Part shown: positions 1 through 51,366 of the stretch, piece by piece
Layout of the letters: each line of letters starts with the position of its first letter
Position numbering within the stretch: position 1 is the first letter of the stretch
NCBI GenBank assembly: GCA_964367145.1
Contig: CAYIWJ010000003.1
Coordinates: 1 to 51,366 of the forward strand
DNA: 51,366 nucleotides
From: an uncultured Candidatus Saccharibacteria bacterium
Lineage (GTDB): Bacteria; Patescibacteriota; Minisyncoccia; UBA6257; 1-14-0-10-40-38
Direction: 5' to 3'
Notes under the pieces: generated by a model
Database searches by the model: none
Seen by the model: the letters and a program-made list of their open reading frames with translations, nothing else
What the model was told of the DNA's origin: nothing
Made by a program: the position numbers and the translations under genes

Positions 1-54
1 TCTTGCCATCCTACTATTTAAATGACACGGTTTCAAGTCGGTTATCGGGAAGCA

Positions 55-84
55 TTGACAATAAATAGAATAAGATATTAAGAT
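55..84 (+). promoter_or_regulatory. sigma70-type promoter TTGACA-N18-TAAGAT
   Basis: TTGACA at 55-60 and TAAGAT at 79-84, upstream of ORF 154..567. Same architecture as 33189..33218. Confidence 0.5.
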
Positions 85-153
85 AAAGCCATCTCAAGGC
101 GCTGTGTTTTGAGACTTCTTTCTGCTCTTTTACAATCAAAAGGATTGGTATTC

Positions 154-567
154 ATGGCAAATATTTTGCAAGAGATCGCAAGTGAGCTGGCGAAGGATGA
201 TGGGGCGATTTTTGATCCAATTGCTAGCACCCAGCCTGGCGAGACAGAAGTTGGCGTTCTAAATGACGAACTCAAGAGGCTCTATAGCCTTTGGAAGGCC
301 AACGAGAAGATGGCTTCGCAGATTAAGCTCGACCTACGATATTCTCAAGTAGCTGAAGTGAAGAGGATCGAAATATTGGGACGGCAGATCCAGAAAGTTG
401 TTATTTTAGAAGCATCTTTTTGGGTTAGCGTGAAAGACAAGTTCAATCTTTGGGGTAAAGAAGCGGTTGGCGTGCGTAGGGGGTGGATGGTCGTCTGGGG
501 GAAAGCCGAGGATGGGATCAGGACAACCATGCGCGACATAGAGAAGCTCTTCGGGGAGCAAATCTAA
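154..567 (+). CDS. hypothetical protein
   Basis: ORF 109..567. ATG at 154 is preceded by AAGGA about 10 nt upstream. It has its own promoter and terminator. No motif recognised. Confidence 0.5.
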   Translation: MANILQEIASELAKDDGAIFDPIASTQPGETEVGVLNDELKRLYSLWKANEKMASQIKLDLRYSQVAEVKRIEILGRQIQKVVILEASFWVSVKDKFNLWGKEAVGVRRGWMVVWGKAEDGIRTTMRDIEKLFGEQI

Positions 568-636
568 AGACAAGAGCCAAAAAAGCCGAGTCAAACTAGG
601 CTGGTACGAAGTAAGTTGAATTAGACAAAAAACACC

Positions 637-665
637 CCGCGCAAAACCATTGCGCGGTTTTTTTA
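637..665 (+). terminator. rho-independent terminator
   Basis: Stem CCGCGCAA/TTGCGCGG followed by a T-run. Confidence 0.7.
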
Positions 666-766
666 TTGCCCAAGATGCCGCAGTAACCAAAAACCCAGAA
701 AAACAAGTTGTTTAATGTGAGTCGCGCCACTAACAGATGGCAAGCACCTTAACAAAGGAGTTACGA

Positions 767-1351
767 ATGACGAGTCTTAAAGAGCAGATTGCGCGTTACA
801 AAGACGCGCCGGAAAAAGAACCGCGAGTCGCCACCAGAATTTGGTTTGAATTACCAGTTAGTTCCAGTCATTCTTTTGAACTAGTTCATCTGATGAGTTT
901 GAACAACGCCCTACGAGGCGAGTCCACCGAAGAAGAGCGCTTGAGCATGTGCCACGAAGCTCTCGCGGTCTGGTGCCGCAACAACGCCCTGCTCGAAAAG
1001 CACGAAGGCGAACAGATTTTTGGCGGTTACCACGGCATTTACGGTGGAGAAGTTCTTGGTTTGCGATCAACAGACGGCGAAGCGCTGGAGATTTATCACG
1101 GCATTCCCTCGCGGGTCAACGGCTCTGGCCGAGGCCCAATCGGATGTCCCAAGAGACTTTGTGTTATTCGCGGAACATCCGAGGACATCCGCCGTTACGA
1201 GGCGGCAATTTTCGGCGGACAGCGTCTCGCCATTCCCTTGCCCGGCTACGCCTACGCCGAACTCGCCCCCGCGCTCATTCTGAAAACCGATTTTTGCAAA
1301 ATACCCGAAGATAGAGTTGGTGAAAAGTCGGCCGACTTTCAAACGTCCTAG
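767..1351 (+). CDS. hypothetical protein (GC-elevated ORF)
   Basis: ORF 737..1351. ATG at 767 lies 6 nt after AAGGAG. Several overlapping spurious ORFs on both strands, as expected for locally GC-rich coding sequence. Confidence 0.5.
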   Translation: MTSLKEQIARYKDAPEKEPRVATRIWFELPVSSSHSFELVHLMSLNNALRGESTEEERLSMCHEALAVWCRNNALLEKHEGEQIFGGYHGIYGGEVLGLRSTDGEALEIYHGIPSRVNGSGRGPIGCPKRLCVIRGTSEDIRRYEAAIFGGQRLAIPLPGYAYAELAPALILKTDFCKIPEDRVGEKSADFQTS

Positions 1352-1361
1352 CAAAAAAACA

Positions 1362-1385
1362 CGACCCTTGCGAAGGGTCGTTTTT
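1362..1385. terminator. bidirectional rho-independent terminator
   Basis: Stem CGACCCTT/AAGGGTCG flanked by an A-run upstream and a T-run downstream, between convergent ORFs. Confidence 0.7.
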
Positions 1386-1410
1386 ATTTCCGGTTAAACC
1401 AAGCACACCG

Positions 1411-1971
1411 CTAGCTATTCGGGGAGTGTTTTTGTCCCATAAGTATCCGTCGCCGTTCCGCGTCGCTCTCTACTATGCCGTTCAGCTCGTTCGTGTTGTT
1501 GATCGTAAAAGAAACCAGCTCCTCAAGCCTGCCAAGAAGCGCGGATTGAGACAGGTAGCAATTCGGAAAAGCCAGCACCGCGAGCCCTTGGATTACATTC
1601 AAGGAATTGAAGTAATCCCTCATGTTCTTTAATTCGGCGAACTCGGCGGTCAGCGCCACCTGTTCCGGACGTCGCTGGTGTTCCCACATCAAATCACGGA
1701 TCAGAGTGAAGGAGACTCTAAACCGATCAAGCGGCACGGCCTCACAGGCATGCACCAAAAAAATCCGCAGAGAAAAAATGACTTGAACCAAAAGCTCCGG
1801 ATCATAAACCTCCAGCCGGTAGTTTTCGGTTTCGCAATTCTTCTGCACCAAATGTCCGGCGGCGAGCGCAAAATCTCGGCTTTGCTTTTTGCAGGATTTT
1901 AACTCAATCTTTTTCCGTCTTGGAAGCAACGCCTTCGCTCGCGCCACGTCAGAACAGTTATCGCCTGTCAT
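1411..1971 (-). CDS. hypothetical protein
   Basis: 186-aa ORF. A strong AGGAGG lies 6 nt upstream of the ATG on the minus strand. Confidence 0.55.
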   Translation of the reverse strand: MTGDNCSDVARAKALLPRRKKIELKSCKKQSRDFALAAGHLVQKNCETENYRLEVYDPELLVQVIFSLRIFLVHACEAVPLDRFRVSFTLIRDLMWEHQRRPEQVALTAEFAELKNMRDYFNSLNVIQGLAVLAFPNCYLSQSALLGRLEELVSFTINNTNELNGIVESDAERRRILMGQKHSPNS

Positions 1972-2067
1972 TTATGTCCTCCTATTAAAAAGAACAAAGA
2001 ACTGGTAGTATGGTAATACAAACAAGCTAACTGTCAAACTGTTGACTGAATAAAACAATTCTCCATA

Positions 2068-2598
2068 ATGTTCTATATGAATACCCCGAGAAACAAAACT
2101 CTATTAGTCATTATTTTTCTTGTCGTCGCTGGCGCTCTTTTCTGGTTTCTTAAAGCCAAGATCACGACCGCGCCAATTTATCCGGGTCTTCCACCTGGTA
2201 CCGAAGAGGGTGAAATTATTCGGCAAGGTCCGCGATCGGGAGTTGCCGAAGCCAAGAATCTGGTCATCACGACCGAATCCGAGTGGCTAAAAACTTTTTT
2301 TGAGATTGCTCCGCACGTTTTTGTTGGCGACTATATGCCACCGATTGATTTCACCAAGGAAATCGTTATCGCTGTTTTCGCCGGTCAAAAACCGAACGGC
2401 GGGTATGGTTTCGGTGCTTATTTAAGTGGCGTTCGCCAAGCGGGGAGTCCGATTGTTGTTCATATCAGTGAAAATTCCCCAGGTCCGAATTGCGTTACCG
2501 AGCAAGTTCTCACCACGCCCTACGCTCTCCTTAAAGTTCCCAAAACCGGTCAGCGAATAGTTTTTGAAATAAAGAACTCGGTGGTTGATTGTAAATAA
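2068..2598 (+). CDS. membrane-anchored PrcB-like (protease complex subunit PrcB C-terminal domain) protein
   Basis: N-terminal TM helix. C-terminal segment AGQKPNGGYGF...PIVVHISENSPGP...TTPYALLKVPKTGQRIVFE resembles the PrcB_C pattern. The start could be ATG 2077. Confidence 0.5.
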   Translation: MFYMNTPRNKTLLVIIFLVVAGALFWFLKAKITTAPIYPGLPPGTEEGEIIRQGPRSGVAEAKNLVITTESEWLKTFFEIAPHVFVGDYMPPIDFTKEIVIAVFAGQKPNGGYGFGAYLSGVRQAGSPIVVHISENSPGPNCVTEQVLTTPYALLKVPKTGQRIVFEIKNSVVDCK

Positions 2599-2907
2599 TT
2601 TAAATAAAGGGGAAGAAAAATGCGCCTGTCTTGCTCCAAATAAAAAACCCCGAGAGCGCGTCGGGGTTTAAAGAGAGTCTGGATGCACCTAAGCCGCTAG
2701 ACCTTCGTCACTCTCTCAAACCACCTTGTCTTCCAAGGGGACCCGGCGAAACCTTGCCCAAAACAAGGCTCATCGATTGGACTACAAGAAGCGCTCTCGG
2801 AGTTACCAAAAGATTGTAGGTTAACTTCTCATTGCGGGCAAGAGCAAGTTTCAAGAGTTGCCAAGTGAATCGAAGCCCGCTAAAGTAGGTTGCAGAAGAA
2901 AATCACC

Positions 2908-4161
2908 ATGACCAAGAAACCGATTAGCTTACTGATCGCCGTTTTTGTCGCAGCCATCCTTGCGGCACTTTTTGTTTTGCCCCGCGGAATTGGCGCGCGT
3001 CTTCTACCTTGGCGTCTTGGTCTGGATTTAGTTGGTGGCGCGCATCTGGTTTATGAAATTGATATGCGCTCGGTAGACGCGGTAGATCGCGATTCAGTCC
3101 TTTCCGGTTTGCGCGGCGTGATTGAGCGTCGGGTCAATCTTTACGGCGTCAGCGAGCCGCAAGTAGTTACCGCTAAAGAGGGTGGTAACTATCGCTTGAT
3201 TGTTGAACTCGCCGGAATCAAGAATGTGGCTGATGCCATTAAAGAAATCGGCAGTACGCCATTTTTAATGTTTGCCGAAGTGGAAGAAGTTGCCACCTCG
3301 ACTGTTGGCACCACTACGCCAGCCACCGAAGCTCGTTTTATTCCTACTCAACTTACCGGACGCTATGTACGCGGCGCCCAACTGGCTTTGAGCAGTGTTA
3401 CCGGCGAACCCCAAGTAACTCTGGAGTTCGACAAAGAAGGATCTCAAATTTTTGAAACCTTAACTGGAAAAAATGTTGGTCGTCCGATCGCTGTTTTTTT
3501 AGATAACACGCTTATCACCGCTCCAATAGTTCAGCAAAAAATCACTGGCGGTCGCGCGCAAATCACCGGACGCTTTACGATTAAAGAAGCCAAGGAACTC
3601 GTCTCGCGCTTTAATGCCGGTGCTTTACCGGCCCCCATTAATCTGGTTAGCCAACAGACGATTGGAGCCAGTCTTGGCATTGATTCACTTAACCGGATTA
3701 TCTTTGCCGGAATCATTGGCACTCTATTGGTTATGCTTTTTATGGTTATTTATTACCGAACTTTTGGCTGGTATGCCTCTCTCGCGCTCTTAATCTACAT
3801 CGCCTTCAGTTTGTTTGTTTTCAAGATTTTTGGCATCACCATGACTCTGGCCGGTATTGCTGGTATTGTCCTCTCTATTGGCATGGCGGTTGATGCTAAC
3901 ATCTTAATCTTTGAACGGAGCCGAGAGGAGCGGGCTAGGGGATTGGATCGGGTTACCGCGATCGGCGAGGGCTTTAAACGCGCTTGGCCATCTATCCGCG
4001 ACTCCAACATCACGACAATTATCACCTCCGTAATCTTATATTATTTCACCTCTGGTTTTATCAAAGGCTTCGCGCTCGCCATGTTCCTTGGTGTTTTGGT
4101 GAGCATGTTTAGCGCCATTACGGTCACTAAAACCATGTTACGAGTCTTTGTTCGCCGTTAA
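2908..4161 (+). CDS. secD: protein translocase subunit SecD
   Basis: N-terminal TM helix, periplasmic domain and C-terminal 5-TM bundle with MAVDANILIFER. Followed immediately by secF. ATG 2908 chosen inside ORF 2890..4161. Confidence 0.9.
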   Translation: MTKKPISLLIAVFVAAILAALFVLPRGIGARLLPWRLGLDLVGGAHLVYEIDMRSVDAVDRDSVLSGLRGVIERRVNLYGVSEPQVVTAKEGGNYRLIVELAGIKNVADAIKEIGSTPFLMFAEVEEVATSTVGTTTPATEARFIPTQLTGRYVRGAQLALSSVTGEPQVTLEFDKEGSQIFETLTGKNVGRPIAVFLDNTLITAPIVQQKITGGRAQITGRFTIKEAKELVSRFNAGALPAPINLVSQQTIGASLGIDSLNRIIFAGIIGTLLVMLFMVIYYRTFGWYASLALLIYIAFSLFVFKIFGITMTLAGIAGIVLSIGMAVDANILIFERSREERARGLDRVTAIGEGFKRAWPSIRDSNITTIITSVILYYFTSGFIKGFALAMFLGVLVSMFSAITVTKTMLRVFVRR

Positions 4162-4168
4162 AAAAAAT

Positions 4169-5074
4169 ATGAAAAACATCATTGGTCGCAGATCAATATT
4201 TTTGTCGGTCTCAGGAACGTTGGTTGTGTTGAGCGTCATCGCGATAATCGTCTTTGGCTTCCGCTTCGGTATTGAGTTTAAGGGCGGCACCTTGTGGCAA
4301 TTATCGTTTGAGCAAAACAGCGCCGCCAAGGACACGCTGGAAACTTTTTTTAAAAATGAAATCAAAAAAGAAAATGTGACGGTTATTCCGCAAGAAACCG
4401 GCAAAATGTTTTTGATTCGGACGGAAGAAATCTCTGAACCGGAGCGACAAGAAAACCTAAAACTTCTGGAGACAAAGTTCGGTCCCGTGCAAGAGCTTTC
4501 CTTTCAAGCCATCGGCGCCTCAATCGGCAAGGAGCTGGGTCAAAAATCCATCACCGCCTTCCTTTTGGTGCTCTTCGCCATTTCAACCTACATCGCTTTC
4601 GCCTTTCGTAAATCTTCGCACCCGGTCAGTTCCTGGAAATATGGCCTTATCACTCTCGCGACGCTTTTTCATGACGCGCTGATTCCCGTCGGACTCTTCG
4701 CGGTGCTTGGCCATTATCTCGGCGTTGACATTGACGTTAATTTTATGGTCGCGGTTTTGGTCGTGATGGGATTTTCCGTTCACGATACCATTGTAGTCTT
4801 TGATCGTGTTCGGGAAAATCTAAAATCTCCCGAAGCTCGCAAAAAAGATTTCAATACTTTGGTGAACGAAAGCATCAATCAAACTCTGGCGCGCTCCATC
4901 AACACCTCACTCACTCTCGTACTTGTTTTGCTTGCCGTCTTATTTTTTGGCTCCTCAACGCTCACGTATTTCACTCTAACTATTTTGATCGGAACCATTA
5001 TCGGCACCTATTCGTCCATTTTTATCGCCAGCCCGCTTCTAACCTTGTGGCAGGGGAAGAAAGTGGAAATCTAG
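4169..5074 (+). CDS. secF: protein translocase subunit SecF
   Basis: GIEFKGGT motif and a C-terminal TM bundle with HDTIVVFDRVRE. ATG 4169 lies just after the secD stop. Confidence 0.9.
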   Translation: MKNIIGRRSIFLSVSGTLVVLSVIAIIVFGFRFGIEFKGGTLWQLSFEQNSAAKDTLETFFKNEIKKENVTVIPQETGKMFLIRTEEISEPERQENLKLLETKFGPVQELSFQAIGASIGKELGQKSITAFLLVLFAISTYIAFAFRKSSHPVSSWKYGLITLATLFHDALIPVGLFAVLGHYLGVDIDVNFMVAVLVVMGFSVHDTIVVFDRVRENLKSPEARKKDFNTLVNESINQTLARSINTSLTLVLVLLAVLFFGSSTLTYFTLTILIGTIIGTYSSIFIASPLLTLWQGKKVEI

Positions 5075-5104
5075 ACCCTAAAATAGGTGCAAGAAGAACC
5101 GGAC

Positions 5105-5134
5105 TTGACAGCCTATTGCGCTATGGATTACATT
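5105..5134 (+). promoter_or_regulatory. promoter TTGACA-N18-TACATT
   Basis: Hexamers at 5105-5110 and 5129-5134, upstream of 5180. Confidence 0.5.
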
Positions 5135-5179
5135 GTGGTAAAGTGATTTTAATTAAAAAGTAAGCTAAAAATCGTGATT

Positions 5180-6211
5180 ATGGAAAAAATAGTCAAAACA
5201 TTACTTCAGGGGCTCGACGCTCGCGCCAAAGACATCTTAACCGGTCGGTTTGGTCTTGACGGCAATGCCAGTTTAACCCTCGCCGAACTTGGCGAAAAGT
5301 ATAATATTACCCGCGAACGAGTTCGTCAGATTGAGGCTTTTGCCCTTGGTCAATCGGCGAAAAAAATGGACGAATCTGGCGCCTCCGCCTTAACGGAAAA
5401 AGCCCTGCGCTTCGTCAAAGAAATGGGTGGAGCAGTACACGACAACGCCCTTGTCGCCGAGTTGGTTAAAACCACCCCCAAAGCCATGGCCGATGCCAAA
5501 TCTGGCAATGCGGTTCGTTTTGTTATGGAACTCTCCGGAAAACTTATCGCGCATCGCGGTGATGACGACTATCATCCGTTTTGGTATCTAAACGAAGAAT
5601 CTAAAAAGAAGGCGGAAAATTTTGTTGGCCAACTGGTTAAGGCCGTCCGCAATTCCAAAGATGCTATGTTGCGCGGCGCGCAATACGACGGCGTTTTCGC
5701 GGAAGCCGTTAAAGCCTCCAAGATTAGCGAACCGGTCGGCAAAGTTTACATGGGTATCTCCCGCAAGTTTATGACCAGTCCCTTTGGCGATTTTGGTCTA
5801 GCGGAATGGGCGGAAATCAACCCCAAGACCGCGCGCGAGTGGGCTTACATCGTGGTTAAGAAGCAAAACAAGCCGCTTCACTTTACCGATATTGTCGCCG
5901 GAATTAATACCTATCGCAAAAATAAAATCGCTAACGTCCAAACCGTGCACAACGAGTTGATTAAAGATTCTCGCTTTGTTTTGGTTGGCCGCGGCATGTA
6001 CGGCTTGCAGGAGTTTGGCATCTTGCCCGGAACCGCGCGCGAAGTCATCGCTCATTTTATTAAAGAGAAAGGGCCCTTGCGCTCCGCCGATGTAGTTAAG
6101 TTCGTTCTTCAAAAACGCTTCTTTAAAGAGGGAACGATTATGATTAACCTGCAAAATAAGAAGTATTTCAAAAACCTTGGGAATGGAACCTACGATCTCC
6201 GCGAAGTTTAG
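5180..6211 (+). CDS. sigma-70 region-4-like HTH fused to a HARE-HTH (RpoE/delta-like) domain protein
   Basis: N-terminus LDARAKDILTGRFGLDG..TLAELGEKYNITRERVRQIEAFAL matches sigma70 region 4.2. C-terminus PLHFTDIV...VHNELIKDSRFVLVGRGMYGLQEF matches the HARE-HTH pattern. No region-2 motif seen. Confidence 0.6.
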   Translation: MEKIVKTLLQGLDARAKDILTGRFGLDGNASLTLAELGEKYNITRERVRQIEAFALGQSAKKMDESGASALTEKALRFVKEMGGAVHDNALVAELVKTTPKAMADAKSGNAVRFVMELSGKLIAHRGDDDYHPFWYLNEESKKKAENFVGQLVKAVRNSKDAMLRGAQYDGVFAEAVKASKISEPVGKVYMGISRKFMTSPFGDFGLAEWAEINPKTAREWAYIVVKKQNKPLHFTDIVAGINTYRKNKIANVQTVHNELIKDSRFVLVGRGMYGLQEFGILPGTAREVIAHFIKEKGPLRSADVVKFVLQKRFFKEGTIMINLQNKKYFKNLGNGTYDLREV

Positions 6212-6332
6212 CTTTTCATAATCGCAGTTAGTTCAAAAACCTTTTTCTTTGGAAATTTAATCGGCTATCAACATCCGAAGGACTTTTCCCATTTGCGAAA
6301 TACGGGCTTTCCCGTCATACTTTAAAAAAATA

Positions 6333-7586
6333 ATGTTCCAAGAAATCCTCGGCGGAGTCTGGCAGGCAGTTAGCAAGGCTTTTTCGGTCAGTTGGTGGCT
6401 TATCATTCCGATTATTTTAGGCAGTGTTCTTTGGGAGCGTTTTCGCTACTACACCCTCATCAACTTCTTCAAAAAGATGAAGTGGGTAACTCTCGAAATT
6501 CGCATCCCACAAATTATCGAAAAAACTCCCAAGGCCATGGAGCAGGTTTTTGCCGCGCTCCACGCGAGTTACGTTTTTAACATTAAATGGACCGAAAAAA
6601 ACTTTAAAGGCAAAAGTCAGGAGTGGTATTCCATTGAAATGGTCGGGATTGCCGGAGGGATTTATTTTTATATCCGAACCTCCGAAAATCACCGCAACCT
6701 GGTTGAGTCCGCCATCTACGCCCAATATCCCGACGCCGAAATCAGTGAAGTGGACGACTATGTAAGCAATTTGCCGAGTATCATTCCCAACAAGACTTAC
6801 GATCTCTGGGGAACCGATCTGATTCTAGGGCGCGATGACGGCTTTCCGATTCGCACCTATCCGGCTTTTGAAGAAAAAAAGGACGAAGCCTTGCTTGACC
6901 CCATGGCCGGTATCGCCGAGGTCATGTCTCGTCTCAAAGAAGGCGAGATGATTCTTCTGCAATTTTTAATCCGACCGACTAACGACGACTGGAAGAAGAA
7001 AGCCGAAGAAACTCGCGATAAAGTAATGGGTCGAAAGAAACCCAAAAAAGCCGGTTTTGCCGATGATGCTAAGGATCTAATCGGTAGCTTTTTCAAAGGC
7101 CCATTTGCCGAAGTTGAATTTAAGAAAAAAGACGAAAAGCCAATGACCGAAAATCTGATGATGGGTAAAACTCCGGGCGAAAAAGAAATTATTGAAGGTA
7201 TTGAGAAAAAAATGGCCAAGCTCGCTTTTGATACGCGCATTCGATTTATCTACATTGACCGCCGCGAAAGTTTTAGTCGTGGTTATATCTCGGCGGTACT
7301 AGGCGCCTTCCGCCAGTATGACACGCGAGACATGAACTACTTCCGCCCCGATATTGACACCATGACCAAGGGCAAATTTCCTTTCAAAGCCCGCAAGGCC
7401 GAAGCCAAAAAACGCAAAATCTTCAAAGCCTATCGCTACCGCATGATGGGCCGAAAAAATTCCATCATGAACGTGGAAGAGTTGGCGACCATTTTCCACT
7501 TTCCGGCTATCGCGGTCAAATCTCCGATGTTGCGCCGCTTAAGCTCGCGCAAAGGCGAACCACCGGCCGGACTGCCAATGGAGTAA
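6333..7586 (+). CDS. membrane-anchored N-module of a split VirD4/TraD-like translocase (uncharacterised domain)
   Basis: N-terminal TM helix. Colinear with residues ~1-330 of fused ORF 35232..37532 (for example EELATIFHFPAIAVKSP vs DELASFFHFPTSGFQVAKIASVKS). Confidence 0.7.
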   Translation: MFQEILGGVWQAVSKAFSVSWWLIIPIILGSVLWERFRYYTLINFFKKMKWVTLEIRIPQIIEKTPKAMEQVFAALHASYVFNIKWTEKNFKGKSQEWYSIEMVGIAGGIYFYIRTSENHRNLVESAIYAQYPDAEISEVDDYVSNLPSIIPNKTYDLWGTDLILGRDDGFPIRTYPAFEEKKDEALLDPMAGIAEVMSRLKEGEMILLQFLIRPTNDDWKKKAEETRDKVMGRKKPKKAGFADDAKDLIGSFFKGPFAEVEFKKKDEKPMTENLMMGKTPGEKEIIEGIEKKMAKLAFDTRIRFIYIDRRESFSRGYISAVLGAFRQYDTRDMNYFRPDIDTMTKGKFPFKARKAEAKKRKIFKAYRYRMMGRKNSIMNVEELATIFHFPAIAVKSPMLRRLSSRKGEPPAGLPME

Positions 7587-7641
7587 ACTGTATTTCAGTT
7601 TTGGAAAATGCTACTATTATTGCTGGCTTTTGTCCGGCGCT

Positions 7642-9294
7642 ATGAAAAAAGACGTCAACATTTTCGGTAAGGTTAATTTCCGCAACGAGGTTAAAAAATT
7701 CGGCATTAAAGCCGATGATCGCCGCCGCCATATGTATATCATTGGCAAAACCGGCATGGGCAAAACGACCATTTTGGAAAACATGGTCTATAGCGACATT
7801 CAAGCCGGTCACGGCGTTGGCGTGGTTGATCCTCACGGCGAGTTTGCCGAGAAAATCTTAGATTTTATTCCCGAACATCGGCTGGATGATGTTGTCTATT
7901 TCAATCCCTCGGACATTGATCACCCGATCGGCTTTAATCCCATTGAGCAAGTCGGCAACGAGTTCCGCCACTTAATCGCCTCAAGTATCATGGGCGTTTT
8001 CAAAAAAATCTGGCCGGATGTCTGGTCATCCCGCATGGAATATATTTTAAACAACGCTCTTTTAGCTCTTTTAGAATATCCCGATTCCACCTTGCTTGGG
8101 ATTATGCGTCTCTTAAACGATAAGGAATACCGCCGCCGGATCGTGGAAAATCTACAGGATCCGGTCATTAAGAGTTTCTGGGTCAATGAATTTTCCCGTT
8201 ATTCGCAAAAGTTTGAAACCGAAGCCACCGCCGCCATTCAAAACAAAATCGGGCAGTTTATTTCCAATCCCTTGATTCGCAACATCTTGGGGCAAAGTCA
8301 GTCGGCGATTAGTATGCGCAAAATTATGGACGAAAAGAAAATCCTCATCGTCAACTTGTCCAAAGGCAAGATGGGGGAGGATAACTCGGCTTTACTCGGC
8401 TCTATGATCATCACCCGACTCCAGCTGGCCGCTATGTCGCGCGTGGATATTCCAGAAAAGGATCGCAAAGACTTTTATCTCTACGTTGACGAATTTCAGA
8501 ACTTCGCCACCGATTCTTTTGCCAACATCTTGTCCGAGGCCAGGAAATATCGCCTTTGTTTGATTTTGGCCCATCAATATATTAGCCAACTGACCCATGA
8601 CGGCAACACCAAAGTCCGTGATGCGGTCTTTGGCAACGTCGGCACAATCGTCACCTTCCGCATTGGCGCCGAAGACGCCGAGTTTCTGGAAAAAGAATTT
8701 TTACCCGATTTCACCGCCAACGATCTGGTCAATCTCCCTAAATATAATACTTACATCAAACTTCTTATAGACGGCATGGCCTCCCGTCCATTTTCCGCCG
8801 AGATGCTCCCGCCTTTTCCGAGTATGGAAAAAACCTTCAAGGAAACGCTTATCAAAAATTCCCGAACCAAATACGGCACGCCACGCCAAGTAGTGGAAAA
8901 AAACATCGCCGGAGAATGGATGGAAGATATGAACGCCATGGACGAAAGAATGGGTCGCCGCTCCGAACCGTCGCCTCCAGAGCGCGGTTTTAACAATAGC
9001 CCAAGTCGCTCGCCGATGAGTGGCAACGCTCCAAGTAGCCGTCCGCCAATCCGTCAACCTTCCCAGCCGCCGGCAAACAGGCCCATGCCGATACAGCCCA
9101 TGAATCGTCGCCCAGACAACCGAGAAGCGCCACCGGCACCTCCGCTCGAAAAACGCGAAAAAAAAGAAGTGAACTTGTCTGATCTGCGAAAATCCATTGA
9201 CGAGGCGCTCAAGAAAAACAATCAAGAAATCATCGAAGCCGAAAAAACTCGAGTAAGTTTTCTCAAAGACCCGGAGCTGGAAGAAGAAGTTTAG
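7642..9294 (+). CDS. VirD4/TraD/TraG-like (type IV coupling-protein-like) P-loop NTPase with a Pro/Arg/Ser-rich C-terminal tail
   Basis: Walker A GKTGMGKTT, VVDPHGEF, Walker B LYVDEFQNF and ILAHQYISQL. Paralog of the C-terminal half of 35232..37532. Confidence 0.75.
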   Translation: MKKDVNIFGKVNFRNEVKKFGIKADDRRRHMYIIGKTGMGKTTILENMVYSDIQAGHGVGVVDPHGEFAEKILDFIPEHRLDDVVYFNPSDIDHPIGFNPIEQVGNEFRHLIASSIMGVFKKIWPDVWSSRMEYILNNALLALLEYPDSTLLGIMRLLNDKEYRRRIVENLQDPVIKSFWVNEFSRYSQKFETEATAAIQNKIGQFISNPLIRNILGQSQSAISMRKIMDEKKILIVNLSKGKMGEDNSALLGSMIITRLQLAAMSRVDIPEKDRKDFYLYVDEFQNFATDSFANILSEARKYRLCLILAHQYISQLTHDGNTKVRDAVFGNVGTIVTFRIGAEDAEFLEKEFLPDFTANDLVNLPKYNTYIKLLIDGMASRPFSAEMLPPFPSMEKTFKETLIKNSRTKYGTPRQVVEKNIAGEWMEDMNAMDERMGRRSEPSPPERGFNNSPSRSPMSGNAPSSRPPIRQPSQPPANRPMPIQPMNRRPDNREAPPAPPLEKREKKEVNLSDLRKSIDEALKKNNQEIIEAEKTRVSFLKDPELEEEV

Positions 9295-9335
9295 GGTTAA
9301 GTTCCAGCTATATTTGAATCGAGACGGGATATAAT

Positions 9336-9908
9336 TTAGCGCGCTTTTTCTACTCGCTCCACATAGGTTCCTAGTTCAGTATTAATCCGCACAACATCTC
9401 CGTCGTTTACAAAGAGCGGCACTTGAACATCAGCGCCGGTTTCCACGGTCGCGGTTTTGGTGCCTCCTTGAGCGGTGTTGCCGCGCTCTCCGGGAGGAGT
9501 GGAAGTCACTTTAAGCTCAACCTTAATCGGCACATCAACGCCAATGATCTTTTCGCCAAACTTTACGAGCGACACCTCGCTGTTTGGCTTCAAAAACTGA
9601 CCCTTCACGCCGACCAGCTCCCCACTTAAGGCAAAACGATTCGCTGGATTTTTAGGATCGTTAAACCAATACTCCCCGCGATTCTGATAAATATATTTAA
9701 CCAGTTGTTTTTCAATCTCCGCCTCCTCAAAGTTCTCATTCTGGTGAAAGTTTCGCTCCACTATTTTTCCGGAAATCAGATTTTTAATCTTGGTCTTGGT
9801 TACCGGCTTCCGTTGTTGCATCCTCAAAAAAGCATACTCCAAAACCTCGTACGGCTCGCCCTCAAGTACGAAGATTATTCCCTTTTTAAGATCGTTGTAG
9901 CTAAGCAT
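9336..9908 (-). CDS. efp: elongation factor P
   Basis: MLSYNDLKKG..LEGEPYEV N-terminus and a three-domain length. The tip loop is atypical (see findings). Confidence 0.85.
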   Translation of the reverse strand: MLSYNDLKKGIIFVLEGEPYEVLEYAFLRMQQRKPVTKTKIKNLISGKIVERNFHQNENFEEAEIEKQLVKYIYQNRGEYWFNDPKNPANRFALSGELVGVKGQFLKPNSEVSLVKFGEKIIGVDVPIKVELKVTSTPPGERGNTAQGGTKTATVETGADVQVPLFVNDGDVVRINTELGTYVERVEKAR

Positions 9909-10036
9909 GAGTCTAAAAATTGCGACCGCATTTAAACGGCATCTTCTGTATAAAGCAGAGGCATTCTAACAAAAAAACATTCTACCCGCAAGTTTTTTAG
10001 GCTACCCCGTCTCTCTGAAAGGAATGTGTCCGAGTC

Positions 10037-10196
10037 CTGCTTTTTCCCCCACAGCCCACTCCGACCAGCTATTTTCCAGCTCATTCATAAAGAGTTTTTG
10101 TCACCCTATTCGCTTGAGCTCGGGGTACCCGACAAAAACTCTATTCATTCGCAGAAAATGACGCTAGTCTCCGCGGTGGCTGTGGGGAAAAAGCAG
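10037..10196. ncRNA. candidate rod-shaped structured RNA (6S-like architecture), strand unresolved
   Basis: A 19-bp closing helix pairs 10037-10056 with 10178-10196, with one bulged C. Inner helices, an internal bubble and a 12-bp terminal stem (10091-10102/10131-10142) follow. Confidence 0.3.
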
Positions 10197-10246
10197 TCCG
10201 AGCGTTAACCTTGTCAGGTTATATAATTTTATGCCAGAGTTTGCCA

Positions 10247-11323
10247 ATGAAGAAAACCGACCAAAAGGTCTTCGTGGGAATGTCCGGTGGCGTTGATTCC
10301 AGCGTTGCCGCCGCGCTCTTAAAAGCAGAAGGCTATCAAGTAACCGGTATTCATTTACGTTGTTACAATGTTGATGGCTGTGCGGAAACCGACGCCGAGG
10401 ACGCCCGCCGCGCCGCCGAAGCTCTAAAAATTCCGTTTTATGTGCTGGATTTTGAAAAGGAGTACAAGGCCAAAGTAGTGGAGTACATGGTTGCTGGTTA
10501 CAAGAGTGGCGAAACGCCGAATCCCGACGTGATGTGCAATAAGGAGATTAAGTTCGGCCTCTTTTACCAAGCCGCGCTGGAACTCGGCGCCGACTTCATC
10601 GCCACCGGACACTACGTAAAATTGATCAAGCGCAAACCAGCTCGTTTATTTACCGCCCGCGATAAAAACAAAGATCAATCCTACTTCCTCTGGACTCTAA
10701 CCCAAGAGCAATTACAGCATTGTCTTTTTCCGATTGGAGAACACGTTAAACCAGAAGTTCGCCGCCTCGCCAAAAAGTTCGGTCTGCCAAATGCCGCCAA
10801 AAAAGATTCCCAAGGCATTTGTTTTTTGGGCCGAGTTTCTTTGCCGGAATTTCTGGGGCGGTATATCAAGCCTCGCGCTGGAAGTATTCTTTCTAAAAAC
10901 GGAGAAGTTTTAGGCACTCACCACGGAGTCCAATTCTATACCATTGGTCAACGCCAAGGGCTTGGTGTCGGGGGAACCTCAAAACCGCTTTACGTGGCCA
11001 AAAAGGACATTAAGAAAAATACACTAACGGTTGTTGAGGGCAAGGATCATCCGGAGTTGTTTCAAAAAGAAGTTATTTTGACCGACCTAAATTTTATTTC
11101 TTCACCCACATCCTTCTCTCGTACTTCTCGCCCCAAAGCTTCTATATCTGTTATGGCTCGCCTCCGTTATCGCCAGCCTCTAGCCAAGGCGATACTTCGA
11201 ATGACCGGCAGAAATTCCGCCAAGCTTATTTTTGAATCACCCCAAAAATTCGTCGCTCCCGGCCAATCCGCCGTTTTTTATTCCAAATCAGGTGAGATGC
11301 TCGGCGGGGGAGTGATTATCTAA
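10247..11323 (+). CDS. mnmA: tRNA 2-thiouridine(34) synthase MnmA
   Basis: PP-loop GMSGGVDSS, catalytic Cys contexts (NPDVMCN, GICF) and typical length. ATG 10247 chosen inside ORF 10211..11323. Confidence 0.9.
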   Translation: MKKTDQKVFVGMSGGVDSSVAAALLKAEGYQVTGIHLRCYNVDGCAETDAEDARRAAEALKIPFYVLDFEKEYKAKVVEYMVAGYKSGETPNPDVMCNKEIKFGLFYQAALELGADFIATGHYVKLIKRKPARLFTARDKNKDQSYFLWTLTQEQLQHCLFPIGEHVKPEVRRLAKKFGLPNAAKKDSQGICFLGRVSLPEFLGRYIKPRAGSILSKNGEVLGTHHGVQFYTIGQRQGLGVGGTSKPLYVAKKDIKKNTLTVVEGKDHPELFQKEVILTDLNFISSPTSFSRTSRPKASISVMARLRYRQPLAKAILRMTGRNSAKLIFESPQKFVAPGQSAVFYSKSGEMLGGGVII

Positions 11324-11378
11324 AATAGAAAACTAATCACTCTCTTCATTTACTCTTATACTCTTAATTCCTCCTTCA

Positions 11379-11407
11379 TTGACAGAGTTGGCAATAAAGT
11401 CTAGAGT
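11379..11407 (+). promoter_or_regulatory. promoter TTGACA-N17-TAGAGT
   Basis: Hexamers at 11379-11384 and 11402-11407. Confidence 0.45.
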
Positions 11408-11473
11408 TATTGAAAGTTGGCAAGAGCCACTTTATAGACACGGTTCTTTGTCAATTAAATAAAGGAGAAAATA

Positions 11474-12568
11474 ATGGAAGAAGCAGAATTGCTGGCTCGC
11501 CTCGAGTCTGTAAAAAAGATCAAGACTCAACACGGCGTCGGCACCGAAAAAGCCTGGCTCTTCATGCGGGTAAAAGAGCGTTACGCAAAAATTGCAGACG
11601 AAATAATGAAAGAAGCGGGATTCAAATTCGATCGACTGAGCGCGGAGAATTTTATCAAAGGCTTAGTTATATTCGGGGAAAAAATGATGGCCGCCCTCGA
11701 GCAATTTCTTGGTTATCTGGCGGTGGTGAATAGCACGCCCGAAGATTTAAGTTTATCCTCCAATCATCGAATTATTGGATCAGAAGACAGCACTCAACAT
11801 GAAGAAGGCGAGGGTTTCTATCTCTGGATCATAGACGAAAAGGTGCTCGTGAAAGCGTTTATAGATCGCATATGCAATCTTGGATCACCTACGGCAAACA
11901 TCTTTGAATCACTCATGGATGTGCCTCTCCTCTTACTCAAAGGAGCCAAGGAAGTTATTTCTCTTCGTGATTTTGCCGAGAATAAAATCTTCCGGCAGAG
12001 TGTTGAAGAAAACTTTTGGAATGAAGTCGATGTAGCTTTAGCATTTCAAAGTGAAGATGTTGAGGATCAAGAGGAGGTAGATCGCCTTCTCAAACTTCAA
12101 GAGGCTTACCAAAAGGAAGACCTGTATCTTTGTCACGAGATATTGAAGGAACTTAGTCCCACGCTCGCCTTTTGCGACAATGTCTCGTTTTTCAAAGAGT
12201 GGCTTTCGCATAATTTTTCAGATCTGGAATTATCTTGCTTTTTTGATGGCCACTATGAGCGCGCCGAGCGCGAAGGAACGCTAAGGCGTCTAGAGATAGA
12301 ACGCCGCATCGCGATTTCAGCAGTTAATAAGATTTCCAGAAAAGGAATCTCGCCCGAAGACATGGTAGACCGAGCTGCTAAAAAAGAAATGGAGAGTTTG
12401 GGGAGGCGGCAAAGTAGATTGCAAAATTTCCTTAATGGAGTGGCTGAGCCTTGCATCATAGAAGCCGAAAAGCAAATGGTAGCAGAGTCTCGCTATATCT
12501 GTGTTGCTCTCAAAAAAAATCGCCGCTGGCTTATTGACGAAATATCAATTGGTCTGGCGGAAAGTTAG
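11474..12568 (+). CDS. hypothetical acidic protein
   Basis: 364-aa ORF. GGAGAA lies upstream of the ATG. No recognisable motif. Confidence 0.55.
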   Translation: MEEAELLARLESVKKIKTQHGVGTEKAWLFMRVKERYAKIADEIMKEAGFKFDRLSAENFIKGLVIFGEKMMAALEQFLGYLAVVNSTPEDLSLSSNHRIIGSEDSTQHEEGEGFYLWIIDEKVLVKAFIDRICNLGSPTANIFESLMDVPLLLLKGAKEVISLRDFAENKIFRQSVEENFWNEVDVALAFQSEDVEDQEEVDRLLKLQEAYQKEDLYLCHEILKELSPTLAFCDNVSFFKEWLSHNFSDLELSCFFDGHYERAEREGTLRRLEIERRIAISAVNKISRKGISPEDMVDRAAKKEMESLGRRQSRLQNFLNGVAEPCIIEAEKQMVAESRYICVALKKNRRWLIDEISIGLAES

Positions 12569-12662
12569 TCGCAATCAAGTTTCCAGTCATAACCCGCTTA
12601 CTGTCCACAAAACATCCGGCGGGTTTTATTTTGCCCACTATACAGGGGTAGGCTTGGCGCTC

Positions 12663-12692
12663 TTGACAAGATTCATATTTATACACTAGAAT
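12663..12692 (+). promoter_or_regulatory. promoter TTGACA-N18-TAGAAT
   Basis: Hexamers at 12663-12668 and 12687-12692. Confidence 0.45.
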
Positions 12693-12774
12693 AAAAACAA
12701 GTTGGGATGGCGTCAAAACCTCCCAATTCTCCGGTTCAATCCAGCTCTTTACCAAAGCAAGAAAAGAGGCATTC

Positions 12775-13218
12775 ATGGTGATCTTTGGGATTCTTACTGT
12801 TGTCTTAGGATTTTTAGCTGTGGCTAGATTGGGTTTCATCATTCATAAAAACAATGTGAAGAATGATAATAGTGATCTCTCCAACTCTGTCGTTTATGCT
12901 TTTGGGGTTACTCTTTGTTTATTGGTTCTTGGAGTCACAATGATTATTAGTGGTGCTGACTGGCGTTCAAAGGGTTTCGCCCGCGCGGCATTAGAACTCA
13001 AGCAAAAAGAGATCTACGAGAACCTCAGCATCGTCGAAGTCAAGACCGGTCCAGAGAATAACAAGGTAAGCGCCTTTGCCTTCATTCGTGATCGCGATGG
13101 CGAAATGCGCTTATATGAGCTTGAGAAGGCGATGCCACCCTTGGGTTACTTCAAGGTCCTGGGCGACGGCGCTTACGCTTCTCTGACAGCCACACCCGCC
13201 TCACAGCCTGCCAAGTAG
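12775..13218 (+). CDS. hypothetical membrane protein (2 TM helices plus a soluble C-domain)
   Basis: Two hydrophobic helices near the N-terminus. A terminator follows directly. Confidence 0.55.
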   Translation: MVIFGILTVVLGFLAVARLGFIIHKNNVKNDNSDLSNSVVYAFGVTLCLLVLGVTMIISGADWRSKGFARAALELKQKEIYENLSIVEVKTGPENNKVSAFAFIRDRDGEMRLYELEKAMPPLGYFKVLGDGAYASLTATPASQPAK

Positions 13219-13223
13219 TCTCC

Positions 13224-13252
13224 GCCCCCGATAAAAAACGGGGGCTTTTTTT
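13224..13252 (+). terminator. rho-independent terminator
   Basis: Stem GCCCCCG/CGGGGGC plus a T-run. Confidence 0.75.
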
Positions 13253-13291
13253 AGGAAAAAGATTAGCCACGGTCCAGGCTTTGCTATACTA

Positions 13292-13451
13292 AAATCATGC
13301 CAATCATCTTCACCGGCAACGGCAAGGGTTTAGAAAAATAACGAATAAGATGAGTGTAATTTTTCTTAATACCGACGATTTAGGTATAAGATAAATAAAC
13401 GGGTAAAATATATAAATCATGCTAATCGTCTTCACCGGCAACGGCAAAGGT
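13292..13451 (+). repeat. direct duplication of the 5' end of the cobO-like gene (copies 13292..13329 and 13414..13451)
   Basis: AAATCATGCCAATCATCTTCACCGGCAACGGCAAGGGT vs AAATCATGCTAATCGTCTTCACCGGCAACGGCAAAGGT. The copies are 122 bp apart with 3 mismatches. Confidence 0.85.
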
Positions 13452-13946
13452 AAAACCACCGCCGCCTTAGGCCAAGCCGCCCGCATGGTTGGTCGCGGCA
13501 AAAAAGCTCTAATGATCCAATTCATTAAAGGTCCGTGGAAGTCCGGCGAAGACAAGGTAATTATCCAAAAACCGGAAAGCCAACCCGGATTTGAACTCCG
13601 CAAGCGAGGTCTTGGCTTTGTTGGCATTTTAGGCGATTCACTTCCGATTGAAGACCACAAAAAAGCCGCCGAAATGGCCTTGCGCGAAGCCGAAGTCGAA
13701 ATCCAAAAAAATATCTGGGATCTGATTGTTTTGGACGAAATAAATAATGCCGCGCACCTAAATCTTGTAACAGCGGATGAAGTTTTAAGAGTTATCAAAA
13801 AACTTCCTCAAGAAAAATTTTTAATTCTGACCGGTCGCGACGCACCCGAAGTTTTTATCAAAGCCGCCCATCTGGTTACCGAAATGAAAGAAATTAAACA
13901 TCCGTTCAATGACGGCGTTATGGCAAAAATCGCGCTGGAATTTTAG
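13419..13946 (+). CDS. cobO: cob(I)yrinic acid a,c-diamide adenosyltransferase family (CobO/BtuR-like) P-loop protein
   Basis: N-terminus FTGNGKGKTTAALGQA..RGKK..IQFIKG and DEINNA are typical of the CobA/CobO/BtuR family. Confidence 0.7.
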   Translation: MLIVFTGNGKGKTTAALGQAARMVGRGKKALMIQFIKGPWKSGEDKVIIQKPESQPGFELRKRGLGFVGILGDSLPIEDHKKAAEMALREAEVEIQKNIWDLIVLDEINNAAHLNLVTADEVLRVIKKLPQEKFLILTGRDAPEVFIKAAHLVTEMKEIKHPFNDGVMAKIALEF

Positions 13947-13952
13947 CGGGAT

Positions 13953-15395
13953 ATGCCCATCCACGAAAAAGCCTTTTGGTGGATGGCGGGCTTTATCTGC
14001 GGCATCTATGCCGCAACTTCCGGTTTAGACAACCCGTGGAGCATCTTGCCCTACCTTCTATCCGGCGCTTTGGTTACGGAACTTATTCTCTGGCATTACA
14101 AGACAAATATAAAGTTCTTAATCGCAAGCGCTCTCATTGCCGGATTTTTCTACTCGGTAGGATACGGCTTTCTTGTTAATCAGAATCAAACCGTGCCGGT
14201 TAGCGGTGCGGTCTTTCAGGCATCGGGTCGGGTCGCCGAAGTTCGAGCGGGTTTAGATTCCCAGCGAATTTTCCTAAGTCTCCAACCACCCCAAAACGGC
14301 CGCCTCGAGGTATTGGTTGGAAAATTTCCCGAACTTCGGTATGGCGATCAAGTTTCGGTTAAGGGAAAAATCACCGCCATACCGAATGAAAAACACTCCT
14401 ACGCTTTAAGGCATCAACTCATCGGAAGTCTTATCTTCCCCGAAGTTCTTATAGAAAATCGTGGCGGCGGAAATCCGGTTAAAAGAAAATTGGAAGAAGC
14501 ACAGCAAGCAGTCAAAAATACCCTCCGCAAAATTCTGCCCGCCGAAGAATCTTCCTTTGTTGCTGGTTTGCTTCTTGGTGATACTAGCGGTTTCTCTAAA
14601 AACTTTCGCGACTCAATTAGAAAAGCCGGTGTTAGTCATATCGTCGCCTTATCCGGCTACAACATAACTATCATCATCCAGTCAGTTGCCTTGCTTTTGC
14701 TCGGAATCGTTCCTCGTCGCGCTGTTTTTGCCCTAACAATTTTAGTGGCGCTGGGATTTGTCATTATGACCGGCGCCGACGCCTCTATTGTTCGCGCCGC
14801 CATCATGGCGCTCGTAGTTGGTCTCGCTTCGCAGACCGAAAAAATCTACAGCGCGAGAAACGCCATTGCGCTTACCGGTCTAGTAATGCTTCTTATTAAC
14901 CCCTATCTTTTGCTCGGCGATATTGGCTTTCAACTCTCCTTTTTGGCTCTTATTGGAATCTTTTATCTCGCCCCCGCTTTGCGTAAGATTTTTCATTTAG
15001 GTTTCAATTCCGGAGTTTGGCACTGGCGAGAAAACGCGGTCAATACGATTGCGGCGCAAGCCGCGGTTTTTCCCATTCTCGCCATGAGTTTCAAAACTAT
15101 CTCACTAGTTTCTATTTTGGCCAATGTTATCATTTTACCGCTTATACCGCTCACCATGCTTCTCTCCGCGGCCACTCTCGCGGTTTATGTCTTGAACTCC
15201 GCCTTAGGGCAACTCCTCGCTGAATTGCTAAAATTAGTCATGCGCGCCGAAATAAAGCTCATTGATTTTTTAAGCGCCAACGCGGGAGCGATTCAAATCA
15301 ATGCCCTAAGTGAAATCGCCACGGTATTTTATTTTTTTGCCCTGCTTGCCATCGTCTTTTACGGTCAAAAAAAATTAACGACTTATGAATCATAA
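13953..15395 (+). CDS. comEC: ComEC/Rec2 family competence protein (membrane channel part)
   Basis: Polytopic membrane protein with a competence-domain pattern (SGYNITII, MTGADASIVRAAIMA). Confidence 0.8.
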   Translation: MPIHEKAFWWMAGFICGIYAATSGLDNPWSILPYLLSGALVTELILWHYKTNIKFLIASALIAGFFYSVGYGFLVNQNQTVPVSGAVFQASGRVAEVRAGLDSQRIFLSLQPPQNGRLEVLVGKFPELRYGDQVSVKGKITAIPNEKHSYALRHQLIGSLIFPEVLIENRGGGNPVKRKLEEAQQAVKNTLRKILPAEESSFVAGLLLGDTSGFSKNFRDSIRKAGVSHIVALSGYNITIIIQSVALLLLGIVPRRAVFALTILVALGFVIMTGADASIVRAAIMALVVGLASQTEKIYSARNAIALTGLVMLLINPYLLLGDIGFQLSFLALIGIFYLAPALRKIFHLGFNSGVWHWRENAVNTIAAQAAVFPILAMSFKTISLVSILANVIILPLIPLTMLLSAATLAVYVLNSALGQLLAELLKLVMRAEIKLIDFLSANAGAIQINALSEIATVFYFFALLAIVFYGQKKLTTYES

Positions 15396-16254
15396 TAGCT
15401 CCAGAAAAAAAGCCTGGTCCTTAGTCCTTGTCTTCTGGGGTCTGGCTGTCTGGATTTTTGTTAAATCGGGAATATTCGCGCCGGAGCCAAAAACCGAACT
15501 CTTCTTTTTGAGTGTTGGTCAGGGCGACAGCGAATTGATTGTCGCTCGTAATCAATCTGGCCAGCCGGTGACGATTCTCATCGACGGCGGCCGCAACGCC
15601 GCGGTGATGGGGGAGTTGGATCGCGTACTTCCCCAAAATCACCGGTTAATCGATTTGATGATTATGACTCACCCTCAACTTGATCACTTCGCCGGTTTAA
15701 TTGACGTTGTCAGAACTTTGCCGGTTCGGGCTTTTTTAGCAACCGGCCGCAAGGGAGAAATCAGTGCTTATGATGAATTGCGCCTCGCCCTTATTGATAA
15801 AAAAATTCCCTACATTGTAATCGGCGAAGGAGATACGGTGCGATACGGCGCTTCTCGTCTTAACATCGTTTCGCCCTCGCCTACGGAGCGGCGCGACAAA
15901 GAACTCAACACCACCTCCATAGTTTTTCGTTTTACGGATGGCAACATTTCCGCCATTTATACCGGAGACGCCGGTACGAATGTAGAAACTCGGTTGGCCA
16001 AAAAATATCCGCTCGCTTCCGATGTGCTCAAAGTCGGTCATCACGGTTCAAAGTTTTCCTCGGCAACCGTATTTCTTAAAGCGGTTAATCCCAAGGCGGC
16101 GATTATCGAAGTGGGCAAAAACACCTATGGCCATCCAACCAAAGCCGCTCTCGAGCGCTTAGAAAAAAATGGCGCTCAAATTTTCCGCACCGACCTCGAT
16201 GGCACCGTCAAAATTATTAAATCAGCGCAGGGGTTAACCGCAACCGGACTCTAA
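15385..16254 (+). CDS. MBL-fold metallo-hydrolase (ComEC C-terminal beta-lactamase-like domain encoded as a separate gene)
   Basis: N-terminal TM helix, THPQLDHFAG and VGHHGS motifs. Overlaps comEC by 11 nt. Confidence 0.8.
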   Translation: MNHNSSRKKAWSLVLVFWGLAVWIFVKSGIFAPEPKTELFFLSVGQGDSELIVARNQSGQPVTILIDGGRNAAVMGELDRVLPQNHRLIDLMIMTHPQLDHFAGLIDVVRTLPVRAFLATGRKGEISAYDELRLALIDKKIPYIVIGEGDTVRYGASRLNIVSPSPTERRDKELNTTSIVFRFTDGNISAIYTGDAGTNVETRLAKKYPLASDVLKVGHHGSKFSSATVFLKAVNPKAAIIEVGKNTYGHPTKAALERLEKNGAQIFRTDLDGTVKIIKSAQGLTATGL

Positions 16255-16402
16255 AAATCTACTTGTGGATAGCTCGGCTTGCTTTAGTCCCAATCTTTAG
16301 AGACAATCAAATTAGCACCTATTGAGCCGCTGCGGGCAAAGCGCGGCTCTGATGAGAGTGGGGGCGCTCTCCACAACTGCTTCTTCGGCATACCCCACTC
16401 GA

Positions 16403-16440
16403 CCCGGGCTTCTCGCTAAAGCGGAATCCCGGGTTTTTTT
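16403..16440 (+). terminator. rho-independent terminator
   Basis: Stem CCCGGG...CCCGGG followed by T7. Confidence 0.7.
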
Positions 16441-16523
16441 ATATGATTTTCCATAAATACCATGCTCGTCTTAGCTCGTGAAGCTTTATTCATCTGCTCA
16501 AATTGACAAAGACACTTATCTGT

Positions 16524-16557
16524 AAAAAATCCCCGCGACTTTGGAAAAGTCACGGGG
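16524..16557 (-). terminator. rho-independent terminator (minus strand)
   Basis: Minus strand reads CCCCGTGACTTTTCCAAAGTCGCGGGG followed by ATTTTTT. It lies ~240 nt downstream of the dnaX stop. Confidence 0.65.
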
Positions 16558-16796
16558 AAAGGGCGCGGATGAGCCCGACCCGCTTGGACCTGAGGCCACC
16601 AACGCCTAATTAGAATCTACCGAAAAAAACGATCGAGGCGATTACGCTTCAACGCAATCTTAGAGCCGATCCTTTGCCGATCCGGAATATACAGTCCCGG
16701 AAAGGCACCGGTGCGAGACGGCGCCTCGTGGTTTGCGCGTTTCTCGGCAGACACTAAAAAAAAGATAACACCCAATTAAACCGGAAGCAAGCCACA

Positions 16797-17927
16797 TTAA
16801 AAATTACCCCCGGTTTTCTTTCCCGATAGAAAAGCAATAAGCGCCACCTCAAGCGGGACACCGGCGAACGGACTATAGCGCATTTCGCTGTGCGCGCGAA
16901 TTAGAGCCCGAAGAAGGGGAATATGGCGCTCCGGATGAATTAGCATGGCCTGCGCCTTTATTGACTGAATGTTCTCTTCACCGAACTCATCGCGAAAAAG
17001 TTCCAAAAGCGACGCATCGGCGTTTACGCTCAAAACTCGCCGCAAATAATGGATTAGCTCCTTGTTAAGATCCACCACGTTAAAACCAGAATCCTCAAAA
17101 GCCCGCAAATATTTCAAAACTTCGGATAGTTTTTCCTTTATAATCAAATCGGCCAGCGCGCTGACTCGGGCAAGGCCAACCTTGCCGATGGATCTTTCAA
17201 CCGCCGTCGCGTCTACTTCGTCTTCAAGCGAAGTCATCTGATCCAGTAAGGATTCCGAGTCGCGCAAACTGCCTTCACCGGCTTGGGCGATTAAGGCCAA
17301 AGCATCGGCAGTAATCCGAAAATTTTCCGCTTTGGCAATTGCTTTTAATTTTTGAATAATTATGGCTAAGGGTATTTTTTTAAAGTGAAAGCGCTGGGTT
17401 CGCGAAATAATCGTCGCCGGCATTTTTTCATATTCCGTGGTCGCCAGCACAAAGATCGCGTGTGCCGGAGGTTCTTCCAAAGTCTTAAGTAAAGCGTTAA
17501 ATGCGTCCTTGGTTAGTTGGTGAACTTCGTCAATAATATAAATTTTATGCTTTCCCGAAACCGGAGTCAGCGCGATTCCTTCTTTTAAGTCTCGAATCTC
17601 ATCAATACCGCGATTAGAGGCGGCGTCAATTTCTACCACGTCAAGCGATCTTCCGGAATCAATGGCCATGCATTGCTCGCATGTATTGCACGGCTCACCT
17701 TCGGCGCGGAACTTTAGATTTTTTCCCCGCGTCTCGCAGTTGGCGATTTTGGCTAAAATTCGCGCGGCGGTTGTTTTGCCGCTTCCTCTTGAGCCATAAA
17801 ACAAATAGGCGTGAGCTAAATTATCCCGCGCTGAAGCGTTGCGCAGGACGTTAACAACATCATCTTGCCCCAAAAGATCGCGAAGTGTTTTTGGGCGGTA
17901 TTTTCGGTAGAGCGCCAAGGATGACAT
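16797..17927 (-). CDS. dnaX: DNA polymerase III subunit gamma/tau (short form)
   Basis: YRKYRPKTL, Walker A GSRGSGKTT, a Cys cluster CETR..C.TCEQC, and DEVHQL. ATG at 17927. Confidence 0.9.
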   Translation of the reverse strand: MSSLALYRKYRPKTLRDLLGQDDVVNVLRNASARDNLAHAYLFYGSRGSGKTTAARILAKIANCETRGKNLKFRAEGEPCNTCEQCMAIDSGRSLDVVEIDAASNRGIDEIRDLKEGIALTPVSGKHKIYIIDEVHQLTKDAFNALLKTLEEPPAHAIFVLATTEYEKMPATIISRTQRFHFKKIPLAIIIQKLKAIAKAENFRITADALALIAQAGEGSLRDSESLLDQMTSLEDEVDATAVERSIGKVGLARVSALADLIIKEKLSEVLKYLRAFEDSGFNVVDLNKELIHYLRRVLSVNADASLLELFRDEFGEENIQSIKAQAMLIHPERHIPLLRALIRAHSEMRYSPFAGVPLEVALIAFLSGKKTGGNF

Positions 17928-18097
17928 ATCAGTATTGTACGTGCTGGAAGCGGAAAACAAAAGCGATGGGTTTTGACTGAACTTAAATTTAGCCTAAACT
18001 CTAAATTAGAACCTTGAAAACTAAACAGACTAGGGCACGGGTCATCTTTTGACCTTTACTCATCACGTTTGGCGATTTTTTTGAAAGGTCAAGCCTG

Positions 18098-18676
18098 ATG
18101 GAACTATCTTTACGGCGTCGAATCTGGCAAGAGTTTTACGAAGAAAAGTTTGGCGTTGACCCGCAACGAGTTCCGCAAGTACTGGCTATTCCAAATTCGG
18201 AGCTTATTTTTCCGATACCGGTCGTCAAAGAGGTGGGTGTTGGATTGGTTATTCAGGAGTTAACGCAGTCAAACGAAAATCATCTTCGCTGGAACTATCC
18301 TCTGCGAGCCGGTGTTTTTCCGCAAAGAGATCGTCCCATCGGGAGCTATGTTGTTTACGCGCGAGCCAATGCTGGTTCGGATATTGGCTTTGAAAGTCGC
18401 TCGGTTTCTTGGGCGCTTAAAAACAAAGTTCGCGTCATGACCCTTAAAGAGCGCCTGCTTTTTGAACTCTATCGCCGATACATGGACGAACCGCGCCTTG
18501 ATAGCGACACTTGGACACTTTGTAGTGATGTTTTGGAATCAGGCCAAGATATTCCCGCCGTCGGCTGGGAGGATGGTTCTTTTTGCGTCAAGCCGATTAG
18601 TATTAGTTTTGCAAGTCACCTGCATCGCATCCGCGAAGTTTTGCTCCAGCCTCGCATAAAACCCCCACCTCCGTGA
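18098..18676 (+). CDS. hypothetical protein, paralog of 33336..34100
   Basis: Shares the blocks SY.V, TL.ERLL.E, TLCS and D.P.VGW.DG with the GC-rich ORF at 33336..34100. Confidence 0.6.
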   Translation: MELSLRRRIWQEFYEEKFGVDPQRVPQVLAIPNSELIFPIPVVKEVGVGLVIQELTQSNENHLRWNYPLRAGVFPQRDRPIGSYVVYARANAGSDIGFESRSVSWALKNKVRVMTLKERLLFELYRRYMDEPRLDSDTWTLCSDVLESGQDIPAVGWEDGSFCVKPISISFASHLHRIREVLLQPRIKPPPP

Positions 18677-18720
18677 GGGTTTTTTTATTGGGCTTTTTTC
18701 GACGACTCATCAATTTTTTT

Positions 18721-18749
18721 TTGGCTTCCCATAATTCAAAGAATAAGAT
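18721..18749 (+). promoter_or_regulatory. promoter TTGGCT-N17-TAAGAT
   Basis: Hexamers at 18721-18726 and 18744-18749. Confidence 0.4.
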
Positions 18750-18789
18750 AATCTTTTAACAATCAAACCAAGCGTTAAACAAGAAGCGT

Positions 18790-20064
18790 ATGCAGAAGTT
18801 TTTTTTGGGCGCCGGAGCAGTTCTCATTGCTGGAAGCAGTTTATTTTTTTTCTCGCCAAAATTTACTCGAGTCATTCAAATTTTAGAGAACAGACCCCAC
18901 AGTTCTTTGAGCGAAATTAAAGAAAATATAGCCGATAAAAAAATTCCCTTAGCCGACATTGAACCGCAACCCCAACTCCAAAATCCACCGACCGTAATCA
19001 AAGCCGTCTACGCCACCAACTGGTCGGCTGGCAATTCCAAAAGCATCGAAAAGCTTATTCAATTAATCAAAGAGACCGAAATCAACGCGATCGTAATTGA
19101 CATCAAGGATTATACCGGCGTCGTTGGCTATAGAACTGATCTGGAACTCGTGGGGAAGTACGGCGCCGAAGAAAACCGCATACCTTTTATAAATCGTCTC
19201 CTCAAACGTCTGCACGACGAAAATATTTATGTGATTGGCCGAATCGCCGTCTTTGAAGATCAGGCTCTAGCGACATCTCGTCCCGAACTTAGTCTAAAAA
19301 GTTTGGCGACCGGAAAGTCTTGGCGCACGCGTAACGGCCTTCTGTGGTTGGACGCCACCTCCAGGGAAGTTTGGGATTATAACCTCGCGATCGCCGCTGA
19401 CGCCTTGCGCCGAGGATTTGACGAAATCAACCTTGACTACATTCGCTTTCCCTCCGATGGCAATCTAGAGGATATCAGCTACCCGTTTTGGGATAAGCAA
19501 GTTCCTCGACGGGAAGTTATTAAAAACTTTTTTGCCTATGTTCGCGAAAAACTTCCGAATGCGATCTTATCCGCCGATCTTTTTGGTCTGGTAACCATCA
19601 ACACCGATGATCTTGGCATCGGCCAGTATTTGGAATATGCCCTGCCTTATTTTGATTATGTTTCGCCGATGACTTATCCGTCCCACTACAATAAAGGCTT
19701 TTTGGGTTATGACGAACCTTCAAAATATCCGTATGAGGTGGTTAAGAATTCCATGCAAAACGCCGTTGATCGGCAAAAAAAATTCACCGACCAAAACATT
19801 GGCAAAATTAATCGCGTGGCAAAAATTCGTCCTTGGCTTCAGGATTTTAGCCTTGGCGTCCATTACACTCACGACCTGGTTCAAGCCCAAATGCGTGGAG
19901 TGGCCGATGTTTTTACCTCTTGCATTCCCGGGGTAAATCCCGCGGGCGAAACCAAGCCAAGTTCGCCCTGCGCCTCTCAACTTTCCGAAGACTACAGCGG
20001 TTGGATGCTCTGGAGTCCCTCCAATGTTTATACTCGCGAAGCGCTTACCGCCGAAACGCCGTAA
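18790..20064 (+). CDS. putative glycoside-hydrolase-like TIM-barrel protein (DUF4015/COG1306-like) with an N-terminal anchor
   Basis: Signal/anchor sequence followed by IKAVYATNWSAG...INAIVIDIKDYTGVVGY...DYIRFPSDG, which is typical of that family. Confidence 0.5.
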   Translation: MQKFFLGAGAVLIAGSSLFFFSPKFTRVIQILENRPHSSLSEIKENIADKKIPLADIEPQPQLQNPPTVIKAVYATNWSAGNSKSIEKLIQLIKETEINAIVIDIKDYTGVVGYRTDLELVGKYGAEENRIPFINRLLKRLHDENIYVIGRIAVFEDQALATSRPELSLKSLATGKSWRTRNGLLWLDATSREVWDYNLAIAADALRRGFDEINLDYIRFPSDGNLEDISYPFWDKQVPRREVIKNFFAYVREKLPNAILSADLFGLVTINTDDLGIGQYLEYALPYFDYVSPMTYPSHYNKGFLGYDEPSKYPYEVVKNSMQNAVDRQKKFTDQNIGKINRVAKIRPWLQDFSLGVHYTHDLVQAQMRGVADVFTSCIPGVNPAGETKPSSPCASQLSEDYSGWMLWSPSNVYTREALTAETP

Positions 20065-20072
20065 ATCAAACT

Positions 20073-20795
20073 ATGCCGCCTAATTTTTTTGAGTTAAAAC
20101 TTGATCAGTTCATCGGCCCACTCGACAAGCTACTTATTCTAGTGGAGGAACGAGAACTTCCAATTAACGACATCAGTCTCGCGGCGGTTACCGGAGACTT
20201 TTTGGATTACATCAAAAAGCTAGAGGGAAAAGTGGAAACTCTCTTCTTGTCGGATTTTTTGGTCATCGCCGCCAAGCTCGTGCTCATTAAATCCAAAACA
20301 CTTTTGCCCTCCATCGAATTGACCGCGGAGGAAGAGGGGGAGATTAAAGACCTTGAATCGCGTCTGGTTCTTTATCGGGAATTCAAAGCGGCCGGATTGG
20401 GTTTAAAAAATCTCTGGAGTCCTTTACCCGCAATGTATCGCCGTCCGCTCCTTGCTTCTTTTCGGGAGGGGATGCTCTTCTATCCCCCAGAAGGAGTTAC
20501 CCCCGCCCCGCTTCTTGCCTCTCTGCTTGGCGCCGTCCAACGGTTTGAAGAAATTATTCCAGAAAAAGCCACGGTTAAAAAACTTTTAGTCACCGTGGAA
20601 GAAAAAGTGCAAGAACTGTTAAATCGCTTCGCGGAAAGAATCTCGCATAGTTTCGCCAGTGTGGCTAAAGACAAGTCGCGGGATGAAATCATCGCCCTCT
20701 TCCTTGCCGTCCTTCATTTGCTCAAAGAAAAACAGATTGATGTGGAACAAGAAGCTCATTTTAGTGATATACTGGTCAAAAAAAACGCCGCTTAA
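20073..20795 (+). CDS. scpA: segregation and condensation protein A
   Basis: FELKLDQFIGPLDKLLILVEERELPINDISLAAVTGDFLDYI. ATG 20073 chosen inside the longer ORF 19920..20795. Followed by scpB. Confidence 0.85.
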   Translation: MPPNFFELKLDQFIGPLDKLLILVEERELPINDISLAAVTGDFLDYIKKLEGKVETLFLSDFLVIAAKLVLIKSKTLLPSIELTAEEEGEIKDLESRLVLYREFKAAGLGLKNLWSPLPAMYRRPLLASFREGMLFYPPEGVTPAPLLASLLGAVQRFEEIIPEKATVKKLLVTVEEKVQELLNRFAERISHSFASVAKDKSRDEIIALFLAVLHLLKEKQIDVEQEAHFSDILVKKNAA

Positions 20796-20798
20796 TCC

Positions 20799-21368
20799 AT
20801 GGACGCTCAACCCAATTCCTCTAAAAATATCATCGGCCAGTTGGAAGTCATTCTATTCACTCACGGTGAACCCTTGCCAATAAAAAAAATCGTCGCCTTG
20901 CTTGGCCTCGATGAGTCGGCGACACGAAGTGCCGTCGCCGATCTCGCCTCTTCGCTTAGCGCGAGCGATCGGGGACTCACGGTCATTGTTCAAGACGACG
21001 AAGTTGAATTAGTCACCAAGCCGGAACATCGCGAGCTAGTTCATACCATCATTAAAAATGAATTTGAAGAGGAATTATCTCCGGCAATTCAGGAAGCGCT
21101 GGCGATTATTGCCTACACCGGCCCGATCTCTCGGGGCGAGATTGATTACATTCGAGGCGTAAATTCAAGTTTTACAGTTCGCAGTCTCTTGCTTCGCGGG
21201 CTAATTGAACGTAGCGCGAAAAGCGACGATGCCCGATCGGTGGTTTACCAAATAAGTTTGTCTTTTTTAGAACATCTCGGACTCACCAAGTCCGGTCAAT
21301 TACCGGATTACGGCAAATATCGAGCCTTGATTAAAACCTTTCGCGCCGCTCCCCAAGCCGAAACTTAA
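20799..21368 (+). CDS. scpB: SMC-Scp complex subunit ScpB
   Basis: LEVILFTHGEPLPIKKI and ALAIIAYTGPISRGEIDYIRGVNS motifs. Confidence 0.85.
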   Translation: MDAQPNSSKNIIGQLEVILFTHGEPLPIKKIVALLGLDESATRSAVADLASSLSASDRGLTVIVQDDEVELVTKPEHRELVHTIIKNEFEEELSPAIQEALAIIAYTGPISRGEIDYIRGVNSSFTVRSLLLRGLIERSAKSDDARSVVYQISLSFLEHLGLTKSGQLPDYGKYRALIKTFRAAPQAET

Positions 21369-21374
21369 CTGCTC

Positions 21375-22334
21375 ATGAAAAGCCTTCGTCTGGAAAGTCT
21401 ATTTTTCGCCGTGGTCGTTTTATTTTCAGTTTCCGTCTCGCGGAAGCTTACCGAGCCACCGGCAAAACCCTACGATAATCTTCAGGTTATCAGTTTAGCT
21501 TCAAGTCTAAACGCGTCTTCGGCGGAAACCTTCTCGCCCGCGCCAGAAACCTCTCCACGCAATCTAGCTTTGCCGCAACCAGTAACGCCTCTAAAGGCAA
21601 GAAAGCCGCTTGCCGAACCAAGTCTTAGCGCCATTGAATACTTGGCTAAAAATTTAGATGGCGATTCAAAAATTCTTTTGGAGCGCCGCCGTGAAAATCG
21701 CTGGCCAATAGCTTCTATTACCAAACTTATGACCGCGGTCGTGGCTCGCGAGAAGATTCCGTTTGAAACGACAATCCGAATAACCGAAACCGCGGCCGCC
21801 ACCGAAGGGCAAGCTGGTGGCCTAAAAACCGCAGAAGAATTTTCCCGCGACGATCTTATCAAGGCCATGCTCATGGTCTCAAGCAACGACGCCGCCGAAG
21901 TGTTGGCGGAATATCTTGGGCGCAAAGTCTATCTCCAAGCCATGCAAATCAAAGCTCAAGAACTGCAAATGAGTAATACTACCTTCGCTGACCCGACCGG
22001 TCTCTCTTATCTCAATCAATCAACTCCCGAAGATTTAGAAAAACTAACGCGATACATTATCGAAAAACATCCCCAGATTTTTACCACAACCGCCGAACTC
22101 AAAAGCGATATTCTGGAGTTAATTTCGCGAACCAAGCGTCGCCTCATGAACATCAATGCCTTAAGCAGTCGGCCGGAGTTTCTCGGCGGCAAGACCGGCT
22201 TTACCGCCGAAGCCGACGGTAACTTGCTGTCGCTATTTCGTTTCGGAAATGATAGACTGCTCATCATTGTTTTTGGATCCGATGACCGCGTGGGCGACAC
22301 CCTAAAAATCTATGATTATCTTGCAAGCCGTTAA
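21375..22334 (+). CDS. D-alanyl-D-alanine carboxypeptidase (peptidase S11, PBP5-like)
   Basis: SITK (SxxK), SSND (SxN) and KTGFT (KTG) motifs. N-terminal signal/anchor sequence. Confidence 0.75.
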   Translation: MKSLRLESLFFAVVVLFSVSVSRKLTEPPAKPYDNLQVISLASSLNASSAETFSPAPETSPRNLALPQPVTPLKARKPLAEPSLSAIEYLAKNLDGDSKILLERRRENRWPIASITKLMTAVVAREKIPFETTIRITETAAATEGQAGGLKTAEEFSRDDLIKAMLMVSSNDAAEVLAEYLGRKVYLQAMQIKAQELQMSNTTFADPTGLSYLNQSTPEDLEKLTRYIIEKHPQIFTTTAELKSDILELISRTKRRLMNINALSSRPEFLGGKTGFTAEADGNLLSLFRFGNDRLLIIVFGSDDRVGDTLKIYDYLASR

Positions 22335-23355
22335 AATTTTAAGCCTCTCTATGCTGGCTTTTGTCGTGGCCTTTGCCGTCACTCCTTTTGTACTCAAAAT
22401 TTTAACTCGCCTCAACTCGGGCAAACACATTAAGCGCAACGACGAAACTCCAATTTATAACCAACTTCACCGGCACAAAGAAGGCACGCCCAATATGGCT
22501 GGCATTATTATTTGGGGAACGGTGCTGGGGATCGCCTTTCTGATTCTGGTCTTGGCCAATGTTTTCGACGGAGTCTTTGGGTATCTTAATTTTGTGAACC
22601 GCGCCGAAACCTTTTTACCGCTCGCCGCCATGTTGCTCGCGGCACTTTTTGGATTTTTAGATGATATGCTGGGTGTTTGGCGCGTTGGTCCCAACGGCGG
22701 CGGTCTCAAAATGCGCCACAAGATTTTAGTTTACCTAGTTCTGGGAATTATTGGCGCCTGGTGGTTTTATTTTCGCTTAGGCTTTGACGCGTTAATGATT
22801 CCGTTTTACGGCTTTGTGCCTCTCGGTTGGATTTATCTGCCATTCTTTATTTTTATTATTGTTGCTAGCGCCTTCTCGGCCAACGAAGCCGACGGCTTGG
22901 ATGGGCTCGCGGGCGGCGTCATGCTTTTTGCTTTTATTGGACTCACTGTTGTCGCCTTTGTGCTTGGCCGATATCACTTAGCAACCTTTGGCGGAGTAAC
23001 CATCGGCGCCTTGCTCGCTTTCTTGTGGTTCAACATTTACCCGGCCAGATTTTTTATGGGGGATACCGGCTCAATGGCGCTTGGCGTTACCATGGGAGTC
23101 ATTGCTCTCTTGACTAACACCGCTTTACTTTTGCCTTTTTTCGCTCCAATTCTAATTATTGAATCCGGATCAGTCATTCTCCAACTATTAAGCAAGAAAC
23201 TCCGCGGGAAAAAGATTTTTCTCTCCGCCCCCATCCACAATCACTTTCTAGCACTCGGCTGGCCCGAAGCCCGAGTTACCATGCGCCTCTGGATTATCTC
23301 CGCTATTTCCGTGGTTTTTGGTCTGGCTATCTTTTTCTTAAACCGCTATCTGTAG
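22312..23355 (+). CDS. mraY: phospho-N-acetylmuramoyl-pentapeptide transferase
   Basis: Polytopic protein with NEADGLDGLAGG and MGDTGSMALG motifs. The start is uncertain (overlaps the upstream gene by 23 nt). Confidence 0.9.
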   Translation: MIILQAVKILSLSMLAFVVAFAVTPFVLKILTRLNSGKHIKRNDETPIYNQLHRHKEGTPNMAGIIIWGTVLGIAFLILVLANVFDGVFGYLNFVNRAETFLPLAAMLLAALFGFLDDMLGVWRVGPNGGGLKMRHKILVYLVLGIIGAWWFYFRLGFDALMIPFYGFVPLGWIYLPFFIFIIVASAFSANEADGLDGLAGGVMLFAFIGLTVVAFVLGRYHLATFGGVTIGALLAFLWFNIYPARFFMGDTGSMALGVTMGVIALLTNTALLLPFFAPILIIESGSVILQLLSKKLRGKKIFLSAPIHNHFLALGWPEARVTMRLWIISAISVVFGLAIFFLNRYL

Positions 23356-23463
23356 AACCGCTATCCACAAGTCACCAACCAAGAGATTTAGAAGTGTTAT
23401 ACTAATCAAAGAATCCAAATTCGGATCAAAACCGTAAGAGTTGCTCCTTTTGAAAAATAACCT

Positions 23464-23988
23464 ATGCCGCCAAAAAGCCAAATGAAGCCGAAGCAGGTGG
23501 CGTGGATAATCTCCGCGATTGTTTTCGCGACCGCTTTCGCGATCAGCTTCTCACTCGTGAGAGAAAAAGCCCCACTCCCAACTTCTAATGATTTAGATCT
23601 TAACAATATTGCCGTTGAGGTTCCGTTTATCAGCGGAATAGTTACCGCGGTTGGCGATAATTTATTCAGTCTGGAGGTTTCTTCTTTGTTGGGAATTACA
23701 CTCCAACCCAATGACCCTCGTCGTCTCCGAACTATCGCCTTGACCGCTGAAACTTTGATTATTCGCGAGTCGCGCAAAGATGCCGGTGAGTATAATCGGC
23801 AAATTCTCCAATATAATGAAAACCGCGCCAAAGGAATAAATACCATGCCCCCAATTCCATATCAGGAAATTGTCTTGCGCCCGCAAGATATCGCCGTCGG
23901 TCAAACGGTCACTATCACCGGAGTCGAATATGGCAATCTCAAAGACCGCCTCACCATAACAGCGGCAAAGGTCAGTATTAAAAATTAA
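23464..23988 (+). CDS. hypothetical membrane-anchored protein
   Basis: N-terminal TM helix. No recognisable motif. Confidence 0.5.
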   Translation: MPPKSQMKPKQVAWIISAIVFATAFAISFSLVREKAPLPTSNDLDLNNIAVEVPFISGIVTAVGDNLFSLEVSSLLGITLQPNDPRRLRTIALTAETLIIRESRKDAGEYNRQILQYNENRAKGINTMPPIPYQEIVLRPQDIAVGQTVTITGVEYGNLKDRLTITAAKVSIKN

Positions 23989-23994
23989 AAAAAT

Positions 23995-24645
23995 ATGAAA
24001 AAAAATTTCGCGTTGTATTTAGCAGTGGCAGCGATAATTATGTCGAGTATTCAAATAGTCCGCGGTGGCTGGGTTGATCCACCGCAAGCCCCGCCCAGTG
24101 GCAACGTCTCGGCTCCGATGACCGCCTCTCCGGCCTTTCAATACAAGCCCGGCAAAATCGCGGCTCAAGACGTTTGGAGTGATCAAGCGAACGCTTGGGT
24201 AGCCGACTTGCACCAGGTTAAATATGTAAATGCCGAGTCCTCAACCTGGCCGACTGGTTACCATATTCTTAGCCTCACAAGTGTTAGCGCGCCGACTGCT
24301 TGGACTGTCATCAACGTTTCCGATACCAGTGGTTATTCCTTGGTTCAGGCAGGAAAAACAGCCAAGGCTTTGATTGTGCGAGTCTATTGTGGCCAATCCG
24401 AAGTCTTCGTCACCAAAGAAGTCTCTCCGGCGGCCATAACCAACAACATCTATGGGACGCCAAGCAACGATGGACGCAAAGTTTGCTCAGCCTTCAATAA
24501 TCAGCGCGATACTAATGATGCCGTGGTTCCGGTCACGGTCGTTTCGCAAGGCGCCATCAACACTTATCAATTTAAGTACAAAATATTTCCGACCAATCAA
24601 CCCAGCGTTGGCGTGGATATGTATGTTATCGGCGCCTATTACTAA
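23995..24645 (+). CDS. hypothetical secreted protein
   Basis: Signal peptide followed by GWVDPPQAPPSGNVSAP. A terminator follows. Confidence 0.55.
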   Translation: MKKNFALYLAVAAIIMSSIQIVRGGWVDPPQAPPSGNVSAPMTASPAFQYKPGKIAAQDVWSDQANAWVADLHQVKYVNAESSTWPTGYHILSLTSVSAPTAWTVINVSDTSGYSLVQAGKTAKALIVRVYCGQSEVFVTKEVSPAAITNNIYGTPSNDGRKVCSAFNNQRDTNDAVVPVTVVSQGAINTYQFKYKIFPTNQPSVGVDMYVIGAYY

Positions 24646-24664
24646 AAAACTTTTACCATCAAGT

Positions 24665-24698
24665 AAAAATAGATTCCATTTTCGGAATCTATTTTTTT
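24665..24698. terminator. rho-independent terminator (A-run/T-run flanked)
   Basis: Stem AATAGATTCC/GGAATCTATT plus a T-run. Confidence 0.75.
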
Positions 24699-24719
24699 AT
24701 GAAACGCGAACGTTAGAAA

Positions 24720-24728
24720 TGCTATAAT
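24720..24728 (+). promoter_or_regulatory. extended -10 element TGcTATAAT
   Basis: Located upstream of the amidohydrolase-ftsW-murG block. Confidence 0.4.
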
Positions 24729-24834
24729 ATTAAGACTTAGCGGAATAAGCCGTGCCTTGTAAATACAGCGTTGAGCGCCACAGCCCGCGAAAAGAAATGC
24801 GCCAAACACACAAACCCTGCAAAAACCAATCATT

Positions 24835-26343
24835 ATGATCTTGGTCAAAGGAGGAACCATTATCGACGGCAGTGGTGGAGCGGAATACCGCGCCAATTTA
24901 GTTATTAAAGGAAACCATATCGCCGCGATCGGAGAACTAACCGAAAAAAATCTTAACTGTGATCAGATAATTGACGCTAGCGGCTGTCTGGTTTTGCCAG
25001 GGTTCATTGATATTCACAACACCTCCGATCACCACCTAACTTTGTTCGCCGACTCCGATCAAAGCGATGCCCTAAGTCAGGGGATTACCACCATAATTGG
25101 CGGTCACTGCGGCGCCTCTTTGGCGCCCCTGCTCTATGGTTCGCTGGAATCTGTCCGCAAGTATGCCGACATTGATGCCGTTAATGTTGATTGGCATAGC
25201 GTTAGCGAATTTTTTACTTTACTGGCCAAGCAAAAACTCGGCGTCAATTTCGGGATGTTGGTTGGACATTCAACAATTCGCCGAGCGCTGATTGGGGATG
25301 TCACCCGAGATCTGACTGTTGGCGAATTGCAAGTCTTCGCTAAAATTTTGGAAGACGCCATGCGTGATGGGGCGCTTGGTTTATCCACTGGCTTAAGCTA
25401 CGCCCATGCCAACCAGACTCCCTACGGCGAAATTAAAAATCTGGTGGCAAAAATTGCGATCGCGAAGGGAATCTACGCCACTCATCTTCGCGATGAAAAA
25501 GAAAACATTGTTTCAGCGACCGCCGAAGCGATTCGTATCGCCGAAGAAACCGGAGTCGAGGTAATTATTAGCCATCTCAAGCCGCTAGAAACCGGTCTTA
25601 GTGAGTATTCCAAAGCGCTGGAAGCGATTCTCAAAAGTTCCGCCGCCGAAAAAATTCATTTTACCAGCTACCCCTACGACACCAGCATGCATCCGATCTA
25701 CACCCTTCTGCCCATTTGGGCCAGAAAGGGAAATTTGGAGGCGATGTTGAATATTCTAAAAAATCAGCATCACCGAGAACGGATAATTCGCGAGTTGGAA
25801 AATCGCAACATTGGCAACTTGAATATTATGATCATGAATTCTCCGGTCTACTCGCATCTTGCCGGAAAAACGCTCGCGACTATCGCCGAAAACCACGGAA
25901 TAAGTCTCGAAGAGGGTTTGTTGGAGATAATGATTTTAACTCGCCTACGAGCTTTAATCTCCGTTAAAGATATCAATCTTGATTGGATGCTTCAGGGATT
26001 TCGGCTTAAAAATAATCTAATCGCGAGCGTTGCTCCCAGTTTTCCAAAAAATTATTCTGGAATAAAACATCCTAGATCGCAGAACACCTTTCCCAAATTT
26101 TTGGCATTAGCCCAAGGAACAAAAATGCTCACACGAGCTGAAGCGGTCAAGAAGATTACCGGTGATGCGGCCAAGAAGCTCGGTCTCAAAAAAAGAGGAT
26201 TAATCAAGGAAAATTGGTTTGCCGATATTGCCGTGATGCGGGGTGAAAAAATAAGCGATGTTTTAGTTAATGGCAGTCCGGCAGTCTTAAACGGAGCACC
26301 GACCGCGATTAAAAATGGGGCTATTATCCGTCAAGAAATATGA
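24835..26343 (+). CDS. D-aminoacylase-like amidohydrolase-superfamily protein (catalytic residues partly substituted)
   Basis: GGTIIDGSG...PGFIDIH.., GGHCGASLAP, ATHLRDE, ISHLK and HPRSQNTFPKFL follow the N-acyl-D-amino-acid deacylase pattern. The stop overlaps the ftsW ATG (ATGA). Confidence 0.7.
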   Translation: MILVKGGTIIDGSGGAEYRANLVIKGNHIAAIGELTEKNLNCDQIIDASGCLVLPGFIDIHNTSDHHLTLFADSDQSDALSQGITTIIGGHCGASLAPLLYGSLESVRKYADIDAVNVDWHSVSEFFTLLAKQKLGVNFGMLVGHSTIRRALIGDVTRDLTVGELQVFAKILEDAMRDGALGLSTGLSYAHANQTPYGEIKNLVAKIAIAKGIYATHLRDEKENIVSATAEAIRIAEETGVEVIISHLKPLETGLSEYSKALEAILKSSAAEKIHFTSYPYDTSMHPIYTLLPIWARKGNLEAMLNILKNQHHRERIIRELENRNIGNLNIMIMNSPVYSHLAGKTLATIAENHGISLEEGLLEIMILTRLRALISVKDINLDWMLQGFRLKNNLIASVAPSFPKNYSGIKHPRSQNTFPKFLALAQGTKMLTRAEAVKKITGDAAKKLGLKKRGLIKENWFADIAVMRGEKISDVLVNGSPAVLNGAPTAIKNGAIIRQEI

Positions 26344-27440
26344 TCATTCATTCCGGAGCCAAGCATCCCGAATATTTAATCACCGCCTGCGTAATGATTC
26401 TGCTTGTTTTTGGGTTGATTATGCTCTCGAGCGCCTCTTCTAATCTTGGCGAAGTAAAGTTCGGCGACACTTATTATTATCTTAAGCACCAAGCGCTCTA
26501 TGGTGGGCTTATCGGCCTCATTGGCTTCTATCTCGCAAGCAAGATACCCTACAAAAAATACGTCAAATTTTCCCTACCGCTACTCATAATCTCTGTTATC
26601 CTATTGGTTCTCATCTTCACGCCCTTAGGAGTCAGCGCCAAGGGAGCGACGCGTTGGCTATCTTTTTTTGGGATTCCGTTTCAACCGTCGGAGACGCTAA
26701 AAATTACCTACATCATGTATCTAGCCGCCTGGTTGGCCAGGCGGAGCGAACGCCGCAAAGATTTTTGGAAAGGTTTTGTTCCCTTTCTCTGTGTTTCGGC
26801 GCTCGTCGCCGGATTACTTTTAGCCCAGCACTCAACGAGTATCGTTGCGATTTTAATTTTAAGCGGTCTCATAGTCTATTTTGTCAGTGGCGCCAAACTG
26901 CGTTATATTTTTGGCACGGTCGTGCTTGGTCTTACCGTGCTAACCCTCGTAACTTATGTTACGCCATATCGCTTTGAGCGAATCAAAAACTTCCTGAATC
27001 CCGAAGATAACGCGCTCTCCGGAGGCTATCACTTAAGCCAAGCCTTGATCGCCATCGGCTCCGGGTCTGTTAAGGGCGTGGGTTATGGTCAATCAACCAG
27101 CAAAATCAGCACCTTGCCCGAACCAATTGGGGATTCAATTTTCGCTGTTATCGCCGAAGAAACTGGTTTTATAGGCAGTATGGCGCTCATCACGGTTTTT
27201 GGAATTTTAATCGGAAAAATTTTTCTTGTCGCCTGGAAAAAAAGGGATAAATTCGGCCAACTGATGCTTTTCGGTTTCGGATCGGTTATCGCTATTCAAA
27301 CTTTGGTCAATATCGGAGCCATTTCCGGCGTCTTGCCCTTAACCGGTACACCCTTGCCGTTTATTAGCTATGGCAGTACCTCTTTGATAGTTTTTCTAAC
27401 CATGAGCGGATTGGTGGTCAATATCATCAAATCAAACTAA
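26340..27440 (+). CDS. ftsW: FtsW/RodA/SpoVE family peptidoglycan glycosyltransferase / lipid II flippase
   Basis: Polytopic SEDS pattern (QPSE, EPIGDSIFAVIAEETGFIG, PLTGTPLPFISYGS). Sits next to murG. Confidence 0.85.
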   Translation: MIIHSGAKHPEYLITACVMILLVFGLIMLSSASSNLGEVKFGDTYYYLKHQALYGGLIGLIGFYLASKIPYKKYVKFSLPLLIISVILLVLIFTPLGVSAKGATRWLSFFGIPFQPSETLKITYIMYLAAWLARRSERRKDFWKGFVPFLCVSALVAGLLLAQHSTSIVAILILSGLIVYFVSGAKLRYIFGTVVLGLTVLTLVTYVTPYRFERIKNFLNPEDNALSGGYHLSQALIAIGSGSVKGVGYGQSTSKISTLPEPIGDSIFAVIAEETGFIGSMALITVFGILIGKIFLVAWKKRDKFGQLMLFGFGSVIAIQTLVNIGAISGVLPLTGTPLPFISYGSTSLIVFLTMSGLVVNIIKSN

Positions 27441-27447
27441 AAACTAA

Positions 27448-28596
27448 ATGAAAAAAATCAGAATTGGCATGCTTGGCGGGGGAACGGGTGGGCACATCTA
27501 TCCCTTGATCGCGGTTGCGGAAAAATTACGCCGATGGGAATCCACCCTCGGATGCGAAATTGTCATTCGATATTTTGGCGAGGCCGACGATTATCAAAGC
27601 GAACTTGAGCAAGCCGGAATTTTAATCTCAAACATTACCTCCAGTAAATGGCGCCGCTATTTCTCCTTGAAAAACTTTTTAGATCTCGGCAAAGCCGCCA
27701 TCGGAGTCGTGCAAGCCCTTTGGAAAATTTATTGGTTTATGCCCGATGTGGTTTTTATGAAAGGCGGTCCGGGATCGCTTGTTATTGCTTATGTTTGTCA
27801 TTTTTATACCATTCCGCTCGTGGTTCACGAGTCGGATACGATCCCTGGTTTAAGCAACCGTTTAGCCGGTAAATTTGCCAAAATAGTTAAAATCGCCTTT
27901 CCGAGCGCCGCCTCTTTTTTCCCGATTGGCAAAAGTCAGGTTGTCGGTATCCCAATTCGGGAGGCGATTTTCTTGGGCGAAACCTCTCGGGCGCGAAGCA
28001 TGATTGGATTGACCGAAGCTGGCCTGCCCATACTCTTAATAATGGGTGGTTCGCAGGGCGCCGAAAAAATTAATTCCTTTGTTTTGGATAACTTGGATAT
28101 TCTGCTGGATCGTTTTCGGATTATTCACCAAGTCGGACGCAATAACTACGAGATTTATATGAACGAGTACGCCATTGTCGCCAAAAATATTAGCGCCGAA
28201 AAAAACAAAAACTATCATCCCGCGGCATTTTTAGGCAAGGAGTTGCCGGAGGCTATGGCTGCCGCCGATCTAATCATCTCACGCGCCGGAGGCACGACAA
28301 TTTTTGAAATCGCGGCTCGAGCTAGGCCCTCGGTTTTAATTCCGCTCATCGGTTCCGCTCATGATCACCAGCGAGAAAACGCCTATGCCTACGCCAAATC
28401 CGGCGCCTGTCTGGTGATTGAGGAGGAGAATTTACTCGTCGGACTTTTTATGAGCGAGCTTGAGCAATTAATCGGCAATCCGGAAAAAATTAAAGCCATG
28501 ACCGCCGCCGCTAAAAATTTTTATTTGCCCGGGGCGGCGGAAAATATTGCCGAAGACCTGGTCAAAATCGCCGGAGCCCTCGGGTCAAGCTCATAG
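27448..28596 (+). CDS. murG: undecaprenyldiphospho-muramoylpentapeptide beta-N-acetylglucosaminyltransferase
   Basis: GGGTGGHIYP, HESD..PGL.N and GGSQGA motifs. Confidence 0.9.
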   Translation: MKKIRIGMLGGGTGGHIYPLIAVAEKLRRWESTLGCEIVIRYFGEADDYQSELEQAGILISNITSSKWRRYFSLKNFLDLGKAAIGVVQALWKIYWFMPDVVFMKGGPGSLVIAYVCHFYTIPLVVHESDTIPGLSNRLAGKFAKIVKIAFPSAASFFPIGKSQVVGIPIREAIFLGETSRARSMIGLTEAGLPILLIMGGSQGAEKINSFVLDNLDILLDRFRIIHQVGRNNYEIYMNEYAIVAKNISAEKNKNYHPAAFLGKELPEAMAAADLIISRAGGTTIFEIAARARPSVLIPLIGSAHDHQRENAYAYAKSGACLVIEEENLLVGLFMSELEQLIGNPEKIKAMTAAAKNFYLPGAAENIAEDLVKIAGALGSSS

Positions 28597-28639
28597 CCAT
28601 CAGCTGGAAATTCAGCTTCTAAAAAGGTAGACTACCCCT

Positions 28640-30112
28640 ATGACCCGAAGGGAAGAGAAAAAAGTTCGGGTGCGAATTGCCCCGTCCCCGACGGGCTATC
28701 TGCACATTGGCACCGCGCGCACCGCGCTTTTTAATTGGCTTTATGCCAAACATAACGGCGGTGAGTTTATTTTGCGCATCGAAGATACCGACAAAGAACG
28801 ATCCAAAAAAGAATTTGAGGATGACATTTTTTCCGCCTTGGCTTGGCTTGGTTTGGAATACGACGAAGGCCCGTTGCCCGGTGGTGGTGACAAAGGCCCG
28901 CATGCCCCTTATCGCCAATCCGAAAGAACCAAACTCTACAAGCAAAATCTTGAATCCTTGCTCGCCGCTCAAAGCGCCTATTATTGCTTTTGCAAAAAAG
29001 AAGATCTGGAAGCCGAACGACAAGCCATGGAAGCTCAAGGACTCGCCCCGATCTACGGCGGTCATTGCCGTTCGCTTTCAGAAAGCGAAGTTAAAACTCG
29101 TCTCAACCATGGTCAATCCGCCGTCATTCGTTGCAAGGTTTCTCCGCAAGTAGTTATTTTTGAAGATTTAATTCGGGGCAAAATTGAATTTGATCTTAAA
29201 CTTATCGGTGACATCGTGATCGCCAAAAATTTGGAGACTCCGCTTTATAATTTTGCAGTCGTGGTTGACGATGCCTTGATGGCGATCACCCATGTTATTC
29301 GCGGTGAAGATCATATCGCCAACACGCCAAAACAAATTGTCATTCAAAAAGCTCTTGGTTTTCCCGAGATTCACTATGCCCATCTGCCGCTGATTTTAGA
29401 TCAGGATCGCAGTAAGATGTCTAAGCGACATTCTGCGGTCGCCGTCTCCAAATATCGTGAAGACGGTTATTTACCCGAAGCGATCACTAACTTCTTATCC
29501 CTGCTCGGATGGCATCCGGAGGGGGATAGAGAAATTATCCCACTCGATGAAATCATTCAAGGCTTTGAAATTAAGCGTGTCCAAAAAGCCGGCGCTATAT
29601 TTAATCTAGAAAAATTAGACTGGATGAATGCAAAATATCTGCGCCAGCTATCCGATCGGGAAATTTTACAAAAAATAAAAATTACCGACTCTTATTCGGA
29701 GATAGAAGGTCAATTGACCGAAGAACAGGAGTTGAAAATTGTTGACCTTATAAAAAATCGGCTAAAAAAAATATCGGAATTTACGCTCCTTACGAGGTTC
29801 TTTTATCAATTACCCGATTATTCGCCGGAGCTTTTGCCCTGGCAAGGTGTCACCCCAGAAAAAACCAGCGAAGTTCTAAAAGCTATAATCGGCGTTGTAA
29901 CAAAAATGAGTCAAGAAATTAAAAAGACCTCGGCGGAACAAGACCTTGCCCCGATCGTTGCCCAATGGGGGAGAGGCGACGTTTTGTGGCCTCTCCGAGC
30001 CGCGCTTTCCGGCGAAAAATCATCTCCCGGGCCTTACGAGATTATGGGAATTCTGGGCAAAACAGAGGTTCTAAAGCGACTCCAAATTGGACTCGCGAAG
30101 CTTGCCGTCTAA
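28640..30112 (+). CDS. gltX: glutamate--tRNA ligase
   Basis: RIAPSPTGYLHIGTARTALFNW (HIGH) and KMSKR motifs. Confidence 0.92.
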   Translation: MTRREEKKVRVRIAPSPTGYLHIGTARTALFNWLYAKHNGGEFILRIEDTDKERSKKEFEDDIFSALAWLGLEYDEGPLPGGGDKGPHAPYRQSERTKLYKQNLESLLAAQSAYYCFCKKEDLEAERQAMEAQGLAPIYGGHCRSLSESEVKTRLNHGQSAVIRCKVSPQVVIFEDLIRGKIEFDLKLIGDIVIAKNLETPLYNFAVVVDDALMAITHVIRGEDHIANTPKQIVIQKALGFPEIHYAHLPLILDQDRSKMSKRHSAVAVSKYREDGYLPEAITNFLSLLGWHPEGDREIIPLDEIIQGFEIKRVQKAGAIFNLEKLDWMNAKYLRQLSDREILQKIKITDSYSEIEGQLTEEQELKIVDLIKNRLKKISEFTLLTRFFYQLPDYSPELLPWQGVTPEKTSEVLKAIIGVVTKMSQEIKKTSAEQDLAPIVAQWGRGDVLWPLRAALSGEKSSPGPYEIMGILGKTEVLKRLQIGLAKLAV

Positions 30113-30121
30113 CTAATTAAC

Positions 30122-31405
30122 ATGACTTTAGTCTCTAAACCGTCATTTTTTTCGCCTAGGATGATAATACCAGTGTTAGTCATTACGGCTCTTGCGTCGT
30201 GGTTTGCGCCTTTGGCGCAAGCTTCGGCTCCGGAAGAATTACAAAAGGCGATTGAAGAGAAATCCAAAACTTTGGAAGGTATTAATCAACAAATCCAGCT
30301 TACTCAAGATAGCTTACGAACGACCAGCTCTAAGTCAAAAAGTCTCGGTAACGAGATAAAAAAAATAGACTACACCATAAATCAATTGGCGTTGGGTATT
30401 AAATCAAGCGAGGTCAAAATTGATAAATACAAATTAGAAATTGAAGCCTTGAGCTACGACATTGAAAAAAAAGAAGAAGATATCGACATCAAGCGGGAGG
30501 CGATTGTAAGGTTTTTACAGGAATTACAAGAAAAACAGCGCGAGGGAGCCCTCATGGTTTTTTTAAAAAATAAAACCCTAGCTAAAAGTTTGGCCGAAAC
30601 TGAAAACGTTGTCAGTCTCAACAATGGCTTGGACAAAAAAGTTCAAGAACTTAAAGAAATAAAAGCCATTCTTGATGATCAGCGGCTTGAGGCCAGTGAT
30701 CGCAAGACAAAAATTGAGTTAGAAAATAAAAACCTCAAGAACCAGAAATATATTGTTGAGGATCAAAAACAGGACCGCGCGACGCTCTTAACTCAAACCA
30801 AGGAGCAAGAAAAGTCCTATCAAAAACAACTCGCTGAATTGGAAAAACAACAGAACGAACTCGCCGATCAGATTGATGATATTGAAGAACGCTTGCGTAA
30901 GGAGTTTAATATCAGCTTATTGCCCAGCAAACGCTCCGGAGTTTTTGCCTGGCCGATTGCGACTCTTGATCGTGGCGGGGTTGGGCGGATTTCCCAGCAT
31001 TTTGGCGAAAAATCCCGTCTCTATCGAGGCAAGCCCCACAATGGACTTGATATTGCCGCGCCCACCGGCACGCCGGTCTATGCCGCGGCCAGTGGTAAGG
31101 TGACCCACGTTGATTCCAACGACCGTAGTCGCTGGCAGAAGTACCAATATGGCAACTATGTTCTGATTGAGCACGGTAATTTTCTTAGCACGCTCTACGC
31201 GCACCTCTCGCGTTCCGTGGTTTTTGACGGGCAGAATGTGGAGCGTGGTCAGCTTATTGGCTATTCCGGTTCTACCGGCTATTCCACCGGCCCGCATCTT
31301 CACTTCGGGGCCTATTGGAGCGCCTCGGTTTTACTTAAAAAAATCTATCCCGCCGCCGGTTTAGTGCCGGTTGGAGTTATCATTGATCCCGAGGATTACC
31401 TCTAA
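30122..31405 (+). CDS. M23 family metallopeptidase with an N-terminal coiled coil (EnvC-like)
   Basis: Signal sequence, a long heptad-rich region, and the HNGLDIAAP and GPHLHF motifs. Confidence 0.85.
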   Translation: MTLVSKPSFFSPRMIIPVLVITALASWFAPLAQASAPEELQKAIEEKSKTLEGINQQIQLTQDSLRTTSSKSKSLGNEIKKIDYTINQLALGIKSSEVKIDKYKLEIEALSYDIEKKEEDIDIKREAIVRFLQELQEKQREGALMVFLKNKTLAKSLAETENVVSLNNGLDKKVQELKEIKAILDDQRLEASDRKTKIELENKNLKNQKYIVEDQKQDRATLLTQTKEQEKSYQKQLAELEKQQNELADQIDDIEERLRKEFNISLLPSKRSGVFAWPIATLDRGGVGRISQHFGEKSRLYRGKPHNGLDIAAPTGTPVYAAASGKVTHVDSNDRSRWQKYQYGNYVLIEHGNFLSTLYAHLSRSVVFDGQNVERGQLIGYSGSTGYSTGPHLHFGAYWSASVLLKKIYPAAGLVPVGVIIDPEDYL

Positions 31406-31718
31406 CCGATTAACATCGACCAACAAGCTAAACTGATAACGGCCTAGATTGCGCCAAAGACCAACAGCGGTAAACGTTCGGCAGAGTAGAAGAGCTTATA
31501 TTTCTAGCCAAATTAAAAGCGGTCAACAGACTCGCGCGGAGTCTAAAAAGATATTTTCCAAAAAATCTTATTTACCAAAATAACAAGACGAATTAAAGTA
31601 GTCGGCACGAAGAATAAACGCCGAAAAATAAACAGTAGGGCGATGAGAGGAGAATCGCCGAACCTCTAAGCCCGTACTTTTTTCTAAGAAATCAGAAGGG
31701 GAGCCATTCTAATATCTA

Positions 31719-31752
31719 TATCTGTCGCAAAATATATCTTGTGCGACAGATA
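31719..31752. promoter_or_regulatory. perfect 11-bp inverted repeat TATCTGTCGCA-N12-TGCGACAGATA (operator or hairpin)
   Basis: Seen directly in the sequence. No T-run follows. It lies ~70 nt upstream of the -10 of the nuclease gene. Confidence 0.45.
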
Positions 31753-31819
31753 GCCTACAAGACAAAGCCCCTCCCCACCCGACCTAAACCTACAACCCAA
31801 ACCCGAGTATCTCTCGGTG

Positions 31820-31828
31820 TGTTATAAT
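31820..31828 (+). promoter_or_regulatory. extended -10 element TGtTATAAT
   Basis: Lies 14 nt upstream of ATG 31843 with no Shine-Dalgarno sequence in between. Confidence 0.5.
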
Positions 31829-31842
31829 TTCCTACACTACGC

Positions 31843-32613
31843 ATGGCCTTCCCCTCCCTTGATCCTCAAGAATTTAAAGCCAGCCACGGTTACGATATCG
31901 AAGACACTTGGTATCCCCGCGTGACCAAAATTGTGGACATCAAAGCCAAGCCAGCCCTCTATCGTTATTATGGCGATGCGCCGAGTTTTGCCGCCGCCAA
32001 GGCCGCCACCGAGCGTTCCGCCGAGGAAGGTACCTTAATTCATACCGTTGCCGAAAAAATTTTTATCGGCGAGCCAACCGAAATTCCCGAAGCGGTTAAA
32101 CCGGCCATCACCGCCTTACAGGTATTTTTAGCTGAAAGAAAAATTCAAGTTCAACCGGAACATGTTGAAATGCGTATTTTGAATAAAGAGCATCGCTATG
32201 CCGGCACAATCGATACTTTAGCCACTATTGACGGAAAGTTCGGAGTATTGGATATTAAAACATCGCAAAGTATTTACCGCGACTATAATTTACAAACTGC
32301 CGCCTATGTCGGCGCCTTAGTCAAAGAATTTCCGCATCTTATAACGCGCTGGATTCTTCGCATAGATCAAATCAGAACCTGTGATGCTTGTTCGGCTACC
32401 CTTCGACCCAAAGGCGGTCAGGTTAAAATCCGGCGTCGCCCGGGTTCAGTCCCCTGCTATATCAGCCAACATGTTTGGGGACCGCTTAAGGGAGTCATCG
32501 AATTAAAAGAAATTCCCTCATCCGATGATGACTTCGGAGCTTTCCTAGCTGCCAAGCGCCTGTGGGAATGGGAAAATCAAGAACTTCTCCAAAAAATCGG
32601 ATATTTTGTCTAA
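31843..32613 (+). CDS. PD-(D/E)XK nuclease family protein (RecB/Cas4-like fold)
   Basis: GTLIH, YAGTIDTL, VLDIKTS (D..D-x-K) and QTAAY (QxxxY) motifs, plus a C-terminal Cys-containing segment. Confidence 0.7.
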   Translation: MAFPSLDPQEFKASHGYDIEDTWYPRVTKIVDIKAKPALYRYYGDAPSFAAAKAATERSAEEGTLIHTVAEKIFIGEPTEIPEAVKPAITALQVFLAERKIQVQPEHVEMRILNKEHRYAGTIDTLATIDGKFGVLDIKTSQSIYRDYNLQTAAYVGALVKEFPHLITRWILRIDQIRTCDACSATLRPKGGQVKIRRRPGSVPCYISQHVWGPLKGVIELKEIPSSDDDFGAFLAAKRLWEWENQELLQKIGYFV

Positions 32614-32666
32614 AAGAAAAAAGCAGGCTTCAAGTGCTATAATGGATATGTCTACTGGTATTTGCA

Positions 32667-33032
32667 TTGGCACACGTACCTTTAAAACCCAAGGATAACC
32701 AAGTGGAAACAACCCGCTTCTCATTGCTAACCGACTATATTTTGTTTGATCATGACCGCCGACCGACTGCTCTTCGGGAAGATGATGTTCTATTATTGCG
32801 ACTGGTTAGAAATGGCAAAAAAATAGAATCCGTCATTCACTTTATTCGCGCCGACCATTTTTTAAGACTCAATAGGCCAGGTGGCCCCGATGGCCTCTGC
32901 ATACCAAAGTTGGACGCCAGCTCCTTCCATGGCCTCGTTAAGTTAATCGCCATGAGTCTCGGCGGCACCGCTCGCCGTCTTCCTACCAAGGATGAGCACG
33001 TCGCCGGCTATAAAATATGCCGAACGGACTAA
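32667..33032 (+). CDS. hypothetical protein (TTG start, uncertain)
   Basis: ORF only. TGcTATAAT lies at 32635-32643 upstream and a terminator-like hairpin lies just downstream. Confidence 0.35.
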   Translation: MAHVPLKPKDNQVETTRFSLLTDYILFDHDRRPTALREDDVLLLRLVRNGKKIESVIHFIRADHFLRLNRPGGPDGLCIPKLDASSFHGLVKLIAMSLGGTARRLPTKDEHVAGYKICRTD

Positions 33033-33069
33033 ATACGACAGTTTTTAGCTAGAACTGGCGTATTTTTTT
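33033..33069 (+). terminator. rho-independent terminator (imperfect stem)
   Basis: Stem ATACGACAGTT/AACTGGCGTAT with 2 mismatches, followed by T7. Confidence 0.5.
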
Positions 33070-33188
33070 ACCGGTAAACCTACGGCTCTGCATCTGGCCT
33101 AAAAAAGATTAGATATATCGCTAGCACCTTAGTGTTGCAGGGCGACCTGCTCAAAACAAGTCAATGATCACGAAGAAACGGCGCAGGC

Positions 33189-33218
33189 TTGACATACTTA
33201 AGAATAGAATGTTAAGAT
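33189..33218 (+). promoter_or_regulatory. promoter TTGACA-N18-TAAGAT
   Basis: Same spacing and the same AGAATA and TTAAGATAAA blocks as the promoter at 55..84. Confidence 0.5.
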
Positions 33219-33335
33219 AAAACCCGTTAGTTTAGCTCTTTTAAAACCGAAAACCGGCTTTTAGAAACACTGCGTTTCCGCCTGATTTTGCCATAAGAGA
33301 GCTTGATTTCCACTCACACCGGAAGGGATAGACAA

Positions 33336-34100
33336 ATGCCCAAGCAAGATTTGAATCCTTGGGAACGGCTGATGAAACTCATCGGCGCCATCGTCGCGAT
33401 GGTGCAAGATGGAAGCCGAGATCTGAAAGAGGTCATGGAGTTCGCCGACTTCTTCCAGATCATCAAGGACAAGCCGAGCTTCTTCACCGACTTCAAGGCC
33501 TTCCTCGCCTCGCGCAAGGAACCCGCCACAACCCCGCAGAGCGAGCTCTCTCTCGCCCTCGACCCCCGCTCCCTCTGGACACAGATCTACGCCAAGCTCG
33601 GCATTACGGCCGACTTCACGGACGTCCCGATTCCCGCAAAGCCCGAAGGCGACTACTGGCCCATTGGTGTCTTCAAGGGCATCCTCATGAACCAGATCGT
33701 CCTTGGCCTCCAGAAACACTTCAGTGTTTACCTCTACACGGAAGATCTTGACCGTTCGGTTACCCAAAACGACCGAACAGCCGAGAAGTCCTACTTCATC
33801 TGGGTCAAGGCAACTCAAGAAGCTGATCCCGAGCTCAAGAACCTGTCAGCAAACCAGCTCAAGAAGAAAGAGATCAAGGGCATCACGCTTCTTGAGCGAC
33901 TGCTCCTTGAAGCCCTCTACTTCCTCGTTGTGAAACCCGGACAGCATCTCGACAAAGAGAATGTTACTCTTTGCTCTGGTTCTCGGGTCTCCGGCGGTGA
34001 TGTGCCGTGCGTGGGCTGGGATGGCGACGGGGTCGACGTGGATTGGTACGGTCCCGACCGTCGCTTCGTCGGCACCCGTGGTCGAGCAGTAGTTTCGTGA
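33336..34100 (+). CDS. hypothetical protein, GC3-rich; C-terminal ~185 aa paralogous to 18098..18676
   Basis: ATG 33336 follows GGAAGGG. Codons are dominated by C/G-ending forms (aag, ttc, atc, ctc, gac), unlike neighbouring genes. Many shadow ORFs on both strands. Confidence 0.65.
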   Translation: MPKQDLNPWERLMKLIGAIVAMVQDGSRDLKEVMEFADFFQIIKDKPSFFTDFKAFLASRKEPATTPQSELSLALDPRSLWTQIYAKLGITADFTDVPIPAKPEGDYWPIGVFKGILMNQIVLGLQKHFSVYLYTEDLDRSVTQNDRTAEKSYFIWVKATQEADPELKNLSANQLKKKEIKGITLLERLLLEALYFLVVKPGQHLDKENVTLCSGSRVSGGDVPCVGWDGDGVDVDWYGPDRRFVGTRGRAVVS

Positions 34101-34133
34101 ATTAAGCCCTTCGTTCTTTTCCCTTCAGCCCTT

Positions 34134-34169
34134 CCCCTTGTTGCTTGCAAGCAACAAGGGGATTTTTTT
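34134..34169 (+). terminator. rho-independent terminator
   Basis: 28-nt palindrome CCCCTTGTTGCTTGCAAGCAACAAGGGG followed by a T-run. Confidence 0.8.
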
Positions 34170-34231
34170 AACTATTTAACTACAAGACTTTCCTCCGCTA
34201 CCGCGTTTATAACTTGGCGGCATTAAAATCA

Positions 34232-35218
34232 TTACTTTTGCCCTGGCGTGCCCACCAAGTTCGGCGGGGTCTGCCCTTCAAGCGCCGCCACAATGTTCCG
34301 AGCCGCCACCTCTCCCATTTTTTGCCGCGTCTCCTCGGTCGCCGAAGCAATATGCGGCGTTACGATAATTTTATCCAAATTTTTAAACCCCAAATCCATC
34401 AACGGCTCGTTTTCAAAAACATCAATCGCCGCTCCGCCAATAATCCCCTTTTCTAGCGCTTGCTCCAAGGCGTGCTCATCAATCACCGGTCCACGGGAGG
34501 TATTGATCAGATAAGCTGTTTTTTTCATCTTAGCCAAGCTGTCGGCATTTATCAGATGCTTGGTTGAGGGTAAAAGCGGCACATGAATGGATACAAAATC
34601 CGCCTCGCGGAGCAAATCGTCCAAATTCGGTCGGAACTCCGCGCTAAACTCTTTTTCAAAATCCTCGTTCCGCTTAACATCGTAATAAAGGGCTCGCATA
34701 TCAAAACCCTTAACTGCGTGCTTGGCGACCAAAGCCCCGATTCTTCCCAATCCCACGATGCCTAAAGTTGAGTGAGCCACGTCCGCCCCCAAAAGCAACA
34801 TTGGCCCCCAGCCCTTGTACTTTCCGTCGCGCATAAATTGATCCGCCTCCGCTATCCGGTGCGCGATGGCGAGTATCAGAGCAAAAGTGTGTTCGGCAAC
34901 CGTCTCGTTTAAAACATCCGGAGTGTTGGTGATTAAGATATTCCGTTCCCGAGCGGCGACTAAATCAATGTTATCAAAGCCCACCGCGTAATTGGCAAAA
35001 ATTTTGACTTGCGAACCGGCGGCGGCAAAAACCTCCTTATCAATTTTATCGGTCAAAAGACACAAAACAGCATCATAATTTTTACCCTCCAGAAACATTA
35101 TAAGCTCCTCTCGGCGCAGAACCCGATCTTCGGGATTGACCACCACTTCATAGCCCTGTTTTTTTAGCAAGACTAAACCGCGATCGGGAATCAGTCTAGT
35201 CACAAATACTTTCTTCAT
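34232..35218 (-). CDS. D-isomer-specific 2-hydroxyacid dehydrogenase (glyoxylate/hydroxypyruvate reductase-like)
   Basis: GIVGLGRIGALVAKH NAD-binding fold, SRGPVIDE, DVFENEP and TPHIAS motifs. Confidence 0.85.
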   Translation of the reverse strand: MKKVFVTRLIPDRGLVLLKKQGYEVVVNPEDRVLRREELIMFLEGKNYDAVLCLLTDKIDKEVFAAAGSQVKIFANYAVGFDNIDLVAARERNILITNTPDVLNETVAEHTFALILAIAHRIAEADQFMRDGKYKGWGPMLLLGADVAHSTLGIVGLGRIGALVAKHAVKGFDMRALYYDVKRNEDFEKEFSAEFRPNLDDLLREADFVSIHVPLLPSTKHLINADSLAKMKKTAYLINTSRGPVIDEHALEQALEKGIIGGAAIDVFENEPLMDLGFKNLDKIIVTPHIASATEETRQKMGEVAARNIVAALEGQTPPNLVGTPGQK

Positions 35219-35231
35219 AATGAAATAAATT

Positions 35232-37532
35232 TTAAGTTCTCAAACGCTGCAAAATATCATTCTCAACTTCTCGTCGTTCTCGCCCAAACTTAGCGCGAGA
35301 TGCCTCTCTAGAGCGAGTGGCGAGCCCTGCATCTGGCCGGGAGACAGCCGCCGTCTTAATGTTGAAAGGCCTAGCGGTTAATCCGTTAATCAACAGCTTA
35401 ACATAGGCATGATAGTTATCGATGTTGATAAGATCATTCTTGTCGAAGACCGGCTCAAACTGGCGTACCAAAAACTCGGCGTCTTCCGCTCCAACTCTAA
35501 ACACCACCATCGACCCGACATTACCAAACACCGCGTCGCGAATTTTTTCCGTCAGCTGGGCTATAAACTGGTGTGCCACCGTTAAATTCAAACCATATTT
35601 TCGCGCTTCAGATAAAATTGTGGCGATAGAATCAGTAGAAAAGTTCTGAAACTCATCAATGTAAAGATTAAAAGGAACTCGGTCTACCTGGGGTGTGTCC
35701 ACGCGCGACAAGGCCGCCATCAAAATCTTACCCACCACCACCATACCGATAAGTCCGGCATTGATGTCGCCAATCTTGCCCTTGGAAAGATTGCACAACA
35801 GTATCTTTCGACTATCCATAATCTCACGAAAACGAAAGGCGGATTGCACTTGGCCGATAATCGGCCGCACGTAATCATTGGCAATAAAGTTGCTGAATTT
35901 AGAAGTTACATAAGGAGTGATATTTTGGAGCGACGCCTCTCCTCCCGCCTTAACCGCCTCCTTTTCCCAAAAATCAATCACCGTAGGATTTGTCGCCCGC
36001 GCGAGTTTCTTGGCGCGAAAAGCCGCGTCCGAAAACAGACGTGGAATCTCCACCAAAGTTGCCGGATTTTCTGGATCATCCATCAGGAGCAAAAGCGCGT
36101 TGCGCATATATTGCTCAAACATCGGCCCCATCGTTTCGGAGGAAAAAAGTTTGTTAAAAATTCCCTGGATCTCGTTGACGATAAAAGTTTTTTGCTCGGG
36201 TTTGGTCGGGTCATTTTCCAGCATATTTAATCCCAAAGGACGCTCAATATCCCCCGGATCAAAAAGAATCACGTCCGAAAGCCGCTCAGCTGGAATAAGT
36301 CCCAATAGTGATTCAATTAGATCGCCGTGCGGATCAACGACCGCCACGCCCTTTCCGCTTTGAATGTCTTGCAGGGCCATCTTGACCATCAGATTCGATT
36401 TTCCGGTGCCGGTTTGACCAATCAAATAAATATGTCTTCCGCGATCAGAGTCCCCAATGCGAATTGGCTGAACTTGTCCGGCAAAAGTGCTTTCTCCGAT
36501 TAAAACTCCATCGGTTGGCAACTCAATCGGCGCCGCCGCCTCGCGTGATTTAACCGAGGCGATTTTGGCGACTTGAAACCCACTGGTTGGAAAATGAAAA
36601 AAACTGGCCAATTCATCCGTGTTCAAAATCATCTCATTCGCCGAACCAAAAGAACGAAAAATAAAGTCTTCAATTGTTCGCCGCGGATTTTTTGGCGTAA
36701 CAACTTTAACTTGGTTGCCGTTTGCCAGTTCAAATTGCCCACAAGCGACTAAGGCTCCGTTTAGAAGTTCCTCGGCTCGTAAATCATTTGGCGCAGTCGC
36801 CACCAACCTAACCGCTACTTTATATAGCGTTTGGGAAAGTTTATTTTGCACAAGTCTGATTTTTCCCTGATCAAGTGGCTCCGGCGTTTGCAAAACCTGG
36901 TCACCCTTTTCCTTCGCCTGGGGTGGCTTTTTTATCGTCTCCAAATATCGCATGCCACTCTTCTTTGTTCCCGAGGAGGCTCCCTCTACCACCACCTGCA
37001 AAGCCAACCCCTCGCCGACGGCGCGCAGATTGGCAAAAGCCGAAAGGAAAGACAAAAATAGGTCAGCCTTTGCTTCCGTGTAAGTCCGTAAAGGCAGGGC
37101 AAAATGAGATTTTTGCTCCAAGGTCGCCACCCTTACCTTACCCGAACCCCCGAATATGGTGTAATCATCCGCATGGCTCACCTGGGCTCCGGGCCAAAGC
37201 GCTCGGATATATTTCGCCACCCCCTCTTCGGCGCTAGTCGGTACGGCGCAATAGAACTTAATCTCCTCACCGATATTATGCACCGCGAGCTCCAACGCGA
37301 ACGGCTTCTTCATTCCCAAAAGTGAATTAAAAAACTGACCAGAAACCGCGATCTCACGCAGTGGATCTTTAGCCTCACCACTCCCCGCCGGATCGCGGGG
37401 TAAACGCACCAAAAGCAGGCGCAAATTAAGATCCAGAAGCAATTTTTTTCGTCGGCGCGAACTCCACCAAAAATATCCGCCAGTTAAAACCACGACTACA
37501 GCCAATCCAAGATAAACAAAAATCTGTGGCAT
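35232..37532 (-). CDS. fused membrane N-module plus VirD4/TraD-like P-loop NTPase
   Basis: N-terminal TM helix. Walker A GQTGTGKSN, VVDPHGD, Walker B LYIDEFQNF and TVAHQFIAQL. Colinear with the gene pair 6333..7586 + 7642..9294. Confidence 0.75.
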   Translation of the reverse strand: MPQIFVYLGLAVVVVLTGGYFWWSSRRRKKLLLDLNLRLLLVRLPRDPAGSGEAKDPLREIAVSGQFFNSLLGMKKPFALELAVHNIGEEIKFYCAVPTSAEEGVAKYIRALWPGAQVSHADDYTIFGGSGKVRVATLEQKSHFALPLRTYTEAKADLFLSFLSAFANLRAVGEGLALQVVVEGASSGTKKSGMRYLETIKKPPQAKEKGDQVLQTPEPLDQGKIRLVQNKLSQTLYKVAVRLVATAPNDLRAEELLNGALVACGQFELANGNQVKVVTPKNPRRTIEDFIFRSFGSANEMILNTDELASFFHFPTSGFQVAKIASVKSREAAAPIELPTDGVLIGESTFAGQVQPIRIGDSDRGRHIYLIGQTGTGKSNLMVKMALQDIQSGKGVAVVDPHGDLIESLLGLIPAERLSDVILFDPGDIERPLGLNMLENDPTKPEQKTFIVNEIQGIFNKLFSSETMGPMFEQYMRNALLLLMDDPENPATLVEIPRLFSDAAFRAKKLARATNPTVIDFWEKEAVKAGGEASLQNITPYVTSKFSNFIANDYVRPIIGQVQSAFRFREIMDSRKILLCNLSKGKIGDINAGLIGMVVVGKILMAALSRVDTPQVDRVPFNLYIDEFQNFSTDSIATILSEARKYGLNLTVAHQFIAQLTEKIRDAVFGNVGSMVVFRVGAEDAEFLVRQFEPVFDKNDLINIDNYHAYVKLLINGLTARPFNIKTAAVSRPDAGLATRSREASRAKFGRERREVENDILQRLRT

Positions 37533-37928
37533 CTATTTCAATAGCCCGCGTTTTTTAAACTCCTCATAAAACGTATCGGTGATAGCGTCATGAAATCCAT
37601 CTAACACCAACGGTGGTGATTTTTTAGCTTGCTTTATAGCCGAAGCCAATCCTTTATGCAGAGCCGAATCAATCAATTCCTCAACCATCAGCCGCGTGGC
37701 GGGATCTTCCGAAGCTAAATATAGAGGCAAGGCCGATGGCTTTGCATTCGCCGAAGTTTGACTTCCGGCGGAGTTGGAAGCCGGTGGCAAAGGACTTAGA
37801 CGTTCGCCAATGACTTCGCGCAAAACTTCGCGGTCGGATTTTTTCTCTAGGCTCCGTCCATTAATTTCAATTTTCAAATCTTGAATATCACGCTCAAGCG
37901 CCGAATGCCGTTCCGATGGTGCTTCCAT
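37533..37928 (-). CDS. hypothetical small protein, abutting the downstream translocase gene
   Basis: 131-aa ORF. Its stop codon directly abuts ATG 37532. A TGgTATACT element lies 7 nt upstream of its own ATG. Confidence 0.55.
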   Translation of the reverse strand: MEAPSERHSALERDIQDLKIEINGRSLEKKSDREVLREVIGERLSPLPPASNSAGSQTSANAKPSALPLYLASEDPATRLMVEELIDSALHKGLASAIKQAKKSPPLVLDGFHDAITDTFYEEFKKRGLLK

Positions 37929-37935
37929 AGAGAAA

Positions 37936-37944
37936 AGTATACCA
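37936..37944 (-). promoter_or_regulatory. extended -10 element TGgTATACT (minus strand)
   Basis: Lies 7 nt upstream of ATG 37928, which implies a leaderless or near-leaderless mRNA. Confidence 0.45.
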
Positions 37945-38006
37945 CAAAGAATCGCTTAGTAGCTTCAAATTACCAAAACCCGCTCCATCCGCTAAGCCTC
38001 ATTAAC

Positions 38007-39002
38007 CTACCCGTGCTTAACCACCATCACGTCGCCGTCTTTCACTACATATTCCTTGCCTTCGGTTCGCAAAACCCCCTTTTGTCTTGCCTGCGCCCAA
38101 CTTCCGGCTTTAATTAAATCCTCCCAAAAAACCACCTCGGCGCGGATAAACCTTTTTTCAAAATCGCTGTGAATCGCTCCGGCTGCCTGTGGCGCTGTTT
38201 CGCCGCGCTTTATGGTCCAGGCGCGAGTCTCATCCTCTCCGGTAGTCAGAAAACTTATCAAATCAAGCGTCCGGTATGCCGCCGTAATCAACTCCGGTAG
38301 ACTTTCCGTATCATTTAAATTCGCGGCCACATATTCGGCGCCAAGTGAAGCGATTTTCTGTTTGAGCTCGCTAGTCACCTCTCCCTCGCTTCCGTTCAAA
38401 AGAAAAATTTGTTTCTTGGTGGTTAATAATTGCATCTCCCGCGCCACTTGTTCATCGGCAAATTCGCTGATTAGCAATCCTTGATTCAACTTCACGAGCA
38501 TCTTTTTTAAAGTCTCTAAATCCTTTTGTGCCTGTTTTTGTCCGGTTTTTGCCTCGCCCTCGGCTCGCTTTAATCTCTTTTCCACCAAATCCAAATCTTT
38601 AAAAATCAATTCAGCGTTAATAATTTCAATATCCCGAATCGGATTTAGCGTATTTTCTACATGCGTAATTTCTATACTCTCAAAAATTCGAACCACATGC
38701 GTTATTGCCGTTACCTCTTTAATGTGCGACAAAAAAGCGTTGCCTAAGCCCTCGCCCTTGGAAGCGCCACGCACCAGTCCGGCAATATCAAAAAACTCCA
38801 TCACCGCCGGCACTGTTTTTTTAGAGTTAGAAAGTTTTGCAAGAAGCGCCACTCGCGCATCGGGCACGACCACCACCCCAACATTCGGATCAATGGTACA
38901 AAAAGGATAGTTGGCGATCTCAACCGGCTTGGCGGTCAAGATTTTAAAAAGCGTTGACTTGCCCACATTCGGCAAGCCAACTATGCCCATCGCGAGTTTC
39001 AT
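38007..39002 (-). CDS. ychF: redox-regulated ATPase YchF (Obg-like)
   Basis: GIVGLPNVGKSTLF, the DIAGLV..AS.GEGLGN pattern and a C-terminal TGS-like end (YVVKDGDVMVVKH). Confidence 0.85.
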   Translation of the reverse strand: MKLAMGIVGLPNVGKSTLFKILTAKPVEIANYPFCTIDPNVGVVVVPDARVALLAKLSNSKKTVPAVMEFFDIAGLVRGASKGEGLGNAFLSHIKEVTAITHVVRIFESIEITHVENTLNPIRDIEIINAELIFKDLDLVEKRLKRAEGEAKTGQKQAQKDLETLKKMLVKLNQGLLISEFADEQVAREMQLLTTKKQIFLLNGSEGEVTSELKQKIASLGAEYVAANLNDTESLPELITAAYRTLDLISFLTTGEDETRAWTIKRGETAPQAAGAIHSDFEKRFIRAEVVFWEDLIKAGSWAQARQKGVLRTEGKEYVVKDGDVMVVKHG

Positions 39003-39042
39003 GACTCAGGGAGAATAGCAAAAAGCGATAGACTTGGCAAAA

Positions 39043-41631
39043 TTACCTCCTCTTTCGCTTATCAATCTCTTCCTTGATCAAATCTACAAGTTCGGGCGCA
39101 AAATGTTTAGCGGTTTGACCTCCGGGAGCTTTATAATCAAATGACATTCCAGGTTCTAACGCCAAAAATTCACCGGCTATTGTGTTGATAAGCGTTTTGC
39201 TCACCGCGGTCTCTCGTTGAATTTCTCCCGCCGTTTTCCAGCCCACAGGAGCTGGTTCCATTGACGAGACTTCTTCGGTAATTATTCTGATCAAGCGGGG
39301 TGAGAGAAACTCAAAAGGGCGAGACTTTTCGTAGCGCATAACTTTGAACCATTCAGGATTTTTCTCCCTGTAGCTCGAGGCTATTCGACTAACTACTTTA
39401 TCACTAACTCCTAGGCTTTTTGCTAATACTTGAGTTGGCTGCCATTCTGCGGGCGCAATCTTGATTTCTTTGTCTTCTTGCTCGATGGTTTTTATTAATT
39501 GAGGTGAGATATGTTCGAATAGTCGACCCATTGCATCGTGAGACGTCCGAAACCATTCAGGATGGTCTTTTCTGTGTTGCTCAACTTTATTTTTTAAGCC
39601 TAATGCACTTCTTCCCATTTTTTCAGCTAGTTTATTGCGGGTAATCCAGCCAACAGGAGCCTCGATAGCGTTTTTTTGTTTTTCTTCAAGCAGTCTTATA
39701 AGCTCAGGGCTAAGGTGTTCAGCGCGACTGCCGTTCCTACCACGATATTCACGGAACCATTCCGGATGAAATTCGCGATGAGCATCAGTGGCCCTATCGA
39801 CAGTCGTAAAATTGCTACCGATCCTGTCTGCTAATCCTTTGCGCGTCTCCCAGCCTAAAGGCGCGTCTTCGAGTGAAAGTACCTCTTTTTTTATAAGATC
39901 GACCAGCGGAGGAGAAAAATGCTCGATTTTTCTTCCGGTATGTATCTGAAATGTACCGAACCACTCGGGGTTAGTAACCCGTTTAGCATCTACTATTTTG
40001 AGAATTGGTTTTTTGCTAACCCCTAACTCTCTTTTCAGAGATTCCAATGTCATCCATCCGGGTAGAGGCATTGCCCTCCCCCTACTTTCCCTTGTTTCAG
40101 AGACAATCCTAAAAATTTCTTGTGTATCAGTAATAATCTGTAGTCCTTCAATTTGTATGCCAGTGAGCCGCGCAGTTCCAGCCTGCTCTGATTGTCTAGT
40201 AATATCCCGAATCTCTTCTCTGTCAGCGTATGGTCTATCCGATTTTCGAATTATTCCAGGTGATCCGACAATTTCCGCGAAAGTTATAGGGCCAGGAGTA
40301 TCTTCATTTGTTTTTCTATCCAGAAATTCAACAATATGGGCGAACTTATCAGGGTTATCTTCGTCAAGACGAAGCACGCGTCCCGCGCGTTGCTCTGCGA
40401 TAACCCTAGATAGCGTGGGTCGTAGATTTAAACATACGCTTGCTCGAGGTTCGTCAAAGCCTTCAATCAACTTGTCGGCGGTGCATAAAACTTTAATTTC
40501 GCCTCGTTCATAGCGCTCAAGAATTTTTGCTGACTCTTCGCTGTCTGTTTGGCCGGTTATTACGGCTGATGGAACGTTACTTTCATTAAATAATTTTGAA
40601 ACTCGCTTTGCGTGCTCAATGCCCGCGCAAAATGCAATCCCTAATTTCTTATCGAAAGCATCTTTGTAAAGCTTTACCGCCGCCATATTGCGGCTTTGAA
40701 TGTTGATTGCTTGTTCTAATTCTTTTTCTGAATAATCTGTTCCACTGATTTTTACTTTACTAATATCAACGTCTGTTCGCGCTAGCGTTACAGAAAAAGA
40801 GGAAAGCAGGCACTCTTCTACTGCCTCCGGGATAGACATTGAATAAATTTCTGTATTGAGAAGATTGCGAACCTCCTTATCTTCAGAAAATATTGGCGTT
40901 GCAGTAAAGCCTAGCTTGATGGCGTTTGTAAATTTACTTACCGAGCCTGTTCGCAAATCACTTAAGCTCCGATGCGCTTCATCAAGGATTAAAAGACCAA
41001 TTTCTTCGGGTTTAATGTTTTTTCTTTCAATTTCATTCACTAAAGATGCATAAGTAACTACGGTAACATTTTTCCCGAATTCTTTAGCTGTTCCAGAAAC
41101 TTTTCCAACTTTAACGCCTGGGGCAAATCTTTCTAGTTTTTTGATAGTTTGGTCTACCAGGGTAAGAGTCGGCACAGCGATTACTGTTTTTACTCCAATT
41201 GCTTCAAGAAACTCTGTGAAAAGAACGGTTTTGCCGGCACCTGTAGGAAGCTTAACATAGCCCTCGTTACCACCATTTTCAAGATAGTCGCGCATCGCTT
41301 CAAAGACATTTATCTGTTCTTCGCGAAGGGTGCGCTTATTCTCAAACGCTTTGTGCTCCCCAATGTACGCATCTAAGTTGTTCAGTCTCCGCAACCATTC
41401 GCGCATACTACCAATCTCTTCAAGGGAAATTGGCTCACCAGAGCGCTGGGAGCGAAGAGTTTGAAGATAGATTCCGTATCTGCGGGGATATTTTTCCTTT
41501 AACTTCTCCACCGACATCCCCGATGTATCCTCTCGTGATGAAGATTGGGGAAGTTCTTTGCCGAGAATGGACTCAGTAGCTCTTACCTGTTCTTCCAGCT
41601 CACTAGGCTCCTTGTATCGGAACTGCTCCAT
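39043..41631 (-). CDS. SF2 DEAD/DEAH-box (type III restriction Res-like) helicase with five C-terminal tandem repeats
   Basis: Motif I LPTGAGKT, motif II LDEAH, motif III TATP and motif VI QRAGRVLR. The C-terminal third consists of repeats. Confidence 0.8.
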   Translation of the reverse strand: MEQFRYKEPSELEEQVRATESILGKELPQSSSREDTSGMSVEKLKEKYPRRYGIYLQTLRSQRSGEPISLEEIGSMREWLRRLNNLDAYIGEHKAFENKRTLREEQINVFEAMRDYLENGGNEGYVKLPTGAGKTVLFTEFLEAIGVKTVIAVPTLTLVDQTIKKLERFAPGVKVGKVSGTAKEFGKNVTVVTYASLVNEIERKNIKPEEIGLLILDEAHRSLSDLRTGSVSKFTNAIKLGFTATPIFSEDKEVRNLLNTEIYSMSIPEAVEECLLSSFSVTLARTDVDISKVKISGTDYSEKELEQAINIQSRNMAAVKLYKDAFDKKLGIAFCAGIEHAKRVSKLFNESNVPSAVITGQTDSEESAKILERYERGEIKVLCTADKLIEGFDEPRASVCLNLRPTLSRVIAEQRAGRVLRLDEDNPDKFAHIVEFLDRKTNEDTPGPITFAEIVGSPGIIRKSDRPYADREEIRDITRQSEQAGTARLTGIQIEGLQIITDTQEIFRIVSETRESRGRAMPLPGWMTLESLKRELGVSKKPILKIVDAKRVTNPEWFGTFQIHTGRKIEHFSPPLVDLIKKEVLSLEDAPLGWETRKGLADRIGSNFTTVDRATDAHREFHPEWFREYRGRNGSRAEHLSPELIRLLEEKQKNAIEAPVGWITRNKLAEKMGRSALGLKNKVEQHRKDHPEWFRTSHDAMGRLFEHISPQLIKTIEQEDKEIKIAPAEWQPTQVLAKSLGVSDKVVSRIASSYREKNPEWFKVMRYEKSRPFEFLSPRLIRIITEEVSSMEPAPVGWKTAGEIQRETAVSKTLINTIAGEFLALEPGMSFDYKAPGGQTAKHFAPELVDLIKEEIDKRKRR
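39061..40071 (-). repeat. five tandem ~64-69-aa protein repeats (P.GW.T...LA...G.S...........PEWF..........EH.SP.L...I..E)
   Basis: Helicase residues ~521-857. The PEWF motif occurs four times, with a degenerate fifth unit. Confidence 0.8.
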
Positions 41632-41750
41632 ATGTGTCTAATTATGCCAAAAAATTCAGCTTAAATAAAGCTACTGTAGCGATCCATTGCGCAACGGAAC
41701 TTTTGCTTCTCATTCGCTATTTACTGAGTTTGCTTTGCTATACTTATTCA

Positions 41751-42848
41751 GTGTTCTACCTCCAAGGTTTAAATCACGGACAAATTACTGGACGCACCTG
41801 GCTCGTTCGCGCCAGCTTTGATGTGGAAAATCTTCGTGAGGATTTTCGACTCTTCTCCGCCTTGCCGACTGTCCGGTTTATTTTAGATCGTGGCGGGCGA
41901 GTTATTCTGCTCTCCCACCGCGGCCGACCAAAAGAGCCAACACGCTCCTTAAGTCTTAATATTATTCTTCCTTTTCTGACTCGTCACCTTGGCATTCGCC
42001 CCGTATTTTTTTCCGATTTTGATTTTGCAAATATCAGACACATACTTCGCGCTAGTTCCCACCGTCTTTTTTTGTTGGAAAATCTTCGTTTTTCTCCCGG
42101 CGAAGAGGCCAACGACCCGACTTTTGCCAAAAATTTGGCCTCACTCGGCGATGGCTATGTGAACGATGATTTTGCCGCAAGCCATCGCGTCCATGCTTCA
42201 ATCGCCACCATGCCAAAATTTCTGTCGTCTTACTGTGGTTTGCAACTTGCCGCCGAAATTAAAGCGTTGGGCGGCCTTCTACAAAAGCCGCAACGTCCGT
42301 TCGTGGTCCTGCTCGGTGGTGCTAAAGTTCCGGAAAAATTAGCCTTTGCCACGGCAATGCTAAAATTTGCCGACTCGGTGCTTGTCGGCGGCGTCTTGGC
42401 CAATACCTTGCTGGCGGCTTCGGGTAAAGACATTAAGGCTTCGACGCTAGATTCAAATTCGCTTCCACTGGCCAAAAAAATTGTCGCTCACCCCAAGCTT
42501 CATTTGCCGATAGATTTCATTTGGGAAGAGGAAAAAATCCGCGACATCGGCCCGCAAACCATTCCGGCTTTCAGCGAGATTTTGTCTAAAGCCAAAACCA
42601 TCATCTGGAACGGAGCCATGGGGCTTTTTGAAGATCTCCGGTTTGCCGAAGGCTCAATCGAGCTTGCCCACCTAATAACCGGAACCGAATCATATTCCGT
42701 AGTCGGTGGCGGCGAAACCACGGCCTTGGTTCAAAGTCTTCACCTTGCCTCGCGTTTTGATTTTGTTTCTACGGGCGGCGGCGCCATGTTGGATTTTCTC
42801 TCCGGAAGAAAACTGCCCGGCATTGAAATACTCAATCAAAGCCGCTAG
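41751..42848 (+). CDS. pgk: phosphoglycerate kinase
   Basis: SHRGRP, NLRF..GEE.ND, YVNDDFAASHR, GGAKV, DIGPQT, WNGAMGLFE and STGGGAMLDFL motifs. GTG 41751 is proposed as the start (TGcTATACT lies 6 nt upstream). The maximal ORF begins at 41634. Confidence 0.8.
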   Translation: MFYLQGLNHGQITGRTWLVRASFDVENLREDFRLFSALPTVRFILDRGGRVILLSHRGRPKEPTRSLSLNIILPFLTRHLGIRPVFFSDFDFANIRHILRASSHRLFLLENLRFSPGEEANDPTFAKNLASLGDGYVNDDFAASHRVHASIATMPKFLSSYCGLQLAAEIKALGGLLQKPQRPFVVLLGGAKVPEKLAFATAMLKFADSVLVGGVLANTLLAASGKDIKASTLDSNSLPLAKKIVAHPKLHLPIDFIWEEEKIRDIGPQTIPAFSEILSKAKTIIWNGAMGLFEDLRFAEGSIELAHLITGTESYSVVGGGETTALVQSLHLASRFDFVSTGGGAMLDFLSGRKLPGIEILNQSR

Positions 42849-42858
42849 AGTTAACCAA

Positions 42859-43716
42859 ATGAAAAGCAAAATCGTTGTCCTCTACCACGGGGATTGTCCC
42901 GATGGCTTTGGCGCCGCTTGGGCGGCCAAAAAAAAGTTTGGAACGCGCGCAGTTTATCTCCCGCTTCACTATGACAATTTAATTCCAGATGAAGTTAAGG
43001 GCGCCGAAGTTTATCTTTTGGATTTTGGCATTCATCAGGCTGAGCTAGAGATTATTGTCAAGCAAGCCGCCTCCTTTGTTTTTATTGACCACCACGAAAC
43101 CTCCAAAGCCCTGCTTCCATTGATTAAAAACAAATTCTTTGACACTAAGCACTCCGGTTCCGCTCTCGCCTGGAAATATTTTCATGGCTCCAAGCCGATT
43201 CCAAAACTTCTGCGCTTTGTCGAGATGCGCGACCTCTGGAAATTCAAAACCACCCGCGATTACTGGATCGCCGCCGCGCTGGAACTTTTACCTCACGACT
43301 TTCGCGCCTGGGATCAAATGGCGCGCGCTTTTGATAATTCTTCCGGTTTCAAAAAAGCGCTTGGCGAAGGCAAGGTATTATACGAAAAAACCCAAGCCCA
43401 AGTTAAAGATCTTTTAACCAGAGTTTCCGACGGAACTTTTGCCGGTTTAAGAGTCGGCATCCTTAATAGCTCCCTCCTTCAAGATCAAGCCGGTAGTGAA
43501 ATCGTCTCTCGTGGTTACGACGCGGCTGTAATCTGGTATGCTACATCAGATGGCGTGAAAGTTTCTCTGCGCGGTCAGGGTCGGGCTGATCTCTCTAAAA
43601 TCGCCGCGAGTTACGGCGGTGGAGGGCATTCAAATGCCTCCGGTTTCCGCATGAAGGAAGAAATCGCGTTTCCTTGGCAATATACGCACAAAGCAGTTCT
43701 ATGGGAAAAACAGTAA
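42859..43716 (+). CDS. DHH/DHHA1 family phosphoesterase
   Basis: HGDCPDG, FIDHHETS (DHH) and GGGHSNASG (DHHA1) motifs. ATG 42859 chosen inside ORF 42706..43716. Confidence 0.7.
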   Translation: MKSKIVVLYHGDCPDGFGAAWAAKKKFGTRAVYLPLHYDNLIPDEVKGAEVYLLDFGIHQAELEIIVKQAASFVFIDHHETSKALLPLIKNKFFDTKHSGSALAWKYFHGSKPIPKLLRFVEMRDLWKFKTTRDYWIAAALELLPHDFRAWDQMARAFDNSSGFKKALGEGKVLYEKTQAQVKDLLTRVSDGTFAGLRVGILNSSLLQDQAGSEIVSRGYDAAVIWYATSDGVKVSLRGQGRADLSKIAASYGGGGHSNASGFRMKEEIAFPWQYTHKAVLWEKQ

Positions 43717-44126
43717 CAATTTTTACCGACGGCGGCGCGCGCGGCAACCCCGGACCAGCGGCCTCCGGATTTACGATTGACGGCCGCGGTTATGCCAAGA
43801 TTTTAGGCGAGACGACTAATAACGTCGCCGAATATATGGCGGTAATTTTGGCGCTCAAAAAAGCTAAGCAATTATTCGGTTCTATCGCCAAAAAAGAAGT
43901 GGAGCTAATCATCAATACCGACAGCGAATTGTTATACAAGCAAGCTTTAGGAGAATACAAAATTAAAGAACCGGAATTACAAAAATTATTCGTTGAGGTC
44001 TGGAATCTTCGGCAGGATTTTAAAAAAGTCAGTTTTGTGAAAGTTCCTCGCGAGGAAAACAAGGCCGCTGATCGGATGGTCAATCTGGCGCTTGATGGCG
44101 CGCTTCCGCCGGAATCCGCGGTTTAA
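43701..44126 (+). CDS. rnhA: ribonuclease HI
   Basis: TDGGARGNPGPAA, NNVAEY, NTDSE and AADRM carry the D-E-D-D catalytic residues. Overlaps the upstream gene by 16 nt. Confidence 0.85.
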   Translation: MGKTVTIFTDGGARGNPGPAASGFTIDGRGYAKILGETTNNVAEYMAVILALKKAKQLFGSIAKKEVELIINTDSELLYKQALGEYKIKEPELQKLFVEVWNLRQDFKKVSFVKVPREENKAADRMVNLALDGALPPESAV

Positions 44127-44143
44127 CCAAAATAGTTTTCTTC

Positions 44144-44179
44144 AAAAACCCAACGCCCCACATTTCTGCGGGGCGTTGG
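44144..44179 (-). terminator. rho-independent terminator for rnpB (minus strand)
   Basis: Stem CCAACGCCCC/GGGGCGTTGG, followed by GGTTTTT on the minus strand. Confidence 0.7.
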
Positions 44180-44605
44180 TCGCTCATTGGCTGTAAGCCG
44201 GATTCTGTAACTAGCCTCATCGGCTAGCGGTGATTATCTATCTAGGCCGCCGCTCTCGCGGCGGCTCAAGCGATTCTTTCCGACCCATTTGGCATCGGAA
44301 CACGATCTTGCACTCGGTAAGGATTTAGCCGTTGCACCTCCGCTTTGTTTCCCTATGGCGGAGCTAAACCTATTGCGCTGGGATGAAGGTTTCCCCGACC
44401 CTTTCGCGTCGGAGCGTCTCTGTTCGCACCTCGTGCCTTGCGGCAGGCGGCCGTTAGCTCCAGTCAAAGCTCCCTCGCTTCTTTCTGGAATTCGACTTGC
44501 GTCGAATCGCTACCATTTTTGATTCGTCGTTTGACGAAAAATAGTGTCCGGACTTTCCTCATCTCGCCCCTAAGGGCGGACGCAATCACCCGTCTCAATG
44601 AGCCT
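44180..44605 (-). ncRNA. rnpB: RNase P RNA, bacterial type A
   Basis: The minus strand carries GAGGAAAGUCCGGAC (P4 5' strand) and ACAGAAUCCGGCUUA (P4 3' strand). P1 pairs GCUCAUUG with CAAUGAGC. Internal GGGAAACC and GCGAAAGGG elements are present. Confidence 0.88.
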
Positions 44606-44610
44606 TGATT

Positions 44611-44638
44611 ACTTTACCACAATTTCAAATCCATGCAA
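44611..44638 (-). promoter_or_regulatory. promoter TTGCAT-N16-TGgTAAAGT for rnpB (minus strand)
   Basis: The -10 element ends 6 nt before the predicted P1 5' end. Confidence 0.5.
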
Positions 44639-44642
44639 TGTT

Positions 44643-44807
44643 TTATCGCTTCTCGGCGCATTTCTCAATGATAATGGGTGAAGCTATATTGCTTCTGGCG
44701 ATAAGATATCCCAAGGCCAAACTCGCCGCGCTCACGCCAGAAACCAAGGCCGCGATTAAAATAATTTTTTCATATTCACCAAACCACCAAAGTATTCTAC
44801 GCCACAT
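44643..44807 (-). CDS. small hypothetical membrane protein (54 aa)
   Basis: The internal ATG of ORF 44643..44912 lies 4 nt after the stop of the upstream gene. One clear TM helix (IILIAALVSGVSAASLALGYLIA). Confidence 0.4.
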   Translation of the reverse strand: MWRRILWWFGEYEKIILIAALVSGVSAASLALGYLIARSNIASPIIIEKCAEKR

Positions 44808-44811
44808 AAAA

Positions 44812-45531
44812 CTAAAAATTAAGAAACTCCTCCCATTTGCGGAATAATTCTCGGGTCGCCCGCAAATCGCCGATGTTATATCGCGCGATTTCCAGATATT
44901 TTTTTTGGGCAAAGAGTTTAGCCACGTCGTCTCCCGTTACACCTTCACTCTTGGGACTCTTAATGCCAAATGCTCGCGACCATAAATGTAGACTTCCTTT
45001 TTTACGCACCGCGCCCATAAACGAAAGTTGATCCAATAAATCAATATGAACCGCTTCGGCGTGTTGTTGATAAAGATACCTCCCCGCCATCAGATTTTTA
45101 CTCGGACGAATCCCATGGATTGCCGAACGAATCATCAAAAACGGCACGTCAAAGGCTCGCCCGTTAAAAGTGGCGAATAAGTTGTATTGTGCGGCAATCT
45201 CCCAAAATTTTTCCAGAATTTCGCGCTCGGGCATGGCCTCAAAGGTAATGCCATCCTCCTCAAAGTGCTCCACCTTTTTATGCGGTGACTGAAAATAAAC
45301 CCCGCCCTTCTCGCGGTCAATATCCAAAACTCCGACCGCCGCCACCTCTCCGGTGAGTGGCGAGAATCCCAAACCATTTTTAAGATCGGTCAGTGAACGA
45401 TGATATTCTTCCGCATCGCCGGCCTCGCGCTCAATCCAGTGAGTTAGCGATGACTTGGTGGTTTCATCCAAAGCATCAAAATCCTCGCCGATAGTTTCAA
45501 TATCAAGCACCAACCGCTTCTTAGTTGACAT
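44812..45531 (-). CDS. RNase H-fold 3'-5' exonuclease-like protein (YprB / PolB-exonuclease-like)
   Basis: LVLDIETIG (DxE) and FNGRAFDVPFL motifs. ATG 45531 chosen inside ORF 44812..45642. Confidence 0.65.
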   Translation of the reverse strand: MSTKKRLVLDIETIGEDFDALDETTKSSLTHWIEREAGDAEEYHRSLTDLKNGLGFSPLTGEVAAVGVLDIDREKGGVYFQSPHKKVEHFEEDGITFEAMPEREILEKFWEIAAQYNLFATFNGRAFDVPFLMIRSAIHGIRPSKNLMAGRYLYQQHAEAVHIDLLDQLSFMGAVRKKGSLHLWSRAFGIKSPKSEGVTGDDVAKLFAQKKYLEIARYNIGDLRATRELFRKWEEFLNF

Positions 45532-45614
45532 ATATATAGTATAGACTATAATGACGAGACTAAAAACATCGGAAAAAGGCTGGCACGAAAAATAAATTAG
45601 GACCCATATAATAC

Positions 45615-45893
45615 ATGGCCCATACCAAATCAGGTGGCTCAACTAAATTAGGCCGCGATTCCATTTCCAAGCGCCTAGGCGTTAAGGTTAATCACAATGA
45701 AGCCGTTGGTGCTGGAGAGATTATCCTGCGCCAGCGCGGGACTCGGTACTTGCCGGGAAAAAACGTCCGCCGCGCCGGTGATGATACTCTTTATGCCGTC
45801 GTCAATGGAACTGTAGCCTATAAGCAGGTTAAAAAGACTAAGTTTGACGGCAATCGCCGCTACGCCACTCGCATCAGCGTGGTCGGCCAGTAA
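45615..45893 (+). CDS. rpmA: 50S ribosomal protein L27
   Basis: MAHTKSGGSTKLGRDS..KRLGVK...G.IILRQRGT motif. Confidence 0.95.
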   Translation: MAHTKSGGSTKLGRDSISKRLGVKVNHNEAVGAGEIILRQRGTRYLPGKNVRRAGDDTLYAVVNGTVAYKQVKKTKFDGNRRYATRISVVGQ

Positions 45894-45930
45894 CTCTTTG
45901 TGCTTTCCAATTTTCGCCGTAGACTTCGGT

Positions 45931-46365
45931 TTATTTTTTCGTCTTACCGGTGAGGATCACCCTTATCTTTACTCGTGTTCCATATCCCAAATCAAGCTCC
46001 ACCACGTGTTCCCCAATTTTGCGCAAGGAATGCGTGAGTAAAACTTTTTGCACCAAAAAACCCCGAGTCGCAAGTTCTTGACTAATATCTTCCCCAGAAA
46101 CGCCACCGATCAGCTCACCGCCTTTTCCAGTTAAAACCTCAAATTGCAAAGTCAGTGAAGCTAGTTTTTTTGAGATCATGGCCGTCTTTTCCATTCTGAC
46201 GGTTTCCACAAACTCCGCTTCTTTCTTTTTTTGCATTGCTTCGACTGTGGCAACCGTGGCTAATCCTCGAGGCAGTAAAAAATTTCTGGCATAGCCGTCG
46301 GAAACGTTTTTTATCTCCGATCTTCGGCCAATCCCCTTCACGTCCTTCAGAAATAAAACTTGCAT
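45931..46365 (-). CDS. rplI: 50S ribosomal protein L9
   Basis: [36 protein letters not shown] motif. Confidence 0.92.
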
Positions 46366-46446
46366 AGGAATAAATTATAAACTATCGCCAAGCCAAAAAA
46401 CCTCAACCAATCAGTCATCCCCGCGCAAAAATAAGACAATTCGCCT

Positions 46447-47670
46447 TTATTTAATTAAACCCTTCAAAACTTCCAAGGCCTTTTCAAGCTGCGGATCTCT
46501 TCCGTCCTTGCTGTTTTCTTCGGTAATCTCCACCTCAAAATCCACCGGAATTCCAACTTTATCAATAAGTCCATCCTTGGGCGTCAGCCAATGAGCGATA
46601 GTCAGTTTAAGCTTGGAGCCGTCGCTCAGGGTTTGTAAGTCTTGTACGCTTCCTTTGCCAAAAGTCTTTTTGCCGACGAGAGGCGCCGCGCGCAAATCCC
46701 GCAAGGCTCCGGCCAAAATTTCTGAAGCCGAAGCGGAACCTTCGTTGACCAAAATTACCAGCGGCACTTCGGCAAAAGCGGCATTACCGGTGGCGCGAAA
46801 TTCTCGGCGCTCCTTAGAGCGAAACTCCTCGCTGGCCACCAACGAATCCTTTTTCAAAAACCAACCGGCCAAATTAACCGCTACATCCAAAAAGCCGCCG
46901 GGGTTATTGCGCATATCTAAAATAATCCCCTTGGGCGCGTTAAGCATTGAAGCCGAGGCTTCACGGAAAAATTCCTGCGGAGCGTTTTCGTTAAAATTAT
47001 AGAGTTGGATGTGAGCAATGCCATCGTTGCGATTCGTCCACTTAAGCGTCGGAATTCGGATGATTTCGCGGGTAATGGAAAAATCTTTTGGCTTTTCCCA
47101 AGCTTCGCGGAATATGGCAAGTAGAGCGGGAGTGCCAACGGGCCCGCGAATTTTAGTCACCGCGTCCTCAATTGTAATTCCATCGGTAAAAGTGTCGCCG
47201 ATTTTCAAAATTTTATCGCCCGACTTAAGCCCCGCCTTTTCCGCCGGCGAATCCTTAAGCGGCGCCACCACCACCAATTGATCTTTTTTAATACCGATTT
47301 CAGCCCCAATCCCGCCAAAGATACCCCGCAAATCTTGTTCAAACTTTTGCGAGATCGCGGGCTTGAGAAAAATCGTATGCGGGTCACCCAAGGCGTTGGT
47401 CAAACCGGAAACCGCGCCGTAGACCAAATCTTGGCTGTTGGCGTCCGCTCCGTTCAAGTGTTCGTTTTTTAACTTACCCCAAACTTCCCAAAAAATCTTA
47501 AAATCAGCCGGTGCCGCGGCATTCGCGCCGTTACTAACGCCGGTAACCACGATATTACCCGAATGGACTGTTCCAACTCTATAGCCGGAATAAAAAATTC
47601 CGCCGCTTAAAAACAATGCCGCAAGCGCGATTCCAATAAAAAGACGAATTGAGCGATGATTTTCAGTCAT
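46447..47670 (-). CDS. S41 family carboxyl-terminal processing peptidase
   Basis: PDZ segment (SPAEKAGLKSGDKILKIGD), GSASASEI and GKKTFGKGSVQ motifs. ATG 47670 chosen. Confidence 0.85.
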   Translation of the reverse strand: MTENHRSIRLFIGIALAALFLSGGIFYSGYRVGTVHSGNIVVTGVSNGANAAAPADFKIFWEVWGKLKNEHLNGADANSQDLVYGAVSGLTNALGDPHTIFLKPAISQKFEQDLRGIFGGIGAEIGIKKDQLVVVAPLKDSPAEKAGLKSGDKILKIGDTFTDGITIEDAVTKIRGPVGTPALLAIFREAWEKPKDFSITREIIRIPTLKWTNRNDGIAHIQLYNFNENAPQEFFREASASMLNAPKGIILDMRNNPGGFLDVAVNLAGWFLKKDSLVASEEFRSKERREFRATGNAAFAEVPLVILVNEGSASASEILAGALRDLRAAPLVGKKTFGKGSVQDLQTLSDGSKLKLTIAHWLTPKDGLIDKVGIPVDFEVEITEENSKDGRDPQLEKALEVLKGLIK

Positions 47671-47689
47671 GGAACCAAGTAGGACTACT

Positions 47690-48250
47690 TTACAATTCTT
47701 TTTCCCCAAATGCAAACCTCTGTAGGCTAAAATACTCCGGCTGATTATCTTCCGTTAAAGCAGATTCAAAAAGTTCCAATGTTTCGGCCTCAAAAGAAGC
47801 GACAAATGGAACCGGTGTAATATGCGCCGCCTCCGTAAGTCGCGCGAGAGTTACGTGTGGCCGAAGCTGATGAATGTCTGGTGCAAGCGGCAGACTCGCG
47901 GCAAGCACCTCCTCCTCTAAGAGTTTTTTAATCGGCGCCAAAACTTGGGCGGTTTTTGTTTCAGTCTCGATAGCAAGAACTCTGGGATTTTTTACCGGGT
48001 AGGTTGCTATTTTAGAAAACTCTATAAGCGGCGGCGAAAAAGTTTCGGCGGCCTTTTGCAGAGCCGCGATTATTGCGGGCAAAAATTCGTCCTCCTGGTA
48101 TCCCAAAAAAAGAATCGTTATATGCCAGAGCGAAGGATCTACGATTCTGCGTACGCCATAAACTTGCGGCCAGATTTTGTCTGTCTCCCGCTTAAGTCGG
48201 CGCTTAATATCTTCGGGCAAAGTCAAACCGATAAAAAGTCGTTTTTTCAT
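47690..48250 (-). CDS. thpR: RNA 2',3'-cyclic phosphodiesterase (2H phosphoesterase, ThpR/LigT)
   Basis: Two HxT motifs: HITILFLG and HVTLAR. Confidence 0.8.
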   Translation of the reverse strand: MKKRLFIGLTLPEDIKRRLKRETDKIWPQVYGVRRIVDPSLWHITILFLGYQEDEFLPAIIAALQKAAETFSPPLIEFSKIATYPVKNPRVLAIETETKTAQVLAPIKKLLEEEVLAASLPLAPDIHQLRPHVTLARLTEAAHITPVPFVASFEAETLELFESALTEDNQPEYFSLQRFAFGEKEL

Positions 48251-48334
48251 TTTCCAATATTCGTTTGCAAATTCGCGAGAGGCTCATTATTCGTCGATCT
48301 TTTTTCTGCCTCCTTCTGTTATACTTAAGCATAC

Positions 48335-48622
48335 ATGAAAGATCTTCGGGAAGCACCAGGTGAGTATTTGAGCAATCTTCGAGCTCGCTCCAAAAACACG
48401 CGCGTTACCACCTCGCATCAATTGATGGGCCTTATGATCGCTACAACCCTTCGCGATCTGGATCATCGGGCACTCTACATCAAACTTGCCAAAGAGGGCA
48501 ATCCTGATTATCTTTTAAGTCTCGCGAAAAGTATCGCCGAAAAACCGGACATCAAGAATCACGGCGCTTATTTTATGCGCTTAGTCCGCAAAAAAACCCC
48601 GCCTCGCGGAACTTCAGCATGA
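48335..48622 (+). CDS. hypothetical small protein
   Basis: 95-aa ORF. Its stop overlaps the def ATG (ATGA). Confidence 0.45.
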   Translation: MKDLREAPGEYLSNLRARSKNTRVTTSHQLMGLMIATTLRDLDHRALYIKLAKEGNPDYLLSLAKSIAEKPDIKNHGAYFMRLVRKKTPPRGTSA

Positions 48623-49173
48623 TCCCGTTGCGTCTCCAAGATATTTCGCCCAAAACCGAGATTTTAACCGTTGACGATAAACGCCAGGCGGAATTTTTGC
48701 ATCTCAAAACCGAACTGATAGATTTTAAGAAAATTGATCTCAAAGAACTCCAGCGCGTTGGCAAGATTATGCGGACCATCATGAAACGCGCTCGCGGTAT
48801 CGGGTTGTCGGCCAATCAAATTGGTCTCAACCTGCGTTTTTTTGTCGCCGAAGTTCCCGCCGAAGGTGGCGGCCGCCCAAAATTTTATTCCGTTATAAAT
48901 CCAACTTTGCGCTTAGACAAGGAGACTAAGGATTTAGATGAGGGTTGTTTGAGCGTTATCGGCGCTACGGGCTTGGTTACTCGCTCGGCCAAAGTTACGC
49001 TTAGTGGTTTTGATCTCAAGGGAAAACCAATTCGGATTAAAGCTTGGGGACTTTTGGCTCATATTTTTCAGCACGAAGTTGATCACCTCCACGGAACACT
49101 TTTTATTGATAAGGCGAAAAAGATTTATCTCCCGCCGGCCGAGGAACCCCTGATCTCCGAAGACGCAGTATGA
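48619..49173 (+). CDS. def: peptide deformylase
   Basis: GIGLSANQIG, EGCLS and HEVDHL motifs. Confidence 0.92.
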   Translation: MIPLRLQDISPKTEILTVDDKRQAEFLHLKTELIDFKKIDLKELQRVGKIMRTIMKRARGIGLSANQIGLNLRFFVAEVPAEGGGRPKFYSVINPTLRLDKETKDLDEGCLSVIGATGLVTRSAKVTLSGFDLKGKPIRIKAWGLLAHIFQHEVDHLHGTLFIDKAKKIYLPPAEEPLISEDAV

Positions 49174-50048
49174 AACTGAATTATTGTTTTTTTGGCAGTC
49201 CCAGATTCGCGGAAATAATTTTGCAGGAACTGGTTCGCGCTGGTCATCCTCCGCTGGCGCTCGTCTGTAATCCAGATCGGGTTGCCGGCAAACACCGCGA
49301 ACTAACCGCGCCGACCACTAAGCAATTTACATTGACCGAAAAACTAACTTTTCCCATCTTCCAGTCGGAACGCCCCGAGGAAATTATTAACGAACTAACG
49401 GAACTAAAAGCGGATTTTTTCCTTGTCGCCGCCTATGCCAGAATAATTCCAGCCAGCGTTTTTGGACTTCCACGTCACGGTTCGGTTGGTGTTCATCCGT
49501 CACTCTTGCCTCGCCACCGAGGATCCTCTCCTATTCAGCAAGCCATACTTTCCGGTGATACGGAGACTGGCGTTACGCTCTATGCCCTGGACGCCAAAAC
49601 CGATCACGGCCCGACAATTTCTCTCCGCTCCTTGTCTATTGAGCCTAGTGATGACTATATCGCGCTCGAAACCAAACTCGCCCTAAGTGCCGCCGGCCTG
49701 ATTTTAGATTCAATCCCGCAATTTATATCTGGGAAAATAACGCCACAGGAACAGAATCACGGTCAGGCCACGATGACCAAAAAAATCACAACTGCCGAGG
49801 CCTATGTTCCACCGGATAAAGTTTGCGACGCGTTAACCAAAACCGGTGAAGCCGCCCAAGTATTAGATCGTCTAGTACGCGCCCTAAATCCCGAGCCCGG
49901 CGTCTGGACTATGGGTACACCGGAACTCGTCGCCCACAAGTTCATCGACAAAAAACGAGTCAAAATTCTCAAGGGATTTCTGCGAAACGGCATCTTTGTT
50001 CCGCGCCTTCTCCAGGTTGAAGGAAAAAAACCCGTGATTGTGAATTGA
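49170..50048 (+). CDS. fmt: methionyl-tRNA formyltransferase
   Basis: FFGSPRFA and VHPSLLPRHRGSSPIQ motifs. Overlaps def by 4 nt. Confidence 0.9.
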   Translation: MKLNYCFFGSPRFAEIILQELVRAGHPPLALVCNPDRVAGKHRELTAPTTKQFTLTEKLTFPIFQSERPEEIINELTELKADFFLVAAYARIIPASVFGLPRHGSVGVHPSLLPRHRGSSPIQQAILSGDTETGVTLYALDAKTDHGPTISLRSLSIEPSDDYIALETKLALSAAGLILDSIPQFISGKITPQEQNHGQATMTKKITTAEAYVPPDKVCDALTKTGEAAQVLDRLVRALNPEPGVWTMGTPELVAHKFIDKKRVKILKGFLRNGIFVPRLLQVEGKKPVIVN

Positions 50049-50215
50049 CATCAAAATAATCCACGACTAAAATAAAAAAAGTACTTTCGGGTAGGCACGG
50101 CCGTAAAAACGGCAACTCTCCGCGTCCATGCGAATCTCCACGGTGCTTCATCGTCCTTGGCACGGCTGTGTCTCAAAAGAGTTCGGAATGGAGTTTGGCT
50201 GACTCATTCCGGACA

Positions 50216-50249
50216 GGCGGGTTCTGACCACCAGAACCCGCCTTTTTTT
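50216..50249 (+). terminator. rho-independent terminator
   Basis: Stem GGCGGGTTCTG/CAGAACCCGCC followed by T7. Confidence 0.8.
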
Positions 50250-50266
50250 ATATCCCCAGCTTCTTC

Positions 50267-50863
50267 TTAACTCACCAATCGATATTCTTCTACGATCTTA
50301 TTCGCAAAATCCCAATCCAGATTTTTAAAAAAAGCTTCTAAATAATCCTTTCGCGCCACGCCATAATCCATAAAATAGGCGTGTTCATAAACATCAAGCA
50401 CTATTAAAGGTATCGCCCCCCAAACCGCGCCAACGTTATGCGCGTCCGCCGCGTAATTATGGAGCCTTCGGTCGCGATAGTCATAAGCCAATACCGCCCA
50501 GCCACGAGCGCAAATCCCCGTAGCCACCATATCTAACTTCCAGGCCTCAAGCGAACCAAAATCACGCTCAATCATTTTTACCAACTCGCCCTTTGGAGTG
50601 CCATCGCCTTTCAAATGGCCAAAATAAACTTCGTGAAGTTTGATGCCATTAACCGAGAAAGTCTCTTGTCGCTTTAATTCCCCTATAAAACTATAAGCTC
50701 CGTTCGCCTCGGTTTTGTCGGCCGATTCCAGTTTGGCTTGAATCTCGTTGGCTTTTTTCACATAACCCTCATAGAGCTTAACGTGTTCGGCAAGCATCTT
50801 GGCGCTCATGCCAACTACGCCATCCTTAAAATCAAATTTTTCCGGAGTTAAATCTTTTCTCAT
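50267..50863 (-). CDS. Fe/Mn superoxide dismutase
   Basis: HEVYFGH and DVYEHAYFMDYG motifs. Confidence 0.88.
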   Translation of the reverse strand: MRKDLTPEKFDFKDGVVGMSAKMLAEHVKLYEGYVKKANEIQAKLESADKTEANGAYSFIGELKRQETFSVNGIKLHEVYFGHLKGDGTPKGELVKMIERDFGSLEAWKLDMVATGICARGWAVLAYDYRDRRLHNYAADAHNVGAVWGAIPLIVLDVYEHAYFMDYGVARKDYLEAFFKNLDWDFANKIVEEYRLVS

Positions 50864-50918
50864 ATTTTTATTTTTATTTTATTGCTCCCCACCCATAAAT
50901 TATAGTTCGTAAATTAAA

Positions 50919-50947
50919 TAAAAAAAAGCGACCACCGAAGTAGTCGC
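50919..50947 (-). terminator. rho-independent terminator (minus strand)
   Basis: Minus strand reads GGCGACTACTTCGGTGGTCGC followed by T8, upstream of the SOD promoter region. Confidence 0.65.
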
Positions 50948-51300
50948 CTAAAGAAGTTAGGCGAGGAGAACACGCAAGTCGTCGTTTTAAAAAAAACAAA
51001 AACACAATCGTTCCCTCGCCCGACAAATAAGAAGAGGCCAAACATGTCCCTTTAAGTTGCCCTTCGGGAACAAATTGCCCATCGTCTAGGCCTCTTAAAT
51101 CTGGCGCGCGGAAAAAAACAGGGGTTAGTTAGTGACCTACGGCCACACCATGACTCTCGTCTCTTTCCGCGCTGAAACGGATGTTAACACATCAAGCCCA
51201 ACTTAGCAACTAGAGGAAGATTTTTCCATATAACAACCACCCGCATTCCACCAACCACACCCCAGCCAGGACACATTCCTTTCAAGGGGTTCCCTCTCCA

Positions 51301-51330
51301 TTGACAAACCGCCTACATATATAGTACAAT
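51301..51330 (+). promoter_or_regulatory. promoter TTGACA-N18-TACAAT reading out of the window
   Basis: Consensus hexamers at 51301-51306 and 51325-51330. Confidence 0.55.
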
Positions 51331-51366
51331 ATCCCCGTACCTTTAAAACCAACATAACCAAAGCCT

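Follow-up and report, generated by a model that had tools for sequence, protein, structure and literature searches.

The window, that is, the whole stretch of 51,366 nucleotides that we analysed, encodes members of one ATPase family at two loci. At one of them the protein is divided between two consecutive genes, an N-module gene and an ATPase gene (split paralog), and at the other it is made as a single chain (fused paralog).

5174..6211, plus strand: gene for a 345-aa protein with sigma-70 region 4 (sigma-r4) and HARE-HTH domains (Pfam, NCBIfam), upstream of the split pair
6333..7586, plus strand: N-module gene of the split paralog, 417 aa
7642..9294, plus strand: ATPase gene of the split paralog, 550 aa from ATG 7642, P-loop motor resembling type IV coupling proteins (T4CPs)
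35232..37532, minus strand: fused paralog, 766 aa
37464-37526, minus strand: TM helix of the fused paralog, residues 3-23
36510-37427, minus strand: DUF8128 domain of the fused paralog, residues ~36-341
35235-36509, minus strand: T4CP-like ATPase of the fused paralog, residues 342-766
36396-36419, minus strand: Walker A of the fused paralog, GQTGTGKS, residues 372-379
35649-35666, minus strand: Walker B of the fused paralog, LYIDEF, residues 623-628
37533..37928, minus strand: gene for a 131-aa protein upstream of the fused paralog, its stop codon abutting the fused start codon

By hydrophobicity, the N-module has a single N-terminal TM helix (residues ~16-34, nt 6387-6434), as a preliminary description of this DNA had claimed; the fused protein likewise shows one hydrophobic segment, and in both proteins basic residues follow it. 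Downstream of this helix lies a cytoplasmic DUF8128 (PF26449) domain with a predicted VirB4-NTD-like fold, and the C-terminal part of the N-module contains two conserved motifs (EELATIFHFP at 7476-7505 and PPAGLP at 7560-7577). Although the reading frame of the ATPase is open from TTG 7630, translation more likely starts at ATG 7642 (MKKDVNIF...), 55 nt after the N-module stop. The separate ATPase carries a Walker A (GKTGMGKT, 7744-7767) and a Walker B motif (LYVDEF, 8479-8496), and a hydrophobicity scan found no hydrophobic or TM segment in it. It ends in a disordered, Pro/Ser/Arg-rich tail (8932-9291) with a conserved terminal motif, VNLSDLRKSIDEAL, at 9169-9210.

The fused ORF lies on the minus strand, which the preliminary description did not mention. 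That description had proposed that the split pair is colinear with the fused ORF, and significant BLASTP alignments of both halves bear this out and mark the two loci as paralogs: the N-module aligns with 45.8 bits (E 3e-9, 20% identity, query 110-417, subject 91-341) and the ATPase with 353 bits (E 2e-117, 43% identity, subject 341-760). In a 74-sequence MAFFT alignment, the last residue of the N-module corresponds to residue 341 of the fused protein and the first residue of the ATPase to residue 338. Therefore, the gene break falls at the inter-domain linker, no more than three alignment columns away from the domain boundary, as had also been proposed. Both halves are also colinear on one phage-protein profile, phrog_5156 (824 positions), which matches the fused protein (E 1.3e-73), the ATPase (E 1.8e-67, positions 407-812) and the N-module (E 7.1e-21, positions 44-305).

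Previously left unrecognised, the N-module is in fact a catalogued Pfam domain. PF26449/DUF8128 is assigned to the N-module, the fused protein and all listed homologues in a precomputed Pfam table for identical proteins; for the N-module the assignment is that of the table, and a Pfam profile scan of the N-module itself gave no match. A limited search of the literature found no named description of DUF8128 or PF26449. The AF2 model of the N-module (pLDDT 89.1, pTM 0.83) points to the fold of the VirB4/TrwK NTD: its top 13 Foldseek matches in the PDB were all TrwK/VirB4 of R388 (E 1.4e-5 to 1e-3), the next ones having E values above 0.02. The model of the fused protein (pLDDT 87.1) matched TrwK/VirB4 over its full length (~870 columns, E 1.5e-15). 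By sequence, the DUF8128 profile matched no PDB sequence, VirB4 included; among VirB4 models PF03135 gave no match, TIGR00929 14.4 bits (cut-off 643) and AAA_10 an E value of 0.08. Thus, the N-module resembles a characterised family at the fold level but not by sequence, and the likeness of its architecture to VirB4 is fold-level evidence only, since the TM-scores are 0.3-0.4 and the aligned ranges were not reported.

For the motor, the earlier assignment to the T4CP-like proteins of the FtsK/HerA superfamily is supported by both Pfam scores and fold. The ATPase matches TrwB_AAD_bind (E 7.7e-17), T4SS-DNA_transf (E 2.2e-10), DUF87 and TraG-D_C, and the T4CP scores exceed the gathering cut-offs (PF10412, 61.7 bits for a cut-off of 20.5; PF02534, 40.4 for 20.1; PF12696, 31.6 for 22), the TrwB_AAD_bind profile being aligned from position 9 to 311 of its 387. 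The match to DUF87 is to the core that the whole superfamily has in common. The fused model matches the TrwB fold with a TMt of 0.60-0.65 (rmsd 5-7), and its six helices at residues 446-550, between Walker A and Walker B, are predicted to form an all-alpha insert. All models of named T4CP families in NCBIfam stayed far below their cut-offs, the best being conju_CD1115 (51.8 bits, cut-off 250) and SXT_TraD (47.8 bits, cut-off 366). Scores were also below cut-off for FtsK/SpoIIIE (PF01580, E 0.03, 14.2 bits, cut-off 24), whose members are multi-span whereas the present family has a single TM helix, and for HerA (NF040819, 17.8 bits, cut-off 970), and no NurA-like neighbour was seen. Walker and catalytic motifs are invariant across 69 sequences, and all ORFs are intact.

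The two loci thus belong, as paralogs, to a single family that extends across the Patescibacteria and falls within the VirB4/VirD4 branch of FtsK/HerA ATPases, with a predicted order of one N-terminal TM helix, a VirB4-NTD-like cytoplasmic DUF8128 domain and a TrwB/VirD4-like motor with an all-alpha insert. Since the predicted fold of the N-module is that of the VirB4/TrwK NTD, the whole protein would have a VirB4 architecture with a T4CP-like motor. VirB4 (TrwK of R388; PDB 7o42, 7o43 and 8rtd) shares the domain order, an NTD and then an FtsK/HerA-type ATPase, and it is the best full-length structural match and the sole significant one for the N-module. It is also membrane-associated, via N-terminal TM helices when fused to VirB3. 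In contrast to VirB4, the family occurs in two paralogous chromosomal forms, of which one is split, and no virB3, virB6 or virB8 is adjacent or found in any annotated related context. With the T4CPs (TrwB, VirD4, TraD, TraG and Cagbeta) it shares the TrwB fold (TMt up to 0.65) and the helical insert between the Walker motifs, and the long C-terminal tail of the split paralog, with its conserved end, resembles TraD and DotL. However, T4CPs have two TM helices directly before the motor and the present family one, and they have neither the ~300-aa VirB4-like domain that separates anchor and motor in the fused form nor an anchor on another polypeptide, as in the split form; the relaxase or T4SS linkage of T4CPs is absent too.

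The genetic layout of the split pair matches that of TrsD and TrsE (pGO1/pSK41) and of the Patescibacteria TrsD-virB4 pairs, in which the ATPase gene is immediately preceded by one for a small protein related to the VirB4 N-terminus, so that an N-part made as a protein of its own has a precedent. TrsD, however, has 227 aa and is encoded within T4SS clusters, and the present ATPase partner is T4CP-like, not VirB4. By hhalign, the DUF8128 profile did not match pSK41 TrsD, and the family profiles gave short P-loop/Walker-B matches or none with pSK41 TrsD, TrsE (VirB4) and TrsK (T4CP) and with phage G gp155; a sequence bridge to VirB4 or TrsD was not obtained in this way. As to a role in defence, PADLOC returned only a mad8 motor-domain match (E 3.6e-19) and weak HerA and DndH matches, and no defence-gene context was found.

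Full-length homology, covering DUF8128 and the motor, extends to the phage proteins of phrog_5156 (Bacillus phage G gp156, the 906-913-aa proteins of SPO1-like phages, and TP-84), at 20-25% identity only and in genes with no assigned function. In hhalign comparisons with the family, gp156 reached a probability of 100% (E 2.9e-43) and the SP8 protein 99.6% (E 6e-24), and the fold of the N-module matched a phrog_5156 protein with an E value of 1.6e-17. In Herelleviridae phages the homologue adjoins a Replic_Relax protein and a ParM/Alp7A-like actin, and in phage G it adjoins a VirB4-type ATPase. Because a scan of IMG/VR matched a single contig and locus, we dropped a viral origin of the window genes.

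The N-module is encoded by at least 580 GTDB species representatives, and the family comprises 3,330 clusters at 50% identity; both forms are old, conserved chromosomal genes of ultra-small Patescibacteria of the Parcubacteria type. In all probability a 2025 report already counted them as orphan T4CP homologues (Quinonero-Coronel et al., PMC12102498); the observation is real but only partly new. According to that report, 5,713 VirD4-type T4CP homologues occur in 2,918 of 3,035 Patescibacteria genomes (96%), about two per genome, and only 148 of them lie near virB4; they are found in ~500 more genomes than VirB4. In S. epibionticum the T4CP homologue is not essential whereas the T4SS is, and the authors raise the possible exaptation of the orphans. 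The passages of that report consulted here describe neither the N-terminal domain nor the pair of split and fused forms, nor their conserved neighbours. In the literature, most Patescibacteria have their T4SS elsewhere, near oriC, and without a cis-encoded coupling protein; in the T4SS cluster of S. epibionticum none is recognisable (PMC10633639).

The preliminary description regarded the module as self-contained, yet next to each paralog lies a gene that is strongly conserved. The 345-aa protein contains sigma-70 region 4 (residues 10-58) and HARE-HTH (residues 221-281); it is not a complete sigma factor, because it lacks sigma region 2, and among PDB sequences it matches RpoD region 4 only. 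A homologue is located directly 5' of the N-module in 75 of 80 species-representative loci, four of the remaining five having no upstream DNA. Likewise, homologous genes for 131-137-aa proteins (37-42% identity by alignment) are found directly 5' of the fused gene in all seven contexts. The 131-aa protein has no Pfam, NCBIfam, PHROG or PADLOC match, and neither it nor the Replic_Relax protein of SP8 shows similarity to the sigma-r4/HARE-HTH protein. Another earlier claim, that no T4SS or relaxase genes flank either copy, did hold: the Pfam scan of window ORFs of at least 110 aa found no VirB, relaxase, pilus or Tra genes (the few such ORFs outside the scan all overlap larger annotated genes), and no relaxase or mating-pair-formation gene lies within 5-10 kb on either side in nine annotated related contexts. 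The linkage to ComEC is loose: in the window ComEC follows downstream at a distance of 4.7 kb and in three related loci (L025, L027 and L040) at ~1 kb, and of the 35 related loci with enough sequence only 7 have it in the first 8 kb downstream. The surroundings are of a housekeeping kind (secDF, efp, mnmA, ftsW, murG), and secD-secF immediately precede the cassette in 53 of the 69 loci that have room for them; the 16 others have lost secDF and kept the cassette. GC content is even at both loci, with no tRNA or composition anomaly at either, and no integrase, relaxase or repeats flank them in the window. Promoter and terminator scans performed at chance level and do not define the operons. Downstream of the fused copy are a PD-(D/E)XK gene and ORFans (31843-34100), and an 85%-identical relative carries an integrase island on that side.

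Our best inference is that the family acts as a translocation motor that is tethered to the membrane and works for a channel whose genes lie elsewhere. In the split form, the N-module of 417 aa would hold an otherwise soluble ring of ATPase subunits against the inner membrane face, and the two proteins may thereby rebuild the two-tier VirB4-like assembly that the fused paralog would form in one chain. NTP hydrolysis by the ring would feed a substrate, most likely DNA or nucleoprotein, into the channel, for which a chromosomal monoderm-type T4SS near oriC with no coupling ATPase in cis is the likeliest candidate. The two paralogs might then be two substrate-recruiting modules of one T4SS, differing in their partners: the HTH protein and the long C-terminal tail for the split form, the 131-aa protein for the fused one. 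As a whole explanation, substrate-recruiting motors for a T4SS encoded elsewhere have in our judgement slightly less than an even chance. The distribution of hydrophobic segments (one each in N-module and fused protein, none in the ATPase), the DNA-related genes beside the phage homologues and the S. epibionticum T4SS cluster without its own coupling protein all fit with it. On the other hand, neither paralog has a T4SS gene nearby, be it in the window or in the nine annotated contexts, the link of the N-module to VirB4 is by fold, and one TM helix plus a 300-aa spacer is unlike any studied T4CP. The non-essentiality in S. epibionticum and the excess of T4CP homologues over VirB4 genomes, both from PMC12102498, also speak against it, although paralog redundancy and MAG incompleteness could lie behind them.

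We find it possible, though rather unlikely, that the motor needs no T4SS and has through exaptation taken on a housekeeping task, for example moving or handling DNA at the membrane, be it chromosomal or incoming, either FtsK/SpoIIIE-like at division or as a pulling motor behind ComEC, with the sigma-r4/HARE-HTH protein as an adaptor that binds DNA or RNAP. The core chromosomal positions, a close cassette partner with two HTH-type domains, and the phage relatives, most of which lack a T4SS and lie beside segregation and relaxase-like genes, agree with such a role, as do the occurrence of T4CP homologues in more genomes than VirB4 and their dispensability in S. epibionticum; exaptation was raised by the authors of that study (PMC12102498). 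ComEC is close by in the window and the three loci named above but within reach in few of the others. Also, one TM helix per subunit cannot form a DNA pore, so that a channel partner would still be needed, and all members of the VirB4/VirD4 branch known to have been characterised act together with an apparatus of the T4SS or Ced type. The VirB4-like N-domain and overall architecture could instead suggest an assembly or dislocase ATPase acting on proteins rather than DNA, which would extract or feed pilins, membrane or secreted proteins for a surface structure. The frequent position next to secD-secF and the essential VirB2-like pilins of the Patescibacteria T4SS, for which protein export has been proposed in the literature, are in its favour; nevertheless, we consider it improbable, as the motor is by sequence nearer to T4CP models (61.7 bits with TrwB_AAD_bind) than to those of VirB4, the cassette outlives secDF in 16 loci and the phage relatives have DNA-related contexts.

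That the genes are cargo without cellular role, left by a decayed conjugative element or prophage, is very improbable and close to refuted. A T4CP-like ATPase, relatives in Bacillus phages, the PD-(D/E)XK gene and ORFans downstream of the fused copy and the integrase island of the 85%-identical relative are in its favour, but the gene order recurs in 75 of 80 species representatives at 34-49% identity, with intact ORFs, invariant catalytic motifs, even GC, clean flanks and one IMG/VR contig. As for the split, the two ORFs share a frame in 26 of 75 loci and some tblastn alignments cross the stop codon, as if a frameshift, a pseudogene or an assembly error had interrupted a truly fused gene. A comparison of loci refutes this reading, to which we give practically no weight: 75 of 80 loci retain the split, and wherever both halves are seen (75 loci, in independent assemblies) the stop codon is there. 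Both frames occur, the gap (median ~35 nt) varies between an overlap of 4 nt and a distance above 600 nt, and N-module clusters are all ~410-430 aa long. These data show that one paralog was divided long ago by a gene fission placed exactly at the linker between NTD and motor, since then stably inherited.

Much of bacterial diversity falls within the Patescibacteria. In the one species tested, the epibiotic lifestyle depends on their T4SS, whose gene cluster contains no coupling ATPase and for which no substrate is known. Were the paralogs to act alone, they would be a new core membrane machine of the phylum. It is conceivable, if doubtful, that they form a third, undescribed VirB4/VirD4 lineage, a near-universal, duplicated and T4SS-free core translocase of Patescibacteria with a VirB4-type NTD on a coupling-protein-type motor. 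Such a lineage would be a plausible evolutionary intermediate between VirB4 and VirD4, a membrane-tethered DNA/nucleoprotein translocase with its own HTH and small-protein adaptors, perhaps involved in chromosome handling or nucleic-acid acquisition of host-dependent cells. The architecture bears on the origin of VirD4-type coupling proteins from VirB4-like ancestors, and the ancient natural split provides a ready means to separate the roles of N-domain and motor, while the SPO1-like and jumbo Bacillus phages with the same architecture offer a genetically tractable system for function. If, in turn, the paralogs are the missing ATPases of the T4SS, their adaptors, namely the HTH protein, the 131-aa protein and the tail motif, would point to the transported substrate. 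The tail motif is found in 39 of 68 ATPase orthologues, against 0.9 expected.

The reading frames of the preliminary description exist where it placed them, the fused one on the minus strand; they are listed here together with the upstream neighbour of each paralog:

5174..6211, plus strand: gene combining sigma-70 region 4 (in PDB sequences, the match is to RpoD region 4) with HARE-HTH
6333..7586, plus strand: N-module gene, 417 aa
7642..9294, plus strand: split ATPase gene; the ATG at 7642, 55 nt past the N-module stop, is the likeliest start
35232..37532, minus strand: fused ORF, 766 aa
37533..37928, minus strand: gene for a ~131-aa protein, upstream of the fused paralog

The N-module aligned with the fused ORF in BLASTP (E 3e-9, 20% identity, residues 110-417 onto 91-341) and the split ATPase matched fused residues 341-760 (43% identity, E 2e-117), so that the pair is colinear with the fused ORF over both halves, as claimed. 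In a 74-sequence alignment, the N-module ended at fused residue 341 and the ATPase began at residue 338, which puts the gene break at the predicted inter-domain linker. The observation itself was thus real and well described. A hydrophobicity scan found a single TM-like segment, N-terminal, in the N-module and likewise in the fused protein, with none in the separate ATPase and no second one in the fused protein. Since this second segment is missing and the motor is necessarily cytoplasmic, we infer that the DUF8128 domain is cytoplasmic.

The N-module had been taken as unrecognised, but precomputed Pfam tables assign PF26449 (DUF8128) to a protein identical to it and to all its homologues, whether of the split or the fused form. 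Our local Pfam-A scan gave it no family despite this assignment; the local library is apparently older than, or without, the PF26449 model, and an absent Pfam match can therefore be a false negative. No mention of DUF8128 or PF26449 was found in a literature search. An AlphaFold2 model built from 86 sequences was confident (pLDDT 89.1, pTM 0.83), and its best 13 Foldseek matches in the PDB were all TrwK, the VirB4 of the R388 T4SS (E 1.4e-5 to 1.1e-3, probability ~1.0), followed by unrelated oxidases (E > 0.02). TM-scores to TrwK were modest (0.3-0.4), and none of the sequence and profile comparisons that we ran linked DUF8128 to VirB4 or TrsD; the predicted link is one of fold only. The fused model (pLDDT 87.1) aligned with full-length TrwK over ~870 columns (Foldseek, E 1.5e-15), and its C-terminal half matched TrwB (TMt 0.60-0.65, rmsd 5-7 A), next HerA and Cagbeta.

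Besides this TrwB match, the proposed likeness of the motor to type IV coupling proteins (T4CPs) was borne out by Pfam T4CP models, all above gathering scores (TrwB_AAD_bind 7.7e-17, T4SS-DNA_transf 2.2e-10, TraG-D_C 1.7e-7); against NCBIfam T4CP equivalogs every score was far under cut-off. Between Walker A and Walker B, the fused model has a predicted insert of six helices resembling the all-alpha domain of TrwB. Together, the VirB4-like fold match and the T4CP-like scores and insert indicate that the family joins VirB4 architecture with a coupling-protein-type motor, and it is a new architectural variant inside a known ATPase clade. Split ATPases end in low-complexity tails of 49-260 aa, which recall, by resemblance only, the tails through which TraD and DotL bind partners. 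About 20 residues before the end lies a short motif (VNLSDLRKSIDEAL in the window), found in 39 of 68 tails against 0.9 expected by chance. Separately, 25 of 69 split orthologues (L032, L033, L037, L039, L042, L043, L045, L048, L050 and L054 among the loci compared) carry a zinc-ribbon-like insert, CxxCG...F(K/Q)PD..RP(V/I)YCxxC, in the disordered tail; the window ATPase does not.

Among clusters at 90% identity, 1,772 are related to the N-module, those listed all being ~380-440 aa and from Patescibacteria/Parcubacteria MAGs; it is encoded in at least 580 GTDB species representatives. The fused form has > 4,137 relatives (~725-850 aa), and a search of 1.84 billion representatives with the DUF8128 profile reached 3,330 clusters at 50% identity. 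In the best 80 N-module loci, whose lineage labels include Yanofsky-, Azam-, Wolfe-, Kerfeld-, Moranii- and Magasanikbacteria, a separate ATPase gene followed the N-module in 75 and a fusion in none, with a median gap of ~35 nt, both frames and, at one locus, a 4-nt overlap; an artefactual split is as good as excluded. Split orthologues were 47-75% identical to the window ATPase and only 37-45% to the fused query, so that duplication and fission must predate these lineages. Both forms occur together on one MAG contig, and some genomes encode one more member less than 10 kb away from the split pair: a fused paralog (L054 19400-21220, L061 3-968, L085 156-2516) or an apparent ATPase-only third copy directly after it (L045 5584-6900).

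Relatives also occur in phages, where phrog_5156 spans both halves; only one IMG/VR contig matched. Bacillus phage G gp156 (hhalign probability 100%, E 2.9e-43) and a 906-aa protein of SPO1-like phage SP8 (99.6%, E 6e-24) align to the family over their full length. The fold of the N-module is also present in gp156, phage JL gp150, phage Slash and phage G gp155, the last lying immediately 5' of gp156 with a VirB4-type ATPase domain. Because these phage proteins, like VirB4, consist of one chain, the fused state is probably ancestral. In SP8, an Alp7A/ParM-like actin precedes the homologue and a Replic_Relax protein follows, and JL is arranged alike; these neighbours and the VirB4-type one point to DNA handling. 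The cassettes lie as follows:

SP8 (L090), 3239-8749
JL (L095), 823-6314
phage G (L091), 2652-6794

In the Herelleviridae phages (SP8 and JL), the cassette also holds small ORFs and encodes a DUF8128-ATPase of 906-913 aa; phage G differs in pairing gp155, with its DUF8128-like N-domain, with gp156. Some records label the large phage protein 'MsbA-like lipid A export', which its domain content does not support.

Directly 5' of the N-module, 75 of 80 loci encode the sigma-70 region 4/HARE-HTH protein (28-46% identity across loci); upstream sequence is lacking in four of the remaining five. Its HARE-HTH is like that of RNAP delta and it has no sigma-70 region 2, so the predicted product cannot be a full sigma factor. 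Upstream of the cassette, secF is present in 53 loci and missing in 16 with room for it, while downstream genes vary; the stable unit is therefore sigma-r4/HARE-HTH, DUF8128 and ATPase. The fused paralog was preceded in 7/7 contexts by a conserved 131-137-aa protein without a family match. The window has even GC content, no tRNA genes and housekeeping genes including secD, secF, efp, mnmA, comEC, dnaX, scpAB, ftsW, murG, gltX, ychF, pgk, rplI, def and fmt; that the genes are a mobile-element remnant is very improbable, close to excluded.

As for mechanism, the N-module would tether an ATPase ring beneath the membrane, and the ring would feed its substrate, which is probably DNA or a nucleoprotein, to a channel whose genes lie elsewhere. 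The Patescibacteria T4SS is, tentatively, the most likely channel: the essential T4SS of S. epibionticum is described as having neither a recognisable coupling protein nor a recognisable relaxase (Wang et al. 2023, PMC10633639). A survey of 3,035 Patescibacteria genomes (Quinonero-Coronel et al. 2025, PMC12102498) reports VirB4 in 2,417 and 5,713 VirD4-type T4CP homologues across 2,918, only 148 of them near virB4. These ~2 homologues per genome match the two paralogs here, and are probably the same proteins.

A housekeeping DNA motor independent of any T4SS ranks second, possible if less probable. No T4SS, relaxase or pilus genes occur in any annotated context, in agreement with the preliminary description of the two window copies, and the survey describes the S. 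epibionticum T4CP homologue as non-essential and allows for exaptation. A VirB4-like protein or pilin dislocase, ranked third, is unlikely; the N-module model matches the fold of VirB4, whereas the motor barely scores against VirB4 models. The earlier interpretation thus stands in part, for the T4CP-like motor and colinear paralogs; some of the family is already on record, as the DUF8128 entry and as orphan T4CP homologues.

ComEC lies within 8 kb downstream of the split pair in only 7 of 35 loci. In the window it is two overlapping plus-strand ORFs (13953..15395 and 15385..16254), one with DUF4131 and the Competence (channel) domain, the other with the metallo-beta-lactamase domain, and L003 has two as well (14319-15752, 15731-16567); comEC thus seems to be another case of gene fission conserved in the lineage, the second one here. 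Past the neighbour of the fused paralog, on the downstream side, 31843..34100 holds two ORFans and a gene resembling PD-(D/E)XK nucleases, at slightly raised GC (0.51). On the matching side, an 85%-identical relative carries an integrase and PDDEXK, SMC/AAA_13 and ResIII proteins, and the segment is probably a variable island. Finally, 39043..41631 (minus strand) encodes an 862-aa ResIII/Helicase_C (SNF2-like) helicase ending in ~5 tandem ~70-aa repeats, each with a PEWF and an H(F/L/I)SPxL(I/V) motif, spotted by eye in the translation.

Follow-up and report, generated by a model that had tools for sequence, protein, structure and literature searches.

A conserved gene pair in ultra-small bacteria: a probable module of a small helical protein and a T4CP-like ATPase with a VirB4-like N-terminal domain

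A 131-aa open reading frame (ORF) and the gene for a 766-aa ATPase directly after it quite probably make up a conserved two-gene module, in which a small helical partner protein accompanies a membrane-anchored T4CP-like ATPase with a VirB4-like N-terminal domain. In the loci compared, which span an entire class of ultra-small (CPR) bacteria, the two genes stay adjacent or fused. Set beside the available text of Quinonero-Coronel et al. 2025 (PMC12102498), the ATPase corresponds to the form that the orphan VirD4-type T4CP homologues known in Patescibacteria take in Paceibacteria/Parcubacteria.

Layout, transcription, and conservation of the pair

ORF calling in the window, that is, the whole 51,366-nt stretch of DNA analyzed, returned the five minus-strand ORFs of the preliminary description with the gaps it gave (40, 78, 0, and 13 nt). 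Pfam labels of ResIII/Helicase_C (862 aa), YchF (331 aa), TrwB/T4SS-DNA_transf/DUF87 (766 aa), and 2-Hacid_dh (328 aa) backed its naming of a helicase, YchF, a VirD4-like ATPase, and a dehydrogenase. The genes and nearby features are as follows.

39043..41631, minus strand: helicase ORF, 862 aa
38007..39002, minus strand: YchF ORF, 331 aa, with a TIGR00092 match
37533..37928, minus strand: partner (small) ORF, 131 aa
35232..37532, minus strand: ATPase ORF, 766 aa
34232..35218, minus strand: 2-hydroxyacid dehydrogenase ORF, 328 aa
34133..34162: 13-bp GC-rich hairpin between convergent genes, ~70 nt past the dehydrogenase stop
31843..32613: PD-(D/E)XK nuclease-family gene nearby, identified by Pfam

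The five-gene string is not one functional unit; the unit consists of the 131-aa ORF and the gene for the 766-aa ATPase. The same window has an uninterrupted series of some 17 plus-strand genes between 18098 and 34100, so co-direction with short gaps is ordinary here. The hairpin, with a T-run on the plus strand only, is likely a terminator. No nuclease had been thought present, a statement that the nearby PD-(D/E)XK gene overturns.

We then compiled the promoter-like sites and the junction between the paired genes.

41641..41649, minus strand: helicase -10 box TGgCATAAT, 9 nt before the helicase ATG
39012..39040, minus strand: YchF promoter-like site TTGCCA-17-TGcTATTCT, 9 nt before the YchF ATG
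37936..37944, minus strand: extended -10 box TGgTATACT, 7 nt before the partner ATG
37530..37535, minus strand: TAGATG junction, where the partner TAG abuts the ATPase ATG, both in the same frame
35229..35234, minus strand: possible dehydrogenase -10 box TAAAAT, 10 nt before the dehydrogenase ATG and overlapping the ATPase stop codon

TGgTATACT was present where it had been called (37944..37936, then 7 nt, then the partner ATG), but it is not the only clear internal promoter, as had been claimed, with three further -10-like sites before the helicase, YchF, and dehydrogenase ATGs. In the nearest relative, the corresponding site reads TGgTATAAT. Over 63 related loci, TANNNT was enriched at -15..-11 before the partner ATG (39 occurrences versus ~2–3 per position further upstream), and the recurrent -10 box lies 5–10 nt ahead of that ATG across loci. 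This proximity suggests that the pair is transcribed as a leaderless bicistronic mRNA, and a leaderless mRNA is also probable because there is no Shine-Dalgarno (SD) motif between TGgTATACT and the partner ATG. At the TAGATG junction, we found no promoter, -10, or SD motif for the ATPase. Both genes would then be transcribed together from the promoter 7 nt before the partner ATG, and translation of the second would be coupled to that of the first at TAGATG.

A tight, coupled pair of small ORF and translocase had been proposed, with conservation in related genomes as a check, and the adjacency proved to be kept. Of 74 informative non-redundant loci, 64 have a partner homologue, identified by HMM, directly upstream of an orthologous ATPase and on the same strand. 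Six further loci, all from one clade, carry an in-frame fusion of partner and ATPase (seven with one read across masked bases), and in three the ATPase has no partner beside it. In all these loci, the ATPase is orthologous to the 766-aa copy rather than to a split paralogue described below. The gap between the two genes falls between -10 and +20 nt in 33/64 loci, with 4-nt overlaps (gap -4) in eight; it exceeds 100 nt in ten, and translational coupling is therefore not universal. Whereas every unfused orthologue with a complete N-terminus has a TM segment, the fused proteins have no TM-like segment. The fusion probably arose only once.

After the partner, the most frequent neighbor family is PMT_2 glycosyltransferase (26/83 loci), and no other conserved neighbor gene family surrounds the pair in the 83 loci, though the envelope glycosyltransferases PMT_2 and GtrA are frequent nearby. 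Among recurrent neighbors within 8 kb in these 83 related loci, there was no T4SS, relaxase, or pilus-like family, in a check that covered recurrent gene families rather than every gene. Nor was any virB3-, virB6-, or virB8-type family among the recurrent neighbors.

The ATPase and its partner protein

The ATPase consists, in order, of an N-terminal TM helix (followed by RRRKK), a DUF8128 domain, a T4CP/HerA-type P-loop ATPase, and a basic C-terminal tail. Its features, and those of a split paralogue elsewhere in the window, map as follows.

37461..37520, minus strand: single N-terminal TM helix, aa 5–24 (KD19 maximum 2.05 at residue 4)
36543..37430, minus strand: DUF8128 domain, aa 35–330, an alpha/beta fold like the VirB4/TrwK N-terminal domain
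35313..36470, minus strand: T4CP-like ATPase domain, aa 355–740, from motifs and TrwB/DotL sequence matches
36396..36419, minus strand: Walker A motif GQTGTGKS, aa 372–379
35652..35666, minus strand: Walker B-like motif LYIDE, aa 623–627
6333..9294, plus strand: split paralogue (417-aa and 554-aa proteins) without a partner gene
6333..7586, plus strand: N-terminal part of the split paralogue, TM and DUF8128-like, 417 aa
7630..9294, plus strand: ATPase of the split paralogue, 554 aa, 43% identical to the ATPase domain of the 766-aa protein

The split copy reported earlier was thus located at 6333..7586 and 7630..9294, and the observation that it has no small-protein counterpart extends to the whole window, which holds no second copy of the 131-aa protein.

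Pfam matches of the ATPase to TrwB_AAD_bind (27.6 bits, cut-off 20.5), T4SS-DNA_transf (21.0, cut-off 20.1), and TraG-D_C (25.5, cut-off 22) were all marginal, and DUF87 was just over its gathering score. Of NCBIfam models, TraD, CD1115, and CedD matched far under their cut-offs; the best named T4CP equivalog, SXT_TraD, reached 46 bits against a cut-off of 366, and the ATPase reached none of the TraD, CD1115, or TrbC equivalog cut-offs. By sequence, the closest solved proteins to the ATPase domain were TrwB (best, E 1e-6) and DotL, in the P-loop region only. We found no VirB4 family (CagE_TrbE_VirB, VirB4) among the Pfam and NCBIfam matches, and no VirB4 chain in a PDB sequence search up to E=10. 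FtsK/SpoIIIE was considered as an identity for the ATPase and set aside, as no FtsK family was among its Pfam or NCBIfam matches.

A database protein (P0006) is 100% identical to the 766-aa ATPase and carries the precomputed label PF26449.1 (DUF8128), a Pfam domain of unknown function for which our literature search found no paper; all 120 ATPase homologues listed carry the PF26449 label. More than 4137 homologues were matched at E<1e-10, Patescibacteria wherever a name is given. Identity in the ATPase domain is 94% in the nearest relative and 52–72% across more distant orthologues. An AF2 model of the DUF8128 region (aa 1–344; pLDDT 85, pTM 0.82) was compared with the PDB using Foldseek, and the top 14 matches were all chains of R388 type IV secretion entries containing TrwK/VirB4 (E 1e-7 to 5e-5, probability 1.00, with a moderate TMq of 0.44–0.50). 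The next fold class, chlorite dismutase/HemQ, had a TMq of ~0.2. The earlier term “VirD4-like” consequently fits the ATPase domain only, with the N-terminal half having a fold like the VirB4 N-domain.

In the 131-aa partner, a disordered Ser/Ala/Pro linker (aa 43–63) connects two N-terminal helices with a C-terminal three-helix bundle (aa 76–126), in which the alignment shows a conserved LDxFHD motif (L109, D110, H113, D114). It had been described as lacking a recognized family and having such a linker; both points stand, with no match in Pfam, NCBIfam, or PADLOC, and no match of its AF2 fold to the PDB by Foldseek. Mean pLDDT was 67, with about 88 for the C-terminal domain and low confidence for the N-terminal half. 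A sequence search recovered homologues at 76–45% identity, and the partner profile matched 49 database proteins, none with a Pfam label; the 49 aligned sequences, 14–76% identical, have a defined C-terminal domain and invariant residues. The family appears to be undescribed so far. The partner has no hydrophobic segment (maximum KD19 0.85) and is a cytoplasmic helical protein. We also tried VirB3 as its identity: the position upstream of the ATPase fits, but the missing hydrophobic segment and family match led us to reject it.

Possible roles of the pair

In the proposed mechanism, the ATPase would probably form a ring-shaped, membrane-attached, NTP-driven motor. The partner would probably be a stoichiometric subunit or adaptor docked on the membrane-proximal N-terminal side of the ATPase, as the fused proteins join the partner where the TM helix otherwise sits, and the motor would probably feed a polymer, either DNA or unfolded protein, to a membrane channel. 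We infer oligomeric state, partner binding, substrate, and channel with less certainty than the module itself, for which gene structure, conservation, fusion, domain folds, and homologies are shown.

Whether the pair serves a chromosomal Patescibacteria T4SS encoded elsewhere, docking through its VirB4-like N-domain, is close to evenly balanced. In the sections of PMC12102498 available, VirB4-N-domain-like TrsD proteins are common T4SS parts in Patescibacteria. The same sections report that in Ca. S. epibionticum the T4CP homologue is not essential whereas T4SS genes are, which weakens the link to a T4SS.

The pair may instead be a core motor independent of any T4SS, combining an exapted T4CP-like ATPase, the VirB4-like N-domain, and the partner; we hold this tentatively. 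With the same reserve, its possible essential tasks might include DNA uptake (nucleotide scavenging), pumping of chromosomal or cell-division DNA, or export of surface polymers or proteins. The very strong conservation of the ATPase domain across the class speaks for such a motor, as do the always housekeeping context, in which no T4SS-like neighbor family recurs, the frequent envelope glycosyltransferases, and weak NCBIfam matches to CedD and CedB, two ATPases of archaeal DNA import. As far as the available text of PMC12102498 goes, 2,918 of 3,035 Patescibacteria genomes encode a total of 5,713 VirD4-type T4CP homologues, with 148 near virB4 and 97% unlinked to it, against VirB4 in 2,417 genomes, and its authors themselves raise exaptation. 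However, incomplete MAGs may explain part of this difference in counts, T4CP genes often lie away from virB4 in ordinary systems too (same source and sections), a VirB4-like N-domain is in its own right a docking module of the T4SS type, and the pair has no linked candidate for a substrate or a channel.

A hybrid VirB4-N/T4CP motor with a dedicated new subunit, which these reduced genomes would have exapted for an essential process in the envelope or in DNA handling, is a possibility that we regard as somewhat doubtful. If true, a soluble form of the same machine would be marked by the clade that has the partner in place of the membrane anchor.

Defense genes are usually patchy in distribution. 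Essentially all sampled Paceibacteria genomes have the pair, which is vertically conserved, with the ATPase identities given above, and this uniformity argues against a defense or toxin-type HerA-like module of ATPase and small regulator. The ATPase domain did match mad8 (E 8e-16) and HerA models in PADLOC, but these matches are limited to the generic P-loop domain, the small protein has no match in the defense library, and no nuclease or other effector is conserved beside the pair. We consider this identity very improbable.

The preliminary description had suggested that helicase and translocase cooperate within a five-gene apparatus for exporting, importing, or processing DNA. Co-direction, short gaps, and the membership of both proteins in nucleic-acid motor families speak for it, but we consider it just as improbable. 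The helicase does bear repeats, as claimed: its SF2, XPB/RadD-like core is followed by five C-terminal tandem repeats (aa ~520–862) of ~68 aa each, 32–38% identical. ResIII and Helicase_C are clear in Pfam, and the best PDB matches are XPBII/Rad25. Equivalog scores (RadD 87 bits versus a cut-off of 720; XPB 76 versus 610) would place it in the superfamily and not in the named RadD or XPB families. This helicase was found in 0/86 related loci. In the nearest relative, where the helicase is missing, 178 nt separate PGK and YchF, compared with 2730 nt here, and this comparison delimits a lineage-specific 2.7-kb helicase indel at 39003..41732. The helicase also has its own -10 box. The family has many members (1012 representatives at E<1e-30, with one named member, from Peregrinibacteria), and three of its homologues have unrelated surroundings, with neither YchF nor the ATPase present. 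The helicase is thus outside the pair module.

YchF (TIGR00092, 388 bits versus a cut-off of 279) and the dehydrogenase, which is of the D-2-hydroxyacid type and glyoxylate-reductase-like, are housekeeping genes that are likewise outside the module, with synteny limited to close relatives. A YchF gene within 8 kb was seen in only 11 related loci, and the dehydrogenase lies downstream of the ATPase in only 3/86 (L001 and L002, which have the same sequence, and L066). The preliminary description had itself held that its apparatus would fall if the adjacency were not conserved in relatives; since it is not, the proposal is refuted on its own terms. Weakest of all is the reading of the small ORF as a conserved 5' leader or regulatory region rather than a real gene, to which its low-complexity linker and want of a known domain might point, and which is scarcely tenable given protein-level conservation of the C-terminal domain and invariant residues in the aligned sequences, the 49 database matches to its profile, the in-frame fusion in one clade, and the confidently modeled C-terminal domain.

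Relation to known secretion ATPases

Like VirD4, TrwB, TraD, and DotL, the ATPase has a P-loop domain (its Walker A region matches TrwB and DotL), a TraG-D_C region, and an N-terminal membrane anchor. Unlike them, it has a 300-aa VirB4-N-domain-like insert between TM helix and motor, and, unlike VirD4-type T4CPs, it has no relaxase or T4SS linkage among its recurrent neighbors. T4CPs usually carry two TM helices, and the ATPase here has one. DotL uses the small cytoplasmic adaptor proteins IcmS/IcmW, and by analogy our ATPase could use small cytoplasmic adaptors.

VirB4/TrwK, compared here together with the stand-alone VirB4-N-domain-like protein TrsD, resembles the ATPase in having an alpha/beta N-domain of the same fold followed by a related ATPase domain, though the ATPase has no VirB4-family sequence match and its ATPase domain is closer to T4CPs. 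A small gene directly upstream of an ATPase gene also recalls virB3-virB4, but the upstream protein here, unlike VirB3, has no TM helix. VirB3-VirB4 fusion proteins are known in some conjugative systems, according to the available sections of PMC12102498; unlike in that case, fusion of partner and ATPase removes a membrane anchor rather than adding one.

The closest described relatives are the orphan VirD4-type T4CPs of Quinonero-Coronel et al. 2025, which, on the sections of PMC12102498 available, belong to the same family, T4CP/VirD4 profiles matching both. The orphans number ~2 per genome, are chromosomal, and are almost never near virB4 or a relaxase; this window has 2 copies. Those sections do not mention DUF8128 or a VirB4-like N-domain, split or fused forms, a small partner, its fusion, or a leaderless operon.

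Gene neighborhood and conservation of the small ORF–ATPase pair

The five-gene string was recovered as five minus-strand ORFs with the positions and gaps of the preliminary description, and the family labels were backed by Pfam. From the helicase to the dehydrogenase, the intergenic gaps are 40, 78, 0, and 13 nt.

Genes of the string
39043..41631, minus strand: SF2 helicase, 862 aa
38007..39002, minus strand: YchF, 331 aa
37533..37928, minus strand: small ORF (the partner), 131 aa, no Pfam family
35232..37532, minus strand: ATPase, 766 aa
34232..35218, minus strand: 2-hydroxyacid dehydrogenase, 328 aa

The preliminary description had read this string as an apparatus for DNA export, import, or processing, built around the helicase and the translocase-like ATPase. 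Judged by conservation of adjacency in relatives, as that description itself had proposed, the pair of small ORF and ATPase stands, but the helicase–translocase apparatus was a false lead: the helicase is found in 0 of 86 related loci, the dehydrogenase in 3, and YchF within 8 kb in 11. Co-direction alone carries little weight, since long runs of genes on one strand are normal in the window. The remainder of the window is ordinary CPR/Patescibacteria-type chromosome (SecDF, EF-P, MnmA, ComEC, DnaX, ScpA, FtsW, MurG, GltX, PGK, and L9), and tRNA and Rfam scans of it returned nothing.

The related loci comprise those of the first matches and 80 more from a scan of species-representative genomes, for which aligned ATPase homologues served as the query. 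Database homologues of the small protein are 76-45% identical to it. The nearest relative, whose small protein is 76% and whose ATPase is 85% identical, has the gene order PGK, YchF, small ORF, ATPase, and dehydrogenase, with the helicase missing; in relatives at ~45% identity, the pair persists and the dehydrogenase is gone. One locus, L003, has an opposite-strand gene between YchF and the pair. A small-protein HMM built from the first matches placed a homologue directly upstream of the ATPase, and co-directional with it, in 64 of the 74 non-redundant loci that were informative; 9 further loci had too little upstream sequence to judge. These counts come from HMM iteration with a length filter and domain coordinates, as unrestricted iteration pulled in the ATPase via fusion proteins. 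The gap between the two genes is −10 to +20 nt in 33 of the 64 cases, and the partner is absent beside the ATPase in three loci (L078, L086, and L081). Clustering of neighboring genes identified this pair as the only conserved neighbors; the next most frequent families were PMT_2 glycosyltransferases (26 of 83 loci), followed by GtrA, DUF5663, and DnaX. Across the orthologous loci, the ATPase domain stands out as unusually well conserved (52-72% identity in the more distant loci); identity is 25-40% for DUF8128, the domain between the transmembrane (TM) helix and the P-loop motor, and 14-45% for the partner.

Several features of the surroundings were also recorded. In 13 related loci (e.g., L030 6810..7130, L038 2704..3009, and L041 7103..7393), the gene just 5′ of the partner, in the same orientation, encodes a ~100-aa DUF5663 protein; the window has no such gene. 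In the partnerless ATPase orthologues of L078 (7902..10454; labelled Uhrbacteria) and L086, the TM helix is preceded by a 30-aa extension. Instead of the partner, L086 has a different 176-aa ORF (196..726) sharing 4 nt with the start of the ATPase gene; as this ORF includes an LDSFY motif, it may be a very divergent partner. Within the window, a plus-strand gene for a PD-(D/E)XK/Cas4-like protein (31843..32613) lies ~2 kb past the ATPase gene and runs opposite to it. Its position is kept in the four nearest relatives (L001 14557..15435, L003 14619..15389, and L006 9216..10001), and on the nearest relative's contig it is followed by a phage-integrase gene. Between this gene and the string, at 33261..34100, a 265-aa plus-strand ORF without a family overlaps a 185-aa minus-strand ORF; as DNA similarity to the nearest relative stops at the dehydrogenase stop codon, this stretch is variable.

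In a DNA alignment, the 2730 nt with the helicase and its promoter (39003..41732) form a clean indel, corresponding to only 178 nt in the nearest relative. The gene contexts of three helicase homologues are unrelated to this one, and one of these homologues has a small-terminase fragment next to it in a stretch with many small ORFs. The core is XPB/RadD-like, and the C-terminus carries five tandem ~68-aa repeats (32-38% identical; PxGW..LA..GVS..PEWF..EHxSPxLI). There is no tandem repeat in the helicase at the DNA level, indicating that the protein repeats are old. The family is a large SF2 family, with 1012 cluster representatives at E<1e-30 and variable length and repeat number; its only member with a name is from Peregrinibacteria. 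Peptide-pattern scans found no relatives on viral contigs and one distant match (23% identity) on metagenome contigs, and protein searches of phages matched only the generic helicase core (~29% identity) and never the repeats.

Domain architecture of the ATPase and its partner

The ATPase has one N-terminal TM helix, a Walker A motif (GQTGTGKS, 372-379), and a Walker B-like motif (LYIDE, 623-627). It has more than 4137 homologues, some of them named by NCBI as "DUF87 domain-containing protein," and DUF8128 (PF26449) was present on all ATPase homologues among the matches listed, as labelled in precomputed annotations. Sequence comparison of the ATPase domain with the PDB gave TrwB and DotL as the sole meaningful matches, in the P-loop region only, and NCBIfam T4CP models all scored far under their cut-offs. 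On this sequence evidence, the domain is T4CP-like but distant.

The N-terminal half was placed by structure. An AF2 model of residues 1-344 (pLDDT 85, pTM 0.82) was compared using Foldseek, and the top 14 matches were all chains of R388 type IV secretion entries containing TrwK/VirB4 (E 1e-7 to 5e-5, probability 1.00, TMq 0.44-0.50), with the next fold class far weaker. Together with the T4CP-like ATPase sequence, this points to a VirB4-type N-domain joined to a T4CP-type motor. PADLOC mad8 and HerA matches raised a role in defence, a reading rejected in view of the uniform, vertical conservation of the gene.

By alignment, the partner divides into an N-terminal helix, a linker that is variable and of low complexity, and a C-terminal domain that is conserved, including L85, D110, H113, and D114 (LDxFHD). 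AF2 predicts helices at 6-26 and 29-43 and a disordered stretch at 43-63; residues 76-126 form a three-helix bundle in the model (pLDDT ~88). No hydrophobic segment was found in the partner, Foldseek gave no PDB match below E=1, and none of 49 partner-profile matches carried a Pfam domain or an informative name.

In six loci of one clade, partner and ATPase form a single in-frame fusion protein, with the partner at the N-terminal end. Here, the partner domain joins ~25 residues before the first DUF8128 strand and the TM helix is absent, while every unfused orthologue with a complete N-terminus keeps this helix. A seventh candidate, L049, was rejected because masked bases (X residues) lie within the apparent fusion and the L049 ATPase groups outside the fused clade.

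The window also encodes a second, split copy of the ATPase.

Split paralogue
6333..7586, plus strand: 417-aa TM and DUF8128-like protein
7630..9294, plus strand: 554-aa ATPase without a TM helix

The HMM detected no second copy of the small protein in the window. ATPase domains of the related loci are 52-94% identical to the 766-aa protein versus 37-48% to the split paralogue, and all are closer to the former; the partner thus belongs with one specific paralogue. Within 5174..9294, the split copy is preceded by a protein of 345 aa that bears Sigma70_r4 and HARE-HTH domains and is not a partner homologue.

Promoter signals and probable transcription of the pair

The sequence TGgTATACT (37936..37944) precedes the small ORF ATG by 7 nt. 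It had been described as the only clear internal promoter signal; this did not hold up, as −10-like sites also precede the helicase, YchF, and dehydrogenase genes.

Other signals of the string
41641..41649, minus strand: helicase −10-like box TGgCATAAT, 9 nt before ATG
39012..39040, minus strand: YchF promoter-like site TTGCCA-17-TGcTATTCT, 9 nt before ATG
35229..35234, minus strand: dehydrogenase −10-like box TAAAAT, 10 nt before ATG
34133..34162, strand not assigned: 13-bp hairpin beyond the dehydrogenase

The ATPase gene is the only one of the string without such a signal, which fits dependence on the small ORF transcript. Several other genes of the window share this layout (e.g., 46366..46385 and 6334..6350): the −10-like box, often TGnTAnnnT, stops 5-10 nt short of the start codon, and few of these genes have a Shine-Dalgarno motif. 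From these two features, leaderless mRNAs look common in this genome and may even be the rule. Promoter-like sites are not enriched in the region (7 found versus 10.3 expected from shuffles), so position and conservation, rather than numbers of sites, carry the promoter argument. In 63 loci, TANNNT is enriched at −15..−11 before the partner ATG (39 occurrences versus ~2-3 per position farther upstream), showing that the promoter position is conserved, and many of these sites read TGnTATAAT. The pair is probably expressed from a conserved, leaderless promoter. Dozens of Parcubacteria genomes repeat the same layout ahead of their partner gene.

At the junction (37530..37535), the TAG of the small ORF is followed directly by the in-frame ATG of the ATPase. 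Read-through of this single in-frame TAG would produce a protein resembling the natural fusions; no frame preference was seen in the partner–ATPase gaps of related loci.

A two-gene unit and the T4CP-like ATPases of Patescibacteria

The small ORF and ATPase are a conserved unit of two closely spaced genes, preceded by a −10 box whose position is conserved as well, and fusion with loss of the membrane anchor is confined to a single clade. The ATPase has a VirB4-like N-domain and a T4CP-like motor. We propose that the two proteins form a complex in which the partner sits at the membrane-proximal, N-terminal side, and that the ATPase would form a ring motor feeding a polymer into a membrane channel. 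That this channel is the T4SS encoded elsewhere seems to us almost an even call. According to Quinonero-Coronel et al. 2025 (PMC12102498), 2,918 of 3,035 Patescibacteria genomes carry 5,713 VirD4-type T4CP homologues, of which only 148 are close to virB4; VirB4 is recorded in 2,417 genomes and relaxases in 103, and the VirB4-N-domain-like TrsD is given as the most abundant T4SS component. In Ca. S. epibionticum, the T4CP homologue was not essential, whereas T4SS genes were (PMC12102498). A more tentative alternative, to which we give roughly one chance in three, is that the two proteins make up an independent core machine.

The ATPase family has been catalogued before but is uncharacterized, and a literature search found no paper mentioning DUF8128. 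The available text of PMC12102498, like that of a 2025 review, holds no mention that we found of the N-domain, partner, fusion, or operon structure. New details, as far as we found, are the partner family together with its fusion, the probable leaderless operon, and the resemblance of the DUF8128 fold to VirB4.

The T4CP-like ATPases of Patescibacteria are not linked to the T4SS that is essential in Saccharibacteria. A paralogue-specific partner (fused in one clade), a VirB4-type N-terminal half, and a conserved promoter give three handles on an otherwise blank gene family. The two T4CP-like copies in the window fit the count of about two per genome reported for Patescibacteria in PMC12102498.
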